NCBI GenBank assembly: GCA_045128515.1
Contig: JBGVRO010000062.1
Span: 4,776-68,775, forward strand
Direction: 5' to 3'
Length of the DNA stretch: 64,000 bases
Source of the DNA: Eubacteriales bacterium
GTDB taxonomy: Bacteria > Bacillota > Clostridia > Oscillospirales > CAG-272
The notes beneath the pieces were generated by a model, which saw only the letters and a program-made list of their open reading frames with translations, was not told the DNA's origin and ran no database searches. Position numbers and translations under genes: made by a program. Shown piece after piece: positions 1-64,000 of the stretch (positions are counted from its first letter, which is position 1; each line of letters starts with the position of its first letter).

Positions 1-1
1 C

Positions 2-697
2 AGCAGCGGCTGGGGTGTTGAACACTTCTTCTTCTCGACAGGCTGTGAATCAAGATGGACGGTAAACAAGAACTTTGAGTTTGTGGCTCTTGACGATAAC
101 TACAACTCCAACGCAGGTATTGCCGCTATGAAAGGGCTTGCAAAGTTAGCCGGCTCATCTGCATTCAATGACGAAACCTACGGCTATAATTACGGTAACG
201 ATACTGCGGTAATCATTTCAGAGATCAACAACAGATGGACCGCCGAAAATACATTTGGCGAGAATCTTGGCGTTGCCATTATGCCCTCGTTCACCGTAGA
301 CGGCGAAAACTATCAGATGAAGAGTGTCGGAAACACCTTCTTAATGGGAATCTCTCCTACCGAGGATTCCGAAAAGGCCGAGCTGCTATCCCGCCTTGCT
401 CTGTGGCTTTCGGACGAGGAGTGCCAATTAGAGCGATTCGAGAACTTCATGTGGTGTCCTACCAATATTGCCGCGCAGACAAGCGAGAAAATAGAGTCGG
501 ATCCCTACCGTAAGATACAAATACAACAGTATAATATATCGGTTCCCGAACGACACAAAAATCTTTATTGGTCGACCATCGCCGGCGATCTTTACCTCGA
601 CGCAAAGGAAGCAAAAACCGATGAAGAAATCATCGCCGCCCTAAACAGATATGACGAGCGCGTAGCACTTCTTTTTGAAAAGGGCGAATATTCATAA
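2..697 (+). CDS. ABC-transporter extracellular solute-binding protein, C-terminal fragment (5' end outside window)
   Basis: The frame is open from the window edge; track ORF 83..697 is only the first in-window Met. It is collinear with the C-terminal half of the 533-aa binding protein at 49597..51198: FGENLGVAIMPSFTVDGENY vs FGENFGVTDLPSFTVDGESY, and ECQLERFENFMWCP vs ECQLDRYNEFQWGP. Confidence 0.8.
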   Translation, partial: SSGWGVEHFFFSTGCESRWTVNKNFEFVALDDNYNSNAGIAAMKGLAKLAGSSAFNDETYGYNYGNDTAVIISEINNRWTAENTFGENLGVAIMPSFTVDGENYQMKSVGNTFLMGISPTEDSEKAELLSRLALWLSDEECQLERFENFMWCPTNIAAQTSEKIESDPYRKIQIQQYNISVPERHKNLYWSTIAGDLYLDAKEAKTDEEIIAALNRYDERVALLFEKGEYS

Positions 698-702
698 CAA
701 AC

Positions 703-751
703 AAAAAAACAGCCATTTTGCAGCTTTTAGTTTGCATTTTGGCTGTTTTTT
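703..751. terminator. possible bidirectional terminator between convergent genes
   Basis: An 8-bp stem AACAGCCA/TGGCTGTT is preceded by an A-run and followed by a T-run. The loop is long (about 24 nt), so this is a weak call. Confidence 0.35.
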
Positions 752-770
752 GTATTCTATATTCTACACC

Positions 771-908
771 AAGGCTCCCTCCGGGAGGGGGCTCCCGACA
801 AGGTCGGGTGGAGGAGTAGGTGCTTGTTAGCTCTAACAAAACTGAGTGCATACATACGCTTACTCCTTCAGTCACCTTCGGTGCCAGCTCCCTCTCAGAG
901 GGAGCCTT
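771..908. repeat. MITE-like 138-bp element with terminal inverted repeats
   Basis: The left end is AAGGCTCCCTCCGGGAGGG (771..789). The reverse complement of the right end (890..908) is AAGGCTCCCTCTGAGAGGG, a 17/19 match. Each end is itself palindromic, and there is an internal hairpin CCCGAC-AAG-GTCGGG. No ORF with coding character. Confidence 0.45.
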
Positions 909-927
909 TAATCAAATCTGCACTTAA

Positions 928-1842
928 TTAAATTTCCTCAAGAAATTTAATTGCCGCAAGGGCTGCGGTAGCACCGTCAGCGGTGGCTGTGGTTACCTGA
1001 CGGACGGTTTTGGTACGGCAATCGCCTGCTACGAAGATACCGTCAGGCGCGCCTGTGGGTCGGCAATCCTCGCCTGCGGTGATGTATCCGCGCTCGTCTA
1101 TAGGAGCAACCGAGGTGAATGGCTCGTTCTCGGGTGCCTGACCGATGCAGACGAACATACCGTCAACGTTAAGGGCATATTCGTCACCGCTTTCGGTGTT
1201 CTTAATTTCTATCATACGAAGGCTGTCCGTACCGACAAGTCGGCTGACAACCGAGGAGCAGATGATCTCAACGTTGGGTCGGTCTGCAAGGATCATCTGC
1301 AAACGGCTCTCGCCTGTAAGATAGGGGAGATTCTGCACGATATAGACCTTCTCGCAACCGTCGGAGAGCAAAACCGCATCCTGAAGGGCGGTGTTTCCAC
1401 CACCGATAACCGCAACCGTCTGTCCGCGGAAGAATGCGCCGTCACAAACCGCACAGTAGGAAACACCAATACCTGTAAGTCTTTCCTCGCCCTCAATACC
1501 AAGCTTGCGATGGTGAGAGCCTGCGGCAATAATTACGCTTTTGCCCTTGTATTCCTTATATTCACCCTTGACTGTAAAGTCACCGGGTGTTCCTTCAATT
1601 CCCACCACGCGATCAAGCTCGATCATTGCGCCCTGAGAAATAGTCTGCTCAATAAGTCTGTCGGCAAGCTCGTTGCCGCTGATCTGTGTAAAACCGGGAT
1701 AATTCTCCACCTTGGGCGAGGATGTGATCTGTCCGCCAAAGGTGTCCTTCTCAATAACGAGCACCGATTTTTCTGCTCGTCTTGCGTATATTGCGGCGGT
1801 AAGACCTGCAGGTCCCGCGCCGATGATTATTATGTCGTACAC
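928..1842 (-). CDS. trxB: thioredoxin-disulfide reductase
   Basis: FAD motif IIIGAGPAGLTAAIYA, redox-active CAVCDG and NAD(P)H motif VIGGGNTALQDA, with typical length. GTG start at 1842 with an AGGA RBS. Confidence 0.9.
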   Translation of the reverse strand: MYDIIIIGAGPAGLTAAIYARRAEKSVLVIEKDTFGGQITSSPKVENYPGFTQISGNELADRLIEQTISQGAMIELDRVVGIEGTPGDFTVKGEYKEYKGKSVIIAAGSHHRKLGIEGEERLTGIGVSYCAVCDGAFFRGQTVAVIGGGNTALQDAVLLSDGCEKVYIVQNLPYLTGESRLQMILADRPNVEIICSSVVSRLVGTDSLRMIEIKNTESGDEYALNVDGMFVCIGQAPENEPFTSVAPIDERGYITAGEDCRPTGAPDGIFVAGDCRTKTVRQVTTATADGATAALAAIKFLEEI

Positions 1843-1865
1843 AATTTTTTCCTTTCAGGAAAAAT

Positions 1866-1900
1866 AATGCAAAATGCAAAATGCAGAATGCAGAATACAA
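1866..1900 (+). repeat. heptamer tandem array 1 (AATGCAR x5)
   Basis: Reads AATGCAA AATGCAA AATGCAG AATGCAG AATACAA, directly upstream of the trxB start. Confidence 0.85.
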
Positions 1901-1940
1901 GGTGTAAATCTATTTTTCCTAATTTAAAAAGTATTTTTTA

Positions 1941-1959
1941 GGGAGGCAAAATGCCTCCC
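1941..1959 (-). terminator. hairpin, probable nrdD terminator
   Basis: GGGAGGC-AAAAT-GCCTCCC. On the minus strand it is followed by TAAAAAATACTTTTT, an interrupted U-tract. Confidence 0.5.
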
Positions 1960-1992
1960 ATAATTATTTAAGCCTATATGATGCTATAATTC

Positions 1993-2048
1993 ATTCTGCA
2001 TTCTGCATTCTGAATTCTGCATTCACTCTGCACTCTGCATTCTGCACC
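1993..2048 (-). repeat. heptamer tandem array 2 (ATTCTGC-type x8, inverted relative to array 1)
   Basis: Reads ATTCTGC ATTCTGC ATTCTGA ATTCTGC ATTCACT CTGCACT CTGCATT CTGCACC. Positions 1993..2009 are the perfect reverse complement of 1880..1896. Confidence 0.85.
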
Positions 2049-2050
2049 AA

Positions 2051-2160
2051 CTCTTGAAACATAGTCGCATATTCTGCCTCGATACACTCGGCAGCCTCTG
2101 CTCCTTGTTTCTGCGCATTCGCTACGACAAAAACAACACTCAGTTGTTTTTGTCTGCTCA
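2051..2160 (-). repeat. dispersed intergenic repeat, short copy (related to 6425..6719)
   Basis: The reverse complement reads TGAGCAGACAAAAACAACTGAGTGTTGTTTTTGTCGTAGCGAATGCGCAGAAACAAGGAG...CTGCCGAGTGTATCGAGGCAGAATATGCGACTATGTTTCAAGAG. It matches three blocks of 6425..6719 in the same order. Confidence 0.7.
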
Positions 2161-2192
2161 CTGCATTTTGCATTCTGAATTCTGCATTCATC
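2161..2192 (-). repeat. heptamer tandem array 3 (CTGCATT-type), abutting the nrdD stop codon
   Basis: Reads CTGCATT TTGCATT CTGAATT CTGCATT CATC. Confidence 0.8.
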
Positions 2193-4592
2193 TTACGCCT
2201 TTACGCAGATCTTATCCACGAACGCCTTGATATTAGAGGGATTTGCCACGATCTCTGCGCTATTACCGCGGATAACAACGAGGGTGGGCGCTTCCTTAAT
2301 GCCATAGGCAGATACAAGCGAGGGATTCTCCTCGGAGATAAGTGTGTCGTAGTGAAGTCCCGCCTGATCGAGGAACATCTTAGCCATACGGCACTTGGGA
2401 CAGGTCTTGGTGGTAAAGAGGAGAAGCTGCTCGGGTGCGCACTCGCACTCCGCTGTCTGCACCTCTTCACTCTGCACTCCGCCCTCTGCACTCAAATAAA
2501 GCGGCTGCTTGCCTGTAAGCTTAGACTCGGCATAAACAACTCTGTCCTTATATTCCTGACTCTTACCGTCATTCCAGTTCTGTACGGGACGGTAGTAGCC
2601 TGTGATTCTGGAGTAGACCTCGGTTTTCTCTCCACAGTGAGGACAGCTGAACTGCTCGCCTGCAAGGTAGCCGTGGTTCTTACATACAGAGTAGGTGGGA
2701 GAGATAGAGTAGTAAGGCAATCTGTAATTCTCGGCAATGGTGCGCACGAGAAGGGCGGCAGACTTCCAAGAGGGAAGCTTTTCGCCAAGATATGCGTGGA
2801 ATACTGTACCAGAGGTATAGAGGGTGTGAAGCTCGTCCTGCATATCAAGAGCCTCGAAGATATCGTCGGTATAGCCAACGGGAAGGTGGCTGGAGTTGGT
2901 GTAATAGGGAGTACCGCCATTCTTATCGGATGCGGTGATAATGTCGGGATAGAACTTTCTGTCATGCTTTGCAAGACGGTAGGAGGTAGACTCGGCAGGA
3001 GTCGCCTCAAGGTTGTAGAGGTCACCGTACTTCTCCTGATAGTCGGAGAGGCGCTCACGCATATGGTTAAGCACGTTCTTGGTGAACTCACGTGTCTCGG
3101 CATGGGTCATATCCTTGCGCAGCCACTTTGCATTAAGACCTGCCTCGTTCATACCAACAAGACCGATGGTGGAGAAGTGGTTGGCAAAGGTGCCGAGATA
3201 ACGCTTGGTGTAGGGATAAAGTCCCTCGCCAAGGAGCTTTGTAATAACGTCACGCTTGATCTTAAGCGATCTTGCGGAAATATCAAGCATATGGTCAAGG
3301 CGCTTGTAGAAGTCAGCCTCGTCCTCTGCGAGATATGCGATTCTGGGCATATTGATTGTAACGACACCGATAGAGCCTGTGGACTCACCCGAACCGAAGA
3401 AGCCGCCCGACTTTTTGCGCAGCTCACGAAGGTCAAGACGGAGTCTGCAGCACATAGAACGTACGTCCGAGGGCTCCATATCGCTGTTAATATAGTTTGA
3501 GAAATAAGGTGTGCCGTACTTTGCGGTCATCTCGAAGAGCAGACGGTTGTTCTCTGTCTCCGACCAGTCAAAGTCGCGTGTGATCGAATAGGTAGGAATA
3601 GGATACTGGAAGCCACGGCCGTTTACGTCACCCTCAAGCATGGTTTCGATAAACGCCTTGTTTACCATATCCATCTCAGCCTTACAGTCACCGTAGGTGA
3701 AATCCATTTCCTTGCCGCCAACGATAGCAGGCAGGTTCTTAAGATCCTCGGGAACCGTCCAGTCGAGAGTAATGTTGGAGAAGGGCGCCTGTGTACCCCA
3801 TCTTGAAGGGATATTTACACCGTAGATAAAGGACTCGATGCACTTCTTGGTCTGCTCGTAGGTAAGGTTGTCCACCTTTACGAAGGGCGCAAGATAGGTG
3901 TCAAAGGATGAGAATGCCTGCGCGCCTGCCCACTCGTTCTGCATAATGCCAAGGAAGTTGACCATCTGGTTACAGAGAGAGGAGAGGTGCTTTGCAGGAG
4001 CAGAGGTGATCTTACCGGTAACACCGCCGAGACCCTCTTTAATAAGCTGTTTCAGCGACCAGCCTGCACAGTAGCCTGTAAGCATAGAGAGGTCGTGGAG
4101 ATGAATATCTGCGTTTCTGTGCGCGTTTGCGATCTCGTCGTCATAGATCTCGGAGAGCCAATAGTTGGCGGTGATAGCGCCCGAATTTGAGAGGATAAGA
4201 CCGCCTACCGAGTAGGTAACGGTAGAGTTCTCCTTAACTCGCCAGTCGCTGACCTTTACGTAGTTATCAACGGTGGTCTTGTAGTCAAGCACGGTGGAAC
4301 GCATCTCACGAAGTCTGGCATGCTGACGGCGATAGAGGATATACGCCTTCGCCACGTCGTCATATCCTGCCTGAATAAGCACCGACTCAACGCTGTCCTG
4401 AATGTCCTCGACGCTAACGTGTCCGTCCTTGATCTTGGGTTCAAAATCGGCGGTAACCTTCAGGGCGAGGAAATCTATGATATTGGGTGTATAATTGCGC
4501 TCCTGCGCCTCAAAAGCGAGGGCGATAGCACCCGAAATCTTACTTATATCAAATTCGACGATCTTGCCGTCTCTTTTTAACACGGTATACAT
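2193..4592 (-). CDS. nrdD: anaerobic (class III) ribonucleoside-triphosphate reductase with C-terminal glutaredoxin/NrdH-like thioredoxin-fold domain
   Basis: N-terminal ATP-cone (VLKRDGKIVEFDISKI), a long class III body, Zn-ribbon CKNHG...CPHCG and glycyl-radical motif SRITGYYRP. A 79-aa tail follows, LLLFTTKTCPKCRMAKMFL...APTLVVI, with CPKC and a cis-Pro-like APT (nt 2196..2432). Confidence 0.9.
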   Translation of the reverse strand: MYTVLKRDGKIVEFDISKISGAIALAFEAQERNYTPNIIDFLALKVTADFEPKIKDGHVSVEDIQDSVESVLIQAGYDDVAKAYILYRRQHARLREMRSTVLDYKTTVDNYVKVSDWRVKENSTVTYSVGGLILSNSGAITANYWLSEIYDDEIANAHRNADIHLHDLSMLTGYCAGWSLKQLIKEGLGGVTGKITSAPAKHLSSLCNQMVNFLGIMQNEWAGAQAFSSFDTYLAPFVKVDNLTYEQTKKCIESFIYGVNIPSRWGTQAPFSNITLDWTVPEDLKNLPAIVGGKEMDFTYGDCKAEMDMVNKAFIETMLEGDVNGRGFQYPIPTYSITRDFDWSETENNRLLFEMTAKYGTPYFSNYINSDMEPSDVRSMCCRLRLDLRELRKKSGGFFGSGESTGSIGVVTINMPRIAYLAEDEADFYKRLDHMLDISARSLKIKRDVITKLLGEGLYPYTKRYLGTFANHFSTIGLVGMNEAGLNAKWLRKDMTHAETREFTKNVLNHMRERLSDYQEKYGDLYNLEATPAESTSYRLAKHDRKFYPDIITASDKNGGTPYYTNSSHLPVGYTDDIFEALDMQDELHTLYTSGTVFHAYLGEKLPSWKSAALLVRTIAENYRLPYYSISPTYSVCKNHGYLAGEQFSCPHCGEKTEVYSRITGYYRPVQNWNDGKSQEYKDRVVYAESKLTGKQPLYLSAEGGVQSEEVQTAECECAPEQLLLFTTKTCPKCRMAKMFLDQAGLHYDTLISEENPSLVSAYGIKEAPTLVVIRGNSAEIVANPSNIKAFVDKICVKA

Positions 4593-4722
4593 AGCATTTT
4601 TTCCTTTTTTTTGATTTTTTATACGGTTTTTATGGTTATTTTAAGGCAGATTTTTAACCTCAAAAAAATAGCGATAAAGTACGCCCATTATACCATATTT
4701 AGTATAAAAAGTCAATAAAATT

Positions 4723-4770
4723 ACACAAGATTTTGTGTCAAAACGGCATTTTCGTCACAATATATAGTTC
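4723..4770 (-). promoter_or_regulatory. tandem NrdR boxes upstream of nrdD
   Basis: ACACAAGATTTTGTGT (4723..4738) is a near-perfect 16-bp palindrome of the ACACwAtATaTwGTGT type. TCACAATATATAGTTC (4755..4770) is the second box. Centres are 32 bp apart, the usual tandem spacing, about 130-180 bp upstream of the nrdD ATG. Confidence 0.65.
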
Positions 4771-4995
4771 GCAAATAAAAGTTTACAAAATGTGCACGTG
4801 GCAGTAAAAGTTATATTTTTCAAGGGGTTTCGGGGGCTTTTTCTTTAATAAATCACATTTTGCAAAAATCGGTCTTTGTGCATATTGCTAAAACACCCCG
4901 ATTTTTTGTAAAAAAATGCCAAAAAATAGAGTTTTTTCTTCCGATCGGCGATAAAAAATGCGGTCACCCGACATCTCTGCCTAATAACCGCGTTT

Positions 4996-5559
4996 TCATT
5001 GTAAAATTAACCCCGAGAGTATCGGGTCAAGATTTTTAAGATTATGGTCTTCGCCCTCGAGGATGCGAACGTTCGCGTGCTTTTCCACAAAGGGAACGTA
5101 CTTGTAAGACGGATCAAGGCTGCCGTAGACCATTGTCAGCCTGTCCCTGCCCAGCTTTTTGACACCGGGGAGAGTTTTGCCGTGATAATTGATCATAAGG
5201 GGCGCGTTGACGCTGACCATTCTGACGATCCTCGGCTCGTCACAGCCGTGCCAGATGCCGATTAGTCCCCCTTTCGAAACACCGAGATAGTATATCTCAA
5301 AATCCTCTCTGCCGAGAGTCTGCTCTACGGTGCGAATATCCATTAAAAAAGAGTCCTTTGTGTCAACCGTTGTCGCGGAAACGAATACCGAAAAGCCCAA
5401 GCGATCGTTTATCTCATTACCAAGCTTAAGATAGCTGTTATCTTTGCCGTAGATCGAGCCGCCCTGCCCCGTCTTGATAAACAGAACCTTGTCCGAGCCG
5501 GGTATGTAACCTACCGTCAGATCATCAGCGCTGATGATGCTTACAAAATCTCTCTCCAT
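4996..5559 (-). CDS. alpha/beta-hydrolase-fold protein (function unknown)
   Basis: Nucleophile elbow GVSKGG, with downstream acidic (GSLDPS) and His (GEDHNL) positions in catalytic-triad order. 187 aa. Confidence 0.55.
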   Translation of the reverse strand: MERDFVSIISADDLTVGYIPGSDKVLFIKTGQGGSIYGKDNSYLKLGNEINDRLGFSVFVSATTVDTKDSFLMDIRTVEQTLGREDFEIYYLGVSKGGLIGIWHGCDEPRIVRMVSVNAPLMINYHGKTLPGVKKLGRDRLTMVYGSLDPSYKYVPFVEKHANVRILEGEDHNLKNLDPILSGLILQ

Positions 5560-5564
5560 AAGCC

Positions 5565-6269
5565 CTACCTTATCTCGGCAGACGGAATATAAGCTTTTAG
5601 AACAGCCAAAAGCTCCCCCGTCTCCTCGGGCGAGAATGCCGTAAAGCCGCCGACAAGCAGATCTCCCTCATCGCGATAGGTCTGCAGAAAATACTTTTCG
5701 CCACCCGACAGCCACTTGCCGATCGCCTCAAGGTCGTCTGCGGTGTGCAGCTCCTTTACAAGGGTGGTTCGGAACTCAAAGTCCACCCTGCCCTGCATAA
5801 GCAGCGCCGCGCTTTCGCGTACAGCGTTGAAATTCGAAATTTGAAATTCGGAATTCGAAATTAAACCTGTTGTCAAGGCATATTTGTCGGGAGAGTTCTT
5901 TATATCCATCGCCACGTAGTCCACAAGACCGTCAGCGATAAGCAACGAAAGCATCTCGGGATTTGTGCCGTTGGTGTCAAGCTTTACCTCAAAACCACGT
6001 GACTTTATCTCGCCGATAAGCGCAGGAAGATCGGGGTGAAGCGTAGGCTCACCACCGCTGATGCAAACCGCCTGCAGTCTGCCGCGCCTTGAATCAAGAA
6101 AGGCAAGAAGCTCCTCGACAGACATTATTCCGTCGGAATCGCCACCGAGAGCAAGTCCGCCGTTGTGACAAAACGGACAGCGGAAATTACAGCCGCCAAG
6201 AAACACCGTACAGGCAATCCTGCCCGGATAATCAAGCAGCGTAAGCTTTTGTAATCCATGAATCGTCAT
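5565..6269 (-). CDS. nrdG: anaerobic ribonucleotide reductase activating protein (radical SAM)
   Basis: CNFRCPFCHN cluster motif, GGEPTL SAM-binding motif, and nrdD context. Contains an unusual in-frame heptamer repeat at 5831..5865. Confidence 0.85.
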   Translation of the reverse strand: MTIHGLQKLTLLDYPGRIACTVFLGGCNFRCPFCHNGGLALGGDSDGIMSVEELLAFLDSRRGRLQAVCISGGEPTLHPDLPALIGEIKSRGFEVKLDTNGTNPEMLSLLIADGLVDYVAMDIKNSPDKYALTTGLISNSEFQISNFNAVRESAALLMQGRVDFEFRTTLVKELHTADDLEAIGKWLSGGEKYFLQTYRDEGDLLVGGFTAFSPEETGELLAVLKAYIPSAEIR

Positions 6270-6406
6270 TTTTATGCCTTTCTACCATTTACTTTATATA
6301 CATTTTACCTTAAACCCAATAAATATGCAATAGCTTTTGCAAAATAACTTGACAAATCGCCCTTGTTTTGATATAATGGTTAGGCTAAAAAGAATAAATA
6401 ATATTT

Positions 6407-6424
6407 CGAGGTGTAGCGCAGTTG
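6407..6424 (+). pseudogene. 18-nt 5' fragment of tRNA-Pro
   Basis: CGAGGTGTAGCGCAGTTG is identical to tRNA positions 1-18 (6983..7000). Confidence 0.6.
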
Positions 6425-6719
6425 TGAGCAGGCAAAAACAACTGAGTGTTGTTTTTGGCGTAGCGAAGCGGCGTGAGGGTATTGAATGACAGTCCGGTGG
6501 ACTGTCAGACCCCGAACGTGACCGAGCAGCAGCGAGTAGCGAATGCGCAGAAACAAGGAGAACGAGAAGAAAATAGTTAATAACTGTTTTCGCCGAAGTG
6601 ATGTCTCGCGTTGCGAGCAGAGTGAGCGAGGTTTACCTTGCGAAACTATGCGACACAAAAGCAGACGGGAAAATGCTGCCGAGTGTATCGAGGCGGAGAG
6701 TACGACTATGTTTCAAGAG
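6425..6719 (+). repeat. dispersed intergenic repeat, long copy (related to 2051..2160)
   Basis: Same three blocks as 2051..2160 plus two insertions. Contains perfect hairpins CAAAAACAAC-TGAGT-GTTGTTTTTG and TGACAGTCC-GGT-GGACTGTCA. Track ORFs here lack coding character. Confidence 0.7.
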
Positions 6720-6788
6720 AGAGCGCCATCTTGGGCGCGCGGAAAAACGAGCACAATGACATAGCAAATCTAAAATAAACAACAATTT

Positions 6789-6826
6789 CGAGGTGTAGCG
6801 CAGTTGGTAGCGCGCCAGTTTCGGGT
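6789..6826 (+). pseudogene. 5' half of tRNA-Pro (positions 1-38), truncated in the anticodon loop
   Basis: 38 nt identical to 6983..7020. It diverges immediately after TTCGGGT. Confidence 0.8.
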
Positions 6827-6982
6827 GCAAACCACCGATTTCAAATCTAAAATTTTGAAAAACGCCCAAATCCCTTGAAAACACTGATTTTTTTGGCTCT
6901 CCCGAAGTCTTAAAAGTTCGCAAATTTTCGGTCTGACCACATGTTTGACCACTTACAGAAAATCGCATAAAAATCATCAAAA

Positions 6983-7058
6983 CGAGGTGTAGCGCAGTTG
7001 GTAGCGCGCCAGTTTCGGGTACTGGAGGCCTGGAGTTCGAATCTCCACACTTCGACCA
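6983..7058 (+). tRNA. tRNA-Pro (anticodon CGG)
   Basis: Manual cloverleaf. Acceptor CGAGGTG/CACTTCG (one G-U), D arm GCGC-AGTTGGTA-GCGC, anticodon arm CCAGT-TTCGGGT-ACTGG, variable AGGCC, T arm TGGAG-TTCGAAT-CTCCA, discriminator A and encoded CCA. 76 nt. Confidence 0.9.
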
Positions 7059-7275
7059 AAAAGAAAGTGCTGAAACCCTTTGATTTTACTGGGTTTTCGG
7101 CACTTTTTCATTTTCTTATTTTCGCTCCAAAATCTCTCCAAAACTTGTTTTGACCACATAACTGACCACAACAAAATTCTTTTTATACCGCTTTTTACTT
7201 AATTATTACGTATACAACTACGGAAAGATTATCCGTTTAACCTCGCTAAAGAAGACCGTCACGGCTTTGTTTCGT

Positions 7276-7310
7276 GACGGTCTTCTCTTTGTTTAAGGCG
7301 TTGTAATTTT
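7276..7310 (+). repeat. 35-bp direct repeat, copy 1 (left boundary of AbiH cassette)
   Basis: GACGGTCTTCTCTTTGTTTAAGGCGTTGTAATTTT is 33/35 identical to 10412..10446. It is preceded by the hairpin AAGACCGTCAC...GTGACGGTCTT. Confidence 0.8.
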
Positions 7311-7414
7311 AGCCGACTCACTTGAGTGGTGCTATCATTATGATCACAGATATAACTTGAGAATTTTGTGGCGAATTATCTTTTGCGTGATCTTTTGTTA
7401 ACTTTCGATTTGCG

Positions 7415-8641
7415 TTAATTCCACGGAGCTGTTATGTGAATAATCTCTTCTCCAAAATTTGAATTTAGGTGTAATGAAAAATCTGATAGATCCGTATCTA
7501 GAGAGTAAAATGTTAGTTTTTTGTTTTTCTTCAAATCGTCAAAACCATCTTTACCAAATATTTTTATCAAGTTCTTAATGTAGTCTTTTTTAGCCATTTC
7601 GCTATGATACAGTATGTAAATTTCACTAGCGTGTAAGAACACCTCTTCTAATATATCTTTATCTGTGTCATCTAAAGAATGCCCCATTATTGTTAAATAA
7701 TAGTCCTCGTTCGCTTCGTTTATGTCTCTGATCCACTCTAGATATTTATAATCGGTTCCAAATAAGGTTCTTTGATAATATTTTTTAAACGCTATAAAAG
7801 AAACATTAATGGTTTCAACATTATCGTTCGAGTCGGGGTTGACGCCTATAATGATTCTATCAGTTACCTTTCCGTGTATGTGATAAATTGTGTTTTGAGA
7901 ATACAATTTTTCATATGTATCAGTATAATTAAATGATATCGTATAATCCATATTCTTAACCGCGCTGCATATTGGTGTACTAGACTGATTAACAATGCCA
8001 CTCAAACTAACATCAACAAAGCATTCCAAATATAATTTTAATGCTTTGGCTACTTCATCGAGCATCACCGACATTTTTTCAATTATCTTCGCTTTGTTTA
8101 TCGTTAGATTTTTGGATCCCTGTGGATATTCAATAATGTATTCATCAATTATTTTATGTGTTGTAGTCCCAAATATGCTATCAATTTTAGTTTCCATAAA
8201 AAAACCAAAATGTTTTATCAAATAATATGCCGCTGTGTCTACTCTTGATAAGTTGGGGTTAACAGAAGCAATTGAAAGGAACTTAAAAAACACCTCTATT
8301 ACATAAGTGATTTCTCGTTCAAAATCTATCCACCCAAGATCTTTATTAAACGATTTTGTAAAGTAAGAAAACCATAAGTTTTTAGAGCATATACGAATAA
8401 TTTCATTTATCTTTTCTGCATTCAGCGGCATGCTATCATAAATTTCTTTGTGCCGTTCATAACACTTTGCTATATATGGATCGTCCTCCTGTAGCAATTC
8501 ATCTGAAAAAACAGATCCTATCGTTTTATATTCCTCGCTATAGTATTCAACAAGATAGTTAACCACGTTTAAAAAATTATGATATTTTGTAGGAAGGTAA
8601 TGATATATATCAAATCCGTTTCCAAGCAATAAAACATTCAT
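7415..8641 (-). CDS. AbiH-family abortive-infection protein
   Basis: The N-terminus MNVLLLGNGFDIYHYLPTKYHNFL matches the AbiH hallmark (IGNGFDLAHGLPT.Y.DF), and IMGHSLDDTDKDILEEVF matches the C-terminal AbiH motif. Start moved to the ATG at 8641 (RBS GAGGTG). Confidence 0.75.
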   Translation of the reverse strand: MNVLLLGNGFDIYHYLPTKYHNFLNVVNYLVEYYSEEYKTIGSVFSDELLQEDDPYIAKCYERHKEIYDSMPLNAEKINEIIRICSKNLWFSYFTKSFNKDLGWIDFEREITYVIEVFFKFLSIASVNPNLSRVDTAAYYLIKHFGFFMETKIDSIFGTTTHKIIDEYIIEYPQGSKNLTINKAKIIEKMSVMLDEVAKALKLYLECFVDVSLSGIVNQSSTPICSAVKNMDYTISFNYTDTYEKLYSQNTIYHIHGKVTDRIIIGVNPDSNDNVETINVSFIAFKKYYQRTLFGTDYKYLEWIRDINEANEDYYLTIMGHSLDDTDKDILEEVFLHASEIYILYHSEMAKKDYIKNLIKIFGKDGFDDLKKNKKLTFYSLDTDLSDFSLHLNSNFGEEIIHITAPWN

Positions 8642-8824
8642 TTTTACACCTCTGTATGATAAAATTAGACAAATTAAACTTAACACTAACATTATATCAC
8701 GCAAATCTACACGTTTCAATATAGCCATGATTTTTTATTGAAAATGTGTTTTTTTAGTGATGAAAATCCCGTTACGGTTATTTCCGTGATGGGATTTTCA
8801 TTTATGATTTTAGCTGCACGCCTT

Positions 8825-10315
8825 TTATAAACACAGTGATACAATCCTCTCAAATTGAGACTCATATATACCCGACTCAATTAGGTAAGTGTTCTCGTTT
8901 ATGCCATGCCGAGCAAAAATCTGTTGCAAATCCCGCCCCTCACCCGAAAATGTTTTTTCGCAATTGTATTTTTCTTCAAATATTTTTTCCGCTAACGACG
9001 GATTGTCCTTGTAGGTTTGTAATAGGATTTCAAATTCATTTATATTAACTAACCAGAAACTTCCAACATTGTTATATTCCGGATGTCTCTTAAACCACTC
9101 GTTAAGAGTTTCGCTTTTGAAATACTCTTCGTATACTAGAATTATTTTTATTGTATCACTAAGATTATACGCTTTTTCGGTACTTATCAATTGATCTACA
9201 GCTTCCTTCCAAGTGCTTTCCATATGTTTTAGCATAGCATCTGTATTTGGGTGTGTTTGTTTTATCGAAAGCATAGCCAGACCAGATTTTTGTTCAATAA
9301 AAATAGTCTTGTTAGCAATTTTTAGTAGCCAATCTGCTCGTTTCCCATTGTTTTCCTCTATACGTGAATACAAAGAAGAATCTATACATTTTTGTAACAC
9401 CTCTTTTACATACATCTCGAAAAAAGTTCCGAATGCATTTATGAAGTGTTGCGATTTATACTGCATATAATGATTTCGCATAACCCAATATTCTGAGTTG
9501 GCAAATAAAAACATCAGTAAAATAGGATTTATAGCTACGTATGTTTTCTCATTCAATTTTACAATAGGTTTTGAGTAGAAAACTTGTCGTTTCAAAGGAC
9601 TGTTTCTGGCTTCATTTAAAATAACTGAATATTTTTGTATTATCTTTTTAAAATTGGCAGAATTAATTATTTCATTTGAGCTGTCTATAATAGGATCTTT
9701 AGGCAACGAATCCGTGTCGATAATAAAGCTTAATTGAGTAAAATAAGCAAAAACGGAAAACAACAAACATGCATGCTGATCTGTTGTAAATCCGGTTATT
9801 TCTAAAAATTCTTTCGGTACATTAATGTCATAAATGTTTTCTGGGTCTTCCCTTACCGAAAGTATATCTAGTATGTATTTTTCTCTGGAAAATTCTTCGT
9901 TTGCGTGTGCTGCTCTTTGAAAACGGATTTGTTCCCCTAACATACCATAAACATTTAGCATCGGACTAACCTTATTGCCAGATAATCTCTTGGCACTTTT
10001 GTCATTAGCATAATCATTATGAAGCGCGATTAGATGCAAGGTTTCGTTTTTTGTTATATTTTTGTGACCGTCTAAATTGTTTACAATCAAATCATATGCT
10101 AAATCTAAAAGCCAAGGCTGTACGATAGTAACTTTTCCAAAATGCATTCCGTTATCATTGGGTATCTTATATTTCCTGGATGAAGCAAAGTGACCAAACT
10201 GAGGATCCTCGTGTTGAAAAAGCTCATTAGACCAATATGCTATAGATGCTAGCATTGACTTTAGGGAATAATTTGCAGCATAGAGTAAAAATTTATGTGG
10301 TAATATCACTTTCAT
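8825..10315 (-). CDS. hypothetical protein with predicted PD-(D/E)xK nuclease motif
   Basis: The C-terminal half has FEMYVKE ... RADWLLKIANKTIFIEQKSG, an E...D-x13-ExK pattern. Start moved to the ATG at 10315 (RBS AAGGA), because the longer track ORF would overlap the integrase gene. Confidence 0.45.
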   Translation of the reverse strand: MKVILPHKFLLYAANYSLKSMLASIAYWSNELFQHEDPQFGHFASSRKYKIPNDNGMHFGKVTIVQPWLLDLAYDLIVNNLDGHKNITKNETLHLIALHNDYANDKSAKRLSGNKVSPMLNVYGMLGEQIRFQRAAHANEEFSREKYILDILSVREDPENIYDINVPKEFLEITGFTTDQHACLLFSVFAYFTQLSFIIDTDSLPKDPIIDSSNEIINSANFKKIIQKYSVILNEARNSPLKRQVFYSKPIVKLNEKTYVAINPILLMFLFANSEYWVMRNHYMQYKSQHFINAFGTFFEMYVKEVLQKCIDSSLYSRIEENNGKRADWLLKIANKTIFIEQKSGLAMLSIKQTHPNTDAMLKHMESTWKEAVDQLISTEKAYNLSDTIKIILVYEEYFKSETLNEWFKRHPEYNNVGSFWLVNINEFEILLQTYKDNPSLAEKIFEEKYNCEKTFSGEGRDLQQIFARHGINENTYLIESGIYESQFERIVSLCL

Positions 10316-10411
10316 ATTGTCAATCCTTGTAATCTTCTTTTCATTATTATAGCATATTTTAAATGCATTTTCAATTGTTTTATATATCGTGACCGCCGCG
10401 ATAATTTCCGC

Positions 10412-10446
10412 GACGGTCTTTTCTTTGTTTAAGGCGGTGTAATTTT
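10412..10446 (+). repeat. 35-bp direct repeat, copy 2 (right boundary of AbiH cassette, abuts integrase stop codon)
   Basis: GACGGTCTTTTCTTTGTTTAAGGCGGTGTAATTTT, preceded by the hairpin GACCGCCGCG...CGCGACGGTC. Confidence 0.8.
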
Positions 10447-11867
10447 TAACCGTTTTTCTTGAGTTCGGCAATCTCGATTTTCATCTCTTTTATTAGCTCT
10501 ACAAGCTTCGCCTCGCACTCTTCTTCGGTATGAGCATACACGTTTCTTGGCATTCTTTTGCCGTTTACAGTTGGTGTGTATCGCCCTTCCCATAGGTGAT
10601 CGTTTATCTTCGTTATGCAACCGGTGCCGGGCTTTCGGTATTTGCTCTTTACGGGCTCAAATTTCTGTTTTGGTGCGGTTTTATCACCATCCGTGTTAAG
10701 TTCTCCGATTGTTTTCTCTTTTGTCGACACACCGCGAATTCCTCGGTCAATACTCCTTGCTGCTTCCTTTTGCATCTTGTCGGTGCTATGCAGGTAAATG
10801 TCGAGAGTCGTTGACGATGACACGTGACCGATTATTGAGGAGAGTGTTTTTATATCCATTCCGTTCGCAAGTGCGGTTGTTGCAAAGGTGTGCCTTAGGT
10901 CATGGAATCTTATTCGTTTACAGTCGGCTCTTTCAAGCACCTTGCGTATCTTCTTTTGCAGGGTGTTCGGGTTTCTCGGTACGTCATCAACCTTTGGCGA
11001 TGGGAACATCCAGCGAGAGTGAGTTTCCTCTTTCAATTTCTTCAAGACTTCGAGAACTGCTTCGGGAAGCTTTATCGTTCTTATCGAGCTTTTTGTTTTC
11101 GGCTCGTTTGTCTGCATCTTACCGTTTAAGTAGTAGGCTTGTCTTCTTATTTCAAGCATACCCGTGTTAAAGTCTAGGTCTTGCCACTGGAGACCCATTA
11201 TCTCACCTCTACGCATACCAGTGGTGAGTGCAAGAAGGCAGATTTCAAAGTATCCGTCATACTTTGCTTGTATAAGGAATCTCTGCATTTCTTCCTCGGT
11301 CAGTGTGTTCATCTCCTTGGCTTTCTTCGGAGGTATCTTGCAACCGACTGCAACATTTGTATGTACGAGTCCGTCTTCAAGTGCCTTTTCAAGTGCTGAT
11401 CTGCAATGTGCGTGACATGCTCTTACCATTCTGTCAGACATTCCCTCACCGAGCGTGTCTTTGTATTGCAGTCTTCCGTTCTTTTTCATTCTTGCATAGA
11501 ACTGCTCAAGGTCGTTTGCGTTGAGTCTTTCGAGGACTATCTTGCCTATTTCGGGGATTATGTGCTTATAGATCACGTTCTCGTAAGCTGCTTGAGTTGA
11601 TGGGCGGAGCGAGAGCTTTTTATAATTCTGATACCAAAAGTCTATCCACTCCCCGAAGAGCATATTCGATGTAACCTTATCTCGTCTTACTATTCCTATC
11701 TCGCTTTTGAGCTTTTCAAGCTTCGCTTCGCACTCCATCTTCGTTTTTGCGAGTACGTTCTTGGTCTTGGGAAGTCCTTTTTCATCGTAGCCTACAAGTA
11801 CTCGTCCTTCCCATCTGCCGTCACTTCTTTTGCGGACTGTTCCGCTTCCTCTGTCTCTTCTTCCCAT
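10446..11867 (-). CDS. tyrosine recombinase/integrase (N-terminal and extra C-terminal arm-binding-like domains)
   Basis: N-terminus GSGTVRKRSDGRWEGRV. Catalytic region RFHDLRHTFAT ... GHVSSSTTLDIYLH. The C-terminal 80 aa repeat the N-terminal pattern (ITKINDHLWEGRYTP...EEECEAKLVELIKEMK). RBS AGGAGG. Confidence 0.85.
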   Translation of the reverse strand: MGRRDRGSGTVRKRSDGRWEGRVLVGYDEKGLPKTKNVLAKTKMECEAKLEKLKSEIGIVRRDKVTSNMLFGEWIDFWYQNYKKLSLRPSTQAAYENVIYKHIIPEIGKIVLERLNANDLEQFYARMKKNGRLQYKDTLGEGMSDRMVRACHAHCRSALEKALEDGLVHTNVAVGCKIPPKKAKEMNTLTEEEMQRFLIQAKYDGYFEICLLALTTGMRRGEIMGLQWQDLDFNTGMLEIRRQAYYLNGKMQTNEPKTKSSIRTIKLPEAVLEVLKKLKEETHSRWMFPSPKVDDVPRNPNTLQKKIRKVLERADCKRIRFHDLRHTFATTALANGMDIKTLSSIIGHVSSSTTLDIYLHSTDKMQKEAARSIDRGIRGVSTKEKTIGELNTDGDKTAPKQKFEPVKSKYRKPGTGCITKINDHLWEGRYTPTVNGKRMPRNVYAHTEEECEAKLVELIKEMKIEIAELKKNG

Positions 11868-11868
11868 A

Positions 11869-13038
11869 CTAACCTCCTATGATATCACCGAATAAGCTCT
11901 CGGTGAAGTTACCCACTATGTTGGATGCTCTCTCTTGCATATCACTCGTTACGTGGGTGTATGTATCCAAGGTAAAGCTTGCGTTGGTATGCCCGAGGAT
12001 TTTCGAAAGTGTCTTGGCATCCACTCCACTCGTCAGTGCGTGGGTTGCGAAGGTGTGTCTTAGGTCGTGGAATCTTATGCTCGGCAGACCTGCCGATTTG
12101 AGAATCTTTTTCAGCTTATGGTAAGCGCTGTTTGGCAGCATTGGATCTTCGGGTCTATACGGATTCGGGAATATCCACTCGGTGAGAGATTGCTTTTTTC
12201 TATCCTTTAATATATTAACAGTGCTTTCGGGGAGATATATTATTCTCTTTCCGGTTTCGGTTTTAGTTTCACCGATTTCTACTCCTCCGCCACTCTTTGC
12301 GCTCGCACTTCTCTGTATCGTAAGCGTTCCGTTTTTCTCATGGAAGTCCGACCATTTGAGCCCGCATATTTCACCTCTGCGAAGACCTGTAGTTAACTCC
12401 GTATAGAAGAAGTCTCGCCATATTTCGTCCTTGTCCACCTCTACAAGAAATCTATCGAGCTCTTCCTTGTTAAGCACTTTGAGATCACCTCGACTCTTCT
12501 TCGGTATCGTAGTACCTTTCGTAGGATTCCTCGATATGAGCCTTTGCTTTACTGCAGTATCCAAAGCCTGATGCAGAATCATATGTACCGCTCTTACTAC
12601 CGAGTCGGATAGCAACGCGCCATATTTATCTACACCGCTTATTCTTCCATTCTCTTTAACATCTACATACATTTTCTGCACGTCGTTTGTTGTGATGAAT
12701 GAAATCTTTTTATCCCCAAGGCGAGGATTTATATAACACTCCACGGCTCTTCTGTATTTTTCAAGTGTCCTCGGGCGGAGCTCATTTTCCTTGTACTCGA
12801 TGAGCCACCTTTCAAGCCACTCGGCAAGTGTCATTGAGCTATCTTCTGATAACTCTACGCCCCTATATTCAAGTATTTTTGCGTGAAGCTTTTTCGTTAA
12901 CTCTTTTTGCGTTTGAGCAAGAACATATCTGAATATTGGTTTGCCATCGTCCTTGTGTCCGACTACTATTCTACCTTCCCATCGACCGTCATTTCGTTTT
13001 CTGACTAGTCCGTCTCCGTCAGGTCTTTTGTTTCCCAT
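11869..13038 (-). CDS. tyrosine recombinase/integrase (paralogue)
   Basis: N-terminus GDGLVRKRNDGRWEGRI. Catalytic region RFHDLRHTFATHAL ... GHTNASFTLDTYTH. Its stop TAG lies 1 nt before the next integrase ATG. Start set at 13038 (RBS AAAGGAG). Confidence 0.85.
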   Translation of the reverse strand: MGNKRPDGDGLVRKRNDGRWEGRIVVGHKDDGKPIFRYVLAQTQKELTKKLHAKILEYRGVELSEDSSMTLAEWLERWLIEYKENELRPRTLEKYRRAVECYINPRLGDKKISFITTNDVQKMYVDVKENGRISGVDKYGALLSDSVVRAVHMILHQALDTAVKQRLISRNPTKGTTIPKKSRGDLKVLNKEELDRFLVEVDKDEIWRDFFYTELTTGLRRGEICGLKWSDFHEKNGTLTIQRSASAKSGGGVEIGETKTETGKRIIYLPESTVNILKDRKKQSLTEWIFPNPYRPEDPMLPNSAYHKLKKILKSAGLPSIRFHDLRHTFATHALTSGVDAKTLSKILGHTNASFTLDTYTHVTSDMQERASNIVGNFTESLFGDIIGG

Positions 13039-13151
13039 AGATTTCTCCTTTCTGTTTTTTTGTAACACAACAATATCACAGGTTCAACCAAATATCCAGA
13101 CATTTTTCAATGTTTTTGAAAAGAATTGTTTGCATTTTGAAAAAATCAAAG

Positions 13152-13565
13152 CTACCACCTGATAGCATCTTCGTAAGAAATCGTACCGTTTATTTTCTTG
13201 ACTTCCGTTATGCAATCATTACGCAACTTGTTTAATGCGACGTCGCTGATTCCATGTCGTATTGCAAGTAAATTTTTTATCATACTTATTTCAACAGCAA
13301 TTCTGAAGAGCGAACCGTTGTGCCTGTTTTCGCTATCATGCATTATACTTTTCAAGGTGGATAATACAACTTGCGGAACGTAATCCTGGTTCATATTTGT
13401 ATTGCTAACGTACCCACCGTAAAACTGAATTGCCCTGCAAATGAACTCGCTGACACTTCTGCAATTGTCCTTCTCATACAAGTCCTTGGCGATGTCCAAG
13501 ACCGAATCCTGAATGTAAAGTGCGAATTTGTGCTTGCTATCTTGTTCTTTCATGTTTTCTTTCAT
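13152..13565 (-). CDS. hypothetical protein, possible ribbon-helix-helix DNA-binding N-terminus
   Basis: KFALYIQDSVLDIAKDLYEKDNCRSVSEFICRAIQFY has a strand-helix-helix pattern. Start set at 13565 (RBS AAAGGAAAG). Confidence 0.35.
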   Translation of the reverse strand: MKENMKEQDSKHKFALYIQDSVLDIAKDLYEKDNCRSVSEFICRAIQFYGGYVSNTNMNQDYVPQVVLSTLKSIMHDSENRHNGSLFRIAVEISMIKNLLAIRHGISDVALNKLRNDCITEVKKINGTISYEDAIRW

Positions 13566-13822
13566 AATGCTTTCCTTTCTTTTGTGACCCATAAAATAAT
13601 CTATGGGAATTTGCTTTGAAATCTGCGAAAAAGCGGTCGATGACCCTTTATTCTGCGTCAAAGGCGTTTTACCGACGTACACTTTTATAAAGAGGCAAAA
13701 GTGCCAAAAACCCTTACGCTGTCGGCACTGCCGTCAGCTGTGATATGGGTGAAAGTCGGTTACCGACGTACACCCTTTCTCCTGCTTAAAAATCGACCGA
13801 ACTTTTAAGGCTGGTTTTTGCC

Positions 13823-14185
13823 TTAGTTTGACCCCCAAAGTTTGCTCTTCCACTCGTCTTTGGGAATGAATTTAGGTTCGTTTTTTGTCTCACTTATTGT
13901 TGCGCTCGACTCCCGCTTTTCACCTCGAAGCTTGTTCATTTGCTCCCTGGCTTTTGCTCGCTTTTCGTCCGACGGTGGCTTCATACACCTGAATGTGAAG
14001 TTGTCCTTGTTGACCTCGAACTCCATATATCCGTCCTCGTCGCTTGTTACGAGTCTGCAAAGCTCCGGGCATTCTTCTGCGAACTCGGCAAGTCTGTTCT
14101 TTAACTTGGTATTATAGGTGCATACGGTAGTGTTTGCATCTGCTTCATTGAAGAAAATACTCGTTGTTTTATCCCTCTTTTTCAT
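13823..14185 (-). CDS. hypothetical protein
   Basis: ORF with RBS AAAGGA before the ATG at 14185. Lys/Glu-rich C-terminus; no recognisable motif. Confidence 0.4.
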   Translation of the reverse strand: MKKRDKTTSIFFNEADANTTVCTYNTKLKNRLAEFAEECPELCRLVTSDEDGYMEFEVNKDNFTFRCMKPPSDEKRAKAREQMNKLRGEKRESSATISETKNEPKFIPKDEWKSKLWGSN

Positions 14186-14537
14186 ATTTCGTCCTTTCTG
14201 CAAAAGTGCTTGATTTTTCGCTCAAAAAGCCTTGGTCTAGAGCGTAAGAATATGTCGAATTTTCAAATGAAACCCGCCTTTTCGTATATGTGTGCGAATA
14301 CCGTTGCAAATATGGTAAACTCTGAAATTGCCTTGGTCTAGACCTAGTTTCTGAAAACTCGTTTTTTAGGCGACTTTTTTAGGTTTTTTTGTCTTAGGCG
14401 GTATATTTTTTGCTCTATAAACGCGAAAAAGGTCGATACAATCAGCATTTAACATAGCACATTACTATGTCGTTTTGCTTTTTGTATCGACCCTTTTGTT
14501 TCCCGAATTCACTGCCGGGAGGATGATATTATTTTCA

Positions 14538-14753
14538 TTATGCCGTTACAAGCGGAGCTGTATTATGTAACGGTTTGATGGTTAATCCAACAACTTTTCT
14601 GCATTTTGGGCATTGAATATAGTAATCTGCTCCGTCCGTTACCGTTAACTCAAGCGAGTTTTTCAGCGTAGGTGTTCTTGAATCTACGACTCGTGAGTCG
14701 CAATAAGGGCAACGAGATTTGGGCATATTTCTTCTGCCGTCATCGTTTTTCAC
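14538..14753 (-). CDS. small zinc-ribbon protein
   Basis: CPYC ... CPKC four-Cys pattern. GTG start with RBS GGGGGTG, immediately after the LexA-like gene stop. Confidence 0.5.
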   Translation of the reverse strand: MKNDDGRRNMPKSRCPYCDSRVVDSRTPTLKNSLELTVTDGADYYIQCPKCRKVVGLTIKPLHNTAPLVTA

Positions 14754-14766
14754 GATTACACCCCCA

Positions 14767-15378
14767 TTACAATTTCTTATAAATACCTATGGCAACTCCC
14801 TGGATACGAAGCTTTGCTCTGTCCTCTCCCTTGATTACGATAGGCTGCATCGAATCATTTTCCGGGCAAAGATATATAGCATCTTCGGACTGCTTATACC
14901 TTTTGAGCGTTGTTTGCTGATTATCATAGAGGAAAGCAACGATATTTCCTTGCTTAGCCGTCTCTTGCTTGCGTATAAGAACGAGGTCACCGTCATCAAT
15001 TCCGGCTTTGATCATCGACTCACCGCGTGCGCGAAGCATAAAGAATTCGCCCTCTCCGGTGATTGATTTTGGCAAACGAAGGTGTTCTATCTCCTCGTCT
15101 ATCACGTCATCAAGCGCACCGCAAGGAATGCTATTACCCATCTGTACGCGACTTGTATCCATTATTTCACGCATAAATGAGGTAACAATACTTCTATGAC
15201 CGTCGTATTCAATTTCACCACGTTCACGTAAAACCTGCAGATATCTCTGCACAGTAACGTGAGAGAGTCCTATCTCGCCCTCGATTTCCCTGGTAGACGG
15301 GGAGCGACCATTCTTCTCAAAGTAACGGTTTACGAACTCAATTATCTCACCGAACACAGCTTCGTTCTTGATTCTCAT
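14767..15378 (-). CDS. LexA/phage-repressor-like protein (wHTH + S24 peptidase domain)
   Basis: N-terminus SPSTREIEGEIGLSHVTVQRYLQVL (LexA-type wHTH). C-terminus RARGESMIKAGIDDGDLVLIRKQ...TLKRY (S24 Ser/Lys dyad region). ATG at 15378 with RBS GGAGGTG. Confidence 0.8.
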   Translation of the reverse strand: MRIKNEAVFGEIIEFVNRYFEKNGRSPSTREIEGEIGLSHVTVQRYLQVLRERGEIEYDGHRSIVTSFMREIMDTSRVQMGNSIPCGALDDVIDEEIEHLRLPKSITGEGEFFMLRARGESMIKAGIDDGDLVLIRKQETAKQGNIVAFLYDNQQTTLKRYKQSEDAIYLCPENDSMQPIVIKGEDRAKLRIQGVAIGIYKKL

Positions 15379-15398
15379 ATGCACCTCCAAGATATGAT

Positions 15399-15446
15399 TA
15401 CCATTTGGTACATTTAGATTATATCATATAAAAATCAAGTTGTCAA
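15399..15446 (-). promoter_or_regulatory. sigma-A-type promoter with downstream palindromic operator for the LexA-like gene
   Basis: On the minus strand: TTGACA (15441..15446), 17 nt, TATAAT (15418..15423). The perfect palindrome TACCA-NN-TGGTA (15399..15410) lies between the -10 and the RBS. Confidence 0.6.
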
Positions 15447-15499
15447 GAGGGAGATGTAGATTCACAAGAATATTTAACTTCTATTTCTACATTCATGAT

Positions 15500-16252
15500 T
15501 TAATATAAAAAATCAGACCTGTTTACAATGCCAGATCTGATTTTATAGTTGTTAAATATATATGATATAATACCTGAAACCTTTAAAAAATTTTCGCATA
15601 TGAGAAATTCCAAGTAGAAGGATGCGTTCCGTAAGTATGGATAACTTAAAGCGGACCTCAACTGCCTATCTAGAATCATTTGTAAATTGGAATAACCTTT
15701 TGTACACAAATTTAGGATCAATGCTGGCCTTAGTGCTTTAAGTCGATCAACAATATCAGCATATCCTCCGTGATTATTAAATATATTCAACCAGTTAACA
15801 TCACGATTTAGTTTGTTATTGCTATTATTCAACGGTAATCCCAAACTACATTGAAATTGTACAGCATTTACAAGTATTACATCATAAACCGCACTTAAAT
15901 AATGGTGATTCAGGACCGATTGCGAAAACATATTTTGAAATTTACTGTCAAACAATCTACCTGTTGTACCTCTCGCTGGACCTAATGGTCGTCCTGCATT
16001 ATATTCGTCTTTGTGAGGACTTTCAAGAACAACTGCAATCACCGGATGTACTATTGGAATATTACCAGCATATGTTGTTTGACCAAGTGAAGAGTTATAA
16101 TCAATATCCAGTCGATTCAATGGCGCAGCTGGTTTAAAAATTCCTTTATCATATTCCCCTCTATGCTGGTCAGGGCATGGATTAGGATTTATTCCCGACA
16201 TAGCTCTAGGTATGCTAACCATACTGGTAGCAGACAAAAAATTAACTGCCAT
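15500..16252 (-). CDS. uracil-DNA-glycosylase-superfamily-like protein (divergent)
   Basis: VLESPHKDEYNAGRPLGPARGTTGRLF is collinear with the family-4 UDG motif GEAPG..ED..G.PFVG.AG.LL. ILVNAVQF ... NRDV ... RPALILNLCTKG is collinear with the NvvkcRP...NR.P...P.vivaLG blocks. Confidence 0.4.
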   Translation of the reverse strand: MAVNFLSATSMVSIPRAMSGINPNPCPDQHRGEYDKGIFKPAAPLNRLDIDYNSSLGQTTYAGNIPIVHPVIAVVLESPHKDEYNAGRPLGPARGTTGRLFDSKFQNMFSQSVLNHHYLSAVYDVILVNAVQFQCSLGLPLNNSNNKLNRDVNWLNIFNNHGGYADIVDRLKALRPALILNLCTKGYSNLQMILDRQLRSALSYPYLRNASFYLEFLICENFLKVSGIISYIFNNYKIRSGIVNRSDFLY

Positions 16253-16315
16253 ACGATACCTTTCCTACATAAATTTAATATTTTATGGTTCTAGTTGCTT
16301 ATACATCATTCTTTA

Positions 16316-16903
16316 TTATCGCTCAATGCTGCTTCGGACAAAGTTTGATATGGTAGCATAAACGAATTCAATCTCTTCCGTGTCATTTAACGCGGATAGA
16401 TAAAAATCTGCATTTTTAATTTGTGGAGTGTTCTGAACTCTTAATAGCATTTCTTCTTCGGTTTTATGGCTCTCAAACTGCGTTACGCCAGTAACAACCG
16501 GATACTGATTGGTTATGCTTAACGCTACATGCCTCGATCCATCGTTAATTCTTTCGTTGTACCTTTTGGCTGCAATTTGAGGAGAAACACTTAATTGAAT
16601 ACAAATTATGTTAATTATATGCTTCGGTACTTCTTGAATGATGATATCTGTGTCCACATACCATTTATCAACTATTAAATCTGTTCCGGATTTTGCACTG
16701 CAAACTATTTCCCGATATACTTGATCTTCCGCGAGTTTATCCAGCTCGCGTTTTTCTTCGCTTGAACTAAACCTATGCTTTTCGTAATAGTCAAGTTTGA
16801 ATTCATCTTTAGATATGCATTTGATTCCTAGTTCTTGGGCAAGTTTTTGCGAAACTGTTGTTTTTCCTGAACCAGGTATTCCTGAAATCAATATTAAATT
16901 CAT
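16316..16903 (-). CDS. P-loop NTPase/kinase (AAA_33 / nucleotide-kinase-like)
   Basis: MNLILISGIPGSGKTTVSQKLA Walker A at the extreme N-terminus, about 195 aa. Start set at 16903, 4 nt after the ABC ATPase stop. Confidence 0.6.
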   Translation of the reverse strand: MNLILISGIPGSGKTTVSQKLAQELGIKCISKDEFKLDYYEKHRFSSSEEKRELDKLAEDQVYREIVCSAKSGTDLIVDKWYVDTDIIIQEVPKHIINIICIQLSVSPQIAAKRYNERINDGSRHVALSITNQYPVVTGVTQFESHKTEEEMLLRVQNTPQIKNADFYLSALNDTEEIEFVYATISNFVRSSIER

Positions 16904-16907
16904 ATTT

Positions 16908-17687
16908 TCACACCAATGACAAAATGCAAATGTTGCAATCGTTCGTTGCTTTGAGAACGACATTGTCTCCATACAGCGTACGTAAGTTCTCTTGTGTAAT
17001 ACAAGAAGACGCTATTCCAGAGGCAATTGCTTGTCCGTCTTTGATCATACATACATTGGCATCAAGAACAAGTGCATGATTGGGATTGTGAGAAGAAAAA
17101 AGTATCGTTTTCTTCTGCCTTTGTAGCTCTTTTATTAGCTTCAATATCTTAACTTGATTACCCAAATCAAGAGCTGACATCGGTTCGTCCATTAGTATGA
17201 TAGGCGTTTCTTGAACCAATGCACGTGTGATTAAAACTAACTGCAACTCTCCACCGCTTAGGTGTTGTATATTCTTAGATAACAAGTGTGAAATTCCAAC
17301 CATCGAAGAATATTTTTCAGATATTAAGTACTCTTTTTTGCCTGGGATTGAAAAAGAATTTAAGTATGGAGTTCTTCCTTCAACCAAATAATCTCTAACA
17401 ATACAATCTAAATTATTTACTGCGTTAATTTGAGGAACGAAACTCATAATCCTAGATAGTTCCTTCAAATTCATATTTTCGAGAGGAACAGAGTCGATCA
17501 TAATAGTTTTATGATCAATTTTCAATTGCTTCATTAAACATGCAAACAACGTTGATTTTCCAGCACCATTTGCTCCCAACAGTACAGTTATCGTATTTTC
17601 CTCTGTTGAAAAAGAGCAATCCTGTAGTACAGGCTTGTCACCATAACTGAAGTTTAACTTGTTAACCTCAATAACTATTTTTTCCAT
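16908..17687 (-). CDS. ABC transporter ATP-binding protein (FepC/BtuD type)
   Basis: Walker A GANGAGKST, signature LSGGELQ and Walker B ILMDEP. Start at 17687 (RBS AAGGAGAG), overlapping the permease 3' end. Confidence 0.85.
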   Translation of the reverse strand: MEKIVIEVNKLNFSYGDKPVLQDCSFSTEENTITVLLGANGAGKSTLFACLMKQLKIDHKTIMIDSVPLENMNLKELSRIMSFVPQINAVNNLDCIVRDYLVEGRTPYLNSFSIPGKKEYLISEKYSSMVGISHLLSKNIQHLSGGELQLVLITRALVQETPIILMDEPMSALDLGNQVKILKLIKELQRQKKTILFSSHNPNHALVLDANVCMIKDGQAIASGIASSCITQENLRTLYGDNVVLKATNDCNICILSLV

Positions 17688-18726
17688 CTTGCACTCTCCT
17701 TGCAACGAGAACAATGACAAACAAACAAGCACCTAGAGCACCAGATAAAATACCAACGGGTATTTCTGACTTAGTTAGTGTTCTTGACAAAAGATCGCAT
17801 GTTGCAGTAAAAACCATACCATATACTATTGTGAGTGGCATTAATCGTTTACTATCGTTGCTGACAAAAATACGCATTAAATTGGGAATAGCCAAACCAA
17901 TCCAGCCAATCGTTCCACTTATGCAAACTGAAAGTGCAGTGATAATCGTTGATACTACAATTACACCATAGCGCAAAGCAGTTGCATTGATTCCGTGCAT
18001 TTTCGCATCCAAATCGCCATTTCTAAGCATCAAGATTTTCCAGCGCAACAAATACAACAGAATTAAACCTGCTGAAATAATAGGAACGACAAGCGTCAAT
18101 TGTTTATATGTTACATTGTTAAATCCACCCAACAGCCAAAATGTTATCGTTGCAAGTTGAGTATCGCTTGAAACATATTTAAATAGTCCAAGTAAAGAAT
18201 TCATTAATCCCGCAATAACAATTCCGCTCAGTATTAACGCTATTGATTTGTTCGTTCGTCCAAATAAATTTGATACAACAATGGTTAATGTAACGGCTAT
18301 TATGCCGCCTAAAAATGACATAACTCCCACCATTGAAAATCCAAGCCCCATAATGATTGCAAAGGAAGCTCCGCATCCTGCTCCTGCTGAGACTCCCAAT
18401 AGATCAGGAGAAGCCATTCTATTCAGAAAAATGTCTTGATAAACCAATCCTGCCACCGAGAGCGCAGCACCCACAAAGAGTGCTGCAATCAATCGTGGGA
18501 CACGGCTTAATGTGATAATTCTGTATACCTGAGAGTGGCCGTCCGGATTTATAATTGCGTTCACTACATCTTTCAGAGATGTGTGATAATTTCCACAAGC
18601 AAGTGATAAGCAAACAGTTCCAAGAAGCAACGACACGCCAATTGCCATCAAAGCTAAAAACAATCTCTTTGATGCCTTGTAATGCTTCTCCTCGGCAATA
18701 ATACTTACTTTTTCAACTGATCGCAT
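17668..18726 (-). CDS. FecCD-family ABC permease (iron-chelate/cobalamin type)
   Basis: 352 aa and polytopic. Typical FecCD features: N-terminal R/K then TM, and Gly-rich ...GAGCGASFAIIMGLGF... segments. Confidence 0.8.
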   Translation of the reverse strand: MRSVEKVSIIAEEKHYKASKRLFLALMAIGVSLLLGTVCLSLACGNYHTSLKDVVNAIINPDGHSQVYRIITLSRVPRLIAALFVGAALSVAGLVYQDIFLNRMASPDLLGVSAGAGCGASFAIIMGLGFSMVGVMSFLGGIIAVTLTIVVSNLFGRTNKSIALILSGIVIAGLMNSLLGLFKYVSSDTQLATITFWLLGGFNNVTYKQLTLVVPIISAGLILLYLLRWKILMLRNGDLDAKMHGINATALRYGVIVVSTIITALSVCISGTIGWIGLAIPNLMRIFVSNDSKRLMPLTIVYGMVFTATCDLLSRTLTKSEIPVGILSGALGACLFVIVLVARRVQDGKNSY

Positions 18727-19778
18727 ATAGCTTCACCATTGGGTGCCAATCCATTCATCATTTTTTCCATGTCAGCGTCGCTGAAATCTATACCGTAATA
18801 TTCAAGGTAAAAATCATGTGCCATTTCTTTCATAGAAAAGTCGGTCTGATCAGGATACATACACGAGTATACGAAATAGATCATCATAGGATATTCTACA
18901 GAACAATCATTCCAATAACAGCTTCCAACAGGAACAATATGTACATTTTCATTTTTAACGGCACTAATATCTGCCCACTTTTCATCCGCGAACAAATCTT
19001 TTTCAAGCTGTGAACAATATGTACCACCTATGAAAATAATATCCGGATTCGTTTCAAGTATCTCTTCTTCAGTAGGTGCCGCAGTGTTATAATCGCCAAA
19101 ATCTTTGGTAGCAATAATGCCGCCACCGTACTGCAACCACGCTTGTGCCATGCCATAATTGGTTCTGAAAAGACCTCTGTATTTGTCTCCAATTATTTCA
19201 TATGCGACAGGCTTATCTGCATCAGCTACATTTTCCCACTTCTGCGCAACAGTCGCAATCGAATCGTTTAACAAAGCTATCCATTTGTCTCCACGAGTTT
19301 TAGCATCCCCACCAAATATCTTTTCGAGAAGTTGCACTGCTTCTTTTATTTCTTCGGGGGTGTAGAAGCGGATACAAAGCGCGCAAACGCCTTTTTCGCG
19401 AAGTCCAGCCGCCCACTCCTGTGTAGGAACGAAAATCAAATCCACGCCCATGGCTATCAAACTTTCAGCTTCCGGCTGATATGAACTCAAAACCGTGAGA
19501 TTGCTAGCATTTTGATAAAATTTCTCAAACCAGGGATTATCGAAAATTGTCTTATATGAAGCAACCAACTTGTCACCCTCGCCCAGCGCGATAAGCATAT
19601 TGGAACACGGATTTGACGTTGAAGCAATTTTTTCAATATTATCGGGCAAAACTATAGTATCTCCAGCCATGTCAACCACTTCTTTTTCGCCTTCATACTC
19701 GTTGTTGCAACCAGCAAACATTAATAGAGAACTTGTCAACATAAGCATTGCCGTAACTAAACAAATAATTTTCTTCAT
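18705..19778 (-). CDS. ABC substrate-binding lipoprotein (siderophore/haem/corrinoid-binding class)
   Basis: Lipobox LMFAGC. Periplasmic-binding-protein pattern ...IVLPDNIEKIASTSNPCSNMLIALG..., and operon context with the FecCD permease. Its ATG is 16 nt after the upstream stop. Confidence 0.75.
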   Translation of the reverse strand: MKKIICLVTAMLMLTSSLLMFAGCNNEYEGEKEVVDMAGDTIVLPDNIEKIASTSNPCSNMLIALGEGDKLVASYKTIFDNPWFEKFYQNASNLTVLSSYQPEAESLIAMGVDLIFVPTQEWAAGLREKGVCALCIRFYTPEEIKEAVQLLEKIFGGDAKTRGDKWIALLNDSIATVAQKWENVADADKPVAYEIIGDKYRGLFRTNYGMAQAWLQYGGGIIATKDFGDYNTAAPTEEEILETNPDIIFIGGTYCSQLEKDLFADEKWADISAVKNENVHIVPVGSCYWNDCSVEYPMMIYFVYSCMYPDQTDFSMKEMAHDFYLEYYGIDFSDADMEKMMNGLAPNGEAICDQLKK

Positions 19779-19794
19779 TTTTCTATCCCCTTAA

Positions 19795-22011
19795 TTAGTC
19801 ATTTTTGTTATTATTCCAAACGATTCTGGTATCCAAGATTTCTTTTCTGCACTCGCAGTCCTCATTATAATCTACTATAGTATCAACATCAACCCAAACT
19901 ATATCATCAAAGAAATAACCCAATTCATCTGATTTGAAAAGTTGCACGAGACTTGAATCAGAATTCAACAAACAGTTTTGTCTGATAATAAGCAAATTGC
20001 TGTTGTACTTCATGGTGAGAAACATACTATACAGATTAAATTCACTGTCTTTATAGAGCAACATTCCCGTAGCGAGCTTTGTGCAGATAGAGTTCAATCT
20101 TGAAGTATTAAAGATTGGACTCCCCTCAGATGTTACAGCATTTTTATATCCATTTTCATAACTTGCATATCGATCTTTGAGTATTTCTCTTTGACAATAT
20201 TGTGTTACCCCAGGATACCAAAATATGACTTCGGATGTTTCACCTTTTGCATGATGCTGTGCAGAAAGAAAAGGTAAATCATACTTTAATGCTAGTCTGC
20301 TAAGACGAGCCTGAGCTTCAAAACTATCGGTAAATGCGCACAAGAGGATATTGCCACTTTTATTACACTTGGAAAGGATCTCGGTTTCAAACCAAATATC
20401 ATTTTTTGAGTCATCGAGCATTTCCGGAATAGAGACAACGTTGACAGTTGAATTGATTCTCAAGATGTTCGTTCGCGTTACATCGGTCTTAGAGAGACCG
20501 ATTTCATCGTTATAAACATTTTGGCTTGCAATGTTTTGAACGGATACTTTGTCTCCATCCATCAAGAAAAAATTCTCAACACCGATTCGCGCCATATCTA
20601 GATAAAACTCTCTGGCTCCACCACATCCTACACCTATCACGGTGCACTGTTTTAGAAAATCAACGTTTAATACACTTTCAACTCTTGCAAACGGTGATTC
20701 AGATGGCTCATCTAATACTGGAGAAAAACCAGCATCAAATCGTTTCATGATTTCTTCTTCGCTAAGAGAAGATTCACCGACTTCATCTATCTGAATCACA
20801 TCAAGCTGCACACTTTTAATATTACAAGGAACAACCTTACCATTAGCTTTTACGATAAAACCGAAAACTCTGAACTTGCCGCCAGCAGAGCTATTTACAA
20901 GTGGCATAAACAACTCTTGAAGAGATACTGCACGCATAATTCTTATAGCATACTCGATGTCCGCGCTTGACAGTTCAGATCCATTAAAAGGATGACTATG
21001 TACAAAACCTTTAAAAGAAACGTCCGACCACTCCTCTTCCAAAACTTGATTTAAAAACTTCGTATTTGGTGAGTATTCTGCAGTACCAGTGTTTGCGTTC
21101 TTATCAAAAACGAAGCAATCAATGATTTTGCCATCTGTACTACCCAACATACCACCTTTTTCGGGTTTGAGCGTTCCAATAGTTTCAAGGATTTGTTGGT
21201 ATACTTCTTCCGACATTGTAATTGTAGGCTTAGAATTTGTTTTGAAATTGCTGTTTTTATTACGAAGAGCGCGAAAAGTGCCCGTAGGAAGGATTCCTTT
21301 ATTTTTAACTCTGTGATGGGCCGAACTTTCGTTAAGCTCACCATTCTGAATATAAGAAACCAAAAGTTTAACGTAACGCTTAGCCCATGTAATCATTACC
21401 GCATTTGCGTCCTGGAAATCTGTTACAAGTGAATTCCAGCAAATAGAAGGCCGGTCTGCAGGCAAATTGTAATAATGGAATGCCGAACGATCTTGGCACC
21501 ATTCTTTATAAGGCGCCTCAATTACATAAATCGTATAGCCAGTTCCAGAAAAACGAGTACCGTCATCGTAAGCCCTGCGCTGATATTCCTGTACTATGCG
21601 AAACTTGAAATAGTAAGTTTTATGATCGTTGCCTTCGAGTCTGAACTCTTTGATAAATCTAAAGGTTCCGTCAGGAAGTTTAATTCCGCCACCGTTTCGC
21701 CCACCTTTATTGCCAACTCTATTACCGCCTCCGTTTCTTAATTGACTTGCGGTATTGCTCATAATTCTACTATAATTATTGATTATACGCACTTCGTTGG
21801 GGCCAACATTAATATATGCAGAATTGCCATGATCTATTTGATTTCTTAGATCCACAAGTCGTACGATTGTGACACGGTCATCATAATCGATAATACCTGC
21901 TCTAACTGCTTTTGCTGCCCAATCCTTAGCATTTCCTCCGATGATCATTTCAGCCTTTTTATTTAACTTATCAACAGCATCGCTAAATTGCATGTTATAT
22001 GTATTAGACAT
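19795..22011 (-). CDS. multidomain polyprotein: HEPN-like N-domain, Gly-rich linker, E2/UBC-like, JAB/JAMM peptidase, E1/ThiF-like adenylase
   Basis: RBS GGAGG 7 nt before the ATG at 22011. Numbering from that Met:
- LRNQIDH (55-61), an Rx4H motif
- SQLRNGGGNRVGNKGGRNGGG (89-109)
- FHYYNLPADRPSICWNSL (178-195), resembling the E2 HPN...C loop
- EKGGMLG and HSHPFNGSELSSAD (338-351), the JAMM HxHx7Sx2D motif
- IGVGCGGA (459-466) and DGDKVSVQNIASQ (485-497), ThiF/E1 Rossmann
The JAB and E1 calls are strong; the E2 and HEPN calls are tentative. Confidence 0.7.
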   Translation of the reverse strand: MSNTYNMQFSDAVDKLNKKAEMIIGGNAKDWAAKAVRAGIIDYDDRVTIVRLVDLRNQIDHGNSAYINVGPNEVRIINNYSRIMSNTASQLRNGGGNRVGNKGGRNGGGIKLPDGTFRFIKEFRLEGNDHKTYYFKFRIVQEYQRRAYDDGTRFSGTGYTIYVIEAPYKEWCQDRSAFHYYNLPADRPSICWNSLVTDFQDANAVMITWAKRYVKLLVSYIQNGELNESSAHHRVKNKGILPTGTFRALRNKNSNFKTNSKPTITMSEEVYQQILETIGTLKPEKGGMLGSTDGKIIDCFVFDKNANTGTAEYSPNTKFLNQVLEEEWSDVSFKGFVHSHPFNGSELSSADIEYAIRIMRAVSLQELFMPLVNSSAGGKFRVFGFIVKANGKVVPCNIKSVQLDVIQIDEVGESSLSEEEIMKRFDAGFSPVLDEPSESPFARVESVLNVDFLKQCTVIGVGCGGAREFYLDMARIGVENFFLMDGDKVSVQNIASQNVYNDEIGLSKTDVTRTNILRINSTVNVVSIPEMLDDSKNDIWFETEILSKCNKSGNILLCAFTDSFEAQARLSRLALKYDLPFLSAQHHAKGETSEVIFWYPGVTQYCQREILKDRYASYENGYKNAVTSEGSPIFNTSRLNSICTKLATGMLLYKDSEFNLYSMFLTMKYNSNLLIIRQNCLLNSDSSLVQLFKSDELGYFFDDIVWVDVDTIVDYNEDCECRKEILDTRIVWNNNKND

Positions 22012-22088
22012 TTTAATCCTCCGATCCAAAAGTATTTTGTTTAATTATGCTGAGTTCACAATTTCGAACATCTAAATCTGCTAAACAA

Positions 22089-22117
22089 ATTATACCATAA
22101 AAATATAATAAAATCAA
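22089..22117 (-). promoter_or_regulatory. sigma-A-type promoter for the polyprotein gene
   Basis: On the minus strand: TTGATT (22112..22117), 17 nt, TATAAT (22089..22094), with an upstream TG (TGgTATAAT extended -10). Confidence 0.55.
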
Positions 22118-22143
22118 TTATACAGTTTGTCATTCTATGATTT

Positions 22144-22980
22144 TTATATTCCCTTCGCTTTGGAATAAGCTCTTATTGATACTTTCCCTTTGACTAATAT
22201 TCCGAGTGAAACGTCGTCACCCGTGCCAAGTTTAGTGCCAACTTGACTAACGAATGCGGAAAGCTGCTCGAATTTGCCAAGGTATAGGTTCATTATCGCG
22301 GGAGCAATAAGCCCCGAACTGAAATTGGATAAATTCTGATAAGGGTTTATCATGCCGTCGGTACATACGACAGCGCCATCGTAAGCGGACAACTCATGCA
22401 CCGATACTGAGAGGTGCGAGAAGGCATCGTCCTGGCAGAGTGAGTAGGTTATGTTCGCTACCGGTTCGTCCTCATCCTCTGTAAATGCAGGGATAACAAC
22501 ACCGCTTTTAACTAAGAAGCAACCACCGTCACCGATGGAAACGCAGATAAGCTTCGTACCGAGGATCATAGCCGCATTAAGCGTTGTTCCGTACGCTTTG
22601 ATCGGATTCTTGCGAAGTGACAAAATCTCGGCTTCGGTAAGTTCGGATACCTCTGACATACGAATCGGATTCTTCGCAAGATGCCCCTCGACAAGCGCAT
22701 TCCAACGGCAAAGGATATTGAGCCTTATGTTCTCGATAACGGCTTCTTTCTTGGCTTTGTGAAATGCCGTTCTCTCGATCTCGCGGAGAACGTCTATAAC
22801 CGCATCCGAGGCAAATTTTGAGCCTAAATGACTACGAATATATGCATTTCCGCCATGTCCGTCGCATGCGGTTACGATTGTGCGCTCCTCGTCGCTATAA
22901 CTTGCAGAGAAGTCTTGACAGCGTTTGTTAGCGGTTACGTGGGAGTAACCTATTGATGTTTTAGTAAAGAAAATGCTCAT
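22144..22980 (-). CDS. PP2C-family Ser/Thr phosphatase (TerY-P module)
   Basis: QDFSAS...TACDGHGGNAYI, ...SIGDGGCFLV... and ...VCTDGM... give PP2C metal-binding Asp motifs in canonical order. Confidence 0.8.
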   Translation of the reverse strand: MSIFFTKTSIGYSHVTANKRCQDFSASYSDEERTIVTACDGHGGNAYIRSHLGSKFASDAVIDVLREIERTAFHKAKKEAVIENIRLNILCRWNALVEGHLAKNPIRMSEVSELTEAEILSLRKNPIKAYGTTLNAAMILGTKLICVSIGDGGCFLVKSGVVIPAFTEDEDEPVANITYSLCQDDAFSHLSVSVHELSAYDGAVVCTDGMINPYQNLSNFSSGLIAPAIMNLYLGKFEQLSAFVSQVGTKLGTGDDVSLGILVKGKVSIRAYSKAKGI

Positions 22981-22981
22981 T

Positions 22982-23692
22982 TTACCACTCCCAATCTACT
23001 TCTTCAAGCGCTTGTTTAACCTCTTGTACAACCTGCTCGTTTTTCGGCACAGGCTTCGATGCGTTAACACCTGTGGTTGAGGATTTTACCTTTGAAGCAG
23101 TCAAGACGATAATCTTGATTATGTTCTTAAGAAGGCTCGCATCGTAGCAATCTATAACGTCACCGTTACCCGAAACGAACTCGTCAAGCACATTTCGTGT
23201 TCTATCGTCGTTGAGCATGATTGCGATTCCGTACTTAAGAGCCTCGCGAAACCAAGGAAGTTTCTTTAACTCATCCATCTCTTTGTGAAGCGGATACTTC
23301 GTGGGGTGACCGTCGGTCATAAGAAGTATAATGGGAGCTACTCCACCAAAGTCGGGCATTATGCCGCCCTTTGACTGCTTTGTTAGTATCTCTGAAAGCT
23401 TTCTGTAGGCGAGGTGGAGGTTGCTCCACCCACCGCCCTTGAGATCGTGAAACTTGAAGTGCTCAATTTCCTTCGACCTATCGTTATTGAGAAAGCTTGC
23501 GTCGTTTGAGAAAGGAATGACCGTGATTGCGAAGCTGACGTTCGTGTTCTCGTCCTGCATTTCAACAAGGTGATCGCGAATATCTCGAAGAGCCTTATTT
23601 ACTTGAGATATACGCTCGCCCTGCATGCTCTTGGACGTATCCACAAGGATAATGACGTTCAACTGCTGTTTTGCTATTCTGTCTGCTACCAT
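22982..23692 (-). CDS. vWA-domain protein (TerY-like), copy 1
   Basis: MIDAS motif VDTSKSMQG. The PIILLMTDGHPT block is typical of TerY-type vWA. C-terminal tail EEVDWEW. Confidence 0.8.
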   Translation of the reverse strand: MVADRIAKQQLNVIILVDTSKSMQGERISQVNKALRDIRDHLVEMQDENTNVSFAITVIPFSNDASFLNNDRSKEIEHFKFHDLKGGGWSNLHLAYRKLSEILTKQSKGGIMPDFGGVAPIILLMTDGHPTKYPLHKEMDELKKLPWFREALKYGIAIMLNDDRTRNVLDEFVSGNGDVIDCYDASLLKNIIKIIVLTASKVKSSTTGVNASKPVPKNEQVVQEVKQALEEVDWEW

Positions 23693-23704
23693 AGTGCACC
23701 TACC

Positions 23705-24439
23705 TTACCATTCTACGTCGTCTATATCTTCAAGCTTGTCCTTAATTTCCTCTTGCGCTACCGCGTTATTATTACGCACGCCCCCTTGGTTTCCACCGTT
23801 TACAGAACCTGAGGAGGACTTAACCTTAGATGCGGTTACCGCGATAACCTTGATAACCTTGCGGAGCGCCTCGGCAGTATGCACCTTCAGTACTGTCTCG
23901 GGGTTTCCGGTAAACTTTTTGAGCACGTCCATAGCCTCGTCGGTATCAATGCTTATTGCGAGAGCATATTTAAGAGCGACCTTGAACCATCCCTTTTTCT
24001 TAAGGGTGTCAAGGTGCTTTTCCCAATCGTAGCTTGTGGGAAGACCGTCTGTCATAAGAATAATGATAGGTGCTACACCACCGATGTCTGGCATCTGACC
24101 ACCGTTAGACTTCTTTGAGAGCCATACGGCAAGCTTGTCGTAAGCTGCAGAAAGATCGGTGCCGCCATCAGCATTCAGATCCTTCCACTTAAAATCGGGT
24201 ATATCCTTCGGTTCGGGAAAGATCCACTCTGCTTTGTCAGAAAATTTTAGCGCAGAAATCTTGATAACCGCATCCGAGGTGTCCTCTTGAATCTCGGGCA
24301 TAATGCTCATAACGTCACGGATCGCGTTATTTACCGCACCGATCTTCTCGCCCTCCATCGAGCCCGAGTTATCGATAACGAAAAGTACGTTCAGCTCCTG
24401 TCTGGCGATACCCTCGCCAAGCTCCATTCTATCCTTCAT
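23705..24439 (-). CDS. vWA-domain protein (TerY-like), copy 2
   Basis: MIDAS motif IDNSGSMEG, the block PIIILMTDGLPT and tail EDIDDVEW. Start set at 24439 (GGAGG RBS inside the upstream gene end). The longer track ORF would overlap the upstream gene by 150 nt. Confidence 0.8.
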   Translation of the reverse strand: MKDRMELGEGIARQELNVLFVIDNSGSMEGEKIGAVNNAIRDVMSIMPEIQEDTSDAVIKISALKFSDKAEWIFPEPKDIPDFKWKDLNADGGTDLSAAYDKLAVWLSKKSNGGQMPDIGGVAPIIILMTDGLPTSYDWEKHLDTLKKKGWFKVALKYALAISIDTDEAMDVLKKFTGNPETVLKVHTAEALRKVIKVIAVTASKVKSSSGSVNGGNQGGVRNNNAVAQEEIKDKLEDIDDVEW

Positions 24440-24440
24440 A

Positions 24441-24866
24441 TCAGTTTTCCTCCCATACGTAAGATTTAGCTTTAAGCTCCGGCACGATTCCCTCGGAGCT
24501 TGTGAGCATCTTGATAGACAACTCAACGAAGTCCTCGGGATAGAAGTCGCATGTGAATGCACTTGACAGGCACACGAATGCTCCATCAATATGGAAATTC
24601 TCGAAAATCACGTCGTCTGTATCGGTCTGCATATAAAGATTCTCAAGGCGTTCTCTCTCGTTTACCGACAACTCTTCCTTAAGGTTAAACTCGGCACTAT
24701 ATCCGAAAACCTCGTCTTCGATCGGGTAGAAGGAAAACTTAACGCCACCGATATTGCAATCGAATTCTATGCGCTCGTCATCGGTGCATTTGGGTGAGTA
24801 TCCGTTCTTTACGAGTGTGGCAAAGCTCTGCTCAGAAATCTCTTTAAGTGTAAGTATGTTGTTCAT
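24441..24866 (-). CDS. hypothetical 141-aa protein inside the TerY-P operon
   Basis: Tightly coupled: a 4-nt overlap with the kinase gene and 1 nt before the vWA gene. Acidic, with no motif recognised; vaguely YbjN-like. Confidence 0.5.
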   Translation of the reverse strand: MNNILTLKEISEQSFATLVKNGYSPKCTDDERIEFDCNIGGVKFSFYPIEDEVFGYSAEFNLKEELSVNERERLENLYMQTDTDDVIFENFHIDGAFVCLSSAFTCDFYPEDFVELSIKMLTSSEGIVPELKAKSYVWEEN

Positions 24867-26173
24867 CTTATTTCTCCTATTGTTTTATCGTTGAATTTGA
24901 TTTTGAGATTACGAATAATCGGGATAACTCCGTCCTTTGCGACTATCTTGGTCTTGCCTGCCGAGTCCTTAATCTCCACGTCCGTGTCAAGCGCCAGCTT
25001 GATACCCCAAAGGGATGGATTATTCTTATTAGATACGACACGCCCCACCACGTTCCCGTACTTTGACGAGAACTTGTCCACGTGTGGCTCGTATACTCTC
25101 TTGCCAAGGTCGAGTGCAATGTCGCTCCTACCGATATGAAGTGTGCAGAAGTCCTTAGTGGGAGTATTGCAGGACGGACATTCGGTGTATCGCTTCTTCT
25201 CTGCGTAGCCTACGATGTAATCGTAACCGCACTTACCGCAAGTAATAAGCTCATCGCGATAACGTGAGAGGAGCTTGACCCATTCGAGAGGTGTTGTGCG
25301 CTCATTCTCTCTATCTCGAAGTCCGTCAACGAAAGTGCGGTGGAAGGCTTCCTTAATATAGATCGGCACGTACGCCCATCTACGAAGCACGGCAGAGTGA
25401 TAACCCCTGATAGGACGGTTGGACTTGTCTGTCTTGTGATAAACGAACACCGGATCTTTGCCGAACATCTCGTACTCCGCGTCCTCATCCACGATGTCAT
25501 AGTTCTTAAGCCTCTCACCCTCAAAAGGATTGCCAAGGCACAAAGCCATAAAGAGTATGACGGCAAGAGAGAATCTATCCGAATGAACGTCGGGAAGCTG
25601 CACCGAGCCACTACGGGTCTTATCTCCTCTGACAATCTCGGGAGCCATATAGCGCATCTTGCCAAGGACTCCAAGGTTCTTCTTGTCTGCCGTTACGTTA
25701 TCGTTGTCGCAAATAAGGAGCGCACCGGTGTCGGGATCGAAAAAGAAACTACCGTCGTTAAGATCCTGGTAAGAATATCCCTCCTCGTGAAGCTTCTTGA
25801 AAGCGGTGCAAAGGGATATGCACCACTTGAGCATCACACTCTTGTCGGCAAACTTGTTCTTACCGGTGAGATACGACACGAATGAAACGTAGTTCTTCGG
25901 TCGAAGATCCATTATGTACCCAAGATCTCCGTCGTCAAAATCCAGAAGCTCGATAGGCCAGAGAAACTCCGAGGAAGGAGCGCCCTTTGCTATGTTGTTC
26001 TTAAGGTTGTAGCGGAAGTCAGCGCTTACTCGATCTTTGTAGATCTTAAGCGCGTATTCGCTACCCTCGCACTCAACGAGATAAACCTCACCTTGACCGC
26101 CCTCCCCGAGAAAGTCTGTGACGGTGTAGGTCTTCTCACCCTGAGTTATAGTGTCGTTTCGTTTAAACTTCAT
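24863..26173 (-). CDS. Ser/Thr protein kinase with C-terminal zinc ribbon and FHA-like domain (TerY-P module)
   Basis: G-loop LGEGGQGEVY, ALKIY Lys, catalytic YQDLNDGS, ICDNDN and YMAPE. Then CGKCG...CPSCN, and a beta-rich tail (GRSDIALD...NPSLWGIKL...) with an FHA-like pattern. Confidence 0.8.
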   Translation of the reverse strand: MKFKRNDTITQGEKTYTVTDFLGEGGQGEVYLVECEGSEYALKIYKDRVSADFRYNLKNNIAKGAPSSEFLWPIELLDFDDGDLGYIMDLRPKNYVSFVSYLTGKNKFADKSVMLKWCISLCTAFKKLHEEGYSYQDLNDGSFFFDPDTGALLICDNDNVTADKKNLGVLGKMRYMAPEIVRGDKTRSGSVQLPDVHSDRFSLAVILFMALCLGNPFEGERLKNYDIVDEDAEYEMFGKDPVFVYHKTDKSNRPIRGYHSAVLRRWAYVPIYIKEAFHRTFVDGLRDRENERTTPLEWVKLLSRYRDELITCGKCGYDYIVGYAEKKRYTECPSCNTPTKDFCTLHIGRSDIALDLGKRVYEPHVDKFSSKYGNVVGRVVSNKNNPSLWGIKLALDTDVEIKDSAGKTKIVAKDGVIPIIRNLKIKFNDKTIGEIR

Positions 26174-27023
26174 CTGTTACCTCCTTCTTTGCATCGTGTA
26201 TTCTCGAATAAAATATTGAGGACACCTTGTTCACAACTTCTGCGACTATACCGAGAGAATGAATCTTCTCTACAATATCGTAGGCACTTTCCATGTCGCC
26301 CTTCCAAATCGCATCTATCAGCATTCTTTCAACCACACCGGTTCGAAAAGCATGCTTCGCGCATAACTCTATCGCACGAGTCTTCACCTCACTATCAAGA
26401 GAGCTTGCCGTGCGCTCCATATCGGAAAACGTCAGCTTTACTCCGCGCTCCGTGTTAACGTCACATCCAACTCCAACCAAGAGCATAAAGCCTAAATGCT
26501 TCTCGTATTTAAGTTCCCCAAGATTATAGTAATGCTCCGCTATCATAAACTGGACGGTTTCCCAGAAATCACGTTCCAAAATAGCCGCATTACGCTCGTC
26601 TTCCGAGGTTGTTTTTTCGGCTTTGATTGCTGAAATGCGTTCAAGATGCGCGATGGCTTCTTTGTATCCTTGCTTTGCAAGATCTAAATATTTCTTGTAG
26701 GTAAGCTTGCTGAATGAGGGCTTCTCCTCGTTACCGTTTGCCTCGTTCTCTCTCGCGATAACCCTTTCAAGAAAATCCTTTGCGTACATTCCGTTAAAAC
26801 TATCGTTTCTCATCTTGTTTACTCCCTCTTCGTTCAAAATAATCGTGTAGTCCTTTCCTGCGGTTGCTATTCCCGACTCAAGCATTCTGTCAACTATCTC
26901 GCGTGCTGCTCCGTAACCTATCGCAAGCTTTCGCTGAAATAGAACGCAGGATGCCTTGCCGTGTTCTTTGAGTAACCTAACTCCTTCCTTATAGAGTAAT
27001 TCCTGTCTTTCTGTGTGTTCCAT
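26163..27023 (-). CDS. FtsK-gamma-like winged-helix protein with helical-repeat C-terminal region
   Basis: N-terminus KASCVLFQRKLAIGYGAAREIVDRMLESGI resembles the FtsK gamma motif (S.s.lQRrlriGYnRAarlid.mE..Giv). The rest is helical. Overlaps the kinase gene by 11 nt. Confidence 0.5.
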   Translation of the reverse strand: MEHTERQELLYKEGVRLLKEHGKASCVLFQRKLAIGYGAAREIVDRMLESGIATAGKDYTIILNEEGVNKMRNDSFNGMYAKDFLERVIARENEANGNEEKPSFSKLTYKKYLDLAKQGYKEAIAHLERISAIKAEKTTSEDERNAAILERDFWETVQFMIAEHYYNLGELKYEKHLGFMLLVGVGCDVNTERGVKLTFSDMERTASSLDSEVKTRAIELCAKHAFRTGVVERMLIDAIWKGDMESAYDIVEKIHSLGIVAEVVNKVSSIFYSRIHDAKKEVTDEV

Positions 27024-27073
27024 GATAATTTCTCCTTTCTACTTCAATGGTTGGCAATGTTTCGCGCGCCGTG

Positions 27074-27343
27074 TTATGATGTGTTCGAACACCTTGTTCT
27101 GTTCAATGACAATCCGTCAACCAACGAATAAATCTCTTTAACTTTCATCAACCTGCGTGCTTTTACAGCACCGTTTGAATCTTTTGCTATTTTCAATAAT
27201 ATTTCTGTGGCATAAATTAAGTTGTTTCTTGTAGCACGGAAATCTTGCTCACTTAGAAATGCAATCCCTCTGTGATAATGGAATGCAAAAGAGTCAAACA
27301 AAAAACATGTATTATCCATATTTAAACTTCTTACCCAGCTCAT
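27074..27343 (-). CDS. small helical protein, MIT/TPR-like
   Basis: 89 aa. HYHRGIAFLSEQDFRATRNNLIYATEILLKIAKDSNGAVKARRLMKVKEIYSLVDGL follows the three-helix MIT spacing. Weak call. Confidence 0.35.
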   Translation of the reverse strand: MSWVRSLNMDNTCFLFDSFAFHYHRGIAFLSEQDFRATRNNLIYATEILLKIAKDSNGAVKARRLMKVKEIYSLVDGLSLNRTRCSNTS

Positions 27344-27382
27344 ATGTATCCATCCTAAGTTTTTACAGTATTTATCGCAATG

Positions 27383-28033
27383 TCAATAAGCTGCGACACG
27401 GCAAGCGTTGCGGAAAGGATTAAAGGTGTACGAATCCACCATGTCGGACCTAATAAGGTAAGGGCTTAAAGTAATGACTTCCTCGCACTGCACCTTTTCA
27501 AAAAGCCTAGCTGTGTTACGAGCATCAATTAGAGCATCATGAGCTCCTTCGTCGTAATCTATATCAGCTATAATCAATGCTTCAGACAATCTAAAGCGTT
27601 TATTTGAATCCAGTCTATCTGCAAAAAGCGCTTGGCAATCTATCCAATACTCCTCTCCCATATACATATCAAGTCTTGGTATATTAATTTCTTTGCCCCT
27701 AATCTCTCTTTGTATTTGATTTCTGTCATTATCGCTCCATGCGACAAGACAAGCATCATCAGGCAACCAATTAACAAATGATTCAAGTGCATCCTTAGTA
27801 GAAGGTGCATGTTCGGTGTGTTTACGCGTAATACCGGTTAAGCGTTGAATAAAAGAATCAATCGCACCAAATTGAGGTGCAACATATGTCATAAAAGAAT
27901 CCATAATATGATAGTTCTCATCCACCAAAACAGCACCGATTTGAATAAGTTCGCTTGCCGCCTGAAACGTTCCCTTTCTTGCTCCTTGAGGAACATTGCA
28001 CATCTCCAAATCAACAATAACATAATTACTCAT
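27383..28033 (-). CDS. DEDD-family 3'-5' exonuclease (DnaQ/KapD/ERI-1-like)
   Basis: ExoI VIVDLEM, ExoII ...LVAWSDNDRN... and ExoIII HDALIDARNTARLF (DEDDh). Confidence 0.75.
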   Translation of the reverse strand: MSNYVIVDLEMCNVPQGARKGTFQAASELIQIGAVLVDENYHIMDSFMTYVAPQFGAIDSFIQRLTGITRKHTEHAPSTKDALESFVNWLPDDACLVAWSDNDRNQIQREIRGKEINIPRLDMYMGEEYWIDCQALFADRLDSNKRFRLSEALIIADIDYDEGAHDALIDARNTARLFEKVQCEEVITLSPYLIRSDMVDSYTFNPFRNACRVAAY

Positions 28034-28219
28034 AAATATGACCTCCTATAATAGCACATTAATTTGGCAAGAGCCATTTGACAATTTAATTATACTATAA
28101 ACTATCTATTTATAAAATGAACAGTTACATTCAGTATTTAGTTCCTGTTTAAGCTGTATTTTTAGATTTTCGCTTCATAATAGTTCCTGATGCAAGTAAC
28201 TTTGTCGCTAAAAATGTTC

Positions 28220-28245
28220 AAAACCGTGCACTTTAACACGGTTTT
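28220..28245 (-). terminator. terminator after the HslV-like gene
   Basis: AAAACCGTG-loop-CACGGTTTT, followed on the minus strand by GAACATTTTT. Confidence 0.5.
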
Positions 28246-28268
28246 GTCCTGAACTACTTGTAGTTTGC

Positions 28269-28880
28269 TTAATTTTTTGATGCTAGATCTTTCTCATAAA
28301 ACACCTTAAACTCACAGCTTTCGGTATCGGTTATAACGATGGGATAATCTACGTAGATATCACTAGCAGCAGAGGCTTTAATTGCCTTTTTAATGCGATC
28401 CTCACATAGCTCGCCCTCGGTAGAGAGAAGGCTTCCGATTGCCTCGCACTCGCCCGAACCGATAGCGACGTAATCGTCGATCTCGATAACGGTGGCATTG
28501 CCTGATATGTAGAAGAGCTTGTCCTTATACGCAAAGAGGAACGACGACTCAAACTCCGGTGGGTTGTCTCCTTTTTTTATTGCTCGGTACTCCTCCAGCT
28601 CCTCGAACATAGCGGGGATCAGACGCTTTACAACGAAGGAGAAATCCACTCTGTCTTTGAGCTGTGCCATCTCGGGCACAAGGTCACGCGCAACGCGGAT
28701 AATGTTAGCTTCTCTTACAAGTCCCACCTGAGCAAAGAGGCAATTTTCTGCATCAAGCACCTTCCATACCTTGTAATTGTTAGGGTTAGAAAGAGTTCTT
28801 CTCGTACCGCCTCTCGTGCACTGGCTATCTGCTCCTATTGTTACTTTTCCGTTCTCTTTAATTGCTACAACTACGCTCAT
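28269..28880 (-). CDS. HslV/proteasome-beta-like Ntn hydrolase with N-terminal Ser
   Basis: MSVVVAIKENGKVTIGADSQ aligns to HslV TTIVSVRRNGHVVIAGDGQ, and YVAIGSGECEAIGSLL to HslV IAIGSGG. The C-terminus SDIYVDYPIVITDT aligns to ICIYTNHFHTIEEL. The residue after Met is Ser. Confidence 0.65.
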   Translation of the reverse strand: MSVVVAIKENGKVTIGADSQCTRGGTRRTLSNPNNYKVWKVLDAENCLFAQVGLVREANIIRVARDLVPEMAQLKDRVDFSFVVKRLIPAMFEELEEYRAIKKGDNPPEFESSFLFAYKDKLFYISGNATVIEIDDYVAIGSGECEAIGSLLSTEGELCEDRIKKAIKASAASDIYVDYPIVITDTESCEFKVFYEKDLASKN

Positions 28881-28905
28881 CCTATATTCTCCTTTATATT
28901 CTTAA

Positions 28906-29949
28906 TTACGCTACTCTAACACCCGAAATTGCTCTCATAATATCTGCTTCGGTGATATTCGTGTTTTCGGGAGCACCTGCAATAATACTTCTAATGACAG
29001 ACTGCTTTGCCTTTTCACAGACATATTCAATCTCCGCACCCGAAAAACCTTCTGTATTATTGGCAAGACGTACATAGCTTGTAATCTGACACGGTATACC
29101 ATTCAGATGCTTTTCAAACATCAACTGTCTGGTTTGCATATCCGGCAACGGAACATATATTTTCTCATCGAACCTTCCGGGGCGAATTATCGCTCGATCA
29201 AGAATATCCGGTCGGTTTGTAGCGGCAATAACGGTAACGTTTCCGGAAGAACGATTTATACCGTCCAGCTGTGTTAACAACTCTGCTACCATACGGTTTG
29301 CAATAGTATCATTATTACGCTTTGAGGCTATAGAATCAATTTCATCGAAGAAAATAACCGCACTTTCTTCTTTCCTTGCCTCGTCGAATAAAGCTTTTAT
29401 CTTTCCTTCGGTTTCGCCAAACCATTTACTGCCAAGATCGGAAAACTTTATTGAAAAGAAGGTGGATTCGGTTTCGTTTGCAATAGCTTTGGCAATCATT
29501 GTTTTACCGTTTCCGGGAGGGCCGTACAAAAGAATACCACCTCCCACCTTTTTGTTGAATTTTTTATAAAGTTCCTTATACCGTCTTGGATAAAGTATCT
29601 TGTCGTATATCTGACTTTTAACTTCGTCAAGACCGATGACATCCGAGAATGATACGTTAGGTATTTCGGATTTATCAAATGCAAATTTTTCGTCACTCTG
29701 AACCTTCACAGAAGAGCTACGCTTTAACTTTAGCTTGATATATTTTTCAAGCTCTCTTACATGCGCCACCATCTCCAGCAACCAATCGCGCATTTCGTCT
29801 TGCTCCTCATCACATAGCCCCTGCACGTATTCCTTTAATTGCATCGCTGCGCCCTCAAAATATTTGATTGCCAGCTCCGGTTCGTCTTTAGCTAAATACA
29901 TAATACCGTTTGCGTATGCTGATAAAAAACGATCGTTATTATTACTCAT
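28906..29949 (-). CDS. classical-clade AAA+ ATPase with N-terminal MIT-like domain (Vps4/spastin/katanin-like)
   Basis: Walker A LLYGPPGNGKT, Walker B VIFFDEIDS and SRH ATNRPDILDRAIIRPGRFD. PNVSFSDVIGLDEVK parallels Vps4 PNVKWSDVAGLEGAK. The N-terminal 70 aa follow three-helix MIT spacing. Confidence 0.75.
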   Translation of the reverse strand: MSNNNDRFLSAYANGIMYLAKDEPELAIKYFEGAAMQLKEYVQGLCDEEQDEMRDWLLEMVAHVRELEKYIKLKLKRSSSVKVQSDEKFAFDKSEIPNVSFSDVIGLDEVKSQIYDKILYPRRYKELYKKFNKKVGGGILLYGPPGNGKTMIAKAIANETESTFFSIKFSDLGSKWFGETEGKIKALFDEARKEESAVIFFDEIDSIASKRNNDTIANRMVAELLTQLDGINRSSGNVTVIAATNRPDILDRAIIRPGRFDEKIYVPLPDMQTRQLMFEKHLNGIPCQITSYVRLANNTEGFSGAEIEYVCEKAKQSVIRSIIAGAPENTNITEADIMRAISGVRVA

Positions 29950-29961
29950 ATGTATATCTCC

Positions 29962-31173
29962 TTACTTCAAATTGCTTGTACTTTTTTGCAACTCGAAAAA
30001 CTCCTTTACTTTATAAAAGACGCTTTCGAACGCATGATATGTTTGAGGTAGATACTTTTGAACATTAGTAAGTAAATCATCTCGTCCTGTTATTTTCAAA
30101 GAAAAGAGATTTGCCCAAAGCTCATCCACCTGATAGGCTTCGTCTTTTCTGTAATAGGCCGAAGTGTGTATTTGCAAGTTGTAGGGATGTTCCATGTCGC
30201 AAACTGATGACAACACATCCAAAATAGCCTCGTTATCCTCGCAGAACTGTTTGTGAGCCCTACAATGTATCATTTTTTCTCTAGTGGCAATCATTGATTT
30301 TTCAACAATCAATTTGCTCATCTCTTGATACTTTTCGTATTTTTTTTGGAAATCAGGAGTTTTTTGACGATTGCTCTTAAACGACGGGATAAATATTCCG
30401 CAGCATCCACCAAGAGATCTCGACAGCTTGTAATACTCGGCAAGGAAAGTGCTGTTTTCAGCAATTGCAGAATACTCCACTTCACTAAGTTCACCTACAA
30501 CCGCTGCTTTATGTGCCTCCAGTATTTTTTCTTTAATCGTTCCTTCGTTCTCTGAAATTTCTCTCTTTAGGACATCGGCAAGTGTACCTTCCCCCAAAAT
30601 TTGCATAGACAACAAATCGTATGATTGTGTTCGATCTCCAAATAAGCACTGTGCTCCGGCATGTCCTAATTCATGAAAAAGCGTGCTTCCATCTATGTCA
30701 TCAATGGTGGAAAAAACTTTAATTCTAATGTTACCGTCTGAATCCTTTCCTGATGTACAATATTGTGTTCTATCAATAGAAAATTGCACATCGTTTACGG
30801 TTATGATATTATAGACAAACTCCAAGAACTCATCTTTTATATTTGTTATAGCTCTCGTAAGTTTCTCTTCGTCTATAATCTGATATTTTTTAATATTCTT
30901 CTCGTTAACATACCTGTGTTTGTACTGATTAATAATATCTTCGTGTGAAATTGTCGAATCCAGACCAGCCTCGTGCTCTAATTCGCATGCTTCAATCATT
31001 CGATTAAGTTCAGACTCTTCCTCTTCGCTTAATTCAAATGAATAGGATGAGATAAACTCTTCATACATAGCATCTATTTCCTCCTCACTGACAGACCTTT
31101 GTCCTTTGCTGTTTGACATTACCCCAACTCCTTCGCATCCGATGTTTTTGGCGTTTTTCTTTGAATTTTCCAT
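29962..31173 (-). CDS. HExxH zinc-metallopeptidase-like protein
   Basis: STLFHELGHAG motif mid-protein, acidic N-terminal region, RBS AAGGAGA. Its stop lies 12 nt before the AAA+ start. An alternative start at 31119 also has an AAGGAG RBS. Confidence 0.5.
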   Translation of the reverse strand: MENSKKNAKNIGCEGVGVMSNSKGQRSVSEEEIDAMYEEFISSYSFELSEEEESELNRMIEACELEHEAGLDSTISHEDIINQYKHRYVNEKNIKKYQIIDEEKLTRAITNIKDEFLEFVYNIITVNDVQFSIDRTQYCTSGKDSDGNIRIKVFSTIDDIDGSTLFHELGHAGAQCLFGDRTQSYDLLSMQILGEGTLADVLKREISENEGTIKEKILEAHKAAVVGELSEVEYSAIAENSTFLAEYYKLSRSLGGCCGIFIPSFKSNRQKTPDFQKKYEKYQEMSKLIVEKSMIATREKMIHCRAHKQFCEDNEAILDVLSSVCDMEHPYNLQIHTSAYYRKDEAYQVDELWANLFSLKITGRDDLLTNVQKYLPQTYHAFESVFYKVKEFFELQKSTSNLK

Positions 31174-31310
31174 TAGTAATTCTCCTTATCAACAAATTAT
31201 GCAAACAGCTAAACTCATAGATGGTATTTCAAACCCTCTTTTACGTTGGCATAGGAAGATCAGTTTCAACGTCCTTAATAAGCCTCAACAGTTTGCTTTT
31301 GACATATACA

Positions 31311-31339
31311 ATTATACCCCCATTCTACTTGTTTGTAAA
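31311..31339 (-). promoter_or_regulatory. sigma-A-type promoter for the peptidase/AAA+/HslV-like operon
   Basis: On the minus strand: TTTACA (31334..31339), 17 nt, TATAAT (31311..31316). Confidence 0.5.
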
Positions 31340-31433
31340 CGAACATATAACACGGAGGATTTGTTCCTGTTTTTGAATATTTTACAGCTTATTCATTGTT
31401 TTGTGGGTATATTAATGGAACTTTTGGCATATA

Positions 31434-31486
31434 AAAAATAAAAAAACGGCATAAAATTGATACTATCATGTATCAATTTTATGCCG
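31434..31486 (-). terminator. rho-independent terminator after the 290-aa gene
   Basis: A perfect 16-bp stem CGGCATAAAATTGATA / TATCAATTTTATGCCG with an 8-nt loop, followed on the minus strand by a T-run of 7 or more. Confidence 0.8.
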
Positions 31487-31505
31487 TTGGTCTTATAGTA
31501 TAAAA

Positions 31506-32378
31506 TTAAAAATTCTTAGATACTGTGGTTTTAATTTGCTTTGATTTGAATATTCCTATTTTATATACTACCACAATAGAAGCCTCTATATTTCCACCAT
31601 AGGTGTCGGTGGGCAAATCAAATTCCGTAGTGCTCTCCAATTGAGTAGGAAGTTTCTTCTCGAGCTGGTCACCTTTACCTTTGAGAGATGCAGTAATGCT
31701 TGAAATTTTCAATCCTTCTTGATTCTGAATAGAAACTTTAAGCTTAAAGTTTACCATTCCTTTTTTGTTAAAAAGACCTTTTGTATATCTACCTTCTCCT
31801 CTCTCGAGAGTTGCTTTCAGCTTCAAATTACCATCTGCTGTCGCACCAGATTCAGCAGGTCTTCCAGTTTTGTGTTGCGCTGAAGTGGGTTTAGAGGAAT
31901 TTGAACTAACGGTGTTTCGAGATGGCGTGCGAGAAGGTTGATCTATAGGAGCCTTTCTAACAATCATGTGTTCAAGGGATCTCAAACCGTATTTGTCTGC
32001 AATTCTAGTGACAAGATTGTTATATGTGGTTACACATCTTAACATATCGATATTAACATTATCTACTATAGCATGCTTATTACGGTTTCCTTTGTCGTTT
32101 ATTCCTATGTCATCAAACGTTTCTATCAATCCGACGTTGTCCAGTACGGTTTCACATAAATAGTTGATACTGGTATAACAATACGCAATATTTGGGCCGT
32201 TTGAAACCTCTGAGACCATGATGCCGAGTTTTGTAATCAATATTTGCATATTGGTGATAAATGGATTTACAAATCCTCTTGCATAATTTTCACAAACACT
32301 TTTATAATAAGCCCTGACCGAGTTTTTGAAAATTTTTTCCTTGATTTTTGCATCAGCACCGGGAACTAATTTTATCAT
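31506..32378 (-). CDS. hypothetical protein: helical N-domain (possible DUF4145/HEPN-like), low-complexity linker, beta-rich C-domain
   Basis: Start set at 32378 (RBS AAGGAG). A GNRNKHAIV segment resembles GNxxxH of DUF4145. A Ser/Pro/Thr-rich linker is followed by alternating-pattern beta strands. Confidence 0.45.
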   Translation of the reverse strand: MIKLVPGADAKIKEKIFKNSVRAYYKSVCENYARGFVNPFITNMQILITKLGIMVSEVSNGPNIAYCYTSINYLCETVLDNVGLIETFDDIGINDKGNRNKHAIVDNVNIDMLRCVTTYNNLVTRIADKYGLRSLEHMIVRKAPIDQPSRTPSRNTVSSNSSKPTSAQHKTGRPAESGATADGNLKLKATLERGEGRYTKGLFNKKGMVNFKLKVSIQNQEGLKISSITASLKGKGDQLEKKLPTQLESTTEFDLPTDTYGGNIEASIVVVYKIGIFKSKQIKTTVSKNF

Positions 32379-32419
32379 ATGTATATCTCCTTGTTGATAT
32401 TGCATCTAGAGCAATAATT

Positions 32420-33547
32420 CTATTCGTCAAATGTAGCCGAGTCACATTCTTGTCTTACATATTTGTCATAAGCGTCTTTGTAGCGTTGAATAAACTTGTT
32501 TCGCGTTATCTCCGGAGAGAGAATTTCTACATCGCGCGCAAGTTTGAAGAAATAGTTAATCGCCTGAACTTCAGTGCATTTAAACAAGTATGTATTTTTT
32601 TCTTCATTAAGAACCTCAAAATCGTTGGGGCGCATATAAAGTTGCCGATTAAAGCTTTCTACTCCTTTATCGGTGAACCTTACTTTTAATTCAATAACTT
32701 CTCCTGCTAAAAATTGGGGTTCTTTTTCCGAGACCATTTTGTCGATAGCCTCTCTGTCTGCTTTTGAAATAAAACCGCTCTTACTCAAGCTAATACGAGG
32801 ATGATCTATTCTGGAAATTCGATAGCAAACCGCTCTTCTAGGCCGGGTTTCGTTGCTATCCTGTTTTACCTCCTCAGAATAACCAATTACATAGTTAAAC
32901 ATCCTTGTTTTATCTTGAATGATTTTATAAGGAACCAAATAAAATTTTCGAGTATAGGTTTCATTGCTGTTAGGATTAATCTTTTTTAAGATAGACATGC
33001 TCACACTCTTCTTTTGAGAAATCGCACTTTGAAGAATGTCCATGATATCTCTGAAATAGATTTGTTCGCGCTCAAACATTGGTTTTAATGCATATTCTTC
33101 AAAAACAGCTTTTAGATATGCTCCAATAGCATTGTTGTAGTAAATGTTTTCTGATGATTCTCTTAAGATTTCAACATTTTCTTTGTTAATTCTAAACTTG
33201 CGTCCTTCGCCCTTTTCGTAGCTACCAACCTTCGCTATAAGCTCTTTTTCATAAACATCAAGTATTTTAGATATATATAAATCAGTAGTTTTTTTGTCCA
33301 TGGATTTGAATTCCTTGGACGAAAACATAGCCACAAGCTCTTCGTTCTTTTTCAGAAAACGTTGTGATATAGTTGCTTCTGCTTCTTGATAGAAATTAGT
33401 AAATATGCGATTTAAAAATCCAGCTAAATTATATTTGGCGCCATTGCTAAAGTTTTTAACGTCCTCGTCTATAACAAGCCACGCTGATGTTGAAAGATTA
33501 AGGTGTTGTTTCAACTCAGTTTCCAAATCCGCTATATAGAACCCCAT
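32420..33547 (-). CDS. WYL-domain protein with WCX-like C-terminus and no obvious N-terminal HTH
   Basis: RKFYLVPYKIIQDKTRMFNYVIGYS...RRAVCYRISRI has the WYL-domain pattern. ...IELKVRFTD...YLFKCTEVQAINYFFKLARDVEILSPEITRNKF has the WCX pattern. Confidence 0.55.
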   Translation of the reverse strand: MGFYIADLETELKQHLNLSTSAWLVIDEDVKNFSNGAKYNLAGFLNRIFTNFYQEAEATISQRFLKKNEELVAMFSSKEFKSMDKKTTDLYISKILDVYEKELIAKVGSYEKGEGRKFRINKENVEILRESSENIYYNNAIGAYLKAVFEEYALKPMFEREQIYFRDIMDILQSAISQKKSVSMSILKKINPNSNETYTRKFYLVPYKIIQDKTRMFNYVIGYSEEVKQDSNETRPRRAVCYRISRIDHPRISLSKSGFISKADREAIDKMVSEKEPQFLAGEVIELKVRFTDKGVESFNRQLYMRPNDFEVLNEEKNTYLFKCTEVQAINYFFKLARDVEILSPEITRNKFIQRYKDAYDKYVRQECDSATFDE

Positions 33548-33612
33548 ATCTACCTCCGCTTATTTCTTGTAAATTTTATCGTTATCGTAAATCTAATCGT
33601 AGTGTATACGTA

Positions 33613-33641
33613 ATTATATCACAAAAATATGCAAAATTCAA
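33613..33641 (-). promoter_or_regulatory. sigma-A-type promoter for the WYL gene
   Basis: On the minus strand: TTGAAT (33636..33641), 17 nt, TATAAT (33613..33618). The leader carries three ACGAT direct repeats (33578..33600). Confidence 0.5.
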
Positions 33642-33657
33642 CATCTACGATGATAAT

Positions 33658-33924
33658 TCAGTTCTTTTTTATTATATCAAGTATCATTTGTGCTCCTAGT
33701 TTGAAAGCATATTCGAAGATAGCTGCTTCTGCGCGGCTCACGTATTCATCCCAGCAGTCGTGTAGCTTCTCATACAGTTCCTTTTGCTCTGCATTAAAGG
33801 TCTTATCTAAATCCTCGTGATGCCTGGCGATGTAGCCTAGCAGTTCCTTCATCTCTTTTGTGTTCGTTCTGCTGTCCTCTTGGGGCACGATATTTCCGTG
33901 CCATAGTTCTTTTATTATGTTCAT
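33658..33924 (-). CDS. hypothetical small helical protein
   Basis: ATG at 33924 with a GGAGG RBS. MNIIKELWHGNIVPQE... 88 aa. Confidence 0.5.
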   Translation of the reverse strand: MNIIKELWHGNIVPQEDSRTNTKEMKELLGYIARHHEDLDKTFNAEQKELYEKLHDCWDEYVSRAEAAIFEYAFKLGAQMILDIIKKN

Positions 33925-34102
33925 TCTTATTACCTCCGGTAGCACAACACAATACCACACAAATTTCGTAAAGTCCAGACTTTTGGAGAAAGAAAAAACG
34001 ACGATTTTACTCGTCGCTATTCTTTGTTTCAGGCAGTAAAGATTTTTGCCATTGTGTTTTGTCGTCCATGCTATAGTTCCTCAAGAAAATGCATAAAATA
34101 AT

Positions 34103-34131
34103 ATTGACAAAATCACGGTATCGTGATATAA
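34103..34131 (+). promoter_or_regulatory. consensus sigma-A promoter with embedded inverted repeat
   Basis: TTGACA (34103..34108), 17 nt, TATAAT (34126..34131). The spacer contains ATCACG-GTAT-CGTGAT. Confidence 0.7.
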
Positions 34132-34165
34132 TATTAATGCAAGTAATTGAAAAAGGAGTTTTCCA

Positions 34166-34420
34166 ATGCCTGTATTATCTCAATTTTACGGAATTATAAT
34201 TAGAATGTACTTTTTGCAAAGTGAGCACAATCCTCCGCACATTCACGCAATCTACAACGAGGATGTTGCTGCTATAGATTTTATGACGGGTGAGGTTCTT
34301 GAAGGTCATCTTCCGCCCAAAGCTTTGAGCATGGTTAAGGAGTGGCTCGCGCTCCATAAGAACACCTTGATGGAGATTTGGAAGACACAAGAATTCAAGA
34401 AGATACCGCCGCTGGAATAA
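34166..34420 (+). CDS. DUF4160-family protein
   Basis: FYGIIIRMYF...EHNPPHIHA is the family hallmark. RBS AAAGGAG. Confidence 0.75.
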   Translation: MPVLSQFYGIIIRMYFLQSEHNPPHIHAIYNEDVAAIDFMTGEVLEGHLPPKALSMVKEWLALHKNTLMEIWKTQEFKKIPPLE

Positions 34421-34431
34421 GGAGATTTACT

Positions 34432-34872
34432 ATGTTTCACAAAATAAAAAACATTTCGGCTTTGCCGGATTTTAAGCTCTCGGCTCAGTTCTCCGAGGGA
34501 GTAACAAAAATTTACGACGTTAAGCCTTTGTTTGAGAAAATACCGTTCTTTGCTACGCTCAAGGATCAGCCCGAAGTCTTTGCTTCGGTAACCGTTGATG
34601 TCGGTGGCTACGGCATCGTTTGGAATGATGAGCTCGACCTTTCTTGTGATGAGCTTTGGGAGAACGGTGTGCAAGTTGATACCCCCTTCGACGGACTCCT
34701 GGCATTTAGTGACGCGACTGAACTTTGGGGACTTAACGAGAGCACTCTCCGCAAGGCAATCACCTACGGCAAGCTCGTGAACGGAGTTGACGTGTGCAAG
34801 TTTGGCAAGCAGTGGGTCGTGTCAATCGAAGCCATGAAACGCGAGTACGGCAACGCTGGGGATCGCGTATAA
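34432..34872 (+). CDS. DUF2442-family protein with C-terminal helix-turn-helix extension
   Basis: The pattern ...LSAQFSEGVTKIYDV...VDVGGYGIVWNDELDLSCDELW is DUF2442-like. The C-terminus ATELWGLNESTLRKAITYGKL is HTH-like. ATG at 34432 with a GGAG RBS. Confidence 0.65.
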   Translation: MFHKIKNISALPDFKLSAQFSEGVTKIYDVKPLFEKIPFFATLKDQPEVFASVTVDVGGYGIVWNDELDLSCDELWENGVQVDTPFDGLLAFSDATELWGLNESTLRKAITYGKLVNGVDVCKFGKQWVVSIEAMKREYGNAGDRV

Positions 34873-35305
34873 TATCGAGCCGGTATTCTTTGTTTAGTGT
34901 TGACTAATTTTCGATCAGTGCAAGGCGCTTTTCATTGTCTTAGGCATAGTGATTTTTCACGATTGATCTTTGTATAAGGCTGATAAGATTTTTATCATCA
35001 AAAGCTCTTGCTTTTTCTTCGTTTTAGAGTTACAATACAGCAAACCAAGCGTATATTTCGTGCATATTTCTTAACACGGGTACGGTTTGTTAATGGGGGA
35101 GAAAAGTTCATTAACTTTCAATTTTCCATTTTCAACTGTCCACTGTCAAACCGTTTGCAAAGCAAAAACGGTTTGACCACATAACTGACCACAACGGGAA
35201 TTGTTCTATACGGAAACAACGGAAACAATGTGCAAAATGGTGCGTTTTAGCGGAATATACGGACTATATGTAAACAAAAGTGTTGAAAAAACGAATAAAG
35301 GTCGC

Positions 35306-35354
35306 TTCGGGTACTGGAGGCCTGGAGTTCGAATCTCCACACTTCGACCAAAAA
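35306..35354 (+). repeat. attR: displaced 3' part of tRNA-Pro (positions 32-76 plus 4 nt)
   Basis: 49/49 identical to 7014..7062. Followed by its own hairpin GAAAAGAGAGCC...GGTTCTCTTTTC plus a T-run. Confidence 0.9.
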
Positions 35355-35515
35355 AGGAAAAGAGAGCCCTTGCGGTTCTCTTTTCTTTTTTTGCCGGTGT
35401 GGGTGATGAGAACTACATTCTTGCGCAGCAAGAAGGAGTTCGTTTTTCAAACGAAGCCGTCGAAAAGCTTGCTTTTCAGTGGCAAGTGCAGAAATTCTGC
35501 CCTAAAGGGCAGTAC

Positions 35516-35536
35516 CTCCACACTTCGACCAAAAAG
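35516..35536 (+). repeat. older tRNA 3'-end remnant
   Basis: CTCCACACTTCGACCAAAAAG is identical to the tRNA 3' end. Followed by the hairpin AGAGATAGGGTC...GACCCTATCTCT. Confidence 0.7.
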
Positions 35537-35795
35537 AGATAGGGTCGCCCTTGCGATGACCCTATCTCTTTTCCTTTTGGTCGATGTGTTGCTCGATTCG
35601 ACTCCATTTGCGCCTTGCGCAAAGGAGTATTGCCGCTCGGGGGTTAATAAGTGCTAATTCCGCTTTTTGTACTACCGTAGCTTCCATCTCCTCGCCGGGC
35701 AAGATACCGCAAGCGGTATGCGCATATCCCTTACGAAGATCGACAAGCTTGCTTGTCAGGCGAAGTAAGAGGATATCTTCACCAAAGGTGAATAC

Positions 35796-35816
35796 CTCCA
35801 CACTTCGACCAAAAAG
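35796..35816 (+). repeat. older tRNA 3'-end remnant
   Basis: The same 21-mer. It shares the upstream TAC context with the 35516 copy rather than with the live tRNA. Followed by the hairpin AAAAACAGCCTA...TAGGCTGTTTTT. Confidence 0.7.
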
Positions 35817-36510
35817 TGCATTTTGCACTAGAAAAACAGCCTATTTCGCAGGATTTAGGCTGTTTTTTCTTTGTTTTATTATAATCGGGAGAAGTCCTTT
35901 TTTATCCCTTATTCGAACATCAAGAAAAGTTCAGGATATTCTGATTGAAGCTAATGTGCTTGGAAAGCTTTACGCAGTAAACACAAAAAAATAGACTCGC
36001 CTAACCTTAAGGTCGCTAAAAATAGCGTTGCCCGTGGGTATGACAGAGTCTACGGATATAGTATAGCACAATTTTTGAAAGATGTCAATGGGGTATTTGA
36101 CGATACGTTTTCCACCGATGTTTATCAAAAACTTGGCACTACACGCAGGAACAGTGATTTTTCCAAAAATCTGATGTACTCGGAGAGAGACTATAGCGAA
36201 GGCTTAAGTGCAGAAGACAAAGCAGTCGCAGACAAAGTCATCAAGAGCCTCAAGCAACAGAAGATGGCATCCACGTATGGTGTCAGAAATTTAGCAACAT
36301 ATACTGCAGATCGAATGAGCTAAGGTCGTGCTATACCGTAGGGAAACTTCATCCAAAAGAATACACGCCCAATAAGAAAAAACCGACGGCATAAGCCTCG
36401 GGTGCTAAAGGACAGTAAAATAGCCAATACGGAATAAAATCCATATTGACTATTTTTTATTGCACCGCCGCGTTCGGTGGTGAGTAAGTGCGCATTTCCT
36501 GATAGTTTTG

Positions 36511-36690
36511 AGTGATATGCTGTCTTCGACAGCGTGATATTTTTGCTACCGCAAAAGTGATATTACTCTGCAGGCAGAGCGGTTATATTCTATTCGCCCA
36601 TAAACTTGCGTAGCAAATACCACTCGTCGCAAGACGAATATCACTGCGATGCAATATAACTCGCCGGGAGGCGAATAGAGTTGGCGTTGT
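36511..36690. repeat. degenerate ~23-nt tandem units, each GTGATAT-like word plus a different short hairpin
   Basis: GAGTGATAT-GCTGTC-TTC-GACAGC, then GTGATAT-TTTTGC-TAC-CGCAAAA, then GTGATAT-TACTCTGC-AG-GCAGAG, then GGTTATAT... The block sits inside a 13-bp long-range inverted repeat (36377..36389 / 36716..36728). Confidence 0.5.
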
Positions 36691-36737
36691 GTCCTTAGGG
36701 ACCCAACGCCTAAACCGTCGGTTTTTTATCTGAAAAA

Positions 36738-37214
36738 TTAGCCGTTGTTCTGAAGGAACTGCTCAAGAGAGATCTTTCCGTCGTTAAGATCGGAGAGCTG
36801 ATCGTTGTACTTATCAATGGTATGGCACGCGATGGAAACCATATACTTGAAAAGCTCCTCGCCAAGGAGGCTCTCTCTGAAGCTTGCGGTAAGTCTGAAC
36901 ATGATATGACCCTCATCAAGGTCGAAGTCAAAGCTACCGTCAGCAAGAACGTAGTTGATAACGCAGGTTGCAACAGCACCCTCAACGCGCTTGTCGGAGT
37001 TCATCTTGAAAGGAAGGAGCGAAAGAAGTCTTACAAGCTGTCTTTCCGCATCGATGATGATAAGGAAGTTCATGGGAAGATCGTCGCCGCCAACGCCGAA
37101 CATGATCTTCAGCTCATCTTCCATTCTGTTATATTTCCAGCCAATATTATCAAGTGCTCTGCAAAGGGTGTTATATGCTTCCTTTGCATACATTAACTTT
37201 TTGCTATCTTCCAT
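36738..37214 (-). CDS. YbjN-like (type III secretion chaperone-like fold) protein
   Basis: The pattern ...LCRALDNIGWKYNRMEDELKIMFGVGGDDLPMNFLIIIDAERQLVRL... is typical of the YbjN family. Paralogue of the next gene. Confidence 0.55.
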   Translation of the reverse strand: MEDSKKLMYAKEAYNTLCRALDNIGWKYNRMEDELKIMFGVGGDDLPMNFLIIIDAERQLVRLLSLLPFKMNSDKRVEGAVATCVINYVLADGSFDFDLDEGHIMFRLTASFRESLLGEELFKYMVSIACHTIDKYNDQLSDLNDGKISLEQFLQNNG

Positions 37215-37219
37215 TTTTC

Positions 37220-37699
37220 TTACTCCTTTGTAAATTTAATGAAGTCCTCAAGCGACATTGCGTGCTTAACTACCATAAGAAGCTTGTCGTTATAATTATC
37301 AACGGTTGCGCAGGAAACGTAGAGCATATACTGGAATGCATCCTTGCCAACAAGGCTTTCTCTGAAGCTGGTGGTTAATCTGAAAATAATTGCGCCGCTT
37401 GCGAGATTATAGTCAAAGCTACCGTCAACCATATTATAGTTTGCTGCTGTAACTGCAACCGCGCCGAGAACTCTCTCCTCCTCCGGAACCTTGAAGGGGA
37501 GCTGGGAAAGAAGGGTAACAAGCTGCTTGTCAGCATCAACGCTGATTCTGATGTCAATAGGAAGGTCCTCTCCGTTTGCTCCGCACTCTATGCGAAGATT
37601 CTCATCATCTCTCTGATACTTCCAATCCTGGTCGTCAAGCATAGCACAGAGGGTGTTGAAGGCGTTCTGCGCCTGTTTCATTTCCTTTAAATCTGCCAT
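37220..37699 (-). CDS. YbjN-like protein (paralogue)
   Basis: Collinear with 36738..37214 (LCAMLDDQDWKYQRDDENLRIECGANGEDLPIDIRISVDADKQLVTL). Confidence 0.55.
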   Translation of the reverse strand: MADLKEMKQAQNAFNTLCAMLDDQDWKYQRDDENLRIECGANGEDLPIDIRISVDADKQLVTLLSQLPFKVPEEERVLGAVAVTAANYNMVDGSFDYNLASGAIIFRLTTSFRESLVGKDAFQYMLYVSCATVDNYNDKLLMVVKHAMSLEDFIKFTKE

Positions 37700-37719
37700 T
37701 TGCCTATTTCTCCTTTAAA

Positions 37720-39738
37720 TTAATTTACAAAACCGATCTTACTGCTCTTCTTCTCTGCGGCGAAGGAGAATTCCTTGTCGCTGATAGAACGCTCAAAATC
37801 GTCCTTGATCAAAATAATGTCGCCAATTTTCTCGAGCTGGCATCTCATAGAAGCCTTCGCCCACGTTCTCTCGAACAGGTTGCGAACGAATCTGGCATTA
37901 CTGAATTCCTTAGAGGTTAAAACATGGTCGGGAATACTCATAAAGTATTCCTTTGCCGCATCAAGCATATCGTCGTTGTAGCCGAAGCGACCCTTAACCA
38001 TAGATACGAATATATCGTAAAGCTGTTCTCTTGTAAAGTTGGGGAACTCAATTACGTAGGGCATTCTGCTGGCAAGACCTGCGTTGCCCTCCATAAGAGT
38101 ATTCATATCATCTGTATAGCCCGCCATAATTACCACAAGGTCGGTGCGATGGTTCTCCATCTCGGCAATAAGAGTGTCAAGCGCCTCTCTGCCGTAATCA
38201 CGGTCATTACCGTCACCGCGGTAAAGCGAATACGCCTCGTCGATAAACAGAACAGAGCCGTAGGCATCTCTGCAGATAGCCGCAGTCTTGGGAGCAGTCT
38301 CGCCTATATAACGGCCGCACAGGTCTCTGCCTGCAAACTCGTAGAAATTACCCACTCGGAGAATTCCCTTCTCCTTAAGGATCTTACCAACGATTCTTGC
38401 AACGGTGGTCTTACCTGTACCGGGGTTACCCACGAATCTCATATGTATACAGGGTATCTGAACGTCGGGACTGCGTCTTGCAAACTCGATCTGGGCGATG
38501 ATCTCGTTGATCTTCGACTTGAATACCTCGCCGCCCACCATATTATCAAGCATATCGTAGCCCGAGATGGCAGAATCAAGAAGGCTTACGCATATCTGCG
38601 ACGAATCGTCAAGGGTTATATTGGTATCGCTCTTGCCACCGCGTGCATTGGAAAGCTGTTTCTTATAAAGAAGCTCCTTAACGACCTTTCTGACGGTGTT
38701 GACACCGTAGAACTTTCCGTCTCTCTTTTCCTCTGCAATACGGCTATGGAAGCCCTGCCAAGCCTCGTCGGACATAGTAAATCCATATCTCTCAAGCTCG
38801 GTGTTGGCACAAGCCTGAAGCTCCTCCTTATCAAAGGGAGCAATAGAAACGGTACGGATAAACATAAGGTCATTAAGCGAAAGTCTGATCTTATTCAAAA
38901 CCTCCTTGTCCACGAAGGGAACGCGGAAGATGATGATAGATTCGGACATATGCTTGGAGATCTCAACAAGTAATTTCTTGAAGGAACGGCTGTTCGTCTT
39001 ATTGATCCACTCGCTGATGTCAATGCAGATGATCTTGATGCTGTTCTTTCTTGAGAATCTGAAATGATTTGATACGGATTCGAACAGATCGTCACCGTCG
39101 CCCTTAGGCGCAGGAAGTGTCTCCTCGACCACACCATCGACAGAAGAAACGCCGTTAATGTTAAGCGACTTCAAAAGATTTTCAAGGGCGGAAAGATATG
39201 TAGTAAGTCCGTAACCGTCGTTTACGGAGAACAGATATGCCTGATAGGAAAGAATATCGAAGGTCTTGTTCTTAATGATCTGGGGAGCGATGTCCACGAT
39301 CTCCTTGGCAAGAGCCTTGAATTCCTCTGCGCCGACAAGCTTGTCAATCTCATCAAGCGCCTTCTCCATACCCGACGCATCCTTTGTCTCGGTGCTCTCG
39401 CCGGGCTCGCTATTCTGCTTCGGCTGTTCGGCAGGCTTCTTCTCCGGTTCGGAAGAGACCTCGTCCTTGGCTACGTGAGTCTTGATAAGCAGAACGCTGT
39501 TGTCATCTGCAAGAGAATAATGCTCGCAGAATATCTTGCGAATCTGAGCGACGATGGTGTCTGCACTGTCGCTACCCTTAACGTTAAGAACAAACTCGGT
39601 AATGCCGGAATCCTCAACCTCAAGCTTACCTGCAAACTTATCACCAACGACCTTTATAAGATAGTCAACGGGAAGGATGTCATCCTCGCGGTGAGAAAGC
39701 ACCCAAGAGCCCGAAAGTGATATAACTAATTTGACCAT
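37720..39738 (-). CDS. SpoVK/CbxX-type AAA+ ATPase with long N-terminal region (degenerate first ATPase-like module)
   Basis: C-terminal module: Walker A FVGNPGTGKTTVAR, Walker B VLFIDEAYSL and ...VIMAGYTDDM.... The N-terminal 400 aa lack a Walker A. Confidence 0.7.
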   Translation of the reverse strand: MVKLVISLSGSWVLSHREDDILPVDYLIKVVGDKFAGKLEVEDSGITEFVLNVKGSDSADTIVAQIRKIFCEHYSLADDNSVLLIKTHVAKDEVSSEPEKKPAEQPKQNSEPGESTETKDASGMEKALDEIDKLVGAEEFKALAKEIVDIAPQIIKNKTFDILSYQAYLFSVNDGYGLTTYLSALENLLKSLNINGVSSVDGVVEETLPAPKGDGDDLFESVSNHFRFSRKNSIKIICIDISEWINKTNSRSFKKLLVEISKHMSESIIIFRVPFVDKEVLNKIRLSLNDLMFIRTVSIAPFDKEELQACANTELERYGFTMSDEAWQGFHSRIAEEKRDGKFYGVNTVRKVVKELLYKKQLSNARGGKSDTNITLDDSSQICVSLLDSAISGYDMLDNMVGGEVFKSKINEIIAQIEFARRSPDVQIPCIHMRFVGNPGTGKTTVARIVGKILKEKGILRVGNFYEFAGRDLCGRYIGETAPKTAAICRDAYGSVLFIDEAYSLYRGDGNDRDYGREALDTLIAEMENHRTDLVVIMAGYTDDMNTLMEGNAGLASRMPYVIEFPNFTREQLYDIFVSMVKGRFGYNDDMLDAAKEYFMSIPDHVLTSKEFSNARFVRNLFERTWAKASMRCQLEKIGDIILIKDDFERSISDKEFSFAAEKKSSKIGFVN

Positions 39739-39842
39739 TTTCTGCTACCTCTCATTTTTCCTTGAAAAAATATCTCTACATTGTACATTATAACATTTTT
39801 ATTGCCAAAAAGCAAGGTATTTTTATACATTTTTACAACAAA

Positions 39843-39875
39843 CAGGCTGCTCCTGGTGTATACCAAGGCAGCCTG
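39843..39875 (-). terminator. terminator after the 740-aa membrane-protein gene
   Basis: CAGGCTGC...GCAGCCTG stem, followed on the minus strand by TTTGTTGT. Confidence 0.5.
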
Positions 39876-39893
39876 CGCAATAATTATTTGATT

Positions 39894-42116
39894 TTACTCT
39901 TCCATCGCTCTCTTTTTGATGATCTTAAATCCGTTCTTTGAGAGCAGCCAATAAGCATCGTCGAGGAGCTGATAATCATACTTGATAACGTCGTTTTCCG
40001 CTTCGGAATTACCGTCACGGGCGGTGAGCATCTGTCTATATTCCACAAGTCCGTCAAAGGTGGTAAGATTTCCGTGTCGTCTGACAGAATAGTTTCTTCC
40101 GTTGGAATGCTTAAGCTTACCATCGACAACGATCTTCTCATTCATGATCTGGTCACAGCTTGAAGGAATCATTCCTCGGCTTATCATAAAGGAGTTCCAA
40201 CGCTGATGCTCGTGGATAGCCATATTTCTGCGGCGCGAGCTCTTAAACTTAAGTCCGTACTGCAGGATGCGTTTGCCGTTTATAGCAAATGAATAGCCGG
40301 CGTCTACGGGCATATCGTCGGAAGCATATATTTTAAGATATTCCGCCTCACCGATCTCGGGGATACCTTCGTTACCCTTCACAGGACAGTAATCAAGTCC
40401 CATAAGATTAAGCTTTGAACGAAGGCTCAGACAAGCGTAAAGGCTGGAATCCCTCTCCATCTGGGACTTTTCCTTATACCACTTTTCATAGGATTCCTCA
40501 TAGCTTTCAACAAAGTAAGCCTCGTTGATTTTTGACTTATCCTTCTCGTGAGTAACCTTGTACTCAAGATCATAGGTTTCGTTACGCATCTGCGCCATCT
40601 TGTAAAGCTTGCTTCTGGTGATCTTTTCAATATCGTAAATGCAATCGTTCTCGTTGCCTATGAAATAACAGCCCTTTTCCTCAAGGAGAGTCTGCTCCTT
40701 ATGCCATTTTCTGACCTTAACGAATATCGCGAGATTATGAAGATCCCATTCCTTGCGCTTTTCAACAAGCTTCTGCGCCATATCAAGGTTCTCAAGATCG
40801 CTGCCGAAGGCGATTATGATGAAATTGGCATCGAGAGGATTCCTTGACACAATACCGCGGATCTCATTATAGAAATCCTTGCTGTTTATATCAAGAAGGA
40901 ATGGATATTCCTCTGCAGGAAGGCTGGGCAAAGGAAGATAGGGATTATCCTTGCTACGAGGATCTATTCCGCTACACTCGTGCTTGAAGCGGTAGTAGCT
41001 GTGGTTAAGATTCTTGTTGTTCTCAGCAGGGTCCTTATCAAAGATGAAATACTTTACGGGCTTAAGCACGGGGTCGCCCTCGCCCTTTGTAAGGAACTGA
41101 TTATTCGCAACAGAGGTAAGGAATATCTGCTGATTGGTTTTGCCAAAGCCGATAAGACAAACGTTAATATCCACACCGTCCTTAACGAGGGAGCTATTGT
41201 AATCCACCTGCTTTTCATTCATGAATTTAGCAAAGGGATAACGGTCTACGAAATCAACGGCGATCTTCTGATATTTATTCACATAGTGAATACAGCCATA
41301 GCCGCTTGATATAATGTCCTCATAAATAGCCTGGTATCTGGGATCTCCGAATACGAATACCTTAAGACAGAGAAACAGCTTATTCTTCGTATTTTCGTCT
41401 GCCGCCTCGATCTCGTCGATCACGGCGGTGCAAAGCTGAATATTTTTCTCCTCGTCACCGGTATTGATAATATAGATCTGTTCCTTATCAAGATCGATCT
41501 TCTTTTCGTGCAGAAGAAGATCTCTCAGCTGGCCTTCAGGATTTTCGGTCGAAATATATGGTATGCGATTCAGATAGAACCTGTCGCCGTCCTCATCGGA
41601 AATGTTATCAATAATAAACTTGCTTCTCTTTTTGTCGCTGTTATAAATGGCTATGCTCTGAGGATTGTTGCCGAAGATATAAAGCTTATCCTCTGTGGTG
41701 TCGAAGGCTATTTTCTTCTGATTTTTCACCCAGATGCGCTGAATAAAGAGAGAGAAGGTGAATATCGCGGCTGTTACGCCAATAAGGAGATATGCTCCGT
41801 ATACCGTCCATTCATACAACGGATTAACGCGCATCAGACCCTCCATATCCTTAAAATCATATTTAAGCACCACAAGGTTTATCATTCTGTTAACGGAAAG
41901 ATAAATCGAACCCATAACGCCCTTGCCTGCATATATATGTCCCATCATAACAAGGAAGAACGTGGTGATATAAACAGCCAAGTACTTGATCTTTTTAAAT
42001 TCCTTGAGATAGTTGATCATCTCCTTTGGACTCTTATTAACGAGGCCTCTGCAGAAATAAAATATTTCAACCAGATATGCAACTATAAATAATGCTGTCA
42101 GAATATAGTAAATCAA
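39894..42116 (-). CDS. large membrane protein with cytoplasmic Rossmann-like and RyR-like regions (function unknown)
   Basis: About 4 N-terminal hydrophobic helices. VCLIGFGKTNQQIF is a Rossmann-like turn. The C-terminus NMAIHEHQRWNSFMISRGM resembles the bacterial RyR-domain pattern aIHe.w... Confidence 0.4.
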   Translation of the reverse strand: MIYYILTALFIVAYLVEIFYFCRGLVNKSPKEMINYLKEFKKIKYLAVYITTFFLVMMGHIYAGKGVMGSIYLSVNRMINLVVLKYDFKDMEGLMRVNPLYEWTVYGAYLLIGVTAAIFTFSLFIQRIWVKNQKKIAFDTTEDKLYIFGNNPQSIAIYNSDKKRSKFIIDNISDEDGDRFYLNRIPYISTENPEGQLRDLLLHEKKIDLDKEQIYIINTGDEEKNIQLCTAVIDEIEAADENTKNKLFLCLKVFVFGDPRYQAIYEDIISSGYGCIHYVNKYQKIAVDFVDRYPFAKFMNEKQVDYNSSLVKDGVDINVCLIGFGKTNQQIFLTSVANNQFLTKGEGDPVLKPVKYFIFDKDPAENNKNLNHSYYRFKHECSGIDPRSKDNPYLPLPSLPAEEYPFLLDINSKDFYNEIRGIVSRNPLDANFIIIAFGSDLENLDMAQKLVEKRKEWDLHNLAIFVKVRKWHKEQTLLEEKGCYFIGNENDCIYDIEKITRSKLYKMAQMRNETYDLEYKVTHEKDKSKINEAYFVESYEESYEKWYKEKSQMERDSSLYACLSLRSKLNLMGLDYCPVKGNEGIPEIGEAEYLKIYASDDMPVDAGYSFAINGKRILQYGLKFKSSRRRNMAIHEHQRWNSFMISRGMIPSSCDQIMNEKIVVDGKLKHSNGRNYSVRRHGNLTTFDGLVEYRQMLTARDGNSEAENDVIKYDYQLLDDAYWLLSKNGFKIIKKRAMEE

Positions 42117-42117
42117 T

Positions 42118-42690
42118 TTATTTTTCCTCCTCCGAGATTATTTTTTTGCCGTCGGAAAACGCCCGACCAACCTTCTCGCCAAAGCTCCAATAAGCGTGAC
42201 TGACACTGTCGTAAATAATTGGATCAAGCTTTTTTGCATCGACCCTGCCGTTTTCATCAAGAACGCCTTCGTCTGCCGAAACGTTTACTATCTCACCGAT
42301 GCAGATGCCGTCCTCGTTGAATTTAAGCAGCTTACATTCAACGGTCATGGGAAGCTCGTCGATTATGGGAGCATTCACAAGGTCGCTTTTTGTAGCATGG
42401 AAGCCTGCTTTGTCAAATTTGTCAGGGCAGTCATTTGCAGACACGATACCTACGTAATCGGCTGCTGTTACCGTAGAGGTGGTAGCAAAGCTTATAGTAA
42501 ACGCGCCGCTTTTCTTTATATTGTCGGTGGTCTTATGATCGTCTGCAAGACAGACCATGACAAGGTTGGTGTCATATATGCCTCCCCACGCAGCATTCAT
42601 CGCATTGGGAACGCCGTTTTCGTCATAGCTACCTACGATAAGCACAGGCATGGGATAAAGCCAGGTTTTTGCTCCAAAATTCTTACGCAT
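42118..42690 (-). CDS. flavin reductase-like (FMN-binding split-barrel) protein
   Basis: The pattern PMPVLIVGSYDENGVPNAMNAAWGG... is typical of the flavin reductase family. 190 aa. Confidence 0.7.
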   Translation of the reverse strand: MRKNFGAKTWLYPMPVLIVGSYDENGVPNAMNAAWGGIYDTNLVMVCLADDHKTTDNIKKSGAFTISFATTSTVTAADYVGIVSANDCPDKFDKAGFHATKSDLVNAPIIDELPMTVECKLLKFNEDGICIGEIVNVSADEGVLDENGRVDAKKLDPIIYDSVSHAYWSFGEKVGRAFSDGKKIISEEEK

Positions 42691-42767
42691 AATCTACTGT
42701 CCTCTATAAAAAGTATTGCAAATACATTATAGCAAATAGGATCGCTATTTGCAAGAAGAAAACAAAA

Positions 42768-42797
42768 AAAGCTGCTCCATGTTTTCAAAGCAGCTTT
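42768..42797 (-). terminator. terminator after the carboxylesterase gene
   Basis: AAAGCTGC...GCAGCTTT, flanked by an A-run and a T-run. Confidence 0.5.
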
Positions 42798-42821
42798 TTT
42801 CATAGATATAGGCTAACGGAG

Positions 42822-44156
42822 TTATTCTCCGACAGCCTTATTGGTAAACATAATTTTGATAAGTCTGAGAAGCGAAGGGTTCTTCATCTCGGTCTTTCCC
42901 TCGCCAAAATGCATCACCTTTTTGCCATCGTTATATGTGTTCCAAATCGGCTGATTTTCGCCATTAGGATTGCCATTTTTAGCGAAATTGCAAAGATAAG
43001 TTGTCATTTGGTCGGAAATTTCATAATCCTTCTGCTCGAACGGGCGCCATCCATTCTCTAAGGTACCGAACCAATACCACAGATCTGCGCTGTGCCATGC
43101 ACCGCAGTTATCACCGGGGAGCATACGGTCAAAGTGGTAAATATATCTTTGGGGCAAAATTTTCGAGCACCACTTTTTTCCAAGAGAATAGAGAACGGGA
43201 GGTGCCATATCATGACTGTTTGCGCCAATGATATAAGAAATCTGCTTCGGACCTACACCGTCCACAACAAAATGACCGTCCTTAACGGGAGTGGTTGACA
43301 TAACACCGCCCTTGACCTCCCTTTTTGCACTCTGCCATTCGGCAAAGAGCTTTTCGGGTGAAACCTGACGGAACTCATCAAGAGTAGAGCACCCAAGGCG
43401 CTTCATAACCTCCTGCCAGAAGGGATAAACCTTCTCAGGCGTGGACATAAGCATATTGCCCATACCGCATCCGCTGGACATAACAGCGCCGCGAAAGAGA
43501 CCCTCGCTGAGAGGAGACAGGCACTGCTGCTGAACGCTCATAGCACCTGCGCTCTGACCCATAATAGTGACCTTTTCGGGATCACCGCCAAAGGATGCAA
43601 TGTTATCGTGCACCCATTTGATCGCACAAAGCTGATCGTAAAGACCGTAGTTGCCGCAATGACCTGCCTCCTCAGTAAGCTCGGGAAGGCAAAGGAAGCC
43701 CATCGGGCCAAGACGGTAGTTGATAGTTACAGCCACAACACCCTTGGTAGGCCATACAGGATCGTCAAAGTGCTTCTCGTGACCGCATCCACCTGTATAT
43801 CCACCACCGTGAATATATACGATTACAGGTAATTTGCTTATATCCGTAGCATCGTCGGGAGTCCACACGTTAAGGAACAAGCAATCCTCGCTATAAGTAT
43901 AGGTTGCGCCCTTACGGAACTCGTTGTAATAGAAAATCTTCTTAAGGTTTTCTTCTTCGTTGTAAAAGGCTCTGGGCTGATAGGAGCAATGACCGTATTT
44001 TGTCGCGTCATATATTCCCTTCCACTCTGTCACCTGCTTGGGGTATTCCCATCTGCCTGCAGTGGCATAGCGAATTCCCTTAAAGGCTGTTACACCTGTC
44101 AGACGACATGAGGTGCCCTGAATTTCACCGCAAGGTGTCTTAATTATTTTTTCCAT
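42822..44156 (-). CDS. type-B carboxylesterase/lipase-family protein
   Basis: EDCLFLNVWTP, VYIHGGGYTGG oxyanion region and the nucleophile elbow GQSAGA. Confidence 0.8.
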   Translation of the reverse strand: MEKIIKTPCGEIQGTSCRLTGVTAFKGIRYATAGRWEYPKQVTEWKGIYDATKYGHCSYQPRAFYNEEENLKKIFYYNEFRKGATYTYSEDCLFLNVWTPDDATDISKLPVIVYIHGGGYTGGCGHEKHFDDPVWPTKGVVAVTINYRLGPMGFLCLPELTEEAGHCGNYGLYDQLCAIKWVHDNIASFGGDPEKVTIMGQSAGAMSVQQQCLSPLSEGLFRGAVMSSGCGMGNMLMSTPEKVYPFWQEVMKRLGCSTLDEFRQVSPEKLFAEWQSAKREVKGGVMSTTPVKDGHFVVDGVGPKQISYIIGANSHDMAPPVLYSLGKKWCSKILPQRYIYHFDRMLPGDNCGAWHSADLWYWFGTLENGWRPFEQKDYEISDQMTTYLCNFAKNGNPNGENQPIWNTYNDGKKVMHFGEGKTEMKNPSLLRLIKIMFTNKAVGE

Positions 44157-44211
44157 ATTTATGACCCATCTTTCATAAAAGATTTTTGGTCGGTAGATCT
44201 ACCGTTTTTAA

Positions 44212-45609
44212 TTACTCCTCGATCGCGGGAGCTTCTTCCTTGCTTGCAGCCTTAAATGCTGCCATTTTTTCGCGAATCTCGGGAGTGATATTCCAAACGA
44301 ACTTAAATGCCGCCCAAGAGCCGAGAATGAAGAGTGCGGGAGCAAGAACGCAAAGGATCTTGAAGCCGAATACAGTTGCATCACCCTGCACCTCAAGCTT
44401 AGGGTTATATCCGATCCAATCAAGCGCAAAGAAGCTGAAGCCAAGACCGACGGTCTGACCGATTCGACGGGCAAGGTTGAAGGTTCCGTAAATAGATCCC
44501 TCGGTACGCTTGCCTGTAAGATACTCGTTGTAGTCGATAGCCTCACCTACAAGGCCCCACTGCATCTGAATGGAAACCATAGCCATACCCGAGCCTGTAC
44601 CGAGAATAACACCGTGAACGAGAGGATTTACATCCATAAAGAGATGCATTACGAAGAGAAGTCCGCAGATAGCACCGCCCACAAGAAGAGTGTAACGGAT
44701 AATCTTTTCAAGACCGAACTTCTTACACAGGAAGGGAACGCCAACCATCGCGCCTACCATAAAGGGTGCGGAAAGCACGGAAGCAATGGTCTTATATGTA
44801 ACGTCATTGTAAACTGCATCATACATATACATACTGATATTTTCTGCAAGATACTGCATAGTACAGATGCATACGCCGTGGATACAAAGAGCAATAAATG
44901 CGCGGTTCTTCTTAACTACGTCAAGAATGTCGGTAAGCTTAATATCATCAGCCTTGGTTTCCTCGTTAACGATCTGACGCTCCTCTGTAAGAGCATAATG
45001 AAGCAGACAAACTACGAAGCCACCGATAGCACAAGCAACACCTGTGATCATATAGCCTGCGGAATTGGTATCGCCAAACATACCGATGATAACAGGACCG
45101 ATCATACCGGGGATCATATTACCGAACATAGATCCAACACCTCTTGCAGATGAGAGAGACGCACGCTCGGTGTCGTTGGTAGACATAGCGGAGAGAAGCG
45201 AGCCCATGGGAATATTGAACATCGTGTAGGACGCCTCGTAAAGGATCTTGAAGGAGAAGAGTGCTACGAGCAGAGGAATTCCGTCAAGAAGAGTGGGCAC
45301 TGTCCAAAGTGCTATCGCAGTAACAGCAAGGAGAGGAGTTGCGCGGAGAAGCCAAGGACGGAATTTACCTCTCTTGTTCTTATTGCGTGCAAACGCCTTA
45401 TCCATAATTGCACCCATAATGGGGTCGTTAATTGCGTCCCAAATGGTCCAGATAATAGTAAGCACACCCATTACGCTTGCCTTTACTCCAAGTACGTTGG
45501 TACAGTACATAGAGAATATGCTTGCCATAAGTGCGAAGGTCATACAGCCACCGAAGTCACCGAACATATAGCCAAGCCAATGCTTGGTAGTAAGGCCACC
45601 CTTAGCCAC
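44212..45609 (-). CDS. GPH-family glycoside/pentoside/hexuronide:cation symporter (MelB-like MFS)
   Basis: 12-TM profile. N-terminus WLGYMFGDFGG and the DAINDPIMG motif characteristic of GPH transporters. Confidence 0.75.
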   Translation of the reverse strand: MAKGGLTTKHWLGYMFGDFGGCMTFALMASIFSMYCTNVLGVKASVMGVLTIIWTIWDAINDPIMGAIMDKAFARNKNKRGKFRPWLLRATPLLAVTAIALWTVPTLLDGIPLLVALFSFKILYEASYTMFNIPMGSLLSAMSTNDTERASLSSARGVGSMFGNMIPGMIGPVIIGMFGDTNSAGYMITGVACAIGGFVVCLLHYALTEERQIVNEETKADDIKLTDILDVVKKNRAFIALCIHGVCICTMQYLAENISMYMYDAVYNDVTYKTIASVLSAPFMVGAMVGVPFLCKKFGLEKIIRYTLLVGGAICGLLFVMHLFMDVNPLVHGVILGTGSGMAMVSIQMQWGLVGEAIDYNEYLTGKRTEGSIYGTFNLARRIGQTVGLGFSFFALDWIGYNPKLEVQGDATVFGFKILCVLAPALFILGSWAAFKFVWNITPEIREKMAAFKAASKEEAPAIEE

Positions 45610-45662
45610 TTTGTTTTTAGTCTTAAGTATAATATTTCGCCTTTCTTTATTCTTGCTTAATA

Positions 45663-45691
45663 ATTATATCACACTAATATCCATTTGTCAA
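45663..45691 (-). promoter_or_regulatory. consensus sigma-A promoter for the GPH transporter gene
   Basis: On the minus strand: TTGACA (45686..45691), 17 nt, TATAAT (45663..45668). Confidence 0.65.
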
Positions 45692-45703
45692 ATTAAATAA
45701 AAA

Positions 45704-45729
45704 GGTCGGATGCCGTAAGACATCCGACC
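45704..45729 (-). terminator. rho-independent terminator after the sugar ABC ATPase gene
   Basis: GGTCGGATG-loop-CATCCGACC, followed on the minus strand by TTTTTATTT. Confidence 0.75.
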
Positions 45730-45743
45730 AAAATACGTATTGA

Positions 45744-46868
45744 TTATACGAGAAGGTTGGTCTGGCTTTCTTCATCGAAGAAGTGCATAACCTTACCCTC
45801 GAAGGTAACGTAAATAGTTGTTCCCTGAACGAGGGACTTTCTCTGCTCATCGGTAAGAGAAACGGTGGGAATACGAACGATAAGCTTATCACCGTTGTTA
45901 GTAACAACGTGAAGATGAAGCTCGCTACCCATCATCTCGTTAACGAGAATGTCGCAGGAAATAGCATCCTTGTCACCTGCATTAGCAAGAACAAAGTGCT
46001 CGGGACGAACGCCGAGAATAACCTCTCTGGATCCAACACCCTTTGCTTTAAGAGCAGGTGCCTTATCACCGGTAACCTCGATCTTAGCGCCGTAGGGAGT
46101 TACGTAATACTTGCCGCCCTCGCAAACGAGGTTGGTCTTGAAGGTATTCATCTTGGGAGCGCCGATGAACTCTGCAACGAAGAGGTTACAGGGCATATCG
46201 AATACCTCAGTAGGAGTACCTACCTGCTGGATGATACCGTCCTTCATAATAACGATACGGTCACCAAGAGTCATAGCCTCGGTCTGGTCGTGAGTAACGT
46301 AGATGAAGGTGGTGTCGATCTTCTTACGGAGAAGAATGATCTCTGCTCTCATCTGGTTACGAAGCTTGGCATCAAGGTTGGAAAGAGGTTCGTCCATAAG
46401 GAATACCTTGGAATCACGAACCATCGCACGTCCGATAGCAACTCTCTGACGCTGACCGCCGGAAAGAGCTCTGGGCTTTCTGGTAAGATACTCGGTAATG
46501 CCGAGGATCTCAGCCGCCTCGGTAACCTTCTTATAAACCTCATCCTGAGGAACCTTCTTAAGACGAAGGGAGAACGCCATGTTCTCAAATACGGTGAGGT
46601 GAGGATAAAGCGCATAGTTCTGGAATACCATGGCGATATCTCTGTCACGGGGCTGAAGATCGTTTACAACAACACCGTCAATCTCAACTGTACCGCCGGA
46701 AATATCCTCGAGACCTGCGATCATACGGAGAGTGGTAGACTTACCGCATCCCGAAGGACCTACGAAAACGATGAATTCCTTATCAGCGATATCAAGGTTG
46801 AAGTTATCAACCGCAAGAGTGTTCTTGCCGTATATTTTCTTTACATTAGTTAATTTTACACTAGCCAT
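45744..46868 (-). CDS. sugar ABC transporter ATP-binding protein (MalK/MsmK/UgpC type)
   Basis: Walker A GPSGCGKST, LSGGQRQRVAIGRA, Walker B FLMDEPLSNLD, and a C-terminal regulatory TOBE-like domain. Confidence 0.9.
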   Translation of the reverse strand: MASVKLTNVKKIYGKNTLAVDNFNLDIADKEFIVFVGPSGCGKSTTLRMIAGLEDISGGTVEIDGVVVNDLQPRDRDIAMVFQNYALYPHLTVFENMAFSLRLKKVPQDEVYKKVTEAAEILGITEYLTRKPRALSGGQRQRVAIGRAMVRDSKVFLMDEPLSNLDAKLRNQMRAEIILLRKKIDTTFIYVTHDQTEAMTLGDRIVIMKDGIIQQVGTPTEVFDMPCNLFVAEFIGAPKMNTFKTNLVCEGGKYYVTPYGAKIEVTGDKAPALKAKGVGSREVILGVRPEHFVLANAGDKDAISCDILVNEMMGSELHLHVVTNNGDKLIVRIPTVSLTDEQRKSLVQGTTIYVTFEGKVMHFFDEESQTNLLV

Positions 46869-46880
46869 TATTTATTCTCC

Positions 46881-47765
46881 TTATCCTTTTACTGCACCAC
46901 CGGTAACACCCTCAACGTAGTATTTCTGCAATGCAAGGAATACCGCGGTAACGGGAACTGAAACTGTAACACCTGCTGCACAGAATCTTGTATACATTTC
47001 GCTGGGGTTTGAAGCCTGAAGCCATCCCCACATACCAACCGCTACGTTCTTACCAAGATCATCTCCTGCAGCCAAGAATCTTGCGAGCATGAAGTCACCC
47101 CAGGGTGCCATAAAGCCCATAAGAATGGTGTAGATGATAATAGGCTTGGAAAGAGGCATAATAACCTTGTAGAATACCTGCCAACGGGTTGCACCGTCAA
47201 TTCGTGCAGCCTCGTCAAGGCTCTTGGAAATAGTATCAAAGAAGCCCTTGGATACGTAGTATCCCATACCTGAGGATGCGCAATAAACGATGATCAGTCC
47301 GACGGGTGCGTTAGAATGTGTAATTCCCAAATCTCCGAATACCTTATAAATAAGAATCATGGTAAGGAAGCCGGGGAACATACCAAGGATAAGCATGAAG
47401 TTCATAAGAAGCTTTCTGCCCTTGAATCTAAGACGTGAAAGCGTATAGGACATTGACAGAACGAAGAAGGTCTGCAAAACCGCGGTAGCTACACCCATCA
47501 GAAGGGTGTTACCGAACCAAGTGGGGAAATTAGTCTTAGTAAAGAGATAAACGTAATTTCCAATACCCCATTCCTTAGGTAACATATAGTCAACACGTCC
47601 TGTGCTCTCCATTCTGAGAGACTCGAAAACGATACCGAAATAAGGGAATATCCAAATAAAGGTCATGCAGATAAGCACTATGTAAACAAGTGTGTTGGAT
47701 ATAGTTCTGCTCGCCCTTGCGCCAAGGCCGGACTTTTTAATAGAAGACGTATTATTCTTTTTCAT
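46881..47765 (-). CDS. sugar ABC permease (MalG-like)
   Basis: 6-TM profile and the EAA loop DEAARIDGATRWQVFYKVIMP. Confidence 0.85.
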   Translation of the reverse strand: MKKNNTSSIKKSGLGARASRTISNTLVYIVLICMTFIWIFPYFGIVFESLRMESTGRVDYMLPKEWGIGNYVYLFTKTNFPTWFGNTLLMGVATAVLQTFFVLSMSYTLSRLRFKGRKLLMNFMLILGMFPGFLTMILIYKVFGDLGITHSNAPVGLIIVYCASSGMGYYVSKGFFDTISKSLDEAARIDGATRWQVFYKVIMPLSKPIIIYTILMGFMAPWGDFMLARFLAAGDDLGKNVAVGMWGWLQASNPSEMYTRFCAAGVTVSVPVTAVFLALQKYYVEGVTGGAVKG

Positions 47766-49417
47766 TAGCCAAAGTCCTCCTCATTCTTAGTAGACGGAAT
47801 TGCGTTATAGACGATAAGCGAAAGCACTGCAACAACAACAAATATAAGAATACCGAGCGCCGATGCAAGATAGTATCTCGCGCCCGAACCACTACCCGTA
47901 CTCAACTTAAAGAGCCATGTGATAAGCAGGTCGGTATGACCGGGCACCAAGCCCTCAAGGCTTGGGATATTCATACCCGGTATAGGCTTTCCACCACCGG
48001 TCAGCAAGTATATAACGTTGAAGTTGTTAAGGTTACCTACAAAGCTGGTAAGAAGGTAGGGACCTGTTACGAAGAGCATATAAGGAAGGGTGATCTTTGT
48101 AAACTGCTGGAAGCCGTTAGCACCGTCGATACAAGCAGACTCGTAAAGATCGGCAGGAATATTCATAAGAATACCTGTAGCCATAAGCATTACGTAAGGA
48201 ATACCTATCCAAATATTAATTACAATAACCATAAGTCTGGAAACCCATTGAATATCCCAAAGAGTATTTGTATTGTTTGCTCTAAGGAAATCTCTAATCG
48301 CAGGAATGTTGTTATATACAAACGATCCGATAAATCCGTTGAAGTCAAACATCTTGGAGATATAAAGAAGGGACACGAACTGAGGAATTGCAATGGTCAT
48401 AACCAGAACGGTACGCCAGAATTTCTTCATCTTAATTCCCTTCTTATTGATCATAATAGCAACCAACATACCAAGGAAGTAGTTTGTGAAGGTTGCGCAT
48501 ACAGACCAGATAAGTGTCCATACAAGAAGCTCTCCGAAGGCAACGCCTATGCCGCCCTCACCGAAGTTAAGAAGGTCGGCAAGGTTCTTAAATCCAACCC
48601 ACTCATACAGCTGGCTGGTACCGTTAAGCATACCCTTTGAACCCATAACGTCACTGTAGTTAGTGAAGGCGATAAGGATCATAAAGATCATGGGAAGAAC
48701 GGTGAACATAAGAATACCGAGAAGGGAGGGAGTAAGAAGAGTCTTATGGAACTGATCGTCAAGAAGCGACTTAAGGTCATCCTTGCCGCTCTTGATCTTC
48801 TTACCGCTTGCAGTAATGTCCATACAGATACGGCACTGCTTTACCTGCATTCTCCAAGTGAAGATGAATGCAACGATAAAGATAACTGCGAGAAGCGCGT
48901 TGAAGAGAACTCTGGTAGAGTCCTCACCGGGAAGTGTAACGAATACGTCCAGATCAGGATCGTATACGTTAGCCTGCTGCTGGAAATCACCTACGGTGTT
49001 GCTGTCACCGAGACCGAACCAGTTAACACTCTTAAGCCAGTTTGCACCGCTCTGAATACGGTAGTTAGGCAGCTGTGTAACAGGGTCTACGCTTGTAGGG
49101 ATCGCAAACATATACACGAAGAAGGCAACCTCAAAAAGAAGGAAAAGAATTCCTCGTGCGATCTGACCGTAATAAAGGTTACCGAATCCGAAGATAAGGA
49201 AGGAAAGCTTTACAGCCCAGTTACCCTTAACAAAGGTCATAATGATATCTAAAAATCCATCCTTGATACGGATGGCTGCATCCTTTACGATGGCAAAGAA
49301 TTTAACGAAAAGGCCAACGAACCAACCGGGGATGGCACAGAAAAATTCTTTTGCATCATAAAGAAATCTTTGAAGCTTGTTCAGCTTCAAGTATTCCAAT
49401 GAGTTTAATTTTTTCAT
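47765..49417 (-). CDS. sugar ABC permease (MalF-like, long N-terminal extension)
   Basis: EAA loop YESACIDGANGFQQFTKITLP. 550 aa with extra N-terminal TMs, as in MalF. Confidence 0.85.
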   Translation of the reverse strand: MKKLNSLEYLKLNKLQRFLYDAKEFFCAIPGWFVGLFVKFFAIVKDAAIRIKDGFLDIIMTFVKGNWAVKLSFLIFGFGNLYYGQIARGILFLLFEVAFFVYMFAIPTSVDPVTQLPNYRIQSGANWLKSVNWFGLGDSNTVGDFQQQANVYDPDLDVFVTLPGEDSTRVLFNALLAVIFIVAFIFTWRMQVKQCRICMDITASGKKIKSGKDDLKSLLDDQFHKTLLTPSLLGILMFTVLPMIFMILIAFTNYSDVMGSKGMLNGTSQLYEWVGFKNLADLLNFGEGGIGVAFGELLVWTLIWSVCATFTNYFLGMLVAIMINKKGIKMKKFWRTVLVMTIAIPQFVSLLYISKMFDFNGFIGSFVYNNIPAIRDFLRANNTNTLWDIQWVSRLMVIVINIWIGIPYVMLMATGILMNIPADLYESACIDGANGFQQFTKITLPYMLFVTGPYLLTSFVGNLNNFNVIYLLTGGGKPIPGMNIPSLEGLVPGHTDLLITWLFKLSTGSGSGARYYLASALGILIFVVVAVLSLIVYNAIPSTKNEEDFG

Positions 49418-49461
49418 AAATCAAAATATAAACCGAGTTTATATAACTCCTTTTTATAATG

Positions 49462-49556
49462 AAAGGCATTGTTAGTCGATACACAAGGCATATGTTGTCC
49501 TTGTATGCCGGCTAACAATGCCTTTTTGTCTGTCGGGTGAGCCCGAAGGCCCACCC
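49462..49556 (-). other. two intercistronic stem-loops between binding-protein and permease genes
   Basis: A long hairpin AAAGGCATTGTTAG...CTAACAATGCCTTT (49462..49525, with inner stem ATACAAGG/CCTTGTAT) and GGGTGAGCC-CGAA-GGCCCACCC (49535..49556). No clear U-tract on the coding strand, so they could be a transcript-stabilising or attenuating element. Confidence 0.5.
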
Positions 49557-49596
49557 GAAGAACAATTAGCTATTGAATTTTAATTCACACTAAAAA

Positions 49597-51198
49597 TTAG
49601 TTAGCGGGAACGAGCTCAACGGTAGCGTTATGAGTGCCCTCTTCCCAAGTAAGCTTAATGAAGTACTTACCTGCGGTCTCAACAACGATGTTGCCGGGCT
49701 CATCTGCGCCGTCCATAAGTCTTGCATAGTAACCGGAAGCGGTCTCACCGGTCTTCTCGTTAGCAACACCAACCTGAACGTTCCAAGCCTTACCCTGACG
49801 AAGCTTGAACTGATCATCGGTAGTGATGTCATATGCCTTAAGAGTCTGCCATACGTTCTTAGAAAGCTCTTCCATCTCAAGGTCTACCTTCCACTCAGTG
49901 CCGTTGATAGAACCGATTACGGACCAAGCTCTGAGCTCCTCATCAGTCATCTTGAAGAGGCCGTTGATAGTTTCGGTGTAAGTATTAAGAGCAAGCTGAA
50001 GGTCCTCGTCAGAGTTTGCATTCTTGGACTCACCGCCAAGAAGCTTAGCGATATCCCACCAAGAACCGTGGATATTGCCCTGAGGAATAGCGTACTGGTT
50101 CTGAAGCGCAAGAGCTGCAAGAGATGCGTTAGCCTTTACGTCAGGGTCGTTCTGAGCCTCAAGGTTAGAGGGACCCCACTGGAACTCGTTGTATCTATCA
50201 AGCTGGCACTCAGTGTTAGTAAGGTACTGAGCAAGCTTGTGGAGCATAGAGAGCTTCTGAGAGTCAGCCTGAGGCTTAACACCCATAAGCTTGTTACCGG
50301 AGAAGGAAGCAAGGTGATAGGACTCACCGTCAACAGTGAAGGAAGGAAGATCGGTTACACCAAAGTTCTCACCGAAAGCCTCTTCAGCAGTGTTAGCATT
50401 CCAGATACCGGTGATAACGATACCAGCCTTCTCGAATTCGCTAGAAGTGTTAACGTACTTCTCAGACTTAGTAACGATCTGCATACCCTTCATAGCAACG
50501 AGACCTGCTGCAGAATTGTAGGTATCCTTAACACCGGTGAACTTACCGTTCTCGTTCATAGTCCAGTTGTTAACACAGCCGGTAGCCATGAAGAAGGAAG
50601 CGGTGTACCAAGCGTTCTCAAGCTCGAAGCAAACATACTTGTCTGCAGCCTCACAATCAGCAACGATCTGTGCAAGATCGTCGGGATTGGTAACTACGCT
50701 GGTATCATAATACATGTAGTAACCGTTGTCAGAAGTAAGGGGGTACGCATAAAGAGTACCTGCAACGGATGCAGCGGAAACAGAAATAGCGTCGTTAGCA
50801 GCCTTAACGTTTGCGGTAGCCTGCTGACCGGGGATTGCAAGAGCATCAGCCTGAACAAGACGAGCGAGCTGGTCCTGTGCAAAGCAGTAGATGTCAGGAG
50901 CAAGTGCAACGTCGGCAAGAACCTGAGAAGCAGCGTCTGCCTCAGAAACGCCGGATACCTCGAAGGTATACTTAGCATCGTAATCGGGGTTTGCAGCAAG
51001 GAATTCAGCGATCTGTTCTTCAGCAAGTGCCTTTGCACCTTCCTTCTCAGATACCCAAACCTTTACAACCTCTTTCTTAGGGCCATTATTGCCCTGATCG
51101 CCCTGGTTGCCCTGGTTGCCGTTAGGCTTACATGCTACGAAGCAAGAAAGAAGCATAACGAGAACAAGAACGAGAGATAAGATCTTACTCATTTTCAT
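49597..51198 (-). CDS. maltodextrin/oligosaccharide-binding lipoprotein (MalE-like) with extra C-terminal beta-rich domain
   Basis: Lipobox LLSCFVAC and a family-1 SBP body. About 110 extra C-terminal aa (WSVIGSINGTEWKVDL...KLRQGKAWNVQVG...) resemble starch-binding-type modules. Confidence 0.8.
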   Translation of the reverse strand: MKMSKILSLVLVLVMLLSCFVACKPNGNQGNQGDQGNNGPKKEVVKVWVSEKEGAKALAEEQIAEFLAANPDYDAKYTFEVSGVSEADAASQVLADVALAPDIYCFAQDQLARLVQADALAIPGQQATANVKAANDAISVSAASVAGTLYAYPLTSDNGYYMYYDTSVVTNPDDLAQIVADCEAADKYVCFELENAWYTASFFMATGCVNNWTMNENGKFTGVKDTYNSAAGLVAMKGMQIVTKSEKYVNTSSEFEKAGIVITGIWNANTAEEAFGENFGVTDLPSFTVDGESYHLASFSGNKLMGVKPQADSQKLSMLHKLAQYLTNTECQLDRYNEFQWGPSNLEAQNDPDVKANASLAALALQNQYAIPQGNIHGSWWDIAKLLGGESKNANSDEDLQLALNTYTETINGLFKMTDEELRAWSVIGSINGTEWKVDLEMEELSKNVWQTLKAYDITTDDQFKLRQGKAWNVQVGVANEKTGETASGYYARLMDGADEPGNIVVETAGKYFIKLTWEEGTHNATVELVPAN

Positions 51199-51251
51199 TA
51201 GAGTAAATCCTCCTTTGATATAAAATTTTTATTGCGTTTTCGCGCATAGAG

Positions 51252-51280
51252 ATTATAACACTTTTATACATTTTTGTCAA
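51252..51280 (-). promoter_or_regulatory. consensus sigma-A promoter for the malE-like operon
   Basis: On the minus strand: TTGACA (51275..51280), 17 nt, TATAAT (51252..51257), preceded by TGt (extended -10). Confidence 0.7.
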
Positions 51281-51675
51281 CATCAAATGTCCGGTAATTG
51301 TTAAAATCAGCAAAATGCACAAATCACCCTGCGTTTTTTTAACATTCCGGCAAGGTGATTTGTTACTATTTTATAAAACTAATGTTAATCTAACGTTAGA
51401 GCAAAACAGCTTCGGGCGAGGTTACCATTGTAAGACCTTAAAGCGTGCCATTTTACTCCGCTTTAGACAGTATTTTATCCTCGATTCACAACGCACAGAT
51501 TCAGCACTACTATAAATAATTTAGGTAACGAAAATTTAGGCTCGATGAACCATGGTAGTAGTGAGCATTCCAAAAATCCAATGACGCAATTCAAACACAA
51601 ATTCAAAAGCCAAAGATCGACGATAAACATTAGTTTTGTTGTTTTTTTGTAGGTTTTTGTAAAGTTTTATTTACT

Positions 51676-53325
51676 TTATTTGAGAATTACACTGGTTTGA
51701 CCGTCGATAGTGAGCATAGTTCCTTCAAGGGTTGCTGCTCCTACTCCGACGTAATCGCAAATCTGTGAGGGGGTGTATCCATCAAGAGCCTTGCACTGAC
51801 TGAGGTCGATAGTAATAGACTCAATGGAGTTGTTGTGCATAATTACAAGGGACTCCTCTCCATACTCAACCAAAAATCCTGCGACGTTTTTATTATCAGT
51901 GGTAACGATGCTGTAATCACCGCGAGCAATAGCAGAATACTTATTACGCACAGAGATCAGCTTCGTGTAATGATTAAGCATGCTTGCCTCGTCCTGCAGC
52001 TGGGTCTGCACGTTGGTCAATATCTGACCGTGTGCCGGGTACGTCGTACCCTCGGGATCTTCAATGGTATCACCGTCGCCCCAAAGCATTGCAAGTCTAC
52101 GGTTAGCATCGGTGCTTGCTCCGCCTCTTGATCCTCTGATGCCAATTTCCTCTCCATAATAAATGAAGTGAGAGCCGGGAGAAAGAAGATAAAGATTAGC
52201 AAGCATCTTCATCTGTTCGGGATATGCAAACGCACCTGCAATTCTATCCTGGTCGTGATTTGAGAGGAACTGAATAGGCATACCGTTGGGATTCGCCGCC
52301 TGAACCTTTTCCTGATATCTTACAACGTAGCTAAGGAAAGCTCCGAGATCTCTTCCCTTTGCTGCGGTCGCAGCCGAGCTTTCAGGTCCGGACATAGCAA
52401 AATTGAAGCAATTCATAGCATCGTAATAGCTAAGGATCTCGCTTTCAGCAGACCAGCACTCACCTACGCAGTAAATATCGGGCGAATATGCTTTAAGCTC
52501 GCCCATATACCATTTCCAGAAATCAACCGATGCTTCGGTATCGCCATAATAAATGTACTTAACGGCATCAAATCTGAATCCGTCAACGCCAAGGTCGAGA
52601 TAATACTTTGCTACGTTAAGCATTTCCTGCTTGACTGCGGGATTATCGTAATTAAGCTCGGGCATTCCGCCTGTAAAGTTACATTCGTAATAATAGTTAC
52701 AACCGGATATCTTCTGATAGGTTCTGCCACCTACCTGCTCTCCGGCAGGAACGCAGGAGTAGTAATTGTAATACTTGTTAGAGGTATCACCGCTTCGTCT
52801 TGCCTTTCTGAACTCAACGAACCAGGGGTGACTGTCGGAGGTGTGATTGACAACAAGGTCGAGAATGACCTTAACGTTACGCTCGTGGCAAAGAGCAAGA
52901 AGCTCCTTAAGATCATCCTCTGTACCAAACTTCGGGTCTACCTTATAATAATCGGTGGTATCATACTTGTGATATGTAGGCGATACGAAGATGGGAGAAA
53001 GCCAGATTCCCTGTATACCAAGGTCGTTTCCGCTGTTTATATCACCGTCATTGAGATAATCGATACGGTTAATAATGCCCTTGAGATCGCCAATACCGTC
53101 TCCATTAGAGTCGGAGAATGAGCCGACGAATATCTGATAAAACGTTCTGTAATTATCGTCAATAGGGTCAACTACCTTTTCCGGCTTCTTGTTGAATAAT
53201 GAGCATGAAGCCATATTGAAGATCATTGTTATTAAAAGTAATATAGCCGCAGTAGAAACGGCAATAGCTCTTGCAATTCTCGGTGATCTTTTATTCTCAC
53301 CTATACATGTTTTTGTGTTATTCAT
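51676..53325 (-). CDS. GH13 alpha-amylase-family enzyme, lipoprotein-anchored
   Basis: GH13 regions VILDLVVNHTS, GVDGFRFDAVKYI, VGECW and FLSNHDQDR. N-terminal TM/lipobox NMASC. Confidence 0.85.
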   Translation of the reverse strand: MNNTKTCIGENKRSPRIARAIAVSTAAILLLITMIFNMASCSLFNKKPEKVVDPIDDNYRTFYQIFVGSFSDSNGDGIGDLKGIINRIDYLNDGDINSGNDLGIQGIWLSPIFVSPTYHKYDTTDYYKVDPKFGTEDDLKELLALCHERNVKVILDLVVNHTSDSHPWFVEFRKARRSGDTSNKYYNYYSCVPAGEQVGGRTYQKISGCNYYYECNFTGGMPELNYDNPAVKQEMLNVAKYYLDLGVDGFRFDAVKYIYYGDTEASVDFWKWYMGELKAYSPDIYCVGECWSAESEILSYYDAMNCFNFAMSGPESSAATAAKGRDLGAFLSYVVRYQEKVQAANPNGMPIQFLSNHDQDRIAGAFAYPEQMKMLANLYLLSPGSHFIYYGEEIGIRGSRGGASTDANRRLAMLWGDGDTIEDPEGTTYPAHGQILTNVQTQLQDEASMLNHYTKLISVRNKYSAIARGDYSIVTTDNKNVAGFLVEYGEESLVIMHNNSIESITIDLSQCKALDGYTPSQICDYVGVGAATLEGTMLTIDGQTSVILK

Positions 53326-53328
53326 TTT

Positions 53329-55281
53329 TTACTCCTTTACAGAATTAAGCATTGCATCGTCAACGCTTCCCCAAGCACCGCCGTTAGCCTTTACGTATAT
53401 GCCAACTACGATAGAATCACCCTCGGTGTAACTAAATTCAGGGATAAGCGAGGTGTGCCACTCATCATGGGCAGTAAAGCTTGCGTCTGCCTTATATACG
53501 ATTGCTCCGTTAATTTTTACGTAAATATAGGCTTCATAATCGGTACAATCTCCGCCCATAGTAGACATGGAGAATTTATACACGCCACTCTTAAGCCCCA
53601 AAATCTCTTGCTCGAGAGTAAACTCAACGGGATTTGAGGTATTGCCCCAGAAGTGATAGTGCTTCGTTCCGGTCAAACTATCGGTAACCTTGTCCATAAC
53701 CTTAAGCTCATCGAACTTATGAATGGCAGTAGCGTTCCAACCACCGCCTGTCGTATCATCCTCAAAGCTCCAATTCTCTACGTAGTTATATTCAACCATA
53801 GAAACGTAGCAGACTGCTTCCATTCCGCCCGCCGTGCCGAGAATCGTGTACTTGGCAGGACCGCTGTTTTTCATTTTATTATAATCAACGTTATGCCATA
53901 CAACGTCGACCTGCTGCTTCGAGTTGTCATTCATGATGGAATTTACCTTGCTCGGAAGGACTATCTTATCATTAAGATCTATGATAAGATTCGTATCCTC
54001 TATGGCATCGGGCTTTACCTTCACGGTATTGCCCTTTCTCACAAGGCCAAACACCTTAAGCGACTCGCGCGCCTTGCCGTTTTCATCAAAGAATGCCTGA
54101 TTGTCAACCGAGCATCCTCCGTACCATTGACCAGCGTCATCAGGATCGTACTCACCGGCATAGGATGATGCCCAACCTGAGCCGTATTTTTCCCATATCG
54201 CAGAGTTCTCCTCCCAGCTTTCTCCGCCAACCGAGATCCACGTTCCTTCCCAGTAGCAGATACCAATACAATTATTCATTTTATTGACAGCCGTGTCGGT
54301 CAGCTCTCTGATATGGTTTGCCTGTCCCTGCTCGGTAAAGGGATATTCCTTAACACCGTCGGTTCCTGTATTACCGTAAAAATCGGTATCCTCAAGAGTA
54401 TTAACGTATGCCGTCTCGATGATCATGGTCTTCTTGCCGTATTTATCCGCCACCTTATTAAGCACCGTTGCAAGATTTTCAAGCGTACCGTGCCATGCAG
54501 GGTAATAGGATGATGCAAATACGTCATAATCTACTTTATAATAATCGAGATTTGCGCTATAGCTCTCAAAATTAGTTACTTTTTCGGGGTTTGTAAAGTG
54601 AACGGCAACCAGAGCTTTTGGACAAACCTCGCGAACCGCCTTTGATCCGGCAGACATAAGCTTTGTTATCTTTGCCCAACCGCCAATCGCAGCGCTCGAT
54701 TCACCGCACATAGCTCCGTTTGTTTCGTTGCCTATCTGCACCATTCCGATGTCAACGCCTGCATCGACAAGCTCTTCAAGGCAATTCTTCGTATAATCGT
54801 AAAGCGCATCGCACTTTCTATCTATACTCATATACTCCCAATCCTTCGGAGCCATCTGCTTTGCAGGATCAGCCCAGAAGTCGGAGTAATGGAAGTTGAC
54901 GAGCAGCTTCATGCCGTATTTTGTGGCGCGCTTACCAACCTCGATAGCGTTCTCAAGATCGCAATTTCCGCCACCGTATCCGTTGCCTTCCTTATCAAAA
55001 GGATCGTTCCAAATGCGAACTCTGATATAATTAACTCCGTTTTCGCTGAGGATCTTATAGACGTCCTTTTCCTTTCCCTTATGGTCGTAATACTTTACGC
55101 CGCTCGCCTCAAGCGAAGGAACGCAGGATGCATCCATACCCATGATAAAATCCTTGGGCATGTTCTCAACCTTATCAACGTAAAGGGTCTTGGAGCTTTT
55201 GACCTTTTTACAGGATGCGAAACAAAGCAAAAGCATTACCGACAAAATTAAGAATATGAAGATTTTTGCGTATTTTTTCAT
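53329..55281 (-). CDS. GH53 arabinogalactan endo-beta-1,4-galactanase with C-terminal carbohydrate-binding region, lipoprotein
   Basis: FIMGMDASCVPSLEASGVKYYD...NYIRVRIWNDP...VQIGNETN... has the GH53 pattern. Lipobox CFASC. Start at 55281 (GGAG RBS). Confidence 0.8.
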   Translation of the reverse strand: MKKYAKIFIFLILSVMLLLCFASCKKVKSSKTLYVDKVENMPKDFIMGMDASCVPSLEASGVKYYDHKGKEKDVYKILSENGVNYIRVRIWNDPFDKEGNGYGGGNCDLENAIEVGKRATKYGMKLLVNFHYSDFWADPAKQMAPKDWEYMSIDRKCDALYDYTKNCLEELVDAGVDIGMVQIGNETNGAMCGESSAAIGGWAKITKLMSAGSKAVREVCPKALVAVHFTNPEKVTNFESYSANLDYYKVDYDVFASSYYPAWHGTLENLATVLNKVADKYGKKTMIIETAYVNTLEDTDFYGNTGTDGVKEYPFTEQGQANHIRELTDTAVNKMNNCIGICYWEGTWISVGGESWEENSAIWEKYGSGWASSYAGEYDPDDAGQWYGGCSVDNQAFFDENGKARESLKVFGLVRKGNTVKVKPDAIEDTNLIIDLNDKIVLPSKVNSIMNDNSKQQVDVVWHNVDYNKMKNSGPAKYTILGTAGGMEAVCYVSMVEYNYVENWSFEDDTTGGGWNATAIHKFDELKVMDKVTDSLTGTKHYHFWGNTSNPVEFTLEQEILGLKSGVYKFSMSTMGGDCTDYEAYIYVKINGAIVYKADASFTAHDEWHTSLIPEFSYTEGDSIVVGIYVKANGGAWGSVDDAMLNSVKE

Positions 55282-55848
55282 AAGCAACTCCATTCTACTG
55301 TTAGATCAGATGTATAACGTATTATTTGCGTATTAAAATTGTAACACTTTTGTTCAAAAAAATCAATAACACATTCTTACCAAAAATTAGATGTTAGTTT
55401 TGTTAGATATATCCATAAAGAAAAATAAAAGCGAGTTAGATTTAAAGCCAAGTGGCTGGACAAAAATCACAAAAAGCATTTTTTGTTTTTTCAAAAAAGA
55501 TAGGATTTTTTTGTGTTAAAATGCGTATTTTGACTATTATACTTTACATTTTGTCTGATTATCATACCATTTTTAGGACCGCAGCATTTTGATTCGCCAA
55601 AATATCTTTTCACATTTTTTGTTTGACGTTAATCTTGGATTTGACACAGCAGGATATAAATTTGTGTTTTTTGTGCATTTTAGATAAAATTCGGTTTTAT
55701 TTTTATTTATTTTTTTCTTTTTTTATTTCCAATAAAGAGTTGATTTTATCTATTAATTATGTTAAAATGTATTCGGTATAGTTTTGCTATTAATATTAAT
55801 TGTATATTTTAGGCTCTTTTATCGAGCCACAGAGCAAAGGAACGCGCA

Positions 55849-56619
55849 ATGATCTACGATTTACAAAAAGCTGATATATGGAAGCGCGCATCAGCAGCGC
55901 TGCTTGATTTTATACTTACCGTTATACTTGCCACCGGTTTTGTTTTTGTTCTTTCACTTATAGTGGGATTTCAGGGATATTCCGATCAGTACGAAGCCCG
56001 TCAGGATGTATTTGAAAGCAAGTACGGTGTTAACTTTGATGAAATAGATACTATTGAGAAATACGAGGCTCTCCCCGAGGAACAAAAAGCAATATTTGAC
56101 GTTGCCTTTGGAGAGTTTGCTAAAGATGATGAGGCAATATACCTTTACAACATGCTTTTCAATCTCACCATTCTCACGATCTCCATCGGTATTCTTCTTG
56201 CTTTCGCGGTGCTTGAGTTCATCGTTCCGCTTCTTTTGAAGAATGGACAAACCATCGGTAAAAAGGTGTTCGGTATTGCGGTTATGCGCCTTGATCACGT
56301 GAAGGTAACAGCACCCTTCATCTTTACCAGAAATATTCTCGGTAAATATACCGTAGAAACTATGATTCCCGTTCTTCTCATTATCTTGATCGTGTTTAAT
56401 CTTGTTGGAGTTATGGGTCCGGTTGTTATTCTTTTGGTCCTCCTCAGCAATATCATTATGATGATCGCAACGAAAACCAACTCCGGTATTCACGATATGC
56501 TTGCCAGCACGGTTGTTGTTGACCTTGCAAGCCAGATGATATTCGACAGTCCCGAGGCTGTGCTTGAATACAAGACAAAGATCCACGAAGAAGAAGTTAA
56601 GCAAGCAAAATATTTCTAA
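55849..56619 (+). CDS. RDD-family membrane protein
   Basis: WKRASAALLDFILTVILA plus ...GQTIGKKVFGIAVMRLD... RDD-domain pattern. 3-4 TMs. Confidence 0.65.
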   Translation: MIYDLQKADIWKRASAALLDFILTVILATGFVFVLSLIVGFQGYSDQYEARQDVFESKYGVNFDEIDTIEKYEALPEEQKAIFDVAFGEFAKDDEAIYLYNMLFNLTILTISIGILLAFAVLEFIVPLLLKNGQTIGKKVFGIAVMRLDHVKVTAPFIFTRNILGKYTVETMIPVLLIILIVFNLVGVMGPVVILLVLLSNIIMMIATKTNSGIHDMLASTVVVDLASQMIFDSPEAVLEYKTKIHEEEVKQAKYF

Positions 56620-56734
56620 TTTAATACCTTAAGTAATTCAGAACTTTATCCGGCAAATATCCTATCTTATTTTTCATCTCGCGTTATCCCCTTTGGGTTA
56701 CGATATTTATTTTTTCTTAAAGAAAGGAAGATAT

Positions 56735-57835
56735 ATGAAAGTCGAATTGCAAAATCTCACCAAAATCTTCCCCAGCAGAAACAAGAAGTCCGGTGAAGAA
56801 GTAAAGGCGGTTAACAACTTTACCTTTACTATTCCTGACGGCCAGCTCGTTGGTCTTCTCGGTCCTTCCGGTTGCGGTAAGTCCACCACTCTTTATATGA
56901 TTAGTGGTCTTCAGCAGCCCTCTGGCGGAAAAATTCTCTTCGGAGATGACGACGTAACTGATTTACCTGCTGAGAGCAGAGGCGTTGGTCTGGTGTTCCA
57001 GAACTATGCGCTCTACCCCCACATGACGGTAAAGCAGAACATCCTTTTCCCCTTGCAGAACCTTAAGGGTCCTGATAAGATGACAAAGGAAGCTATGCTC
57101 GAGAGAGCATACGAGGCAGCAAGACTTGTACAGATCGACGAGCTTATGGACAGAAAGCCCAGCGAGCTTTCCGGCGGTCAGCAGCAGAGAGTTGCTATTG
57201 CCAGAGCGCTTGTTAAGATGCCCAGAGTTCTCCTTCTCGACGAGCCCCTCTCCAACCTTGACGCACGTCTGCGTCTTCAGACCCGTGAGGAGATCAGAAG
57301 AATTCAGAGAGAGACCAAGATCACTACCGTATTCGTAACACACGACCAGGAAGAGGCTATGTCCATCTCCGATATGATCGTTGTAATGAAGCTCGGTGTT
57401 GTTCAGCAGGTTGGTAAGCCCCAGGAGGTTTATGACAACCCTGTTAACCTCTTTGTTGCAAAGTTCCTCGGTACTCCTCCCATCAACGTATTTGAAGGTA
57501 GAGTTGTTGGCGAGAAGCTTTACATTGGTCAGACCGCAGTTCTCGACACTCCCGGTGTGGCAGACCGTGAGGTATTCATCGGTATCCGTCCCGAGGCATT
57601 TATCCTTGACGAGAACGGTCCTCTTACCTGTCAGGTTAGTGGCGTTGAGGTAATGGGTCGTGACGTAAGCATCGTTTCCACAAACGAGAATTCTATCAAC
57701 CCTGTTATTCGTTCTATCATCAACTCGGATGCCAACATCAACCCAGCGGCTACCGAGGTTAGCTATTCTCTTAAGCCTCACAAGGTATTTATCTTCGACA
57801 AGGAAACCGAAGAAAGAATTTACTTCGAGGTGTAA
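56735..57835 (+). CDS. sugar ABC transporter ATP-binding protein (MsmX/UgpC type)
   Basis: GPSGCGKST, LSGGQQQRVAIARA and LLLDEPLSNLD. ATG at 56735 with RBS AAAGGAAG. Confidence 0.9.
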   Translation: MKVELQNLTKIFPSRNKKSGEEVKAVNNFTFTIPDGQLVGLLGPSGCGKSTTLYMISGLQQPSGGKILFGDDDVTDLPAESRGVGLVFQNYALYPHMTVKQNILFPLQNLKGPDKMTKEAMLERAYEAARLVQIDELMDRKPSELSGGQQQRVAIARALVKMPRVLLLDEPLSNLDARLRLQTREEIRRIQRETKITTVFVTHDQEEAMSISDMIVVMKLGVVQQVGKPQEVYDNPVNLFVAKFLGTPPINVFEGRVVGEKLYIGQTAVLDTPGVADREVFIGIRPEAFILDENGPLTCQVSGVEVMGRDVSIVSTNENSINPVIRSIINSDANINPAATEVSYSLKPHKVFIFDKETEERIYFEV

Positions 57836-57838
57836 GCT

Positions 57839-58840
57839 ATGGCAAATGAATCTAGTGCTACCAAATCTTATTTTTGGTACAATTTAGGAAAAAAAGCAAA
57901 CGCATTTGCTAAAAAGGTCAAGTTTGACCAGTGGAAGGGCTGGGTTTATCTCGCTCCTGCAATCGTTCTGCTTATGATATTCACCGTTTGGCCTATTTTC
58001 AACACCGTTCGTATGTCTCTCCTCGAGGGCTACACCACTATGAAAGAGGTTAACGGCGCAATATTCAAGGTTGGTATTGGCAACTTCAAGAGAGTTCTTG
58101 ATTACCCCGGTTTCATCACTTGCTTGAAGAACACCATGCTTCTGACTGTTCTTACAGTTCCGATTTCCACATTCCTTGCACTTCTTATTGCAGTTTGTCT
58201 TAACTCTATCAAGGCTCTTTCCAGAACCCTTCAGACAATCTTCTTCCTCCCCTACGTTACCAACTCCATCGCGATAGGCATGGTATTCGCTGCAATGTTC
58301 AATATGATCATCGGCGGTAGCGATCGTCCCGACTCTGTTGGTATCGTAAACAACGTGCTTGAGGCTCTCGGCTTTGAATACGTTAACTGGATGAACGCAG
58401 GCTCGGAGTACTGGGCAAACATTGTCGTTATGACGGTTTACATCGTATGGAACGCTCTTCCCTTCAAGATCCTCATCCTTCTCGGCGGTCTTCAGTCTGT
58501 AAACAAGCAGTACTATGACGCAGCTAAGGTTGACGGTACAAGCAGAGCAAGAGTATTCACAAGAATTACCGTTCCGCTTCTCTCTCCCATGATCGCATAC
58601 GTTGTTATCACCGGCTTTATCGGTGGATTCAAGGAGTACTCCTCCATCGTCGGCGTATTCGGTGAGAGCATGGGTCCTGTTGGAAACGACAAGGCGCTTG
58701 ACACCATGGTAGGATTTATCTACCGTGCTATCGGTAACCAGGAGGGTACTGCATCCGCTGCGGCTCTTATCCTGTTCGCCATTATCTTTGTTGTTACGAT
58801 GATTAACCTCTACGTAAGCAAAAAGAAGACTCATTATTAA
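57839..58840 (+). CDS. sugar ABC permease
   Basis: EAA loop YYDAAKVDGTSRARVFTRITVP. 6 TMs. Confidence 0.85.
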   Translation: MANESSATKSYFWYNLGKKANAFAKKVKFDQWKGWVYLAPAIVLLMIFTVWPIFNTVRMSLLEGYTTMKEVNGAIFKVGIGNFKRVLDYPGFITCLKNTMLLTVLTVPISTFLALLIAVCLNSIKALSRTLQTIFFLPYVTNSIAIGMVFAAMFNMIIGGSDRPDSVGIVNNVLEALGFEYVNWMNAGSEYWANIVVMTVYIVWNALPFKILILLGGLQSVNKQYYDAAKVDGTSRARVFTRITVPLLSPMIAYVVITGFIGGFKEYSSIVGVFGESMGPVGNDKALDTMVGFIYRAIGNQEGTASAAALILFAIIFVVTMINLYVSKKKTHY

Positions 58841-58852
58841 GGAGGTGCCGAA

Positions 58853-59746
58853 ATGTCTGAAATCAAAGTTATGAAACAGAAGGATATGCAGCAGGTAACG
58901 GCACAGCAGAGAGTTGTTAAGGTTGTTGTAAGAGCAATAACATACGCTTTCCTTCTCCTGATGGCACTTATTATCATCTTCCCCTTCTATTGGATGATCA
59001 TTTCATCTCTTAAGACTGTTGAAGAGTACAGACTTGCCATCCCCACACTTTTCCCCAAGTATATTGACTGGAGAAACTACATTCAGGTATTCACTAACGA
59101 AGACCTTCTTCTTGGTCGTCTGTTTGCGAACACTCTTTACGTTGGTGTTGTTTCTACTATTCTTTCGCTTGTTATCACCGTTCTCTCGGCGTTTGCATTC
59201 GCACGTCTTGAGTTCAAGGGCAAGAACGCGCTCTTTGCATTCCTTCTTGCAACCATGATGATCCCCGGCGAGTTGTTCACTATCACCAACTTCCAGACAG
59301 TATATAACTTCGGTTGGAGAAACACCTTCACCGTACTTATCGTTCCCTTCCTGGTAAGTGTATTCTACATCTACCTCCTCCGTCAGAACTTCCTTCAGAT
59401 CCCCAACGAGCTTTACCTCGCGGCGAAGGTTGACGGAACCAACGACCTTAAATATCTTTGGAAGGTTATGATCCCCCTTTCACTCCCCAACCTTATTTCC
59501 ATTACCATTCTTAAGATGATGGGCTCCTGGAACTCTTACATGTGGCCCAGACTCGTTGCAAACGATGCAGCGCACAGACTTATTACAAACGGTCTTCGTA
59601 CAGCCTTCACCGACGCGTCGGGTAACACCGATATTCCCGTACAGATGGCTGCGGTTGCGCTTGTATCTCTCCCTCTCTTCCTCGTATTCGTATTCCTTCG
59701 TAAGTACATTATGAAGGGCGTATCGAGAAGCGGTATTAAGGGTTAA
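58853..59746 (+). CDS. sugar ABC permease
   Basis: EAA loop LYLAAKVDGTNDLKYLWKVMIP. 6 TMs. Confidence 0.85.
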   Translation: MSEIKVMKQKDMQQVTAQQRVVKVVVRAITYAFLLLMALIIIFPFYWMIISSLKTVEEYRLAIPTLFPKYIDWRNYIQVFTNEDLLLGRLFANTLYVGVVSTILSLVITVLSAFAFARLEFKGKNALFAFLLATMMIPGELFTITNFQTVYNFGWRNTFTVLIVPFLVSVFYIYLLRQNFLQIPNELYLAAKVDGTNDLKYLWKVMIPLSLPNLISITILKMMGSWNSYMWPRLVANDAAHRLITNGLRTAFTDASGNTDIPVQMAAVALVSLPLFLVFVFLRKYIMKGVSRSGIKG

Positions 59747-59805
59747 TCTGTGTGTCAAAAGGACATACTATTAATAAAAAAATAAAAGAAAAGGATGAAA
59801 ACACA

Positions 59806-61278
59806 ATGAAAAGAATCATCGCAACTCTCCTCCTCTGTGTTGTCCTTGTTACCGGCATGCTTACATCTCTTACGAGCTGTAATATCATCGGTGGCAATCA
59901 GGGAAACAACGGCGGCAACAACACTGCTTTTGAGATTCCCGAGGGCGGCTTCGACACCGAGAAACCTGTAACCATCAAGTTCTATCACTCGATGGGTGCA
60001 AACCTTCAGGAAGTTCTCAATGATGCTATCAAGGAGTTCAACAAGCTCTACCCCAACATCACCATTGAGCACGAGTCCTACGGCGATTACAACGGCGTTC
60101 GTGACCAGATCAAGACCGAGATCGCAGTTGGCGGTCAGCCCCACATTGCATACTGCTATCCTGACCACATCGCTCTCTACAACGAGGCAGGCGCAGTTCA
60201 GACTCTTGACGATCTTATCGCAAGCACCATCGAGATCACCCGTGCAGACGGTTCTACCGAGATCCTTGGTTACACTCAGGATCAGCTTAACGACTTTATC
60301 CAGGGATACTACAACGAGGGTAAGGCTTTCGGTGACAACCTGATGTACTCTCTCCCCATCTCCAAGTCTACCGAGGTTCTTTATTACAATAAGACCTTCT
60401 TCGAGGCAAACAAGCTTAAGGTTCCCACCACTTGGGAAGAAATGGCAGAGGTTTGTGAGCAGATCAAGACAATTGATCCCAAGTGCATTCCTCTCGGCTA
60501 CGACTCCGAGTCCAACTGGTTCATCACCATGTGCGAGCAGTACGGTTCTCCCTACACCTCCGCAACCGGTGACAACTTCCTCTTCGACAACTATACCAAC
60601 CGTAACTTCGTAAAGATGTTCAGAGAGTGGTATCAGAAGAAGTGGGTTACCACCGAGGCTCTTTCCGGCGGTTACACCTCCGCACTCTTCACCGGTGAGT
60701 CCAGCTCCTCCGCAAACAGCACCGTTGAGGCAGGTACTCGTTGCTACATGTGTATCGGTTCTACCGGTGGTGCTACCTACCAGCAGCCCACCAGCACAAA
60801 CGGTGTTTACGAGTTCGAGGTTGGTATCACCTCTATTCCTCAGGTAAATCCCGAGCAGCCCAAGGTTATTTCTCAGGGTCCCTCTGTTACTATCTTCAAG
60901 AAGAGCAATCCTCAGGAAGTTGTTGCTACCTGGCTCTTCGCTAAGTACCTTACCACCAACGTTGATTTCCAGGCTCGTATGTCCATGACTAACGGTTACG
61001 CTCCCGTAATTAAGTCTGTTACCGAGAACGAGATCTACGCTAACTTCCTTGCATCCGCTTCCACCGAGAACATCCAGGCTTATGCTGTTAAGGTTGCTCT
61101 TGAGCAGGAAAAGGCATACTACGTATCTCCCGCATTCAACGGTTCCTCCGTTGCTCGTGACGAGGTTGGTCTTCTTATCCAGAAGTGCTTCACTCTTGAG
61201 GCTGCAGACATCGACGCTGCTATCAAGAAGGCGTTCGAGGAGAGCGTAGCTGAGTGTAAGTATCAGTCCGGTCAGTAA
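59806..61278 (+). CDS. sugar ABC substrate-binding lipoprotein
   Basis: Lipobox LTSLTSC and a family-1 SBP pattern. ATG at 59806. Confidence 0.8.
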   Translation: MKRIIATLLLCVVLVTGMLTSLTSCNIIGGNQGNNGGNNTAFEIPEGGFDTEKPVTIKFYHSMGANLQEVLNDAIKEFNKLYPNITIEHESYGDYNGVRDQIKTEIAVGGQPHIAYCYPDHIALYNEAGAVQTLDDLIASTIEITRADGSTEILGYTQDQLNDFIQGYYNEGKAFGDNLMYSLPISKSTEVLYYNKTFFEANKLKVPTTWEEMAEVCEQIKTIDPKCIPLGYDSESNWFITMCEQYGSPYTSATGDNFLFDNYTNRNFVKMFREWYQKKWVTTEALSGGYTSALFTGESSSSANSTVEAGTRCYMCIGSTGGATYQQPTSTNGVYEFEVGITSIPQVNPEQPKVISQGPSVTIFKKSNPQEVVATWLFAKYLTTNVDFQARMSMTNGYAPVIKSVTENEIYANFLASASTENIQAYAVKVALEQEKAYYVSPAFNGSSVARDEVGLLIQKCFTLEAADIDAAIKKAFEESVAECKYQSGQ

Positions 61279-61317
61279 TTTTTATCTATTCTACAATAAT
61301 TATAAGAAAGTGAAGCT

Positions 61318-62691
61318 ATGAAGAACATTTTTTCTAGATTGATTTCACTGCTTCTCCTTCTTTGCATCGTAATTGGTTGCGTTTCCTCCTGCGATCTCAT
61401 CCCAAAGCCCGACGACGGCAACGATGAGCAGCAGGGTGGAAACGAAACTACTCACGTAGACTACGTCAGCCAGGTTAAGCTTGACCTTGACTCGCCTACT
61501 ATGAAGCAGGAAGTTACCATGAAGATGCATATCGACGGAGACACAACCCACCTTAAGGTTCCTTACACCGTTGACACAAACGGATATATTAAGGCAAGAT
61601 ATCTTGCGGTTAATACTCCCGAGTCCACAGGTAAGATCGAGGAGTGGGGCAAGGCAGCTTCCAGATTTACTGAAGAAAAGCTGACCAATGCACACAAGAT
61701 CATCGTTGAGAGTGACAGCGAGAGTTGGAACTTCGACGGTAACGGCAGATACCTTGTTTGGGTATGGTATCAGCCCAGCGAGGGTGCGGAGTTCCGTAAC
61801 CTCAACATTGAGCTTCTCCAGGAAGGTCTTGCAGTTGGTTCTAAGGCGAGCAGCACCCGTTACGGTGACATCGCTGTAAAGGCAATTGCTCAGGCAACCA
61901 GCGAAAAGCTTTACATCTTCTCTAACAAGACTGACCCCGACTTCCCCTATGGTGCAGCGCAGAGCGTAACTCTTAAGGAGCTTCGCACCAACACTGCAGA
62001 ATACTCGGGTCAGAAGGTTTCTGTTGAGGGTGTTGTAACCTACAACAGCAACTACACCGTTTACATCGAAGCATACGATGCAGAGAGCGATCTCTACTAC
62101 GGTATGCAGGTATTCTACGGCTACAACTCCTCTCTCCACTCAGTGCTTGCACAGGGTAACAGAGTTCGTGTTGTTGGCGTAGTAAGCGATTTCCACGGCA
62201 CATGGCAGATTTCCGGCTTGGAATACAACCCCATGAAGCCTAACGATCCCGCAAATACCGCAAAGCTTGAGGGTGGCGTTGGCGTCTCCTTCAACGAGAT
62301 CACCATGGACAAGTTCTACAGCGACGTAACTGTTTCTATGGGCGAAAACGAGAATGGCGAGATTGAGGAGCAGACCTTCAAGTTCACCAGACTCTGTGTT
62401 TCTACCGCAGTTGCAATGAAGAATCTTCAGGTTATTGACGTTTACACCACCAAGAACGGTGACAGCGCAGGCGCAATGACCCTTACCTGTAAGGTCGAAG
62501 GTTCCAGCAAAACTATTGACATCAGAACCGAGGTTCTGAAAAATGCCGAAGGTAAGCTTATTACCGAAGAGTACTTTATGTACAAAACCATTGACGTTCA
62601 GGGTCTTATCGACTACTTCGATCTCAATGACACCGGTAACGGTACTTATCAGATCAAGGTTTATACCTTGAATGACGTAACTGTTCACTAA
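61318..62691 (+). CDS. staphylococcal-nuclease (SNase)-like lipoprotein with C-terminal OB-fold-like region
   Basis: Lipobox VIGCVSSC. SNase motifs HIDGDTTHL ... ARYLAVNTPES ... FDGNGRYLVWVW ... NIELLQEGLA. Confidence 0.7.
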   Translation: MKNIFSRLISLLLLLCIVIGCVSSCDLIPKPDDGNDEQQGGNETTHVDYVSQVKLDLDSPTMKQEVTMKMHIDGDTTHLKVPYTVDTNGYIKARYLAVNTPESTGKIEEWGKAASRFTEEKLTNAHKIIVESDSESWNFDGNGRYLVWVWYQPSEGAEFRNLNIELLQEGLAVGSKASSTRYGDIAVKAIAQATSEKLYIFSNKTDPDFPYGAAQSVTLKELRTNTAEYSGQKVSVEGVVTYNSNYTVYIEAYDAESDLYYGMQVFYGYNSSLHSVLAQGNRVRVVGVVSDFHGTWQISGLEYNPMKPNDPANTAKLEGGVGVSFNEITMDKFYSDVTVSMGENENGEIEEQTFKFTRLCVSTAVAMKNLQVIDVYTTKNGDSAGAMTLTCKVEGSSKTIDIRTEVLKNAEGKLITEEYFMYKTIDVQGLIDYFDLNDTGNGTYQIKVYTLNDVTVH

Positions 62692-62750
62692 TTATTCACC
62701 TTATTCACCATTAATTTGATCTTCAAAAATTTTAATATAAGGAGAAAAAA

Positions 62751-64000
62751 ATGAAAAAGATTATTTCTTTAATCCTCATCGCCATTCTCTGCCTTGGTGT
62801 TCTCACCAGCTGCGCACAGCTTGGCGGCGTCGTTGACAGCATCAAGGACAAGCTTGGTATGGGCGGCGAACAGCCTGCAGAAGGCCCCTCTCTTGATGAT
62901 GCAGCTTCTTTCCTTCACAAGATCTACAAGGATAAGAAGGAAACTACAAGAACTGACTTCGACGTTGTTGCAGTTGTTGCAATTGACGGCGTTAAGTTCC
63001 CTGTAGCTTGGACCTCTGACAACGATAAGGTTGTTATCAGAGAGAGCACCAAGACCGGTTACTACACCGTTGATCTCCCCGACGTAAACAATGAGGAGTT
63101 CAGCTACACTCTTACCGCTACCATTTCTAATGCAGACGGCGAGACTGCAAGCAAGTCTTACACCTTTAAGGTTCCCGTAATCGACAACTCCGGTATCACC
63201 TCTACTCCCGTTGAAGGCGTAGCTTACAAGCTCTTCCTCCTTCAGGGCAACGAGAACAGAAGATACTACGCGCTCAACAATACTCAGAATAACGAAAACA
63301 AGTTCATCAACACCACCCTTAATCCTAAGGATGGCGCTGAGTTCTTCGTAGAAAAGGTTGACGGCGGCTACAAGGTTTACACCGAAGTAAACGGCGTTAA
63401 GAATTACATCTACGTAAACGTTACCAGAACCGAGTCTGAAGACGGTACTGTTAAGTACTCCAAGTTCATTGGCTTCTCCACCGAGGAAGGCACTGTTCTT
63501 ACTTACAGCGAAAAGATGGGCGGCACTTGGACCGCTACAATTCATGAAATGGTTTGGGGTATCGGTACTTACAACTCCTTCACCACCATCTCCGTATCTG
63601 AAGGCTCTTACTTCACTCCCGAAAAGGTTGGCTCCAGCCAGTTCGTAATGCAGTTCATCACTGCTGAATACGCAAACACTCTTGAGGAAGATAAGCTTCC
63701 CGATTCTCCCAGCGATGCTGAGGGTATTCTTAACCAGCTCTACGGTCTTGCAGACGGCGAGCAGGCAATAGGTTCCTTCACTCTTACCGGTAAGATCACC
63801 GCTCTTGATAACTACAACAACCCCACTATCGTTGTTGAAGGCTTCGAGAACATGCCCGTATACTGCTACAGACTTTCTGTAGAGAACAAGGTTGGCGACA
63901 CCATTACCGTTACCGCTACTACAATGAAGAACTACGGTGGTACATACGAGTTCATGAACTGTACTCTTGTTAGCGGTGGCAACCAGGGCGGCAACGAAGG
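62751..64000 (+). CDS. lipoprotein of unknown function, 3' end outside window (not in ORF track)
   Basis: RBS AAGGAGA, then ATG at 62751 and the lipobox LGVLTSC. By my reading the frame stays open to the window end, with host-like codon usage. Track ORFs 62769..63545(-) and 62794..63006(+) are shadows of it. Confidence 0.65.
   Translation, partial: MKKIISLILIAILCLGVLTSCAQLGGVVDSIKDKLGMGGEQPAEGPSLDDAASFLHKIYKDKKETTRTDFDVVAVVAIDGVKFPVAWTSDNDKVVIRESTKTGYYTVDLPDVNNEEFSYTLTATISNADGETASKSYTFKVPVIDNSGITSTPVEGVAYKLFLLQGNENRRYYALNNTQNNENKFINTTLNPKDGAEFFVEKVDGGYKVYTEVNGVKNYIYVNVTRTESEDGTVKYSKFIGFSTEEGTVLTYSEKMGGTWTATIHEMVWGIGTYNSFTTISVSEGSYFTPEKVGSSQFVMQFITAEYANTLEEDKLPDSPSDAEGILNQLYGLADGEQAIGSFTLTGKITALDNYNNPTIVVEGFENMPVYCYRLSVENKVGDTITVTATTMKNYGGTYEFMNCTLVSGGNQGGNE

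What the first reader, a model, noticed from the sequence alone, without database searches (positions are those of the whole stretch)
22144..27023. Extended TerY-P module: two vWA paralogues, PP2C, kinase-Zn ribbon-FHA, plus FtsK-gamma wHTH and a 141-aa protein in one translationally coupled string
**Known core.** vWA (TerY) + PP2C + Ser/Thr kinase is the TerY-P triad. It was defined by comparative genomics (Anantharaman, Iyer and Aravind) and later scored as an anti-phage system in the Gao et al. 2020 screen.

**How tightly the six ORFs are coupled here.**
- an 11-nt overlap
- a 4-nt overlap
- a 1-nt gap
- a 12-nt gap
- a 1-nt gap

**Additions to the triad.**
- a duplicated vWA, both copies with intact MIDAS DxSxS
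- a kinase with a CxxC...CxxC ribbon and an FHA-like tail
- a leading protein whose N-terminus resembles the DNA-binding FtsK gamma domain
- an acidic 141-aa protein

The extra components suggest a DNA-sensing input and a phospho-dependent (FHA) read-out. These are not part of the minimal triad description.
Basis: partly seen in the sequence, partly recalled or inferred. Interest (0 to 1): 0.6.

Follow-up and report, generated by a model that had tools for sequence, protein, structure and literature searches.

The report
TerY-P-type kinase–vWA–phosphatase switch, extended variant
This six-gene string is a real but rare variant of a known bacterial kinase/phosphatase/vWA "TerY-P" switch, a module linked to phage defence, and it shows which parts are fixed core, which are swappable adaptors, and that the switch often sits beside a small proteasome-like protease.

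Summary
**Verdict: observation confirmed, interpretation partly supported.** The six minus-strand genes, their junctions and all domain calls hold.

- **Membership.** The string belongs to the TerY-P kinase/vWA/PP2C kind. Its kinase and vWA proteins are distant homologues of those in the enterobacterial ter locus.
- **Clade.** It sits in a large gut-Firmicutes clade. A kinase relative was found in 415 species-representative genome loci.
- **Fixed core of that clade:** kinase (Zn ribbon plus FHA-fold tail) → vWA-A → vWA-B → PP2C. So the duplicated vWA, the ribbon and the FHA-like tail are standard features, not additions.
- **True extras:**
  - The 286-aa protein, with an FtsK-gamma winged helix and a helical Sel1-like domain.
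  - The 141-aa acidic protein, which models as a YbjN/type-III-chaperone fold.
  - Both recur in related loci as shuffled adaptors.
- **What is missing.** This locus lacks the usual fifth gene found after PP2C.
- **What it has instead.** A DEDDh exonuclease, an IetA-like AAA ATPase, an HslV-like protease and a JAB–E1 protein lie next to it.

The most likely function is a phospho-switch of a conflict or anti-phage system with exchangeable effectors. That function is inferred, not shown.

Novelty: new variant of a known kind. Interest: about 0.5.

The parts
26163..27023 (-). 286-aa leading protein. It has an N-terminal FtsK-gamma winged helix (residues 7-52, DNA 26868-27005), a helical C-terminal domain with one divergent Sel1-like repeat (residues ~97-281, DNA 26181-26735), and a C-terminal tail ...EVTDEV.
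   Evidence: - Pfam FtsK_gamma: 5e-10, above the gathering cutoff.
- Only 23 homologue clusters exist, all from metagenomes.
- The C-terminal domain is shared with a 354-aa protein in L006 that lacks the winged helix (28% identity, E 7e-19), and is duplicated in 410-aa variants.
- Sub-threshold Sel1 hits fall on the motif LGxxLLxGxGC in 4 of 7 relatives.
- The domain-swapped L010 protein keeps the tail as EVTDEI.
24863..26173 (-). 436-aa Ser/Thr kinase. It comprises a kinase domain (residues 16 to ~295, DNA 25289-26128), a four-Cys Zn ribbon (C312/C315/C332/C335, DNA 25169-25240) and an FHA-fold beta-sandwich tail (residues ~343-436, DNA 24866-25147).
   Evidence: - Pfam Pkinase: 6e-12.
- 5686 homologues at E<1e-5.
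- Invariant in the alignment: the G-loop, K43, D137, D156/D158 and the APE motif.
- AF2 model of residues 296-436: pLDDT 93.5.
- Foldseek: APLF, ArnA, DgcB, KIF1A and Rad53 FHA domains at probability 0.96-1.0 but E only 0.03-0.08.
- No FHA match at sequence level.
24441..24866 (-). 141-aa acidic protein (pI 4.17) with a YbjN / type-III-secretion-chaperone-like fold. Probably a peptide-binding adaptor. C-terminal tail ...SYVWEEN.
   Evidence: - No Pfam, NCBIfam, PADLOC, PHROG or PDB sequence match.
- Only 26 clusters at 50% identity among 1.8 billion representatives.
- AF2 pLDDT 93.1.
- Foldseek best-ranked hits: uncharacterised proteins 2plg and 3cxj, then SycH, SycT, SycE, CesT, ExsC, YbjN and AmyR at probability 0.98-1.0.
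- Homologues sit between the kinase and vWA genes in other loci.
23705..24439 (-). vWA-A (244 aa), TerY-like, with a complete MIDAS. It carries a conserved TASKVKSS motif, an acidic helix and a C-terminal ...DDVEW.
   Evidence: - Pfam VWA: 1e-9.
- 30% identity to ter-locus TerY, E 1e-15.
- DxSxS..T..D kept in 44/44 orthologues.
- Tail D[VI]EW kept in nearly all loci.
22982..23692 (-). vWA-B (236 aa), a paralogue of vWA-A (about 41-43% identity). Its MIDAS has Ser in place of the middle Thr. C-terminal ...VDWEW.
   Evidence: - Pfam VWA: 9e-9.
- The paralogue pair is conserved in 38/41 Firmicutes-type loci.
- Ser at the Thr position in 41/44.
- Tail DDWEW conserved.
22144..22980 (-). PP2C-family Ser/Thr phosphatase (278 aa), the last gene of the string.
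   Evidence: - Pfam PP2C_2: 6e-28.
- Present after the vWA genes in 40/41 Firmicutes-type loci and 15/15 distant-clade loci.
27383..28033 (-). DEDDh 3'-5' exonuclease (216 aa). It is the probable first gene of the same transcription unit and a candidate effector.
   Evidence: - Pfam RNase_T: 5e-14. PADLOC DEDDh: 1e-18.
- Promoter-like site at 28116-28089 and a terminator-like hairpin at 28246-28219 just upstream. No strong terminator follows until after PP2C.
- Homologues lie near the kinase in L004, L006/7, L027, L033 and L055.
27074..27343 (-). 89-aa protein, a free-standing copy of the N-terminal helical domain of SpoVK-type AAA ATPases found in related protease loci.
   Evidence: - jackhmmer aligns residues 9-87 to residues 1-79 of 681- to 727-aa AAA ATPases in L146, L170, L116 and L169.
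- The AAA profile also hits it, at E 6e-4.
28269..28880 (-). HslV-like (proteasome beta-type) peptidase, 203 aa. Its N-terminus MSVVVAIK places a Ser at the nucleophile position.
   Evidence: - Pfam Proteasome: 5e-6. PHROG 'peptidase HslV family': 2e-14.
- Homologues lie within 10 kb of the kinase in 14/29 loci.
- In the reciprocal scan, 7 loci seeded with this protein carry the kinase module directly downstream.
28906..29949 (-). AAA+ ATPase (347 aa) of the CDC48 / IetA-like type, with a helical N-domain. It lies immediately upstream of the HslV-like gene.
   Evidence: - PADLOC IetA: 7e-44 over residues 38-320.
- NCBIfam CDC48 and PAN subfamilies: 1e-66 to 1e-68.
- It moves together with the HslV-like gene in L001 and L004.
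19795..22029 (-). JAB peptidase plus ThiF/E1-like adenylyltransferase fusion. 744 aa from the TTG start; more likely 738 aa from the ATG at 22011, which has a GGAGG site. It has its own promoter-like sites.
   Evidence: - Pfam ThiF: 3e-15. PADLOC E1-E2 and JAB models. NCBIfam 6A-MBL cap2_3: weak.
- Full-length homologue (47% identity) five genes downstream of the module in L008/L009, and homologues also in L073 and L024.
- Promoter-like sites at 22133-22089.

Best explanation
**What it is.** The string is an extended member of the TerY-P kind of phosphorylation switch. It belongs to a large clade from gut and rumen Firmicutes. That clade has a fixed four-gene core: kinase (Zn ribbon plus FHA-fold tail) → vWA-A → vWA-B → PP2C.

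**Proposed working (inferred).**
1. The two MIDAS-bearing vWA paralogues form the sensing and scaffolding pair.
2. The kinase phosphorylates Ser/Thr sites in its partners. Candidates are the conserved TASKVKSS segment ahead of each vWA tail and the EVTDEV tail of the 286-aa protein.
3. The kinase then holds or re-reads those sites through its own ribbon-FHA tail. This parallels archaeal ArnA (Zn-finger-FHA), which binds phosphorylated ArnB (vWA).
4. PP2C resets the switch.

**The two extra proteins are adaptors, not enzymes.**
- The FtsK-gamma winged helix would place the complex on DNA or on a partner protein.
- The YbjN/chaperone-fold protein would bind an extended peptide.

**Output.** It comes through exchangeable effectors.
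- In most relatives the effector is a fifth gene after PP2C, with a conserved N-domain joined to a membrane or 'toastrack' domain.
- In this locus and its closest relatives that gene is missing. The likely outputs are instead the co-transcribed DEDDh exonuclease and the adjacent IetA-like AAA ATPase with its HslV-like protease.

**Biological role.** Most likely conflict or anti-phage defence.

**Shown:** gene structure, domain and fold identities, homology to the ter-locus triad, conservation and co-occurrence statistics.

**Inferred:** all interactions, the substrates, the trigger and the defence role.
For: **Membership in the TerY-P kind.**
- Domain calls.
- Direct homology to the ter-locus kinase and TerY.

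**Fixed core.**
- 38/41 Firmicutes-type loci have two vWA genes and 40/41 have PP2C.
- The distant clade has kinase → one vWA → PP2C in 15/15 loci.

**FHA-fold tail and the Arn parallel.**
- AF2 model and Foldseek hits.
- ArnA itself, a Zn-finger-FHA protein that binds the phosphorylated C-terminus of the vWA protein ArnB, is among the hits (PMC6509490).

**Candidate docking and phosphorylation elements.**
- Conserved TASKVKSS motif, acidic helix and terminal Trp in both vWA paralogues.

**Adaptor behaviour of the extras.**
- FtsK-gamma occurs as 68-104-aa stand-alone genes beside the kinase.
- It is also fused to an HslV-like subunit (L016, 81.8 bits), to an FtsH-like protease (L054) and to the fifth-gene N-domain (L028).
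- The 141-aa family lies between the kinase and vWA genes in several loci, and also beside AAA/HslV genes that have no kinase nearby.

**Exchangeable effector.**
- The fifth gene is present in 35/40 loci, with 3-7 TM segments or DUF4097.
- It is absent from the window and from L001-L007 and L010-L012. There, HslV-like, AAA or JAB-E1 genes follow PP2C.

**Protease link.**
- 14/29 kinase-seeded loci have an HslV-like gene within 10 kb.
- 7 loci seeded with the HslV-like protein carry the kinase module directly downstream.

**Defence context.**
- A WYL-WCX regulator lies downstream in 22/36 loci, and the window has a WYL-type protein.
- The AAA ATPase matches IetA and the exonuclease matches a PADLOC DEDDh model.
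- Kinases 62-66% identical occur across Clostridia, Erysipelotrichaceae and Anaeroplasmataceae, which suggests horizontal spread.
- TerY-P is reported as active against T7-like phages (PMC7699616, citing Gao 2020).

**Operon structure.**
Against: - There are no experimental data for this clade.
- No PADLOC model matched the vWA or PP2C proteins, even at E≤10. The kinase matched only mad6 and PD-T4-6 models.
- The FHA similarity is at fold level only, with Foldseek E 0.03-0.08. No Pfam FHA hit was found.
- The Ser of the canonical SxxH motif is not conserved, and the GR arginine is often Lys. Phosphothreonine binding is therefore unproven.
- The kinase catalytic loop is atypical: YQDLNDGS in place of HRDxKxxN, and DND in place of DFG.
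- 11/29 loci have neither protease nor AAA genes nearby, and HslV/AAA pairs occur without the kinase. The link to the protease is facultative.
- The AAA-HslV pair appears to be a separate transcription unit here.
- The high sequence conservation of the kinase (64-98% identity among the 120 best hits) is unusual for fast-evolving defence genes.
Confidence: 0.6

Rival explanations
1. A housekeeping signalling module. The kinase, vWA proteins and PP2C would regulate a normal cellular process, such as proteolysis by the HslV-like/AAA machine, envelope or surface structures, or development. ArnA/ArnB/ArnC/PP2A regulate the archaellum in this way. No role in conflict with phages would be involved.
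For: - The closest mechanistic analogue, ArnA-ArnB, is a physiological regulator (PMC6509490).
- The kinase family is very well conserved, at 64-98% identity among the 120 best hits, and is found in 415 species representatives.
- Many fifth-gene products are membrane proteins. These could be ordinary signalling partners.
Against: - Accessory content and gene order are highly variable between close relatives.
- Near-identical cassettes occur across bacterial classes.
- The neighbours are typical of defence islands: WYL-WCX regulators, an IetA-like ATPase, DEDDh, JAB-E1, and serine recombinases in L008.
- In the window, the cassette region (22-26 kb) has higher G+C (0.45-0.48) than its flanks (0.36-0.42).
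Confidence: 0.15
2. Neighbours by accident. The tight string would really be a four-gene TerY-P core. The 286-aa and 141-aa genes, and the DEDDh/AAA/HslV/JAB-E1 genes, would be separate systems that merely share a defence island.
For: - 11/29 related loci have the core with no protease or AAA genes.
- HslV/AAA pairs exist without the kinase.
- The scan predicts separate promoters for the 403-AAA-HslV unit and for JAB-E1.
- The 286-aa family is rare, with 23 clusters.
Against: - The 286-aa and 141-aa genes overlap the kinase gene by 11 and 4 nt.
- They keep their positions in contigs where the first protein is only 43% identical.
- The FtsK-gamma domain recurs next to, inside or fused with components of both modules.
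- The 141-aa family sits between kinase and vWA in independent loci.
- Co-occurrence of HslV-like genes with the kinase (14/29, and 7 loci in the reciprocal scan) is far above what a single-copy gene would give by chance.
Confidence: 0.12
3. A function of a mobile element. The cassette would belong to a prophage, integrative element or plasmid and would control that element's own life cycle or maintenance, like the kinase-kinase-phosphatase module of Pf prophages.
For: - L008 carries a serine recombinase and a rolling-circle Rep-like gene a few kb upstream.
- Distant relatives occur on plasmids: the IncHI2 ter locus and a Prevotella plasmid.
- Nine IMG/VR viral contigs encode distant relatives.
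- One faecal phage record has a 28%-identical kinase.
Against: - No phage record matches the 21-kb region.
- All nine viral-contig hits belong to the distant clade at 33-39% identity. None is of the Firmicutes type.
- PHROG hits are limited to generic domains.
- No integrase, capsid or conjugation genes were seen beside the cassette in the window. One flank is an ABC transporter. The flanking ORFs that were checked (33.6-42.7 kb) are small DUF proteins, YbjN-like proteins, an AAA ATPase and a flavin reductase.
Confidence: 0.08

Closest known systems
TerY-P (TerY-phosphorylation) triad of the ter locus and of Gao et al. 2020
   Same: - A vWA (TerY-like, MIDAS) protein, a PP2C phosphatase and a Ser/Thr kinase in one operon.
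- The kinase carries a C-terminal Zn ribbon.
- Direct though distant sequence homology: kinase 25.7% identity (E 1e-26) and vWA 30% identity (E 1e-15) to the IncHI2 ter locus.
- Several vWA paralogues also occur in the ter locus.
   Different: - Gene order is kinase-first here (kinase → vWA → vWA → PP2C), against vWA...PP2C-kinase in the ter locus.
- No TerD, TerW or TerY_C genes are present.
- The PP2C is much shorter (278 aa against 545 aa).
- The vWA proteins end in acidic-Trp tails, whereas the ter-locus TerY proteins end in PPPPPE... tails.
- The kinase tail after the ribbon is FHA-fold. The version tested by Gao et al. is described as OB-fold (PMC11090510).
- No PADLOC model matched the vWA or PP2C proteins.
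ArnA-ArnB-ArnC/PP2A archaellum regulatory module of Sulfolobus acidocaldarius
   Same: - The same set of parts: a Zn-finger/ribbon plus FHA element, a vWA protein with a phosphorylated C-terminal region, a eukaryote-type kinase and a Ser/Thr phosphatase.
- The ArnA FHA domain is among the best-ranked structural matches of the kinase tail (PMC6509490).
   Different: - The ribbon-FHA unit is fused to the kinase here, rather than being a separate protein.
- The phosphatase is PP2C, not PP2A.
- There are two vWA paralogues.
- No sequence-level relationship was detected.
- The Arn module is a physiological regulator, not an island-borne cassette.
[quoted passage not shown]
   Same: - Duplicated TerY-like vWA genes, one slightly shorter and lacking the middle MIDAS Thr.
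- Association with a CDC48-related AAA ATPase (PMC11090510).
   Different: - No McrBC-type CoCoNuT core, HEPN or CnuH genes are present here.
- The ATPase is a single-domain, IetA-like protein paired with an HslV-like protease.
- The ATPase is not inserted between the vWA genes, except in L050.
IetAS (ATPase plus protease defence pair) and HslUV/CodWX
   Same: - An AAA ATPase matching IetA models at 7e-44, next to a protease gene.
- The protease is of the HslV family and has Ser at position 2, the N-terminal nucleophile position. That CodW uses an N-terminal Ser in the same way is from my own knowledge, not a tool result.
   Different: - The partner protease is HslV-like, not the serine protease IetS.
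- The ATPase is not HslU.
- In relatives, one to four tandem HslV-like paralogues occur, most lacking the nucleophile.

Membership tests
TerY-P triad | vWA (TerY-like) protein with a MIDAS metal site | tested here: met
   - Pfam VWA matches both copies.
- DxSxS..T..D is kept in vWA-A. vWA-B has Ser at the Thr position.
- 26-30% identity to annotated TerY proteins.
TerY-P triad | PP2C phosphatase and Ser/Thr kinase encoded with the vWA gene in one operon | tested here: met
   - PP2C_2 at 6e-28 and Pkinase at 6e-12.
- Junctions between -11 and +12 nt.
- The arrangement is conserved in all related loci that have enough flank.
TerY-P triad | Kinase fused at its C-terminus to a zinc ribbon (as described in PMC11090510) | tested here: met
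   - C312, C315, C332 and C335 are invariant.
- A profile of the tail matches Zn-ribbon proteins in the PDB.
- The alignment to the ter-locus kinase runs through the ribbon.
TerY-P triad | Homology to the triad proteins of the archetypal ter locus | tested here: met
   - Kinase E 1e-26; vWA-A E 1e-15, against locus L090 (terW-vWA-TerD-vWA-TerY_C-PP2C-kinase).
- The PP2C gave no blastp hit to the ter-locus PP2C at E≤0.01. It did hit the Prevotella plasmid PP2C, at E 8e-16.
TerY-P triad | Recognition by defence-system models (PADLOC) | tested here: not met
   - No PADLOC family matched vWA-A, vWA-B or PP2C, even at E≤10.
- The kinase hit only mad6, PD-T4-6 and C3a189 models.
- I could not verify which TerY-P models the library holds.
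TerY-P triad | Protection against phage (Gao et al. 2020 phenotype) | not testable with these tools
   This needs cloning and phage challenge.
FHA domain | Beta-sandwich FHA fold | tested here: met
   - AF2 pLDDT 93.5, with ten strands over residues 343-436.
- Foldseek PDB best-ranked hits are predominantly FHA domains (APLF TM 0.65, probability 1.0), but E is only 0.03-0.08.
FHA domain | Sequence-profile membership (Pfam FHA) and the conserved GR...SxxH...N phosphothreonine-binding residues | tested here: inconclusive
   - No Pfam FHA hit at E≤0.01 and no FHA chain in the PDB profile search.
- By my reading of the alignment, a basic residue (R or K) follows the Gly. Positions below are numbered within the modelled tail (residues 296-436): His at position 69 is kept in at least 90% of sequences and Asn at position 87 is invariant. 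The Ser of SxxH is replaced by Tyr, Phe, Ile or Leu.
FtsK gamma winged helix | Pfam FtsK_gamma match above the gathering score | tested here: met
   - 39.3 bits against a 30.6-bit cutoff, residues 7-52.
- All ten related small or fused proteins also match, six of them above the cutoff.
FtsK gamma winged helix | Sequence-specific DNA (KOPS) binding or XerD activation | not testable with these tools
   This needs EMSA or a similar assay. There is no FtsK motor domain in this protein.
YbjN / type III secretion chaperone-like fold | alpha-beta3-alpha-beta2-alpha fold of small acidic proteins | tested here: met
   - AF2 pLDDT 93.1.
- Foldseek hits to SycH, SycT, SycE, CesT, ExsC, YbjN and AmyR at probability 0.98-1.0, TM 0.5-0.67, E 4e-3 to 5e-2.
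- pI 4.17.
YbjN / type III secretion chaperone-like fold | Pfam YbjN sequence membership | tested here: not met
   - No Pfam family at E≤0.01 for the window protein, and no YbjN hit among the 21 family members scanned at E≤1.
- By contrast, the protein at 37220-37699 does match Pfam YbjN.
IetAS | IetA-type ATPase paired with an IetS serine protease | tested here: not met
   - The ATPase matches IetA at 7e-44.
- The adjacent protease is HslV-like. No IetS match was found.

The most novel reading that the evidence does not exclude
The TerY-P-type phospho-switch would control a dedicated, DNA-tethered, proteasome-like protease.
- In this reading, phosphorylated vWA or adaptor proteins deliver substrates, or act as activators, for an IetA-like AAA ATPase and an HslV-like ring.
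- In related loci that ring is built from one Ser-nucleophile subunit and up to three nucleophile-less paralogues.
- FtsK-gamma winged helices would recruit the machine to DNA. They are fused in different genomes to the adaptor, to the protease subunit or to an FtsH-like protease.
- Together with the neighbouring JAB-E1 enzyme, this would be a bacterial immune module built from the same parts list as the eukaryotic ubiquitin-proteasome system: a vWA receptor, a JAB peptidase, an E1, an AAA unfoldase and differentiated beta-type subunits.
Probability: 0.2. Interest if true: 0.8.

Novelty: new variant of a known kind. Interest (0 to 1): 0.5.

Why it matters
**Gap it addresses.** TerY-P is listed as an anti-phage system, but I found no mechanistic study of it in the held literature.

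**What this locus and its roughly 80 compared relatives provide.**
- A parts list for a large, unstudied gut-Firmicutes branch.
- What is invariant:
  - the kinase with its ribbon-FHA tail
  - a vWA paralogue pair with conserved Ser/Thr motifs and acidic-Trp tails
  - the PP2C
- What is exchangeable:
  - FtsK-gamma adaptors
  - YbjN-fold adaptors
  - the effector gene

**Testable hypotheses that follow.**
- Whether the FHA tail docks on phosphorylated vWA tails.
- Which effector is the output.

**A link I did not find described.** The switch is associated with HslV-like/AAA protease cassettes. If that link is functional, it would bear on how regulated proteolysis is used in bacterial immunity.

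Tried and rejected
- **PADLOC and NCBIfam naming.** Neither yielded a TerY-P name. The only hits were generic kinase, vWA and PP2C matches.
- **Phage origin.** Megablast of 19-40 kb against 50,697 phage records found nothing. tblastn of the kinase found one 28%-identical hit. An IMG/VR scan found only nine distant relatives. I therefore rejected a prophage origin for this clade.
- **Sequence-level identification of the 141-aa protein.** Pfam on 21 family members and a PDB profile search gave nothing. Only the predicted fold was informative.
- **Sequence-level FHA detection.** It failed. The weak Pfam EutN/CcmL hit (E 0.004, residues 372-416) pointed to an OB-like reading. I rejected that in favour of FHA because the high-confidence model's best-ranked matches are predominantly FHA domains.
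- **The original TerY-P paper (PMC4104200).** It is not held. My description of the triad rests on PMC11090510, PMC4978471 and PMC7699616.
- **Structure of the 286-aa C-terminal domain.** Its Sel1-like assignment rests on sub-threshold hits and on jackhmmer links to Sel1-repeat proteins.
- **Rfam scan of the window.** It found only one tRNA.
- **First metagenome scan with the HslV alignment.** It succeeded with a narrower alignment.

Full report
**1.
One search lists six minus-strand ORFs at the reported coordinates.
- This assumes the first vWA gene starts at the ATG at 24439. Homologue lengths (244-245 aa) confirm that start.
- Every start codon has a GGAG-type ribosome-binding motif inside the upstream gene.

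Pfam results:
- FtsK_gamma at residues 7-52 of the 286-aa protein: 39.3 bits against a 30.6-bit cutoff.
- Pkinase: 6e-12.
- VWA in both vWA proteins.
- PP2C_2: 6e-28.
- Nothing for the 141-aa protein.

The 141-aa protein is indeed acidic, with pI 4.17.

**2. The string is a member of the TerY-P kind, by direct homology.**
- tblastn against plasmids found about 2,270 enterobacterial records. Their ter locus reads terW-vWA-TerD-vWA-TerY_C-PP2C-kinase.
- blastp gives kinase 25.7% identity (E 1e-26, residues 12-340, through the Zn ribbon) and vWA-A 30% identity (E 1e-15).
- A Prevotella plasmid carries HTH-TerY_C-kinase-vWA-PP2C with a 40%-identical kinase.
- The literature defines the triad as vWA plus PP2C plus a kinase fused to a Zn ribbon. 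It also records versions with duplicated vWA genes and with CDC48-like ATPases (PMC11090510), and activity against T7-like phages (PMC7699616).
- PADLOC did not recognise the vWA or PP2C proteins at all. So this branch is far from whatever models that library holds.

**3. What is core and what is extra.**
The kinase has thousands of full-length homologues. A scan of one genome per species found 415 loci, of which 80 were analysed. I ran profile searches of all window proteins against the ORFs of these loci.

There are two clades.
- Firmicutes-type (59-83% kinase identity). Hosts are Clostridia, Erysipelotrichaceae, Anaeroplasmataceae and other gut or rumen bacteria. The order is kinase → vWA-A → vWA-B → PP2C. 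Two vWA genes occur in 38/41 loci and PP2C in 40/41.
- Distant clade (34-41% kinase identity). Hosts are mainly Treponema and other spirochaetes and Bacteroidales, with a few Synergistaceae and Clostridia. The order is kinase → one vWA → PP2C, in 15/15 loci.

The ribbon-plus-tail region of the kinase is conserved in both clades. It was matched in 76 of the 81 kinase ORFs. The duplicated vWA, the Zn ribbon and the tail are therefore clade features, not additions of this locus.

In vWA-A the full MIDAS (DxSxS..T..D) is invariant. vWA-B carries Ser at the Thr position in 41/44. This echoes the 'shorter internal vWA lacking the middle Thr' described for CoCoNuT extensions.

**4. The kinase tail.**
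- An AF2 model of residues 296-436, built from a 28-sequence alignment, has pLDDT 93.5.
- Its best-ranked Foldseek matches in the PDB are predominantly FHA domains: APLF (TM 0.65), ArnA, DgcB, KIF1A and Rad53. Probabilities are 0.96-1.0 but E-values only 0.03-0.08.
- No FHA signal appears at sequence level.
- Of the canonical phosphothreonine-binding residues, the basic residue after Gly, a His and an invariant Asn are kept. The SxxH serine is not.
- I conclude that the FHA fold is supported but phospho-dependence is open.
- The ArnA hit is instructive. ArnA is a Zn-finger-FHA protein that binds the phosphorylated C-terminus of the vWA protein ArnB, under control of a eukaryote-type kinase and a phosphatase (PMC6509490). 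That is the same parts list with a different wiring.

**5. Conserved tails.**
- Both vWA paralogues share a TASKVKSS motif, then a short variable linker, an acidic helix and an invariant C-terminal Trp. vWA-A ends D[VI]EW and vWA-B ends DDWEW.
- The single vWA of the distant clade also ends in acidic residues with a Trp within the last three positions, in 17/23.
- Many 141-aa family members end SY[VI]WEE[NK].
- The 286-aa protein ends EVTDEV. A domain-swapped relative (L010, helical domain first and winged helix last) keeps EVTDEI.
- These are candidate docking or phosphorylation elements. That is inference only.

**6. The 141-aa protein.**
- No sequence family was found.
- There are only 26 clusters at 50% identity among 1.8 billion representatives.
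- The AF2 model (pLDDT 93.1) matches type-III-secretion chaperones and YbjN/AmyR at probability 0.98-1.0. This is a small acidic adaptor fold that binds extended peptides.
- Homologues lie between the kinase and vWA genes in L001, L006, L010, L019, L022/23, L034, L048, L050, L112 and L122, sometimes in tandem.
- Homologues also lie beside AAA/HslV genes with no kinase nearby (L145, L146, L170).

**7. The 286-aa protein.**
- It has only 23 homologue clusters.
- Its C-terminal helical domain is shared with a 354-aa protein that lacks the winged helix, and it is duplicated in 410-aa variants.
- Sub-threshold Sel1 hits fall on its conserved motif.

The FtsK-gamma domain itself is widespread in the system: 10/29 loci with full flanks. 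It appears in several forms, all confirmed by Pfam:
- as a 68-104-aa stand-alone gene before the kinase or between the kinase and vWA genes
- fused to an HslV-like subunit (L016)
- fused to an FtsH-like AAA-M41 protease (L054)
- fused to WYL-type regulators (L035, L052)
- fused to the fifth-gene N-domain (L028)

It therefore behaves as a shuffled adaptor.

**8. What the window lacks, and what it has instead.**
- Clustering all ORFs of the loci revealed a fifth gene directly after PP2C (0-20 nt) in 35/40 Firmicutes-type loci.
- This gene has a conserved ~100-aa N-domain with no Pfam match, joined to 3-7 transmembrane segments, a DUF4097 'toastrack' domain or other C-termini.
- A WYL-WCX regulator follows it in 22/36 loci.
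- The window and its closest relatives (L001-L007, L010-L012) lack this gene.
- In those loci PP2C is followed by HslV-like genes (L011, L012), by 154 aa plus AAA plus HslV (L001), or by JAB-E1 (window).

HslV-like genes lie within 10 kb of the kinase in 14/29 loci, often as two to four tandem paralogues. One paralogue begins MS[VL]V..., placing Ser at the nucleophile position. The others lack it.

In the reciprocal scan seeded with the HslV-like protein, 7 loci carry the kinase module directly downstream. Several others have AAA plus HslV alone. The association is therefore strong but facultative.

**9. Transcription units in the window (consensus scan).**
- [403-aa HExxH protein - AAA - HslV-like], from a promoter-like site at 31339-31311 to a hairpin at 28246-28219.
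- [DEDDh - 89 aa - 286 aa - kinase - 141 aa - vWA-A - vWA-B - PP2C], from 28116-28089.
- [JAB-E1], from 22133-22089.

The 89-aa protein is a free-standing copy of the N-domain of SpoVK-type ATPases from related protease loci. So the long operon mixes parts of both modules.

**10. Interpretation.**
The best-supported model (confidence about 0.6) is a TerY-P-type phospho-switch of a conflict system, with modular adaptors and exchangeable effectors.

Rivals:
- a housekeeping regulator (0.15)
- accidental neighbours (0.12)
- a mobile-element function (0.08)

Nothing here tests function. The interactions, substrates, trigger and defence role are all inferred.

I rate the finding as a new variant of a known kind, with interest about 0.5. 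The most novel reading still open is phospho-control of a DNA-tethered proteasome-like protease (probability about 0.2).

Noticed in passing
L006:4639-6952; also L012:13612-15963, L024:224-2566, L036:7421-9750, L037:18669-21024, L059:6174-8444, L073:4616-6939; window 28269-28880: Arrays of one to four tandem HslV-like (proteasome beta-type) paralogues lie next to the kinase module. One paralogue starts MS[VL]V[VI]A, which places Ser at the nucleophile position. The others start MI[VI]... or MGA.../MAA... and lack it. This suggests a hetero-oligomeric ring with differentiated subunits. I found no paper that links HslV-like proteins with phage defence.
   Followed up: partly
L014:13575-14471, L038:13635-14690, L008:13572-14537 and about 35 other loci; absent from the window: A fifth gene follows PP2C directly in 35/40 Firmicutes-type loci. 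It has a conserved ~100-aa N-domain with no Pfam match, joined to a variable C-terminus (3-7 TM segments, DUF4097 toastrack or other). It is probably the usual effector of this clade.
   Followed up: partly
window 22982-23010 and 23705-23730 (3' ends of the vWA genes); all related loci: Both vWA paralogues end in an acidic helix and an invariant C-terminal Trp (D[VI]EW and DDWEW), preceded by a conserved TASKVKSS motif. The distant-clade vWA proteins also end in acidic residues plus Trp. The ter-locus TerY proteins do not.
   Followed up: partly
window 27074-27343: The 89-aa protein is homologous to the first ~80 residues of 391- to 727-aa SpoVK-type AAA ATPases that sit beside HslV-like genes in other contigs. 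It is a free-standing ATPase N-domain.
   Followed up: partly
window 19795-22029: A JAB peptidase plus ThiF/E1 fusion with a ~250-aa unassigned N-terminal region and a weak match to the '6A-MBL cap2_3' model. Full-length homologues lie near the kinase module in L008/L009 (47% identity), L073 and L024. No ubiquitin-like target gene was identified.
   Followed up: partly
window 29962-31173: A 403-aa protein with no family match but an HELGH (HExxH) motif, encoded directly upstream of the AAA ATPase and the HslV-like gene. It may be a metallopeptidase.
   Followed up: no
window 36738-42116 (minus strand): A second small module:
- a 740-aa protein with no family match
- a 672-aa SpoVK-type AAA ATPase (AAA plus AAA_lid_6)
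- two tandem ~158-aa proteins, one matching Pfam YbjN above its cutoff

The fold class is the same as the 141-aa protein, but the sequence family is different.
   Followed up: no
window 32420-33547; L011:8721-9665 and 21 other loci: A WYL-type protein lies at the upstream edge of the island (PADLOC WYL 2e-12). In related loci an HTH_11-WYL-WCX regulator lies on the same strand 0.4-3.4 kb after PP2C, in 22/36.
   Followed up: partly
window 24863-26173 (kinase residues 135-159): The catalytic loop reads YQDLNDGSFF and the metal-binding motif reads CDNDN, in place of HRDxKxxN and DFG. Both are invariant in 32 homologues, so this is a conserved atypical active site rather than decay.
   Followed up: no
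P0154 (3739 aa): A giant protein with 20 matched stretches to the C-terminal part (residues ~90-134) of the 141-aa family.
   Followed up: no
L054:118-1704 and L067:117-1079: A soluble FtsH-like protease (AAA plus Peptidase_M41) fused at its C-terminus to an FtsK-gamma winged helix, encoded directly upstream of the kinase.
   Followed up: no
window 34166-34872 and 33658-33960: An overlapping DUF4160 / DUF2442-HTH gene pair on the plus strand and a DUF6809 protein, between the island and the next module. The stretch from about 35.0 to 36.7 kb has no long ORF and no Rfam match.
   Followed up: no
window 22001-26000 versus flanks: G+C is 0.45-0.48 across the kinase/vWA genes, against 0.36-0.42 in the neighbouring 16-22 kb and 26-34 kb stretches. 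This is consistent with a horizontally acquired cassette.
   Followed up: no
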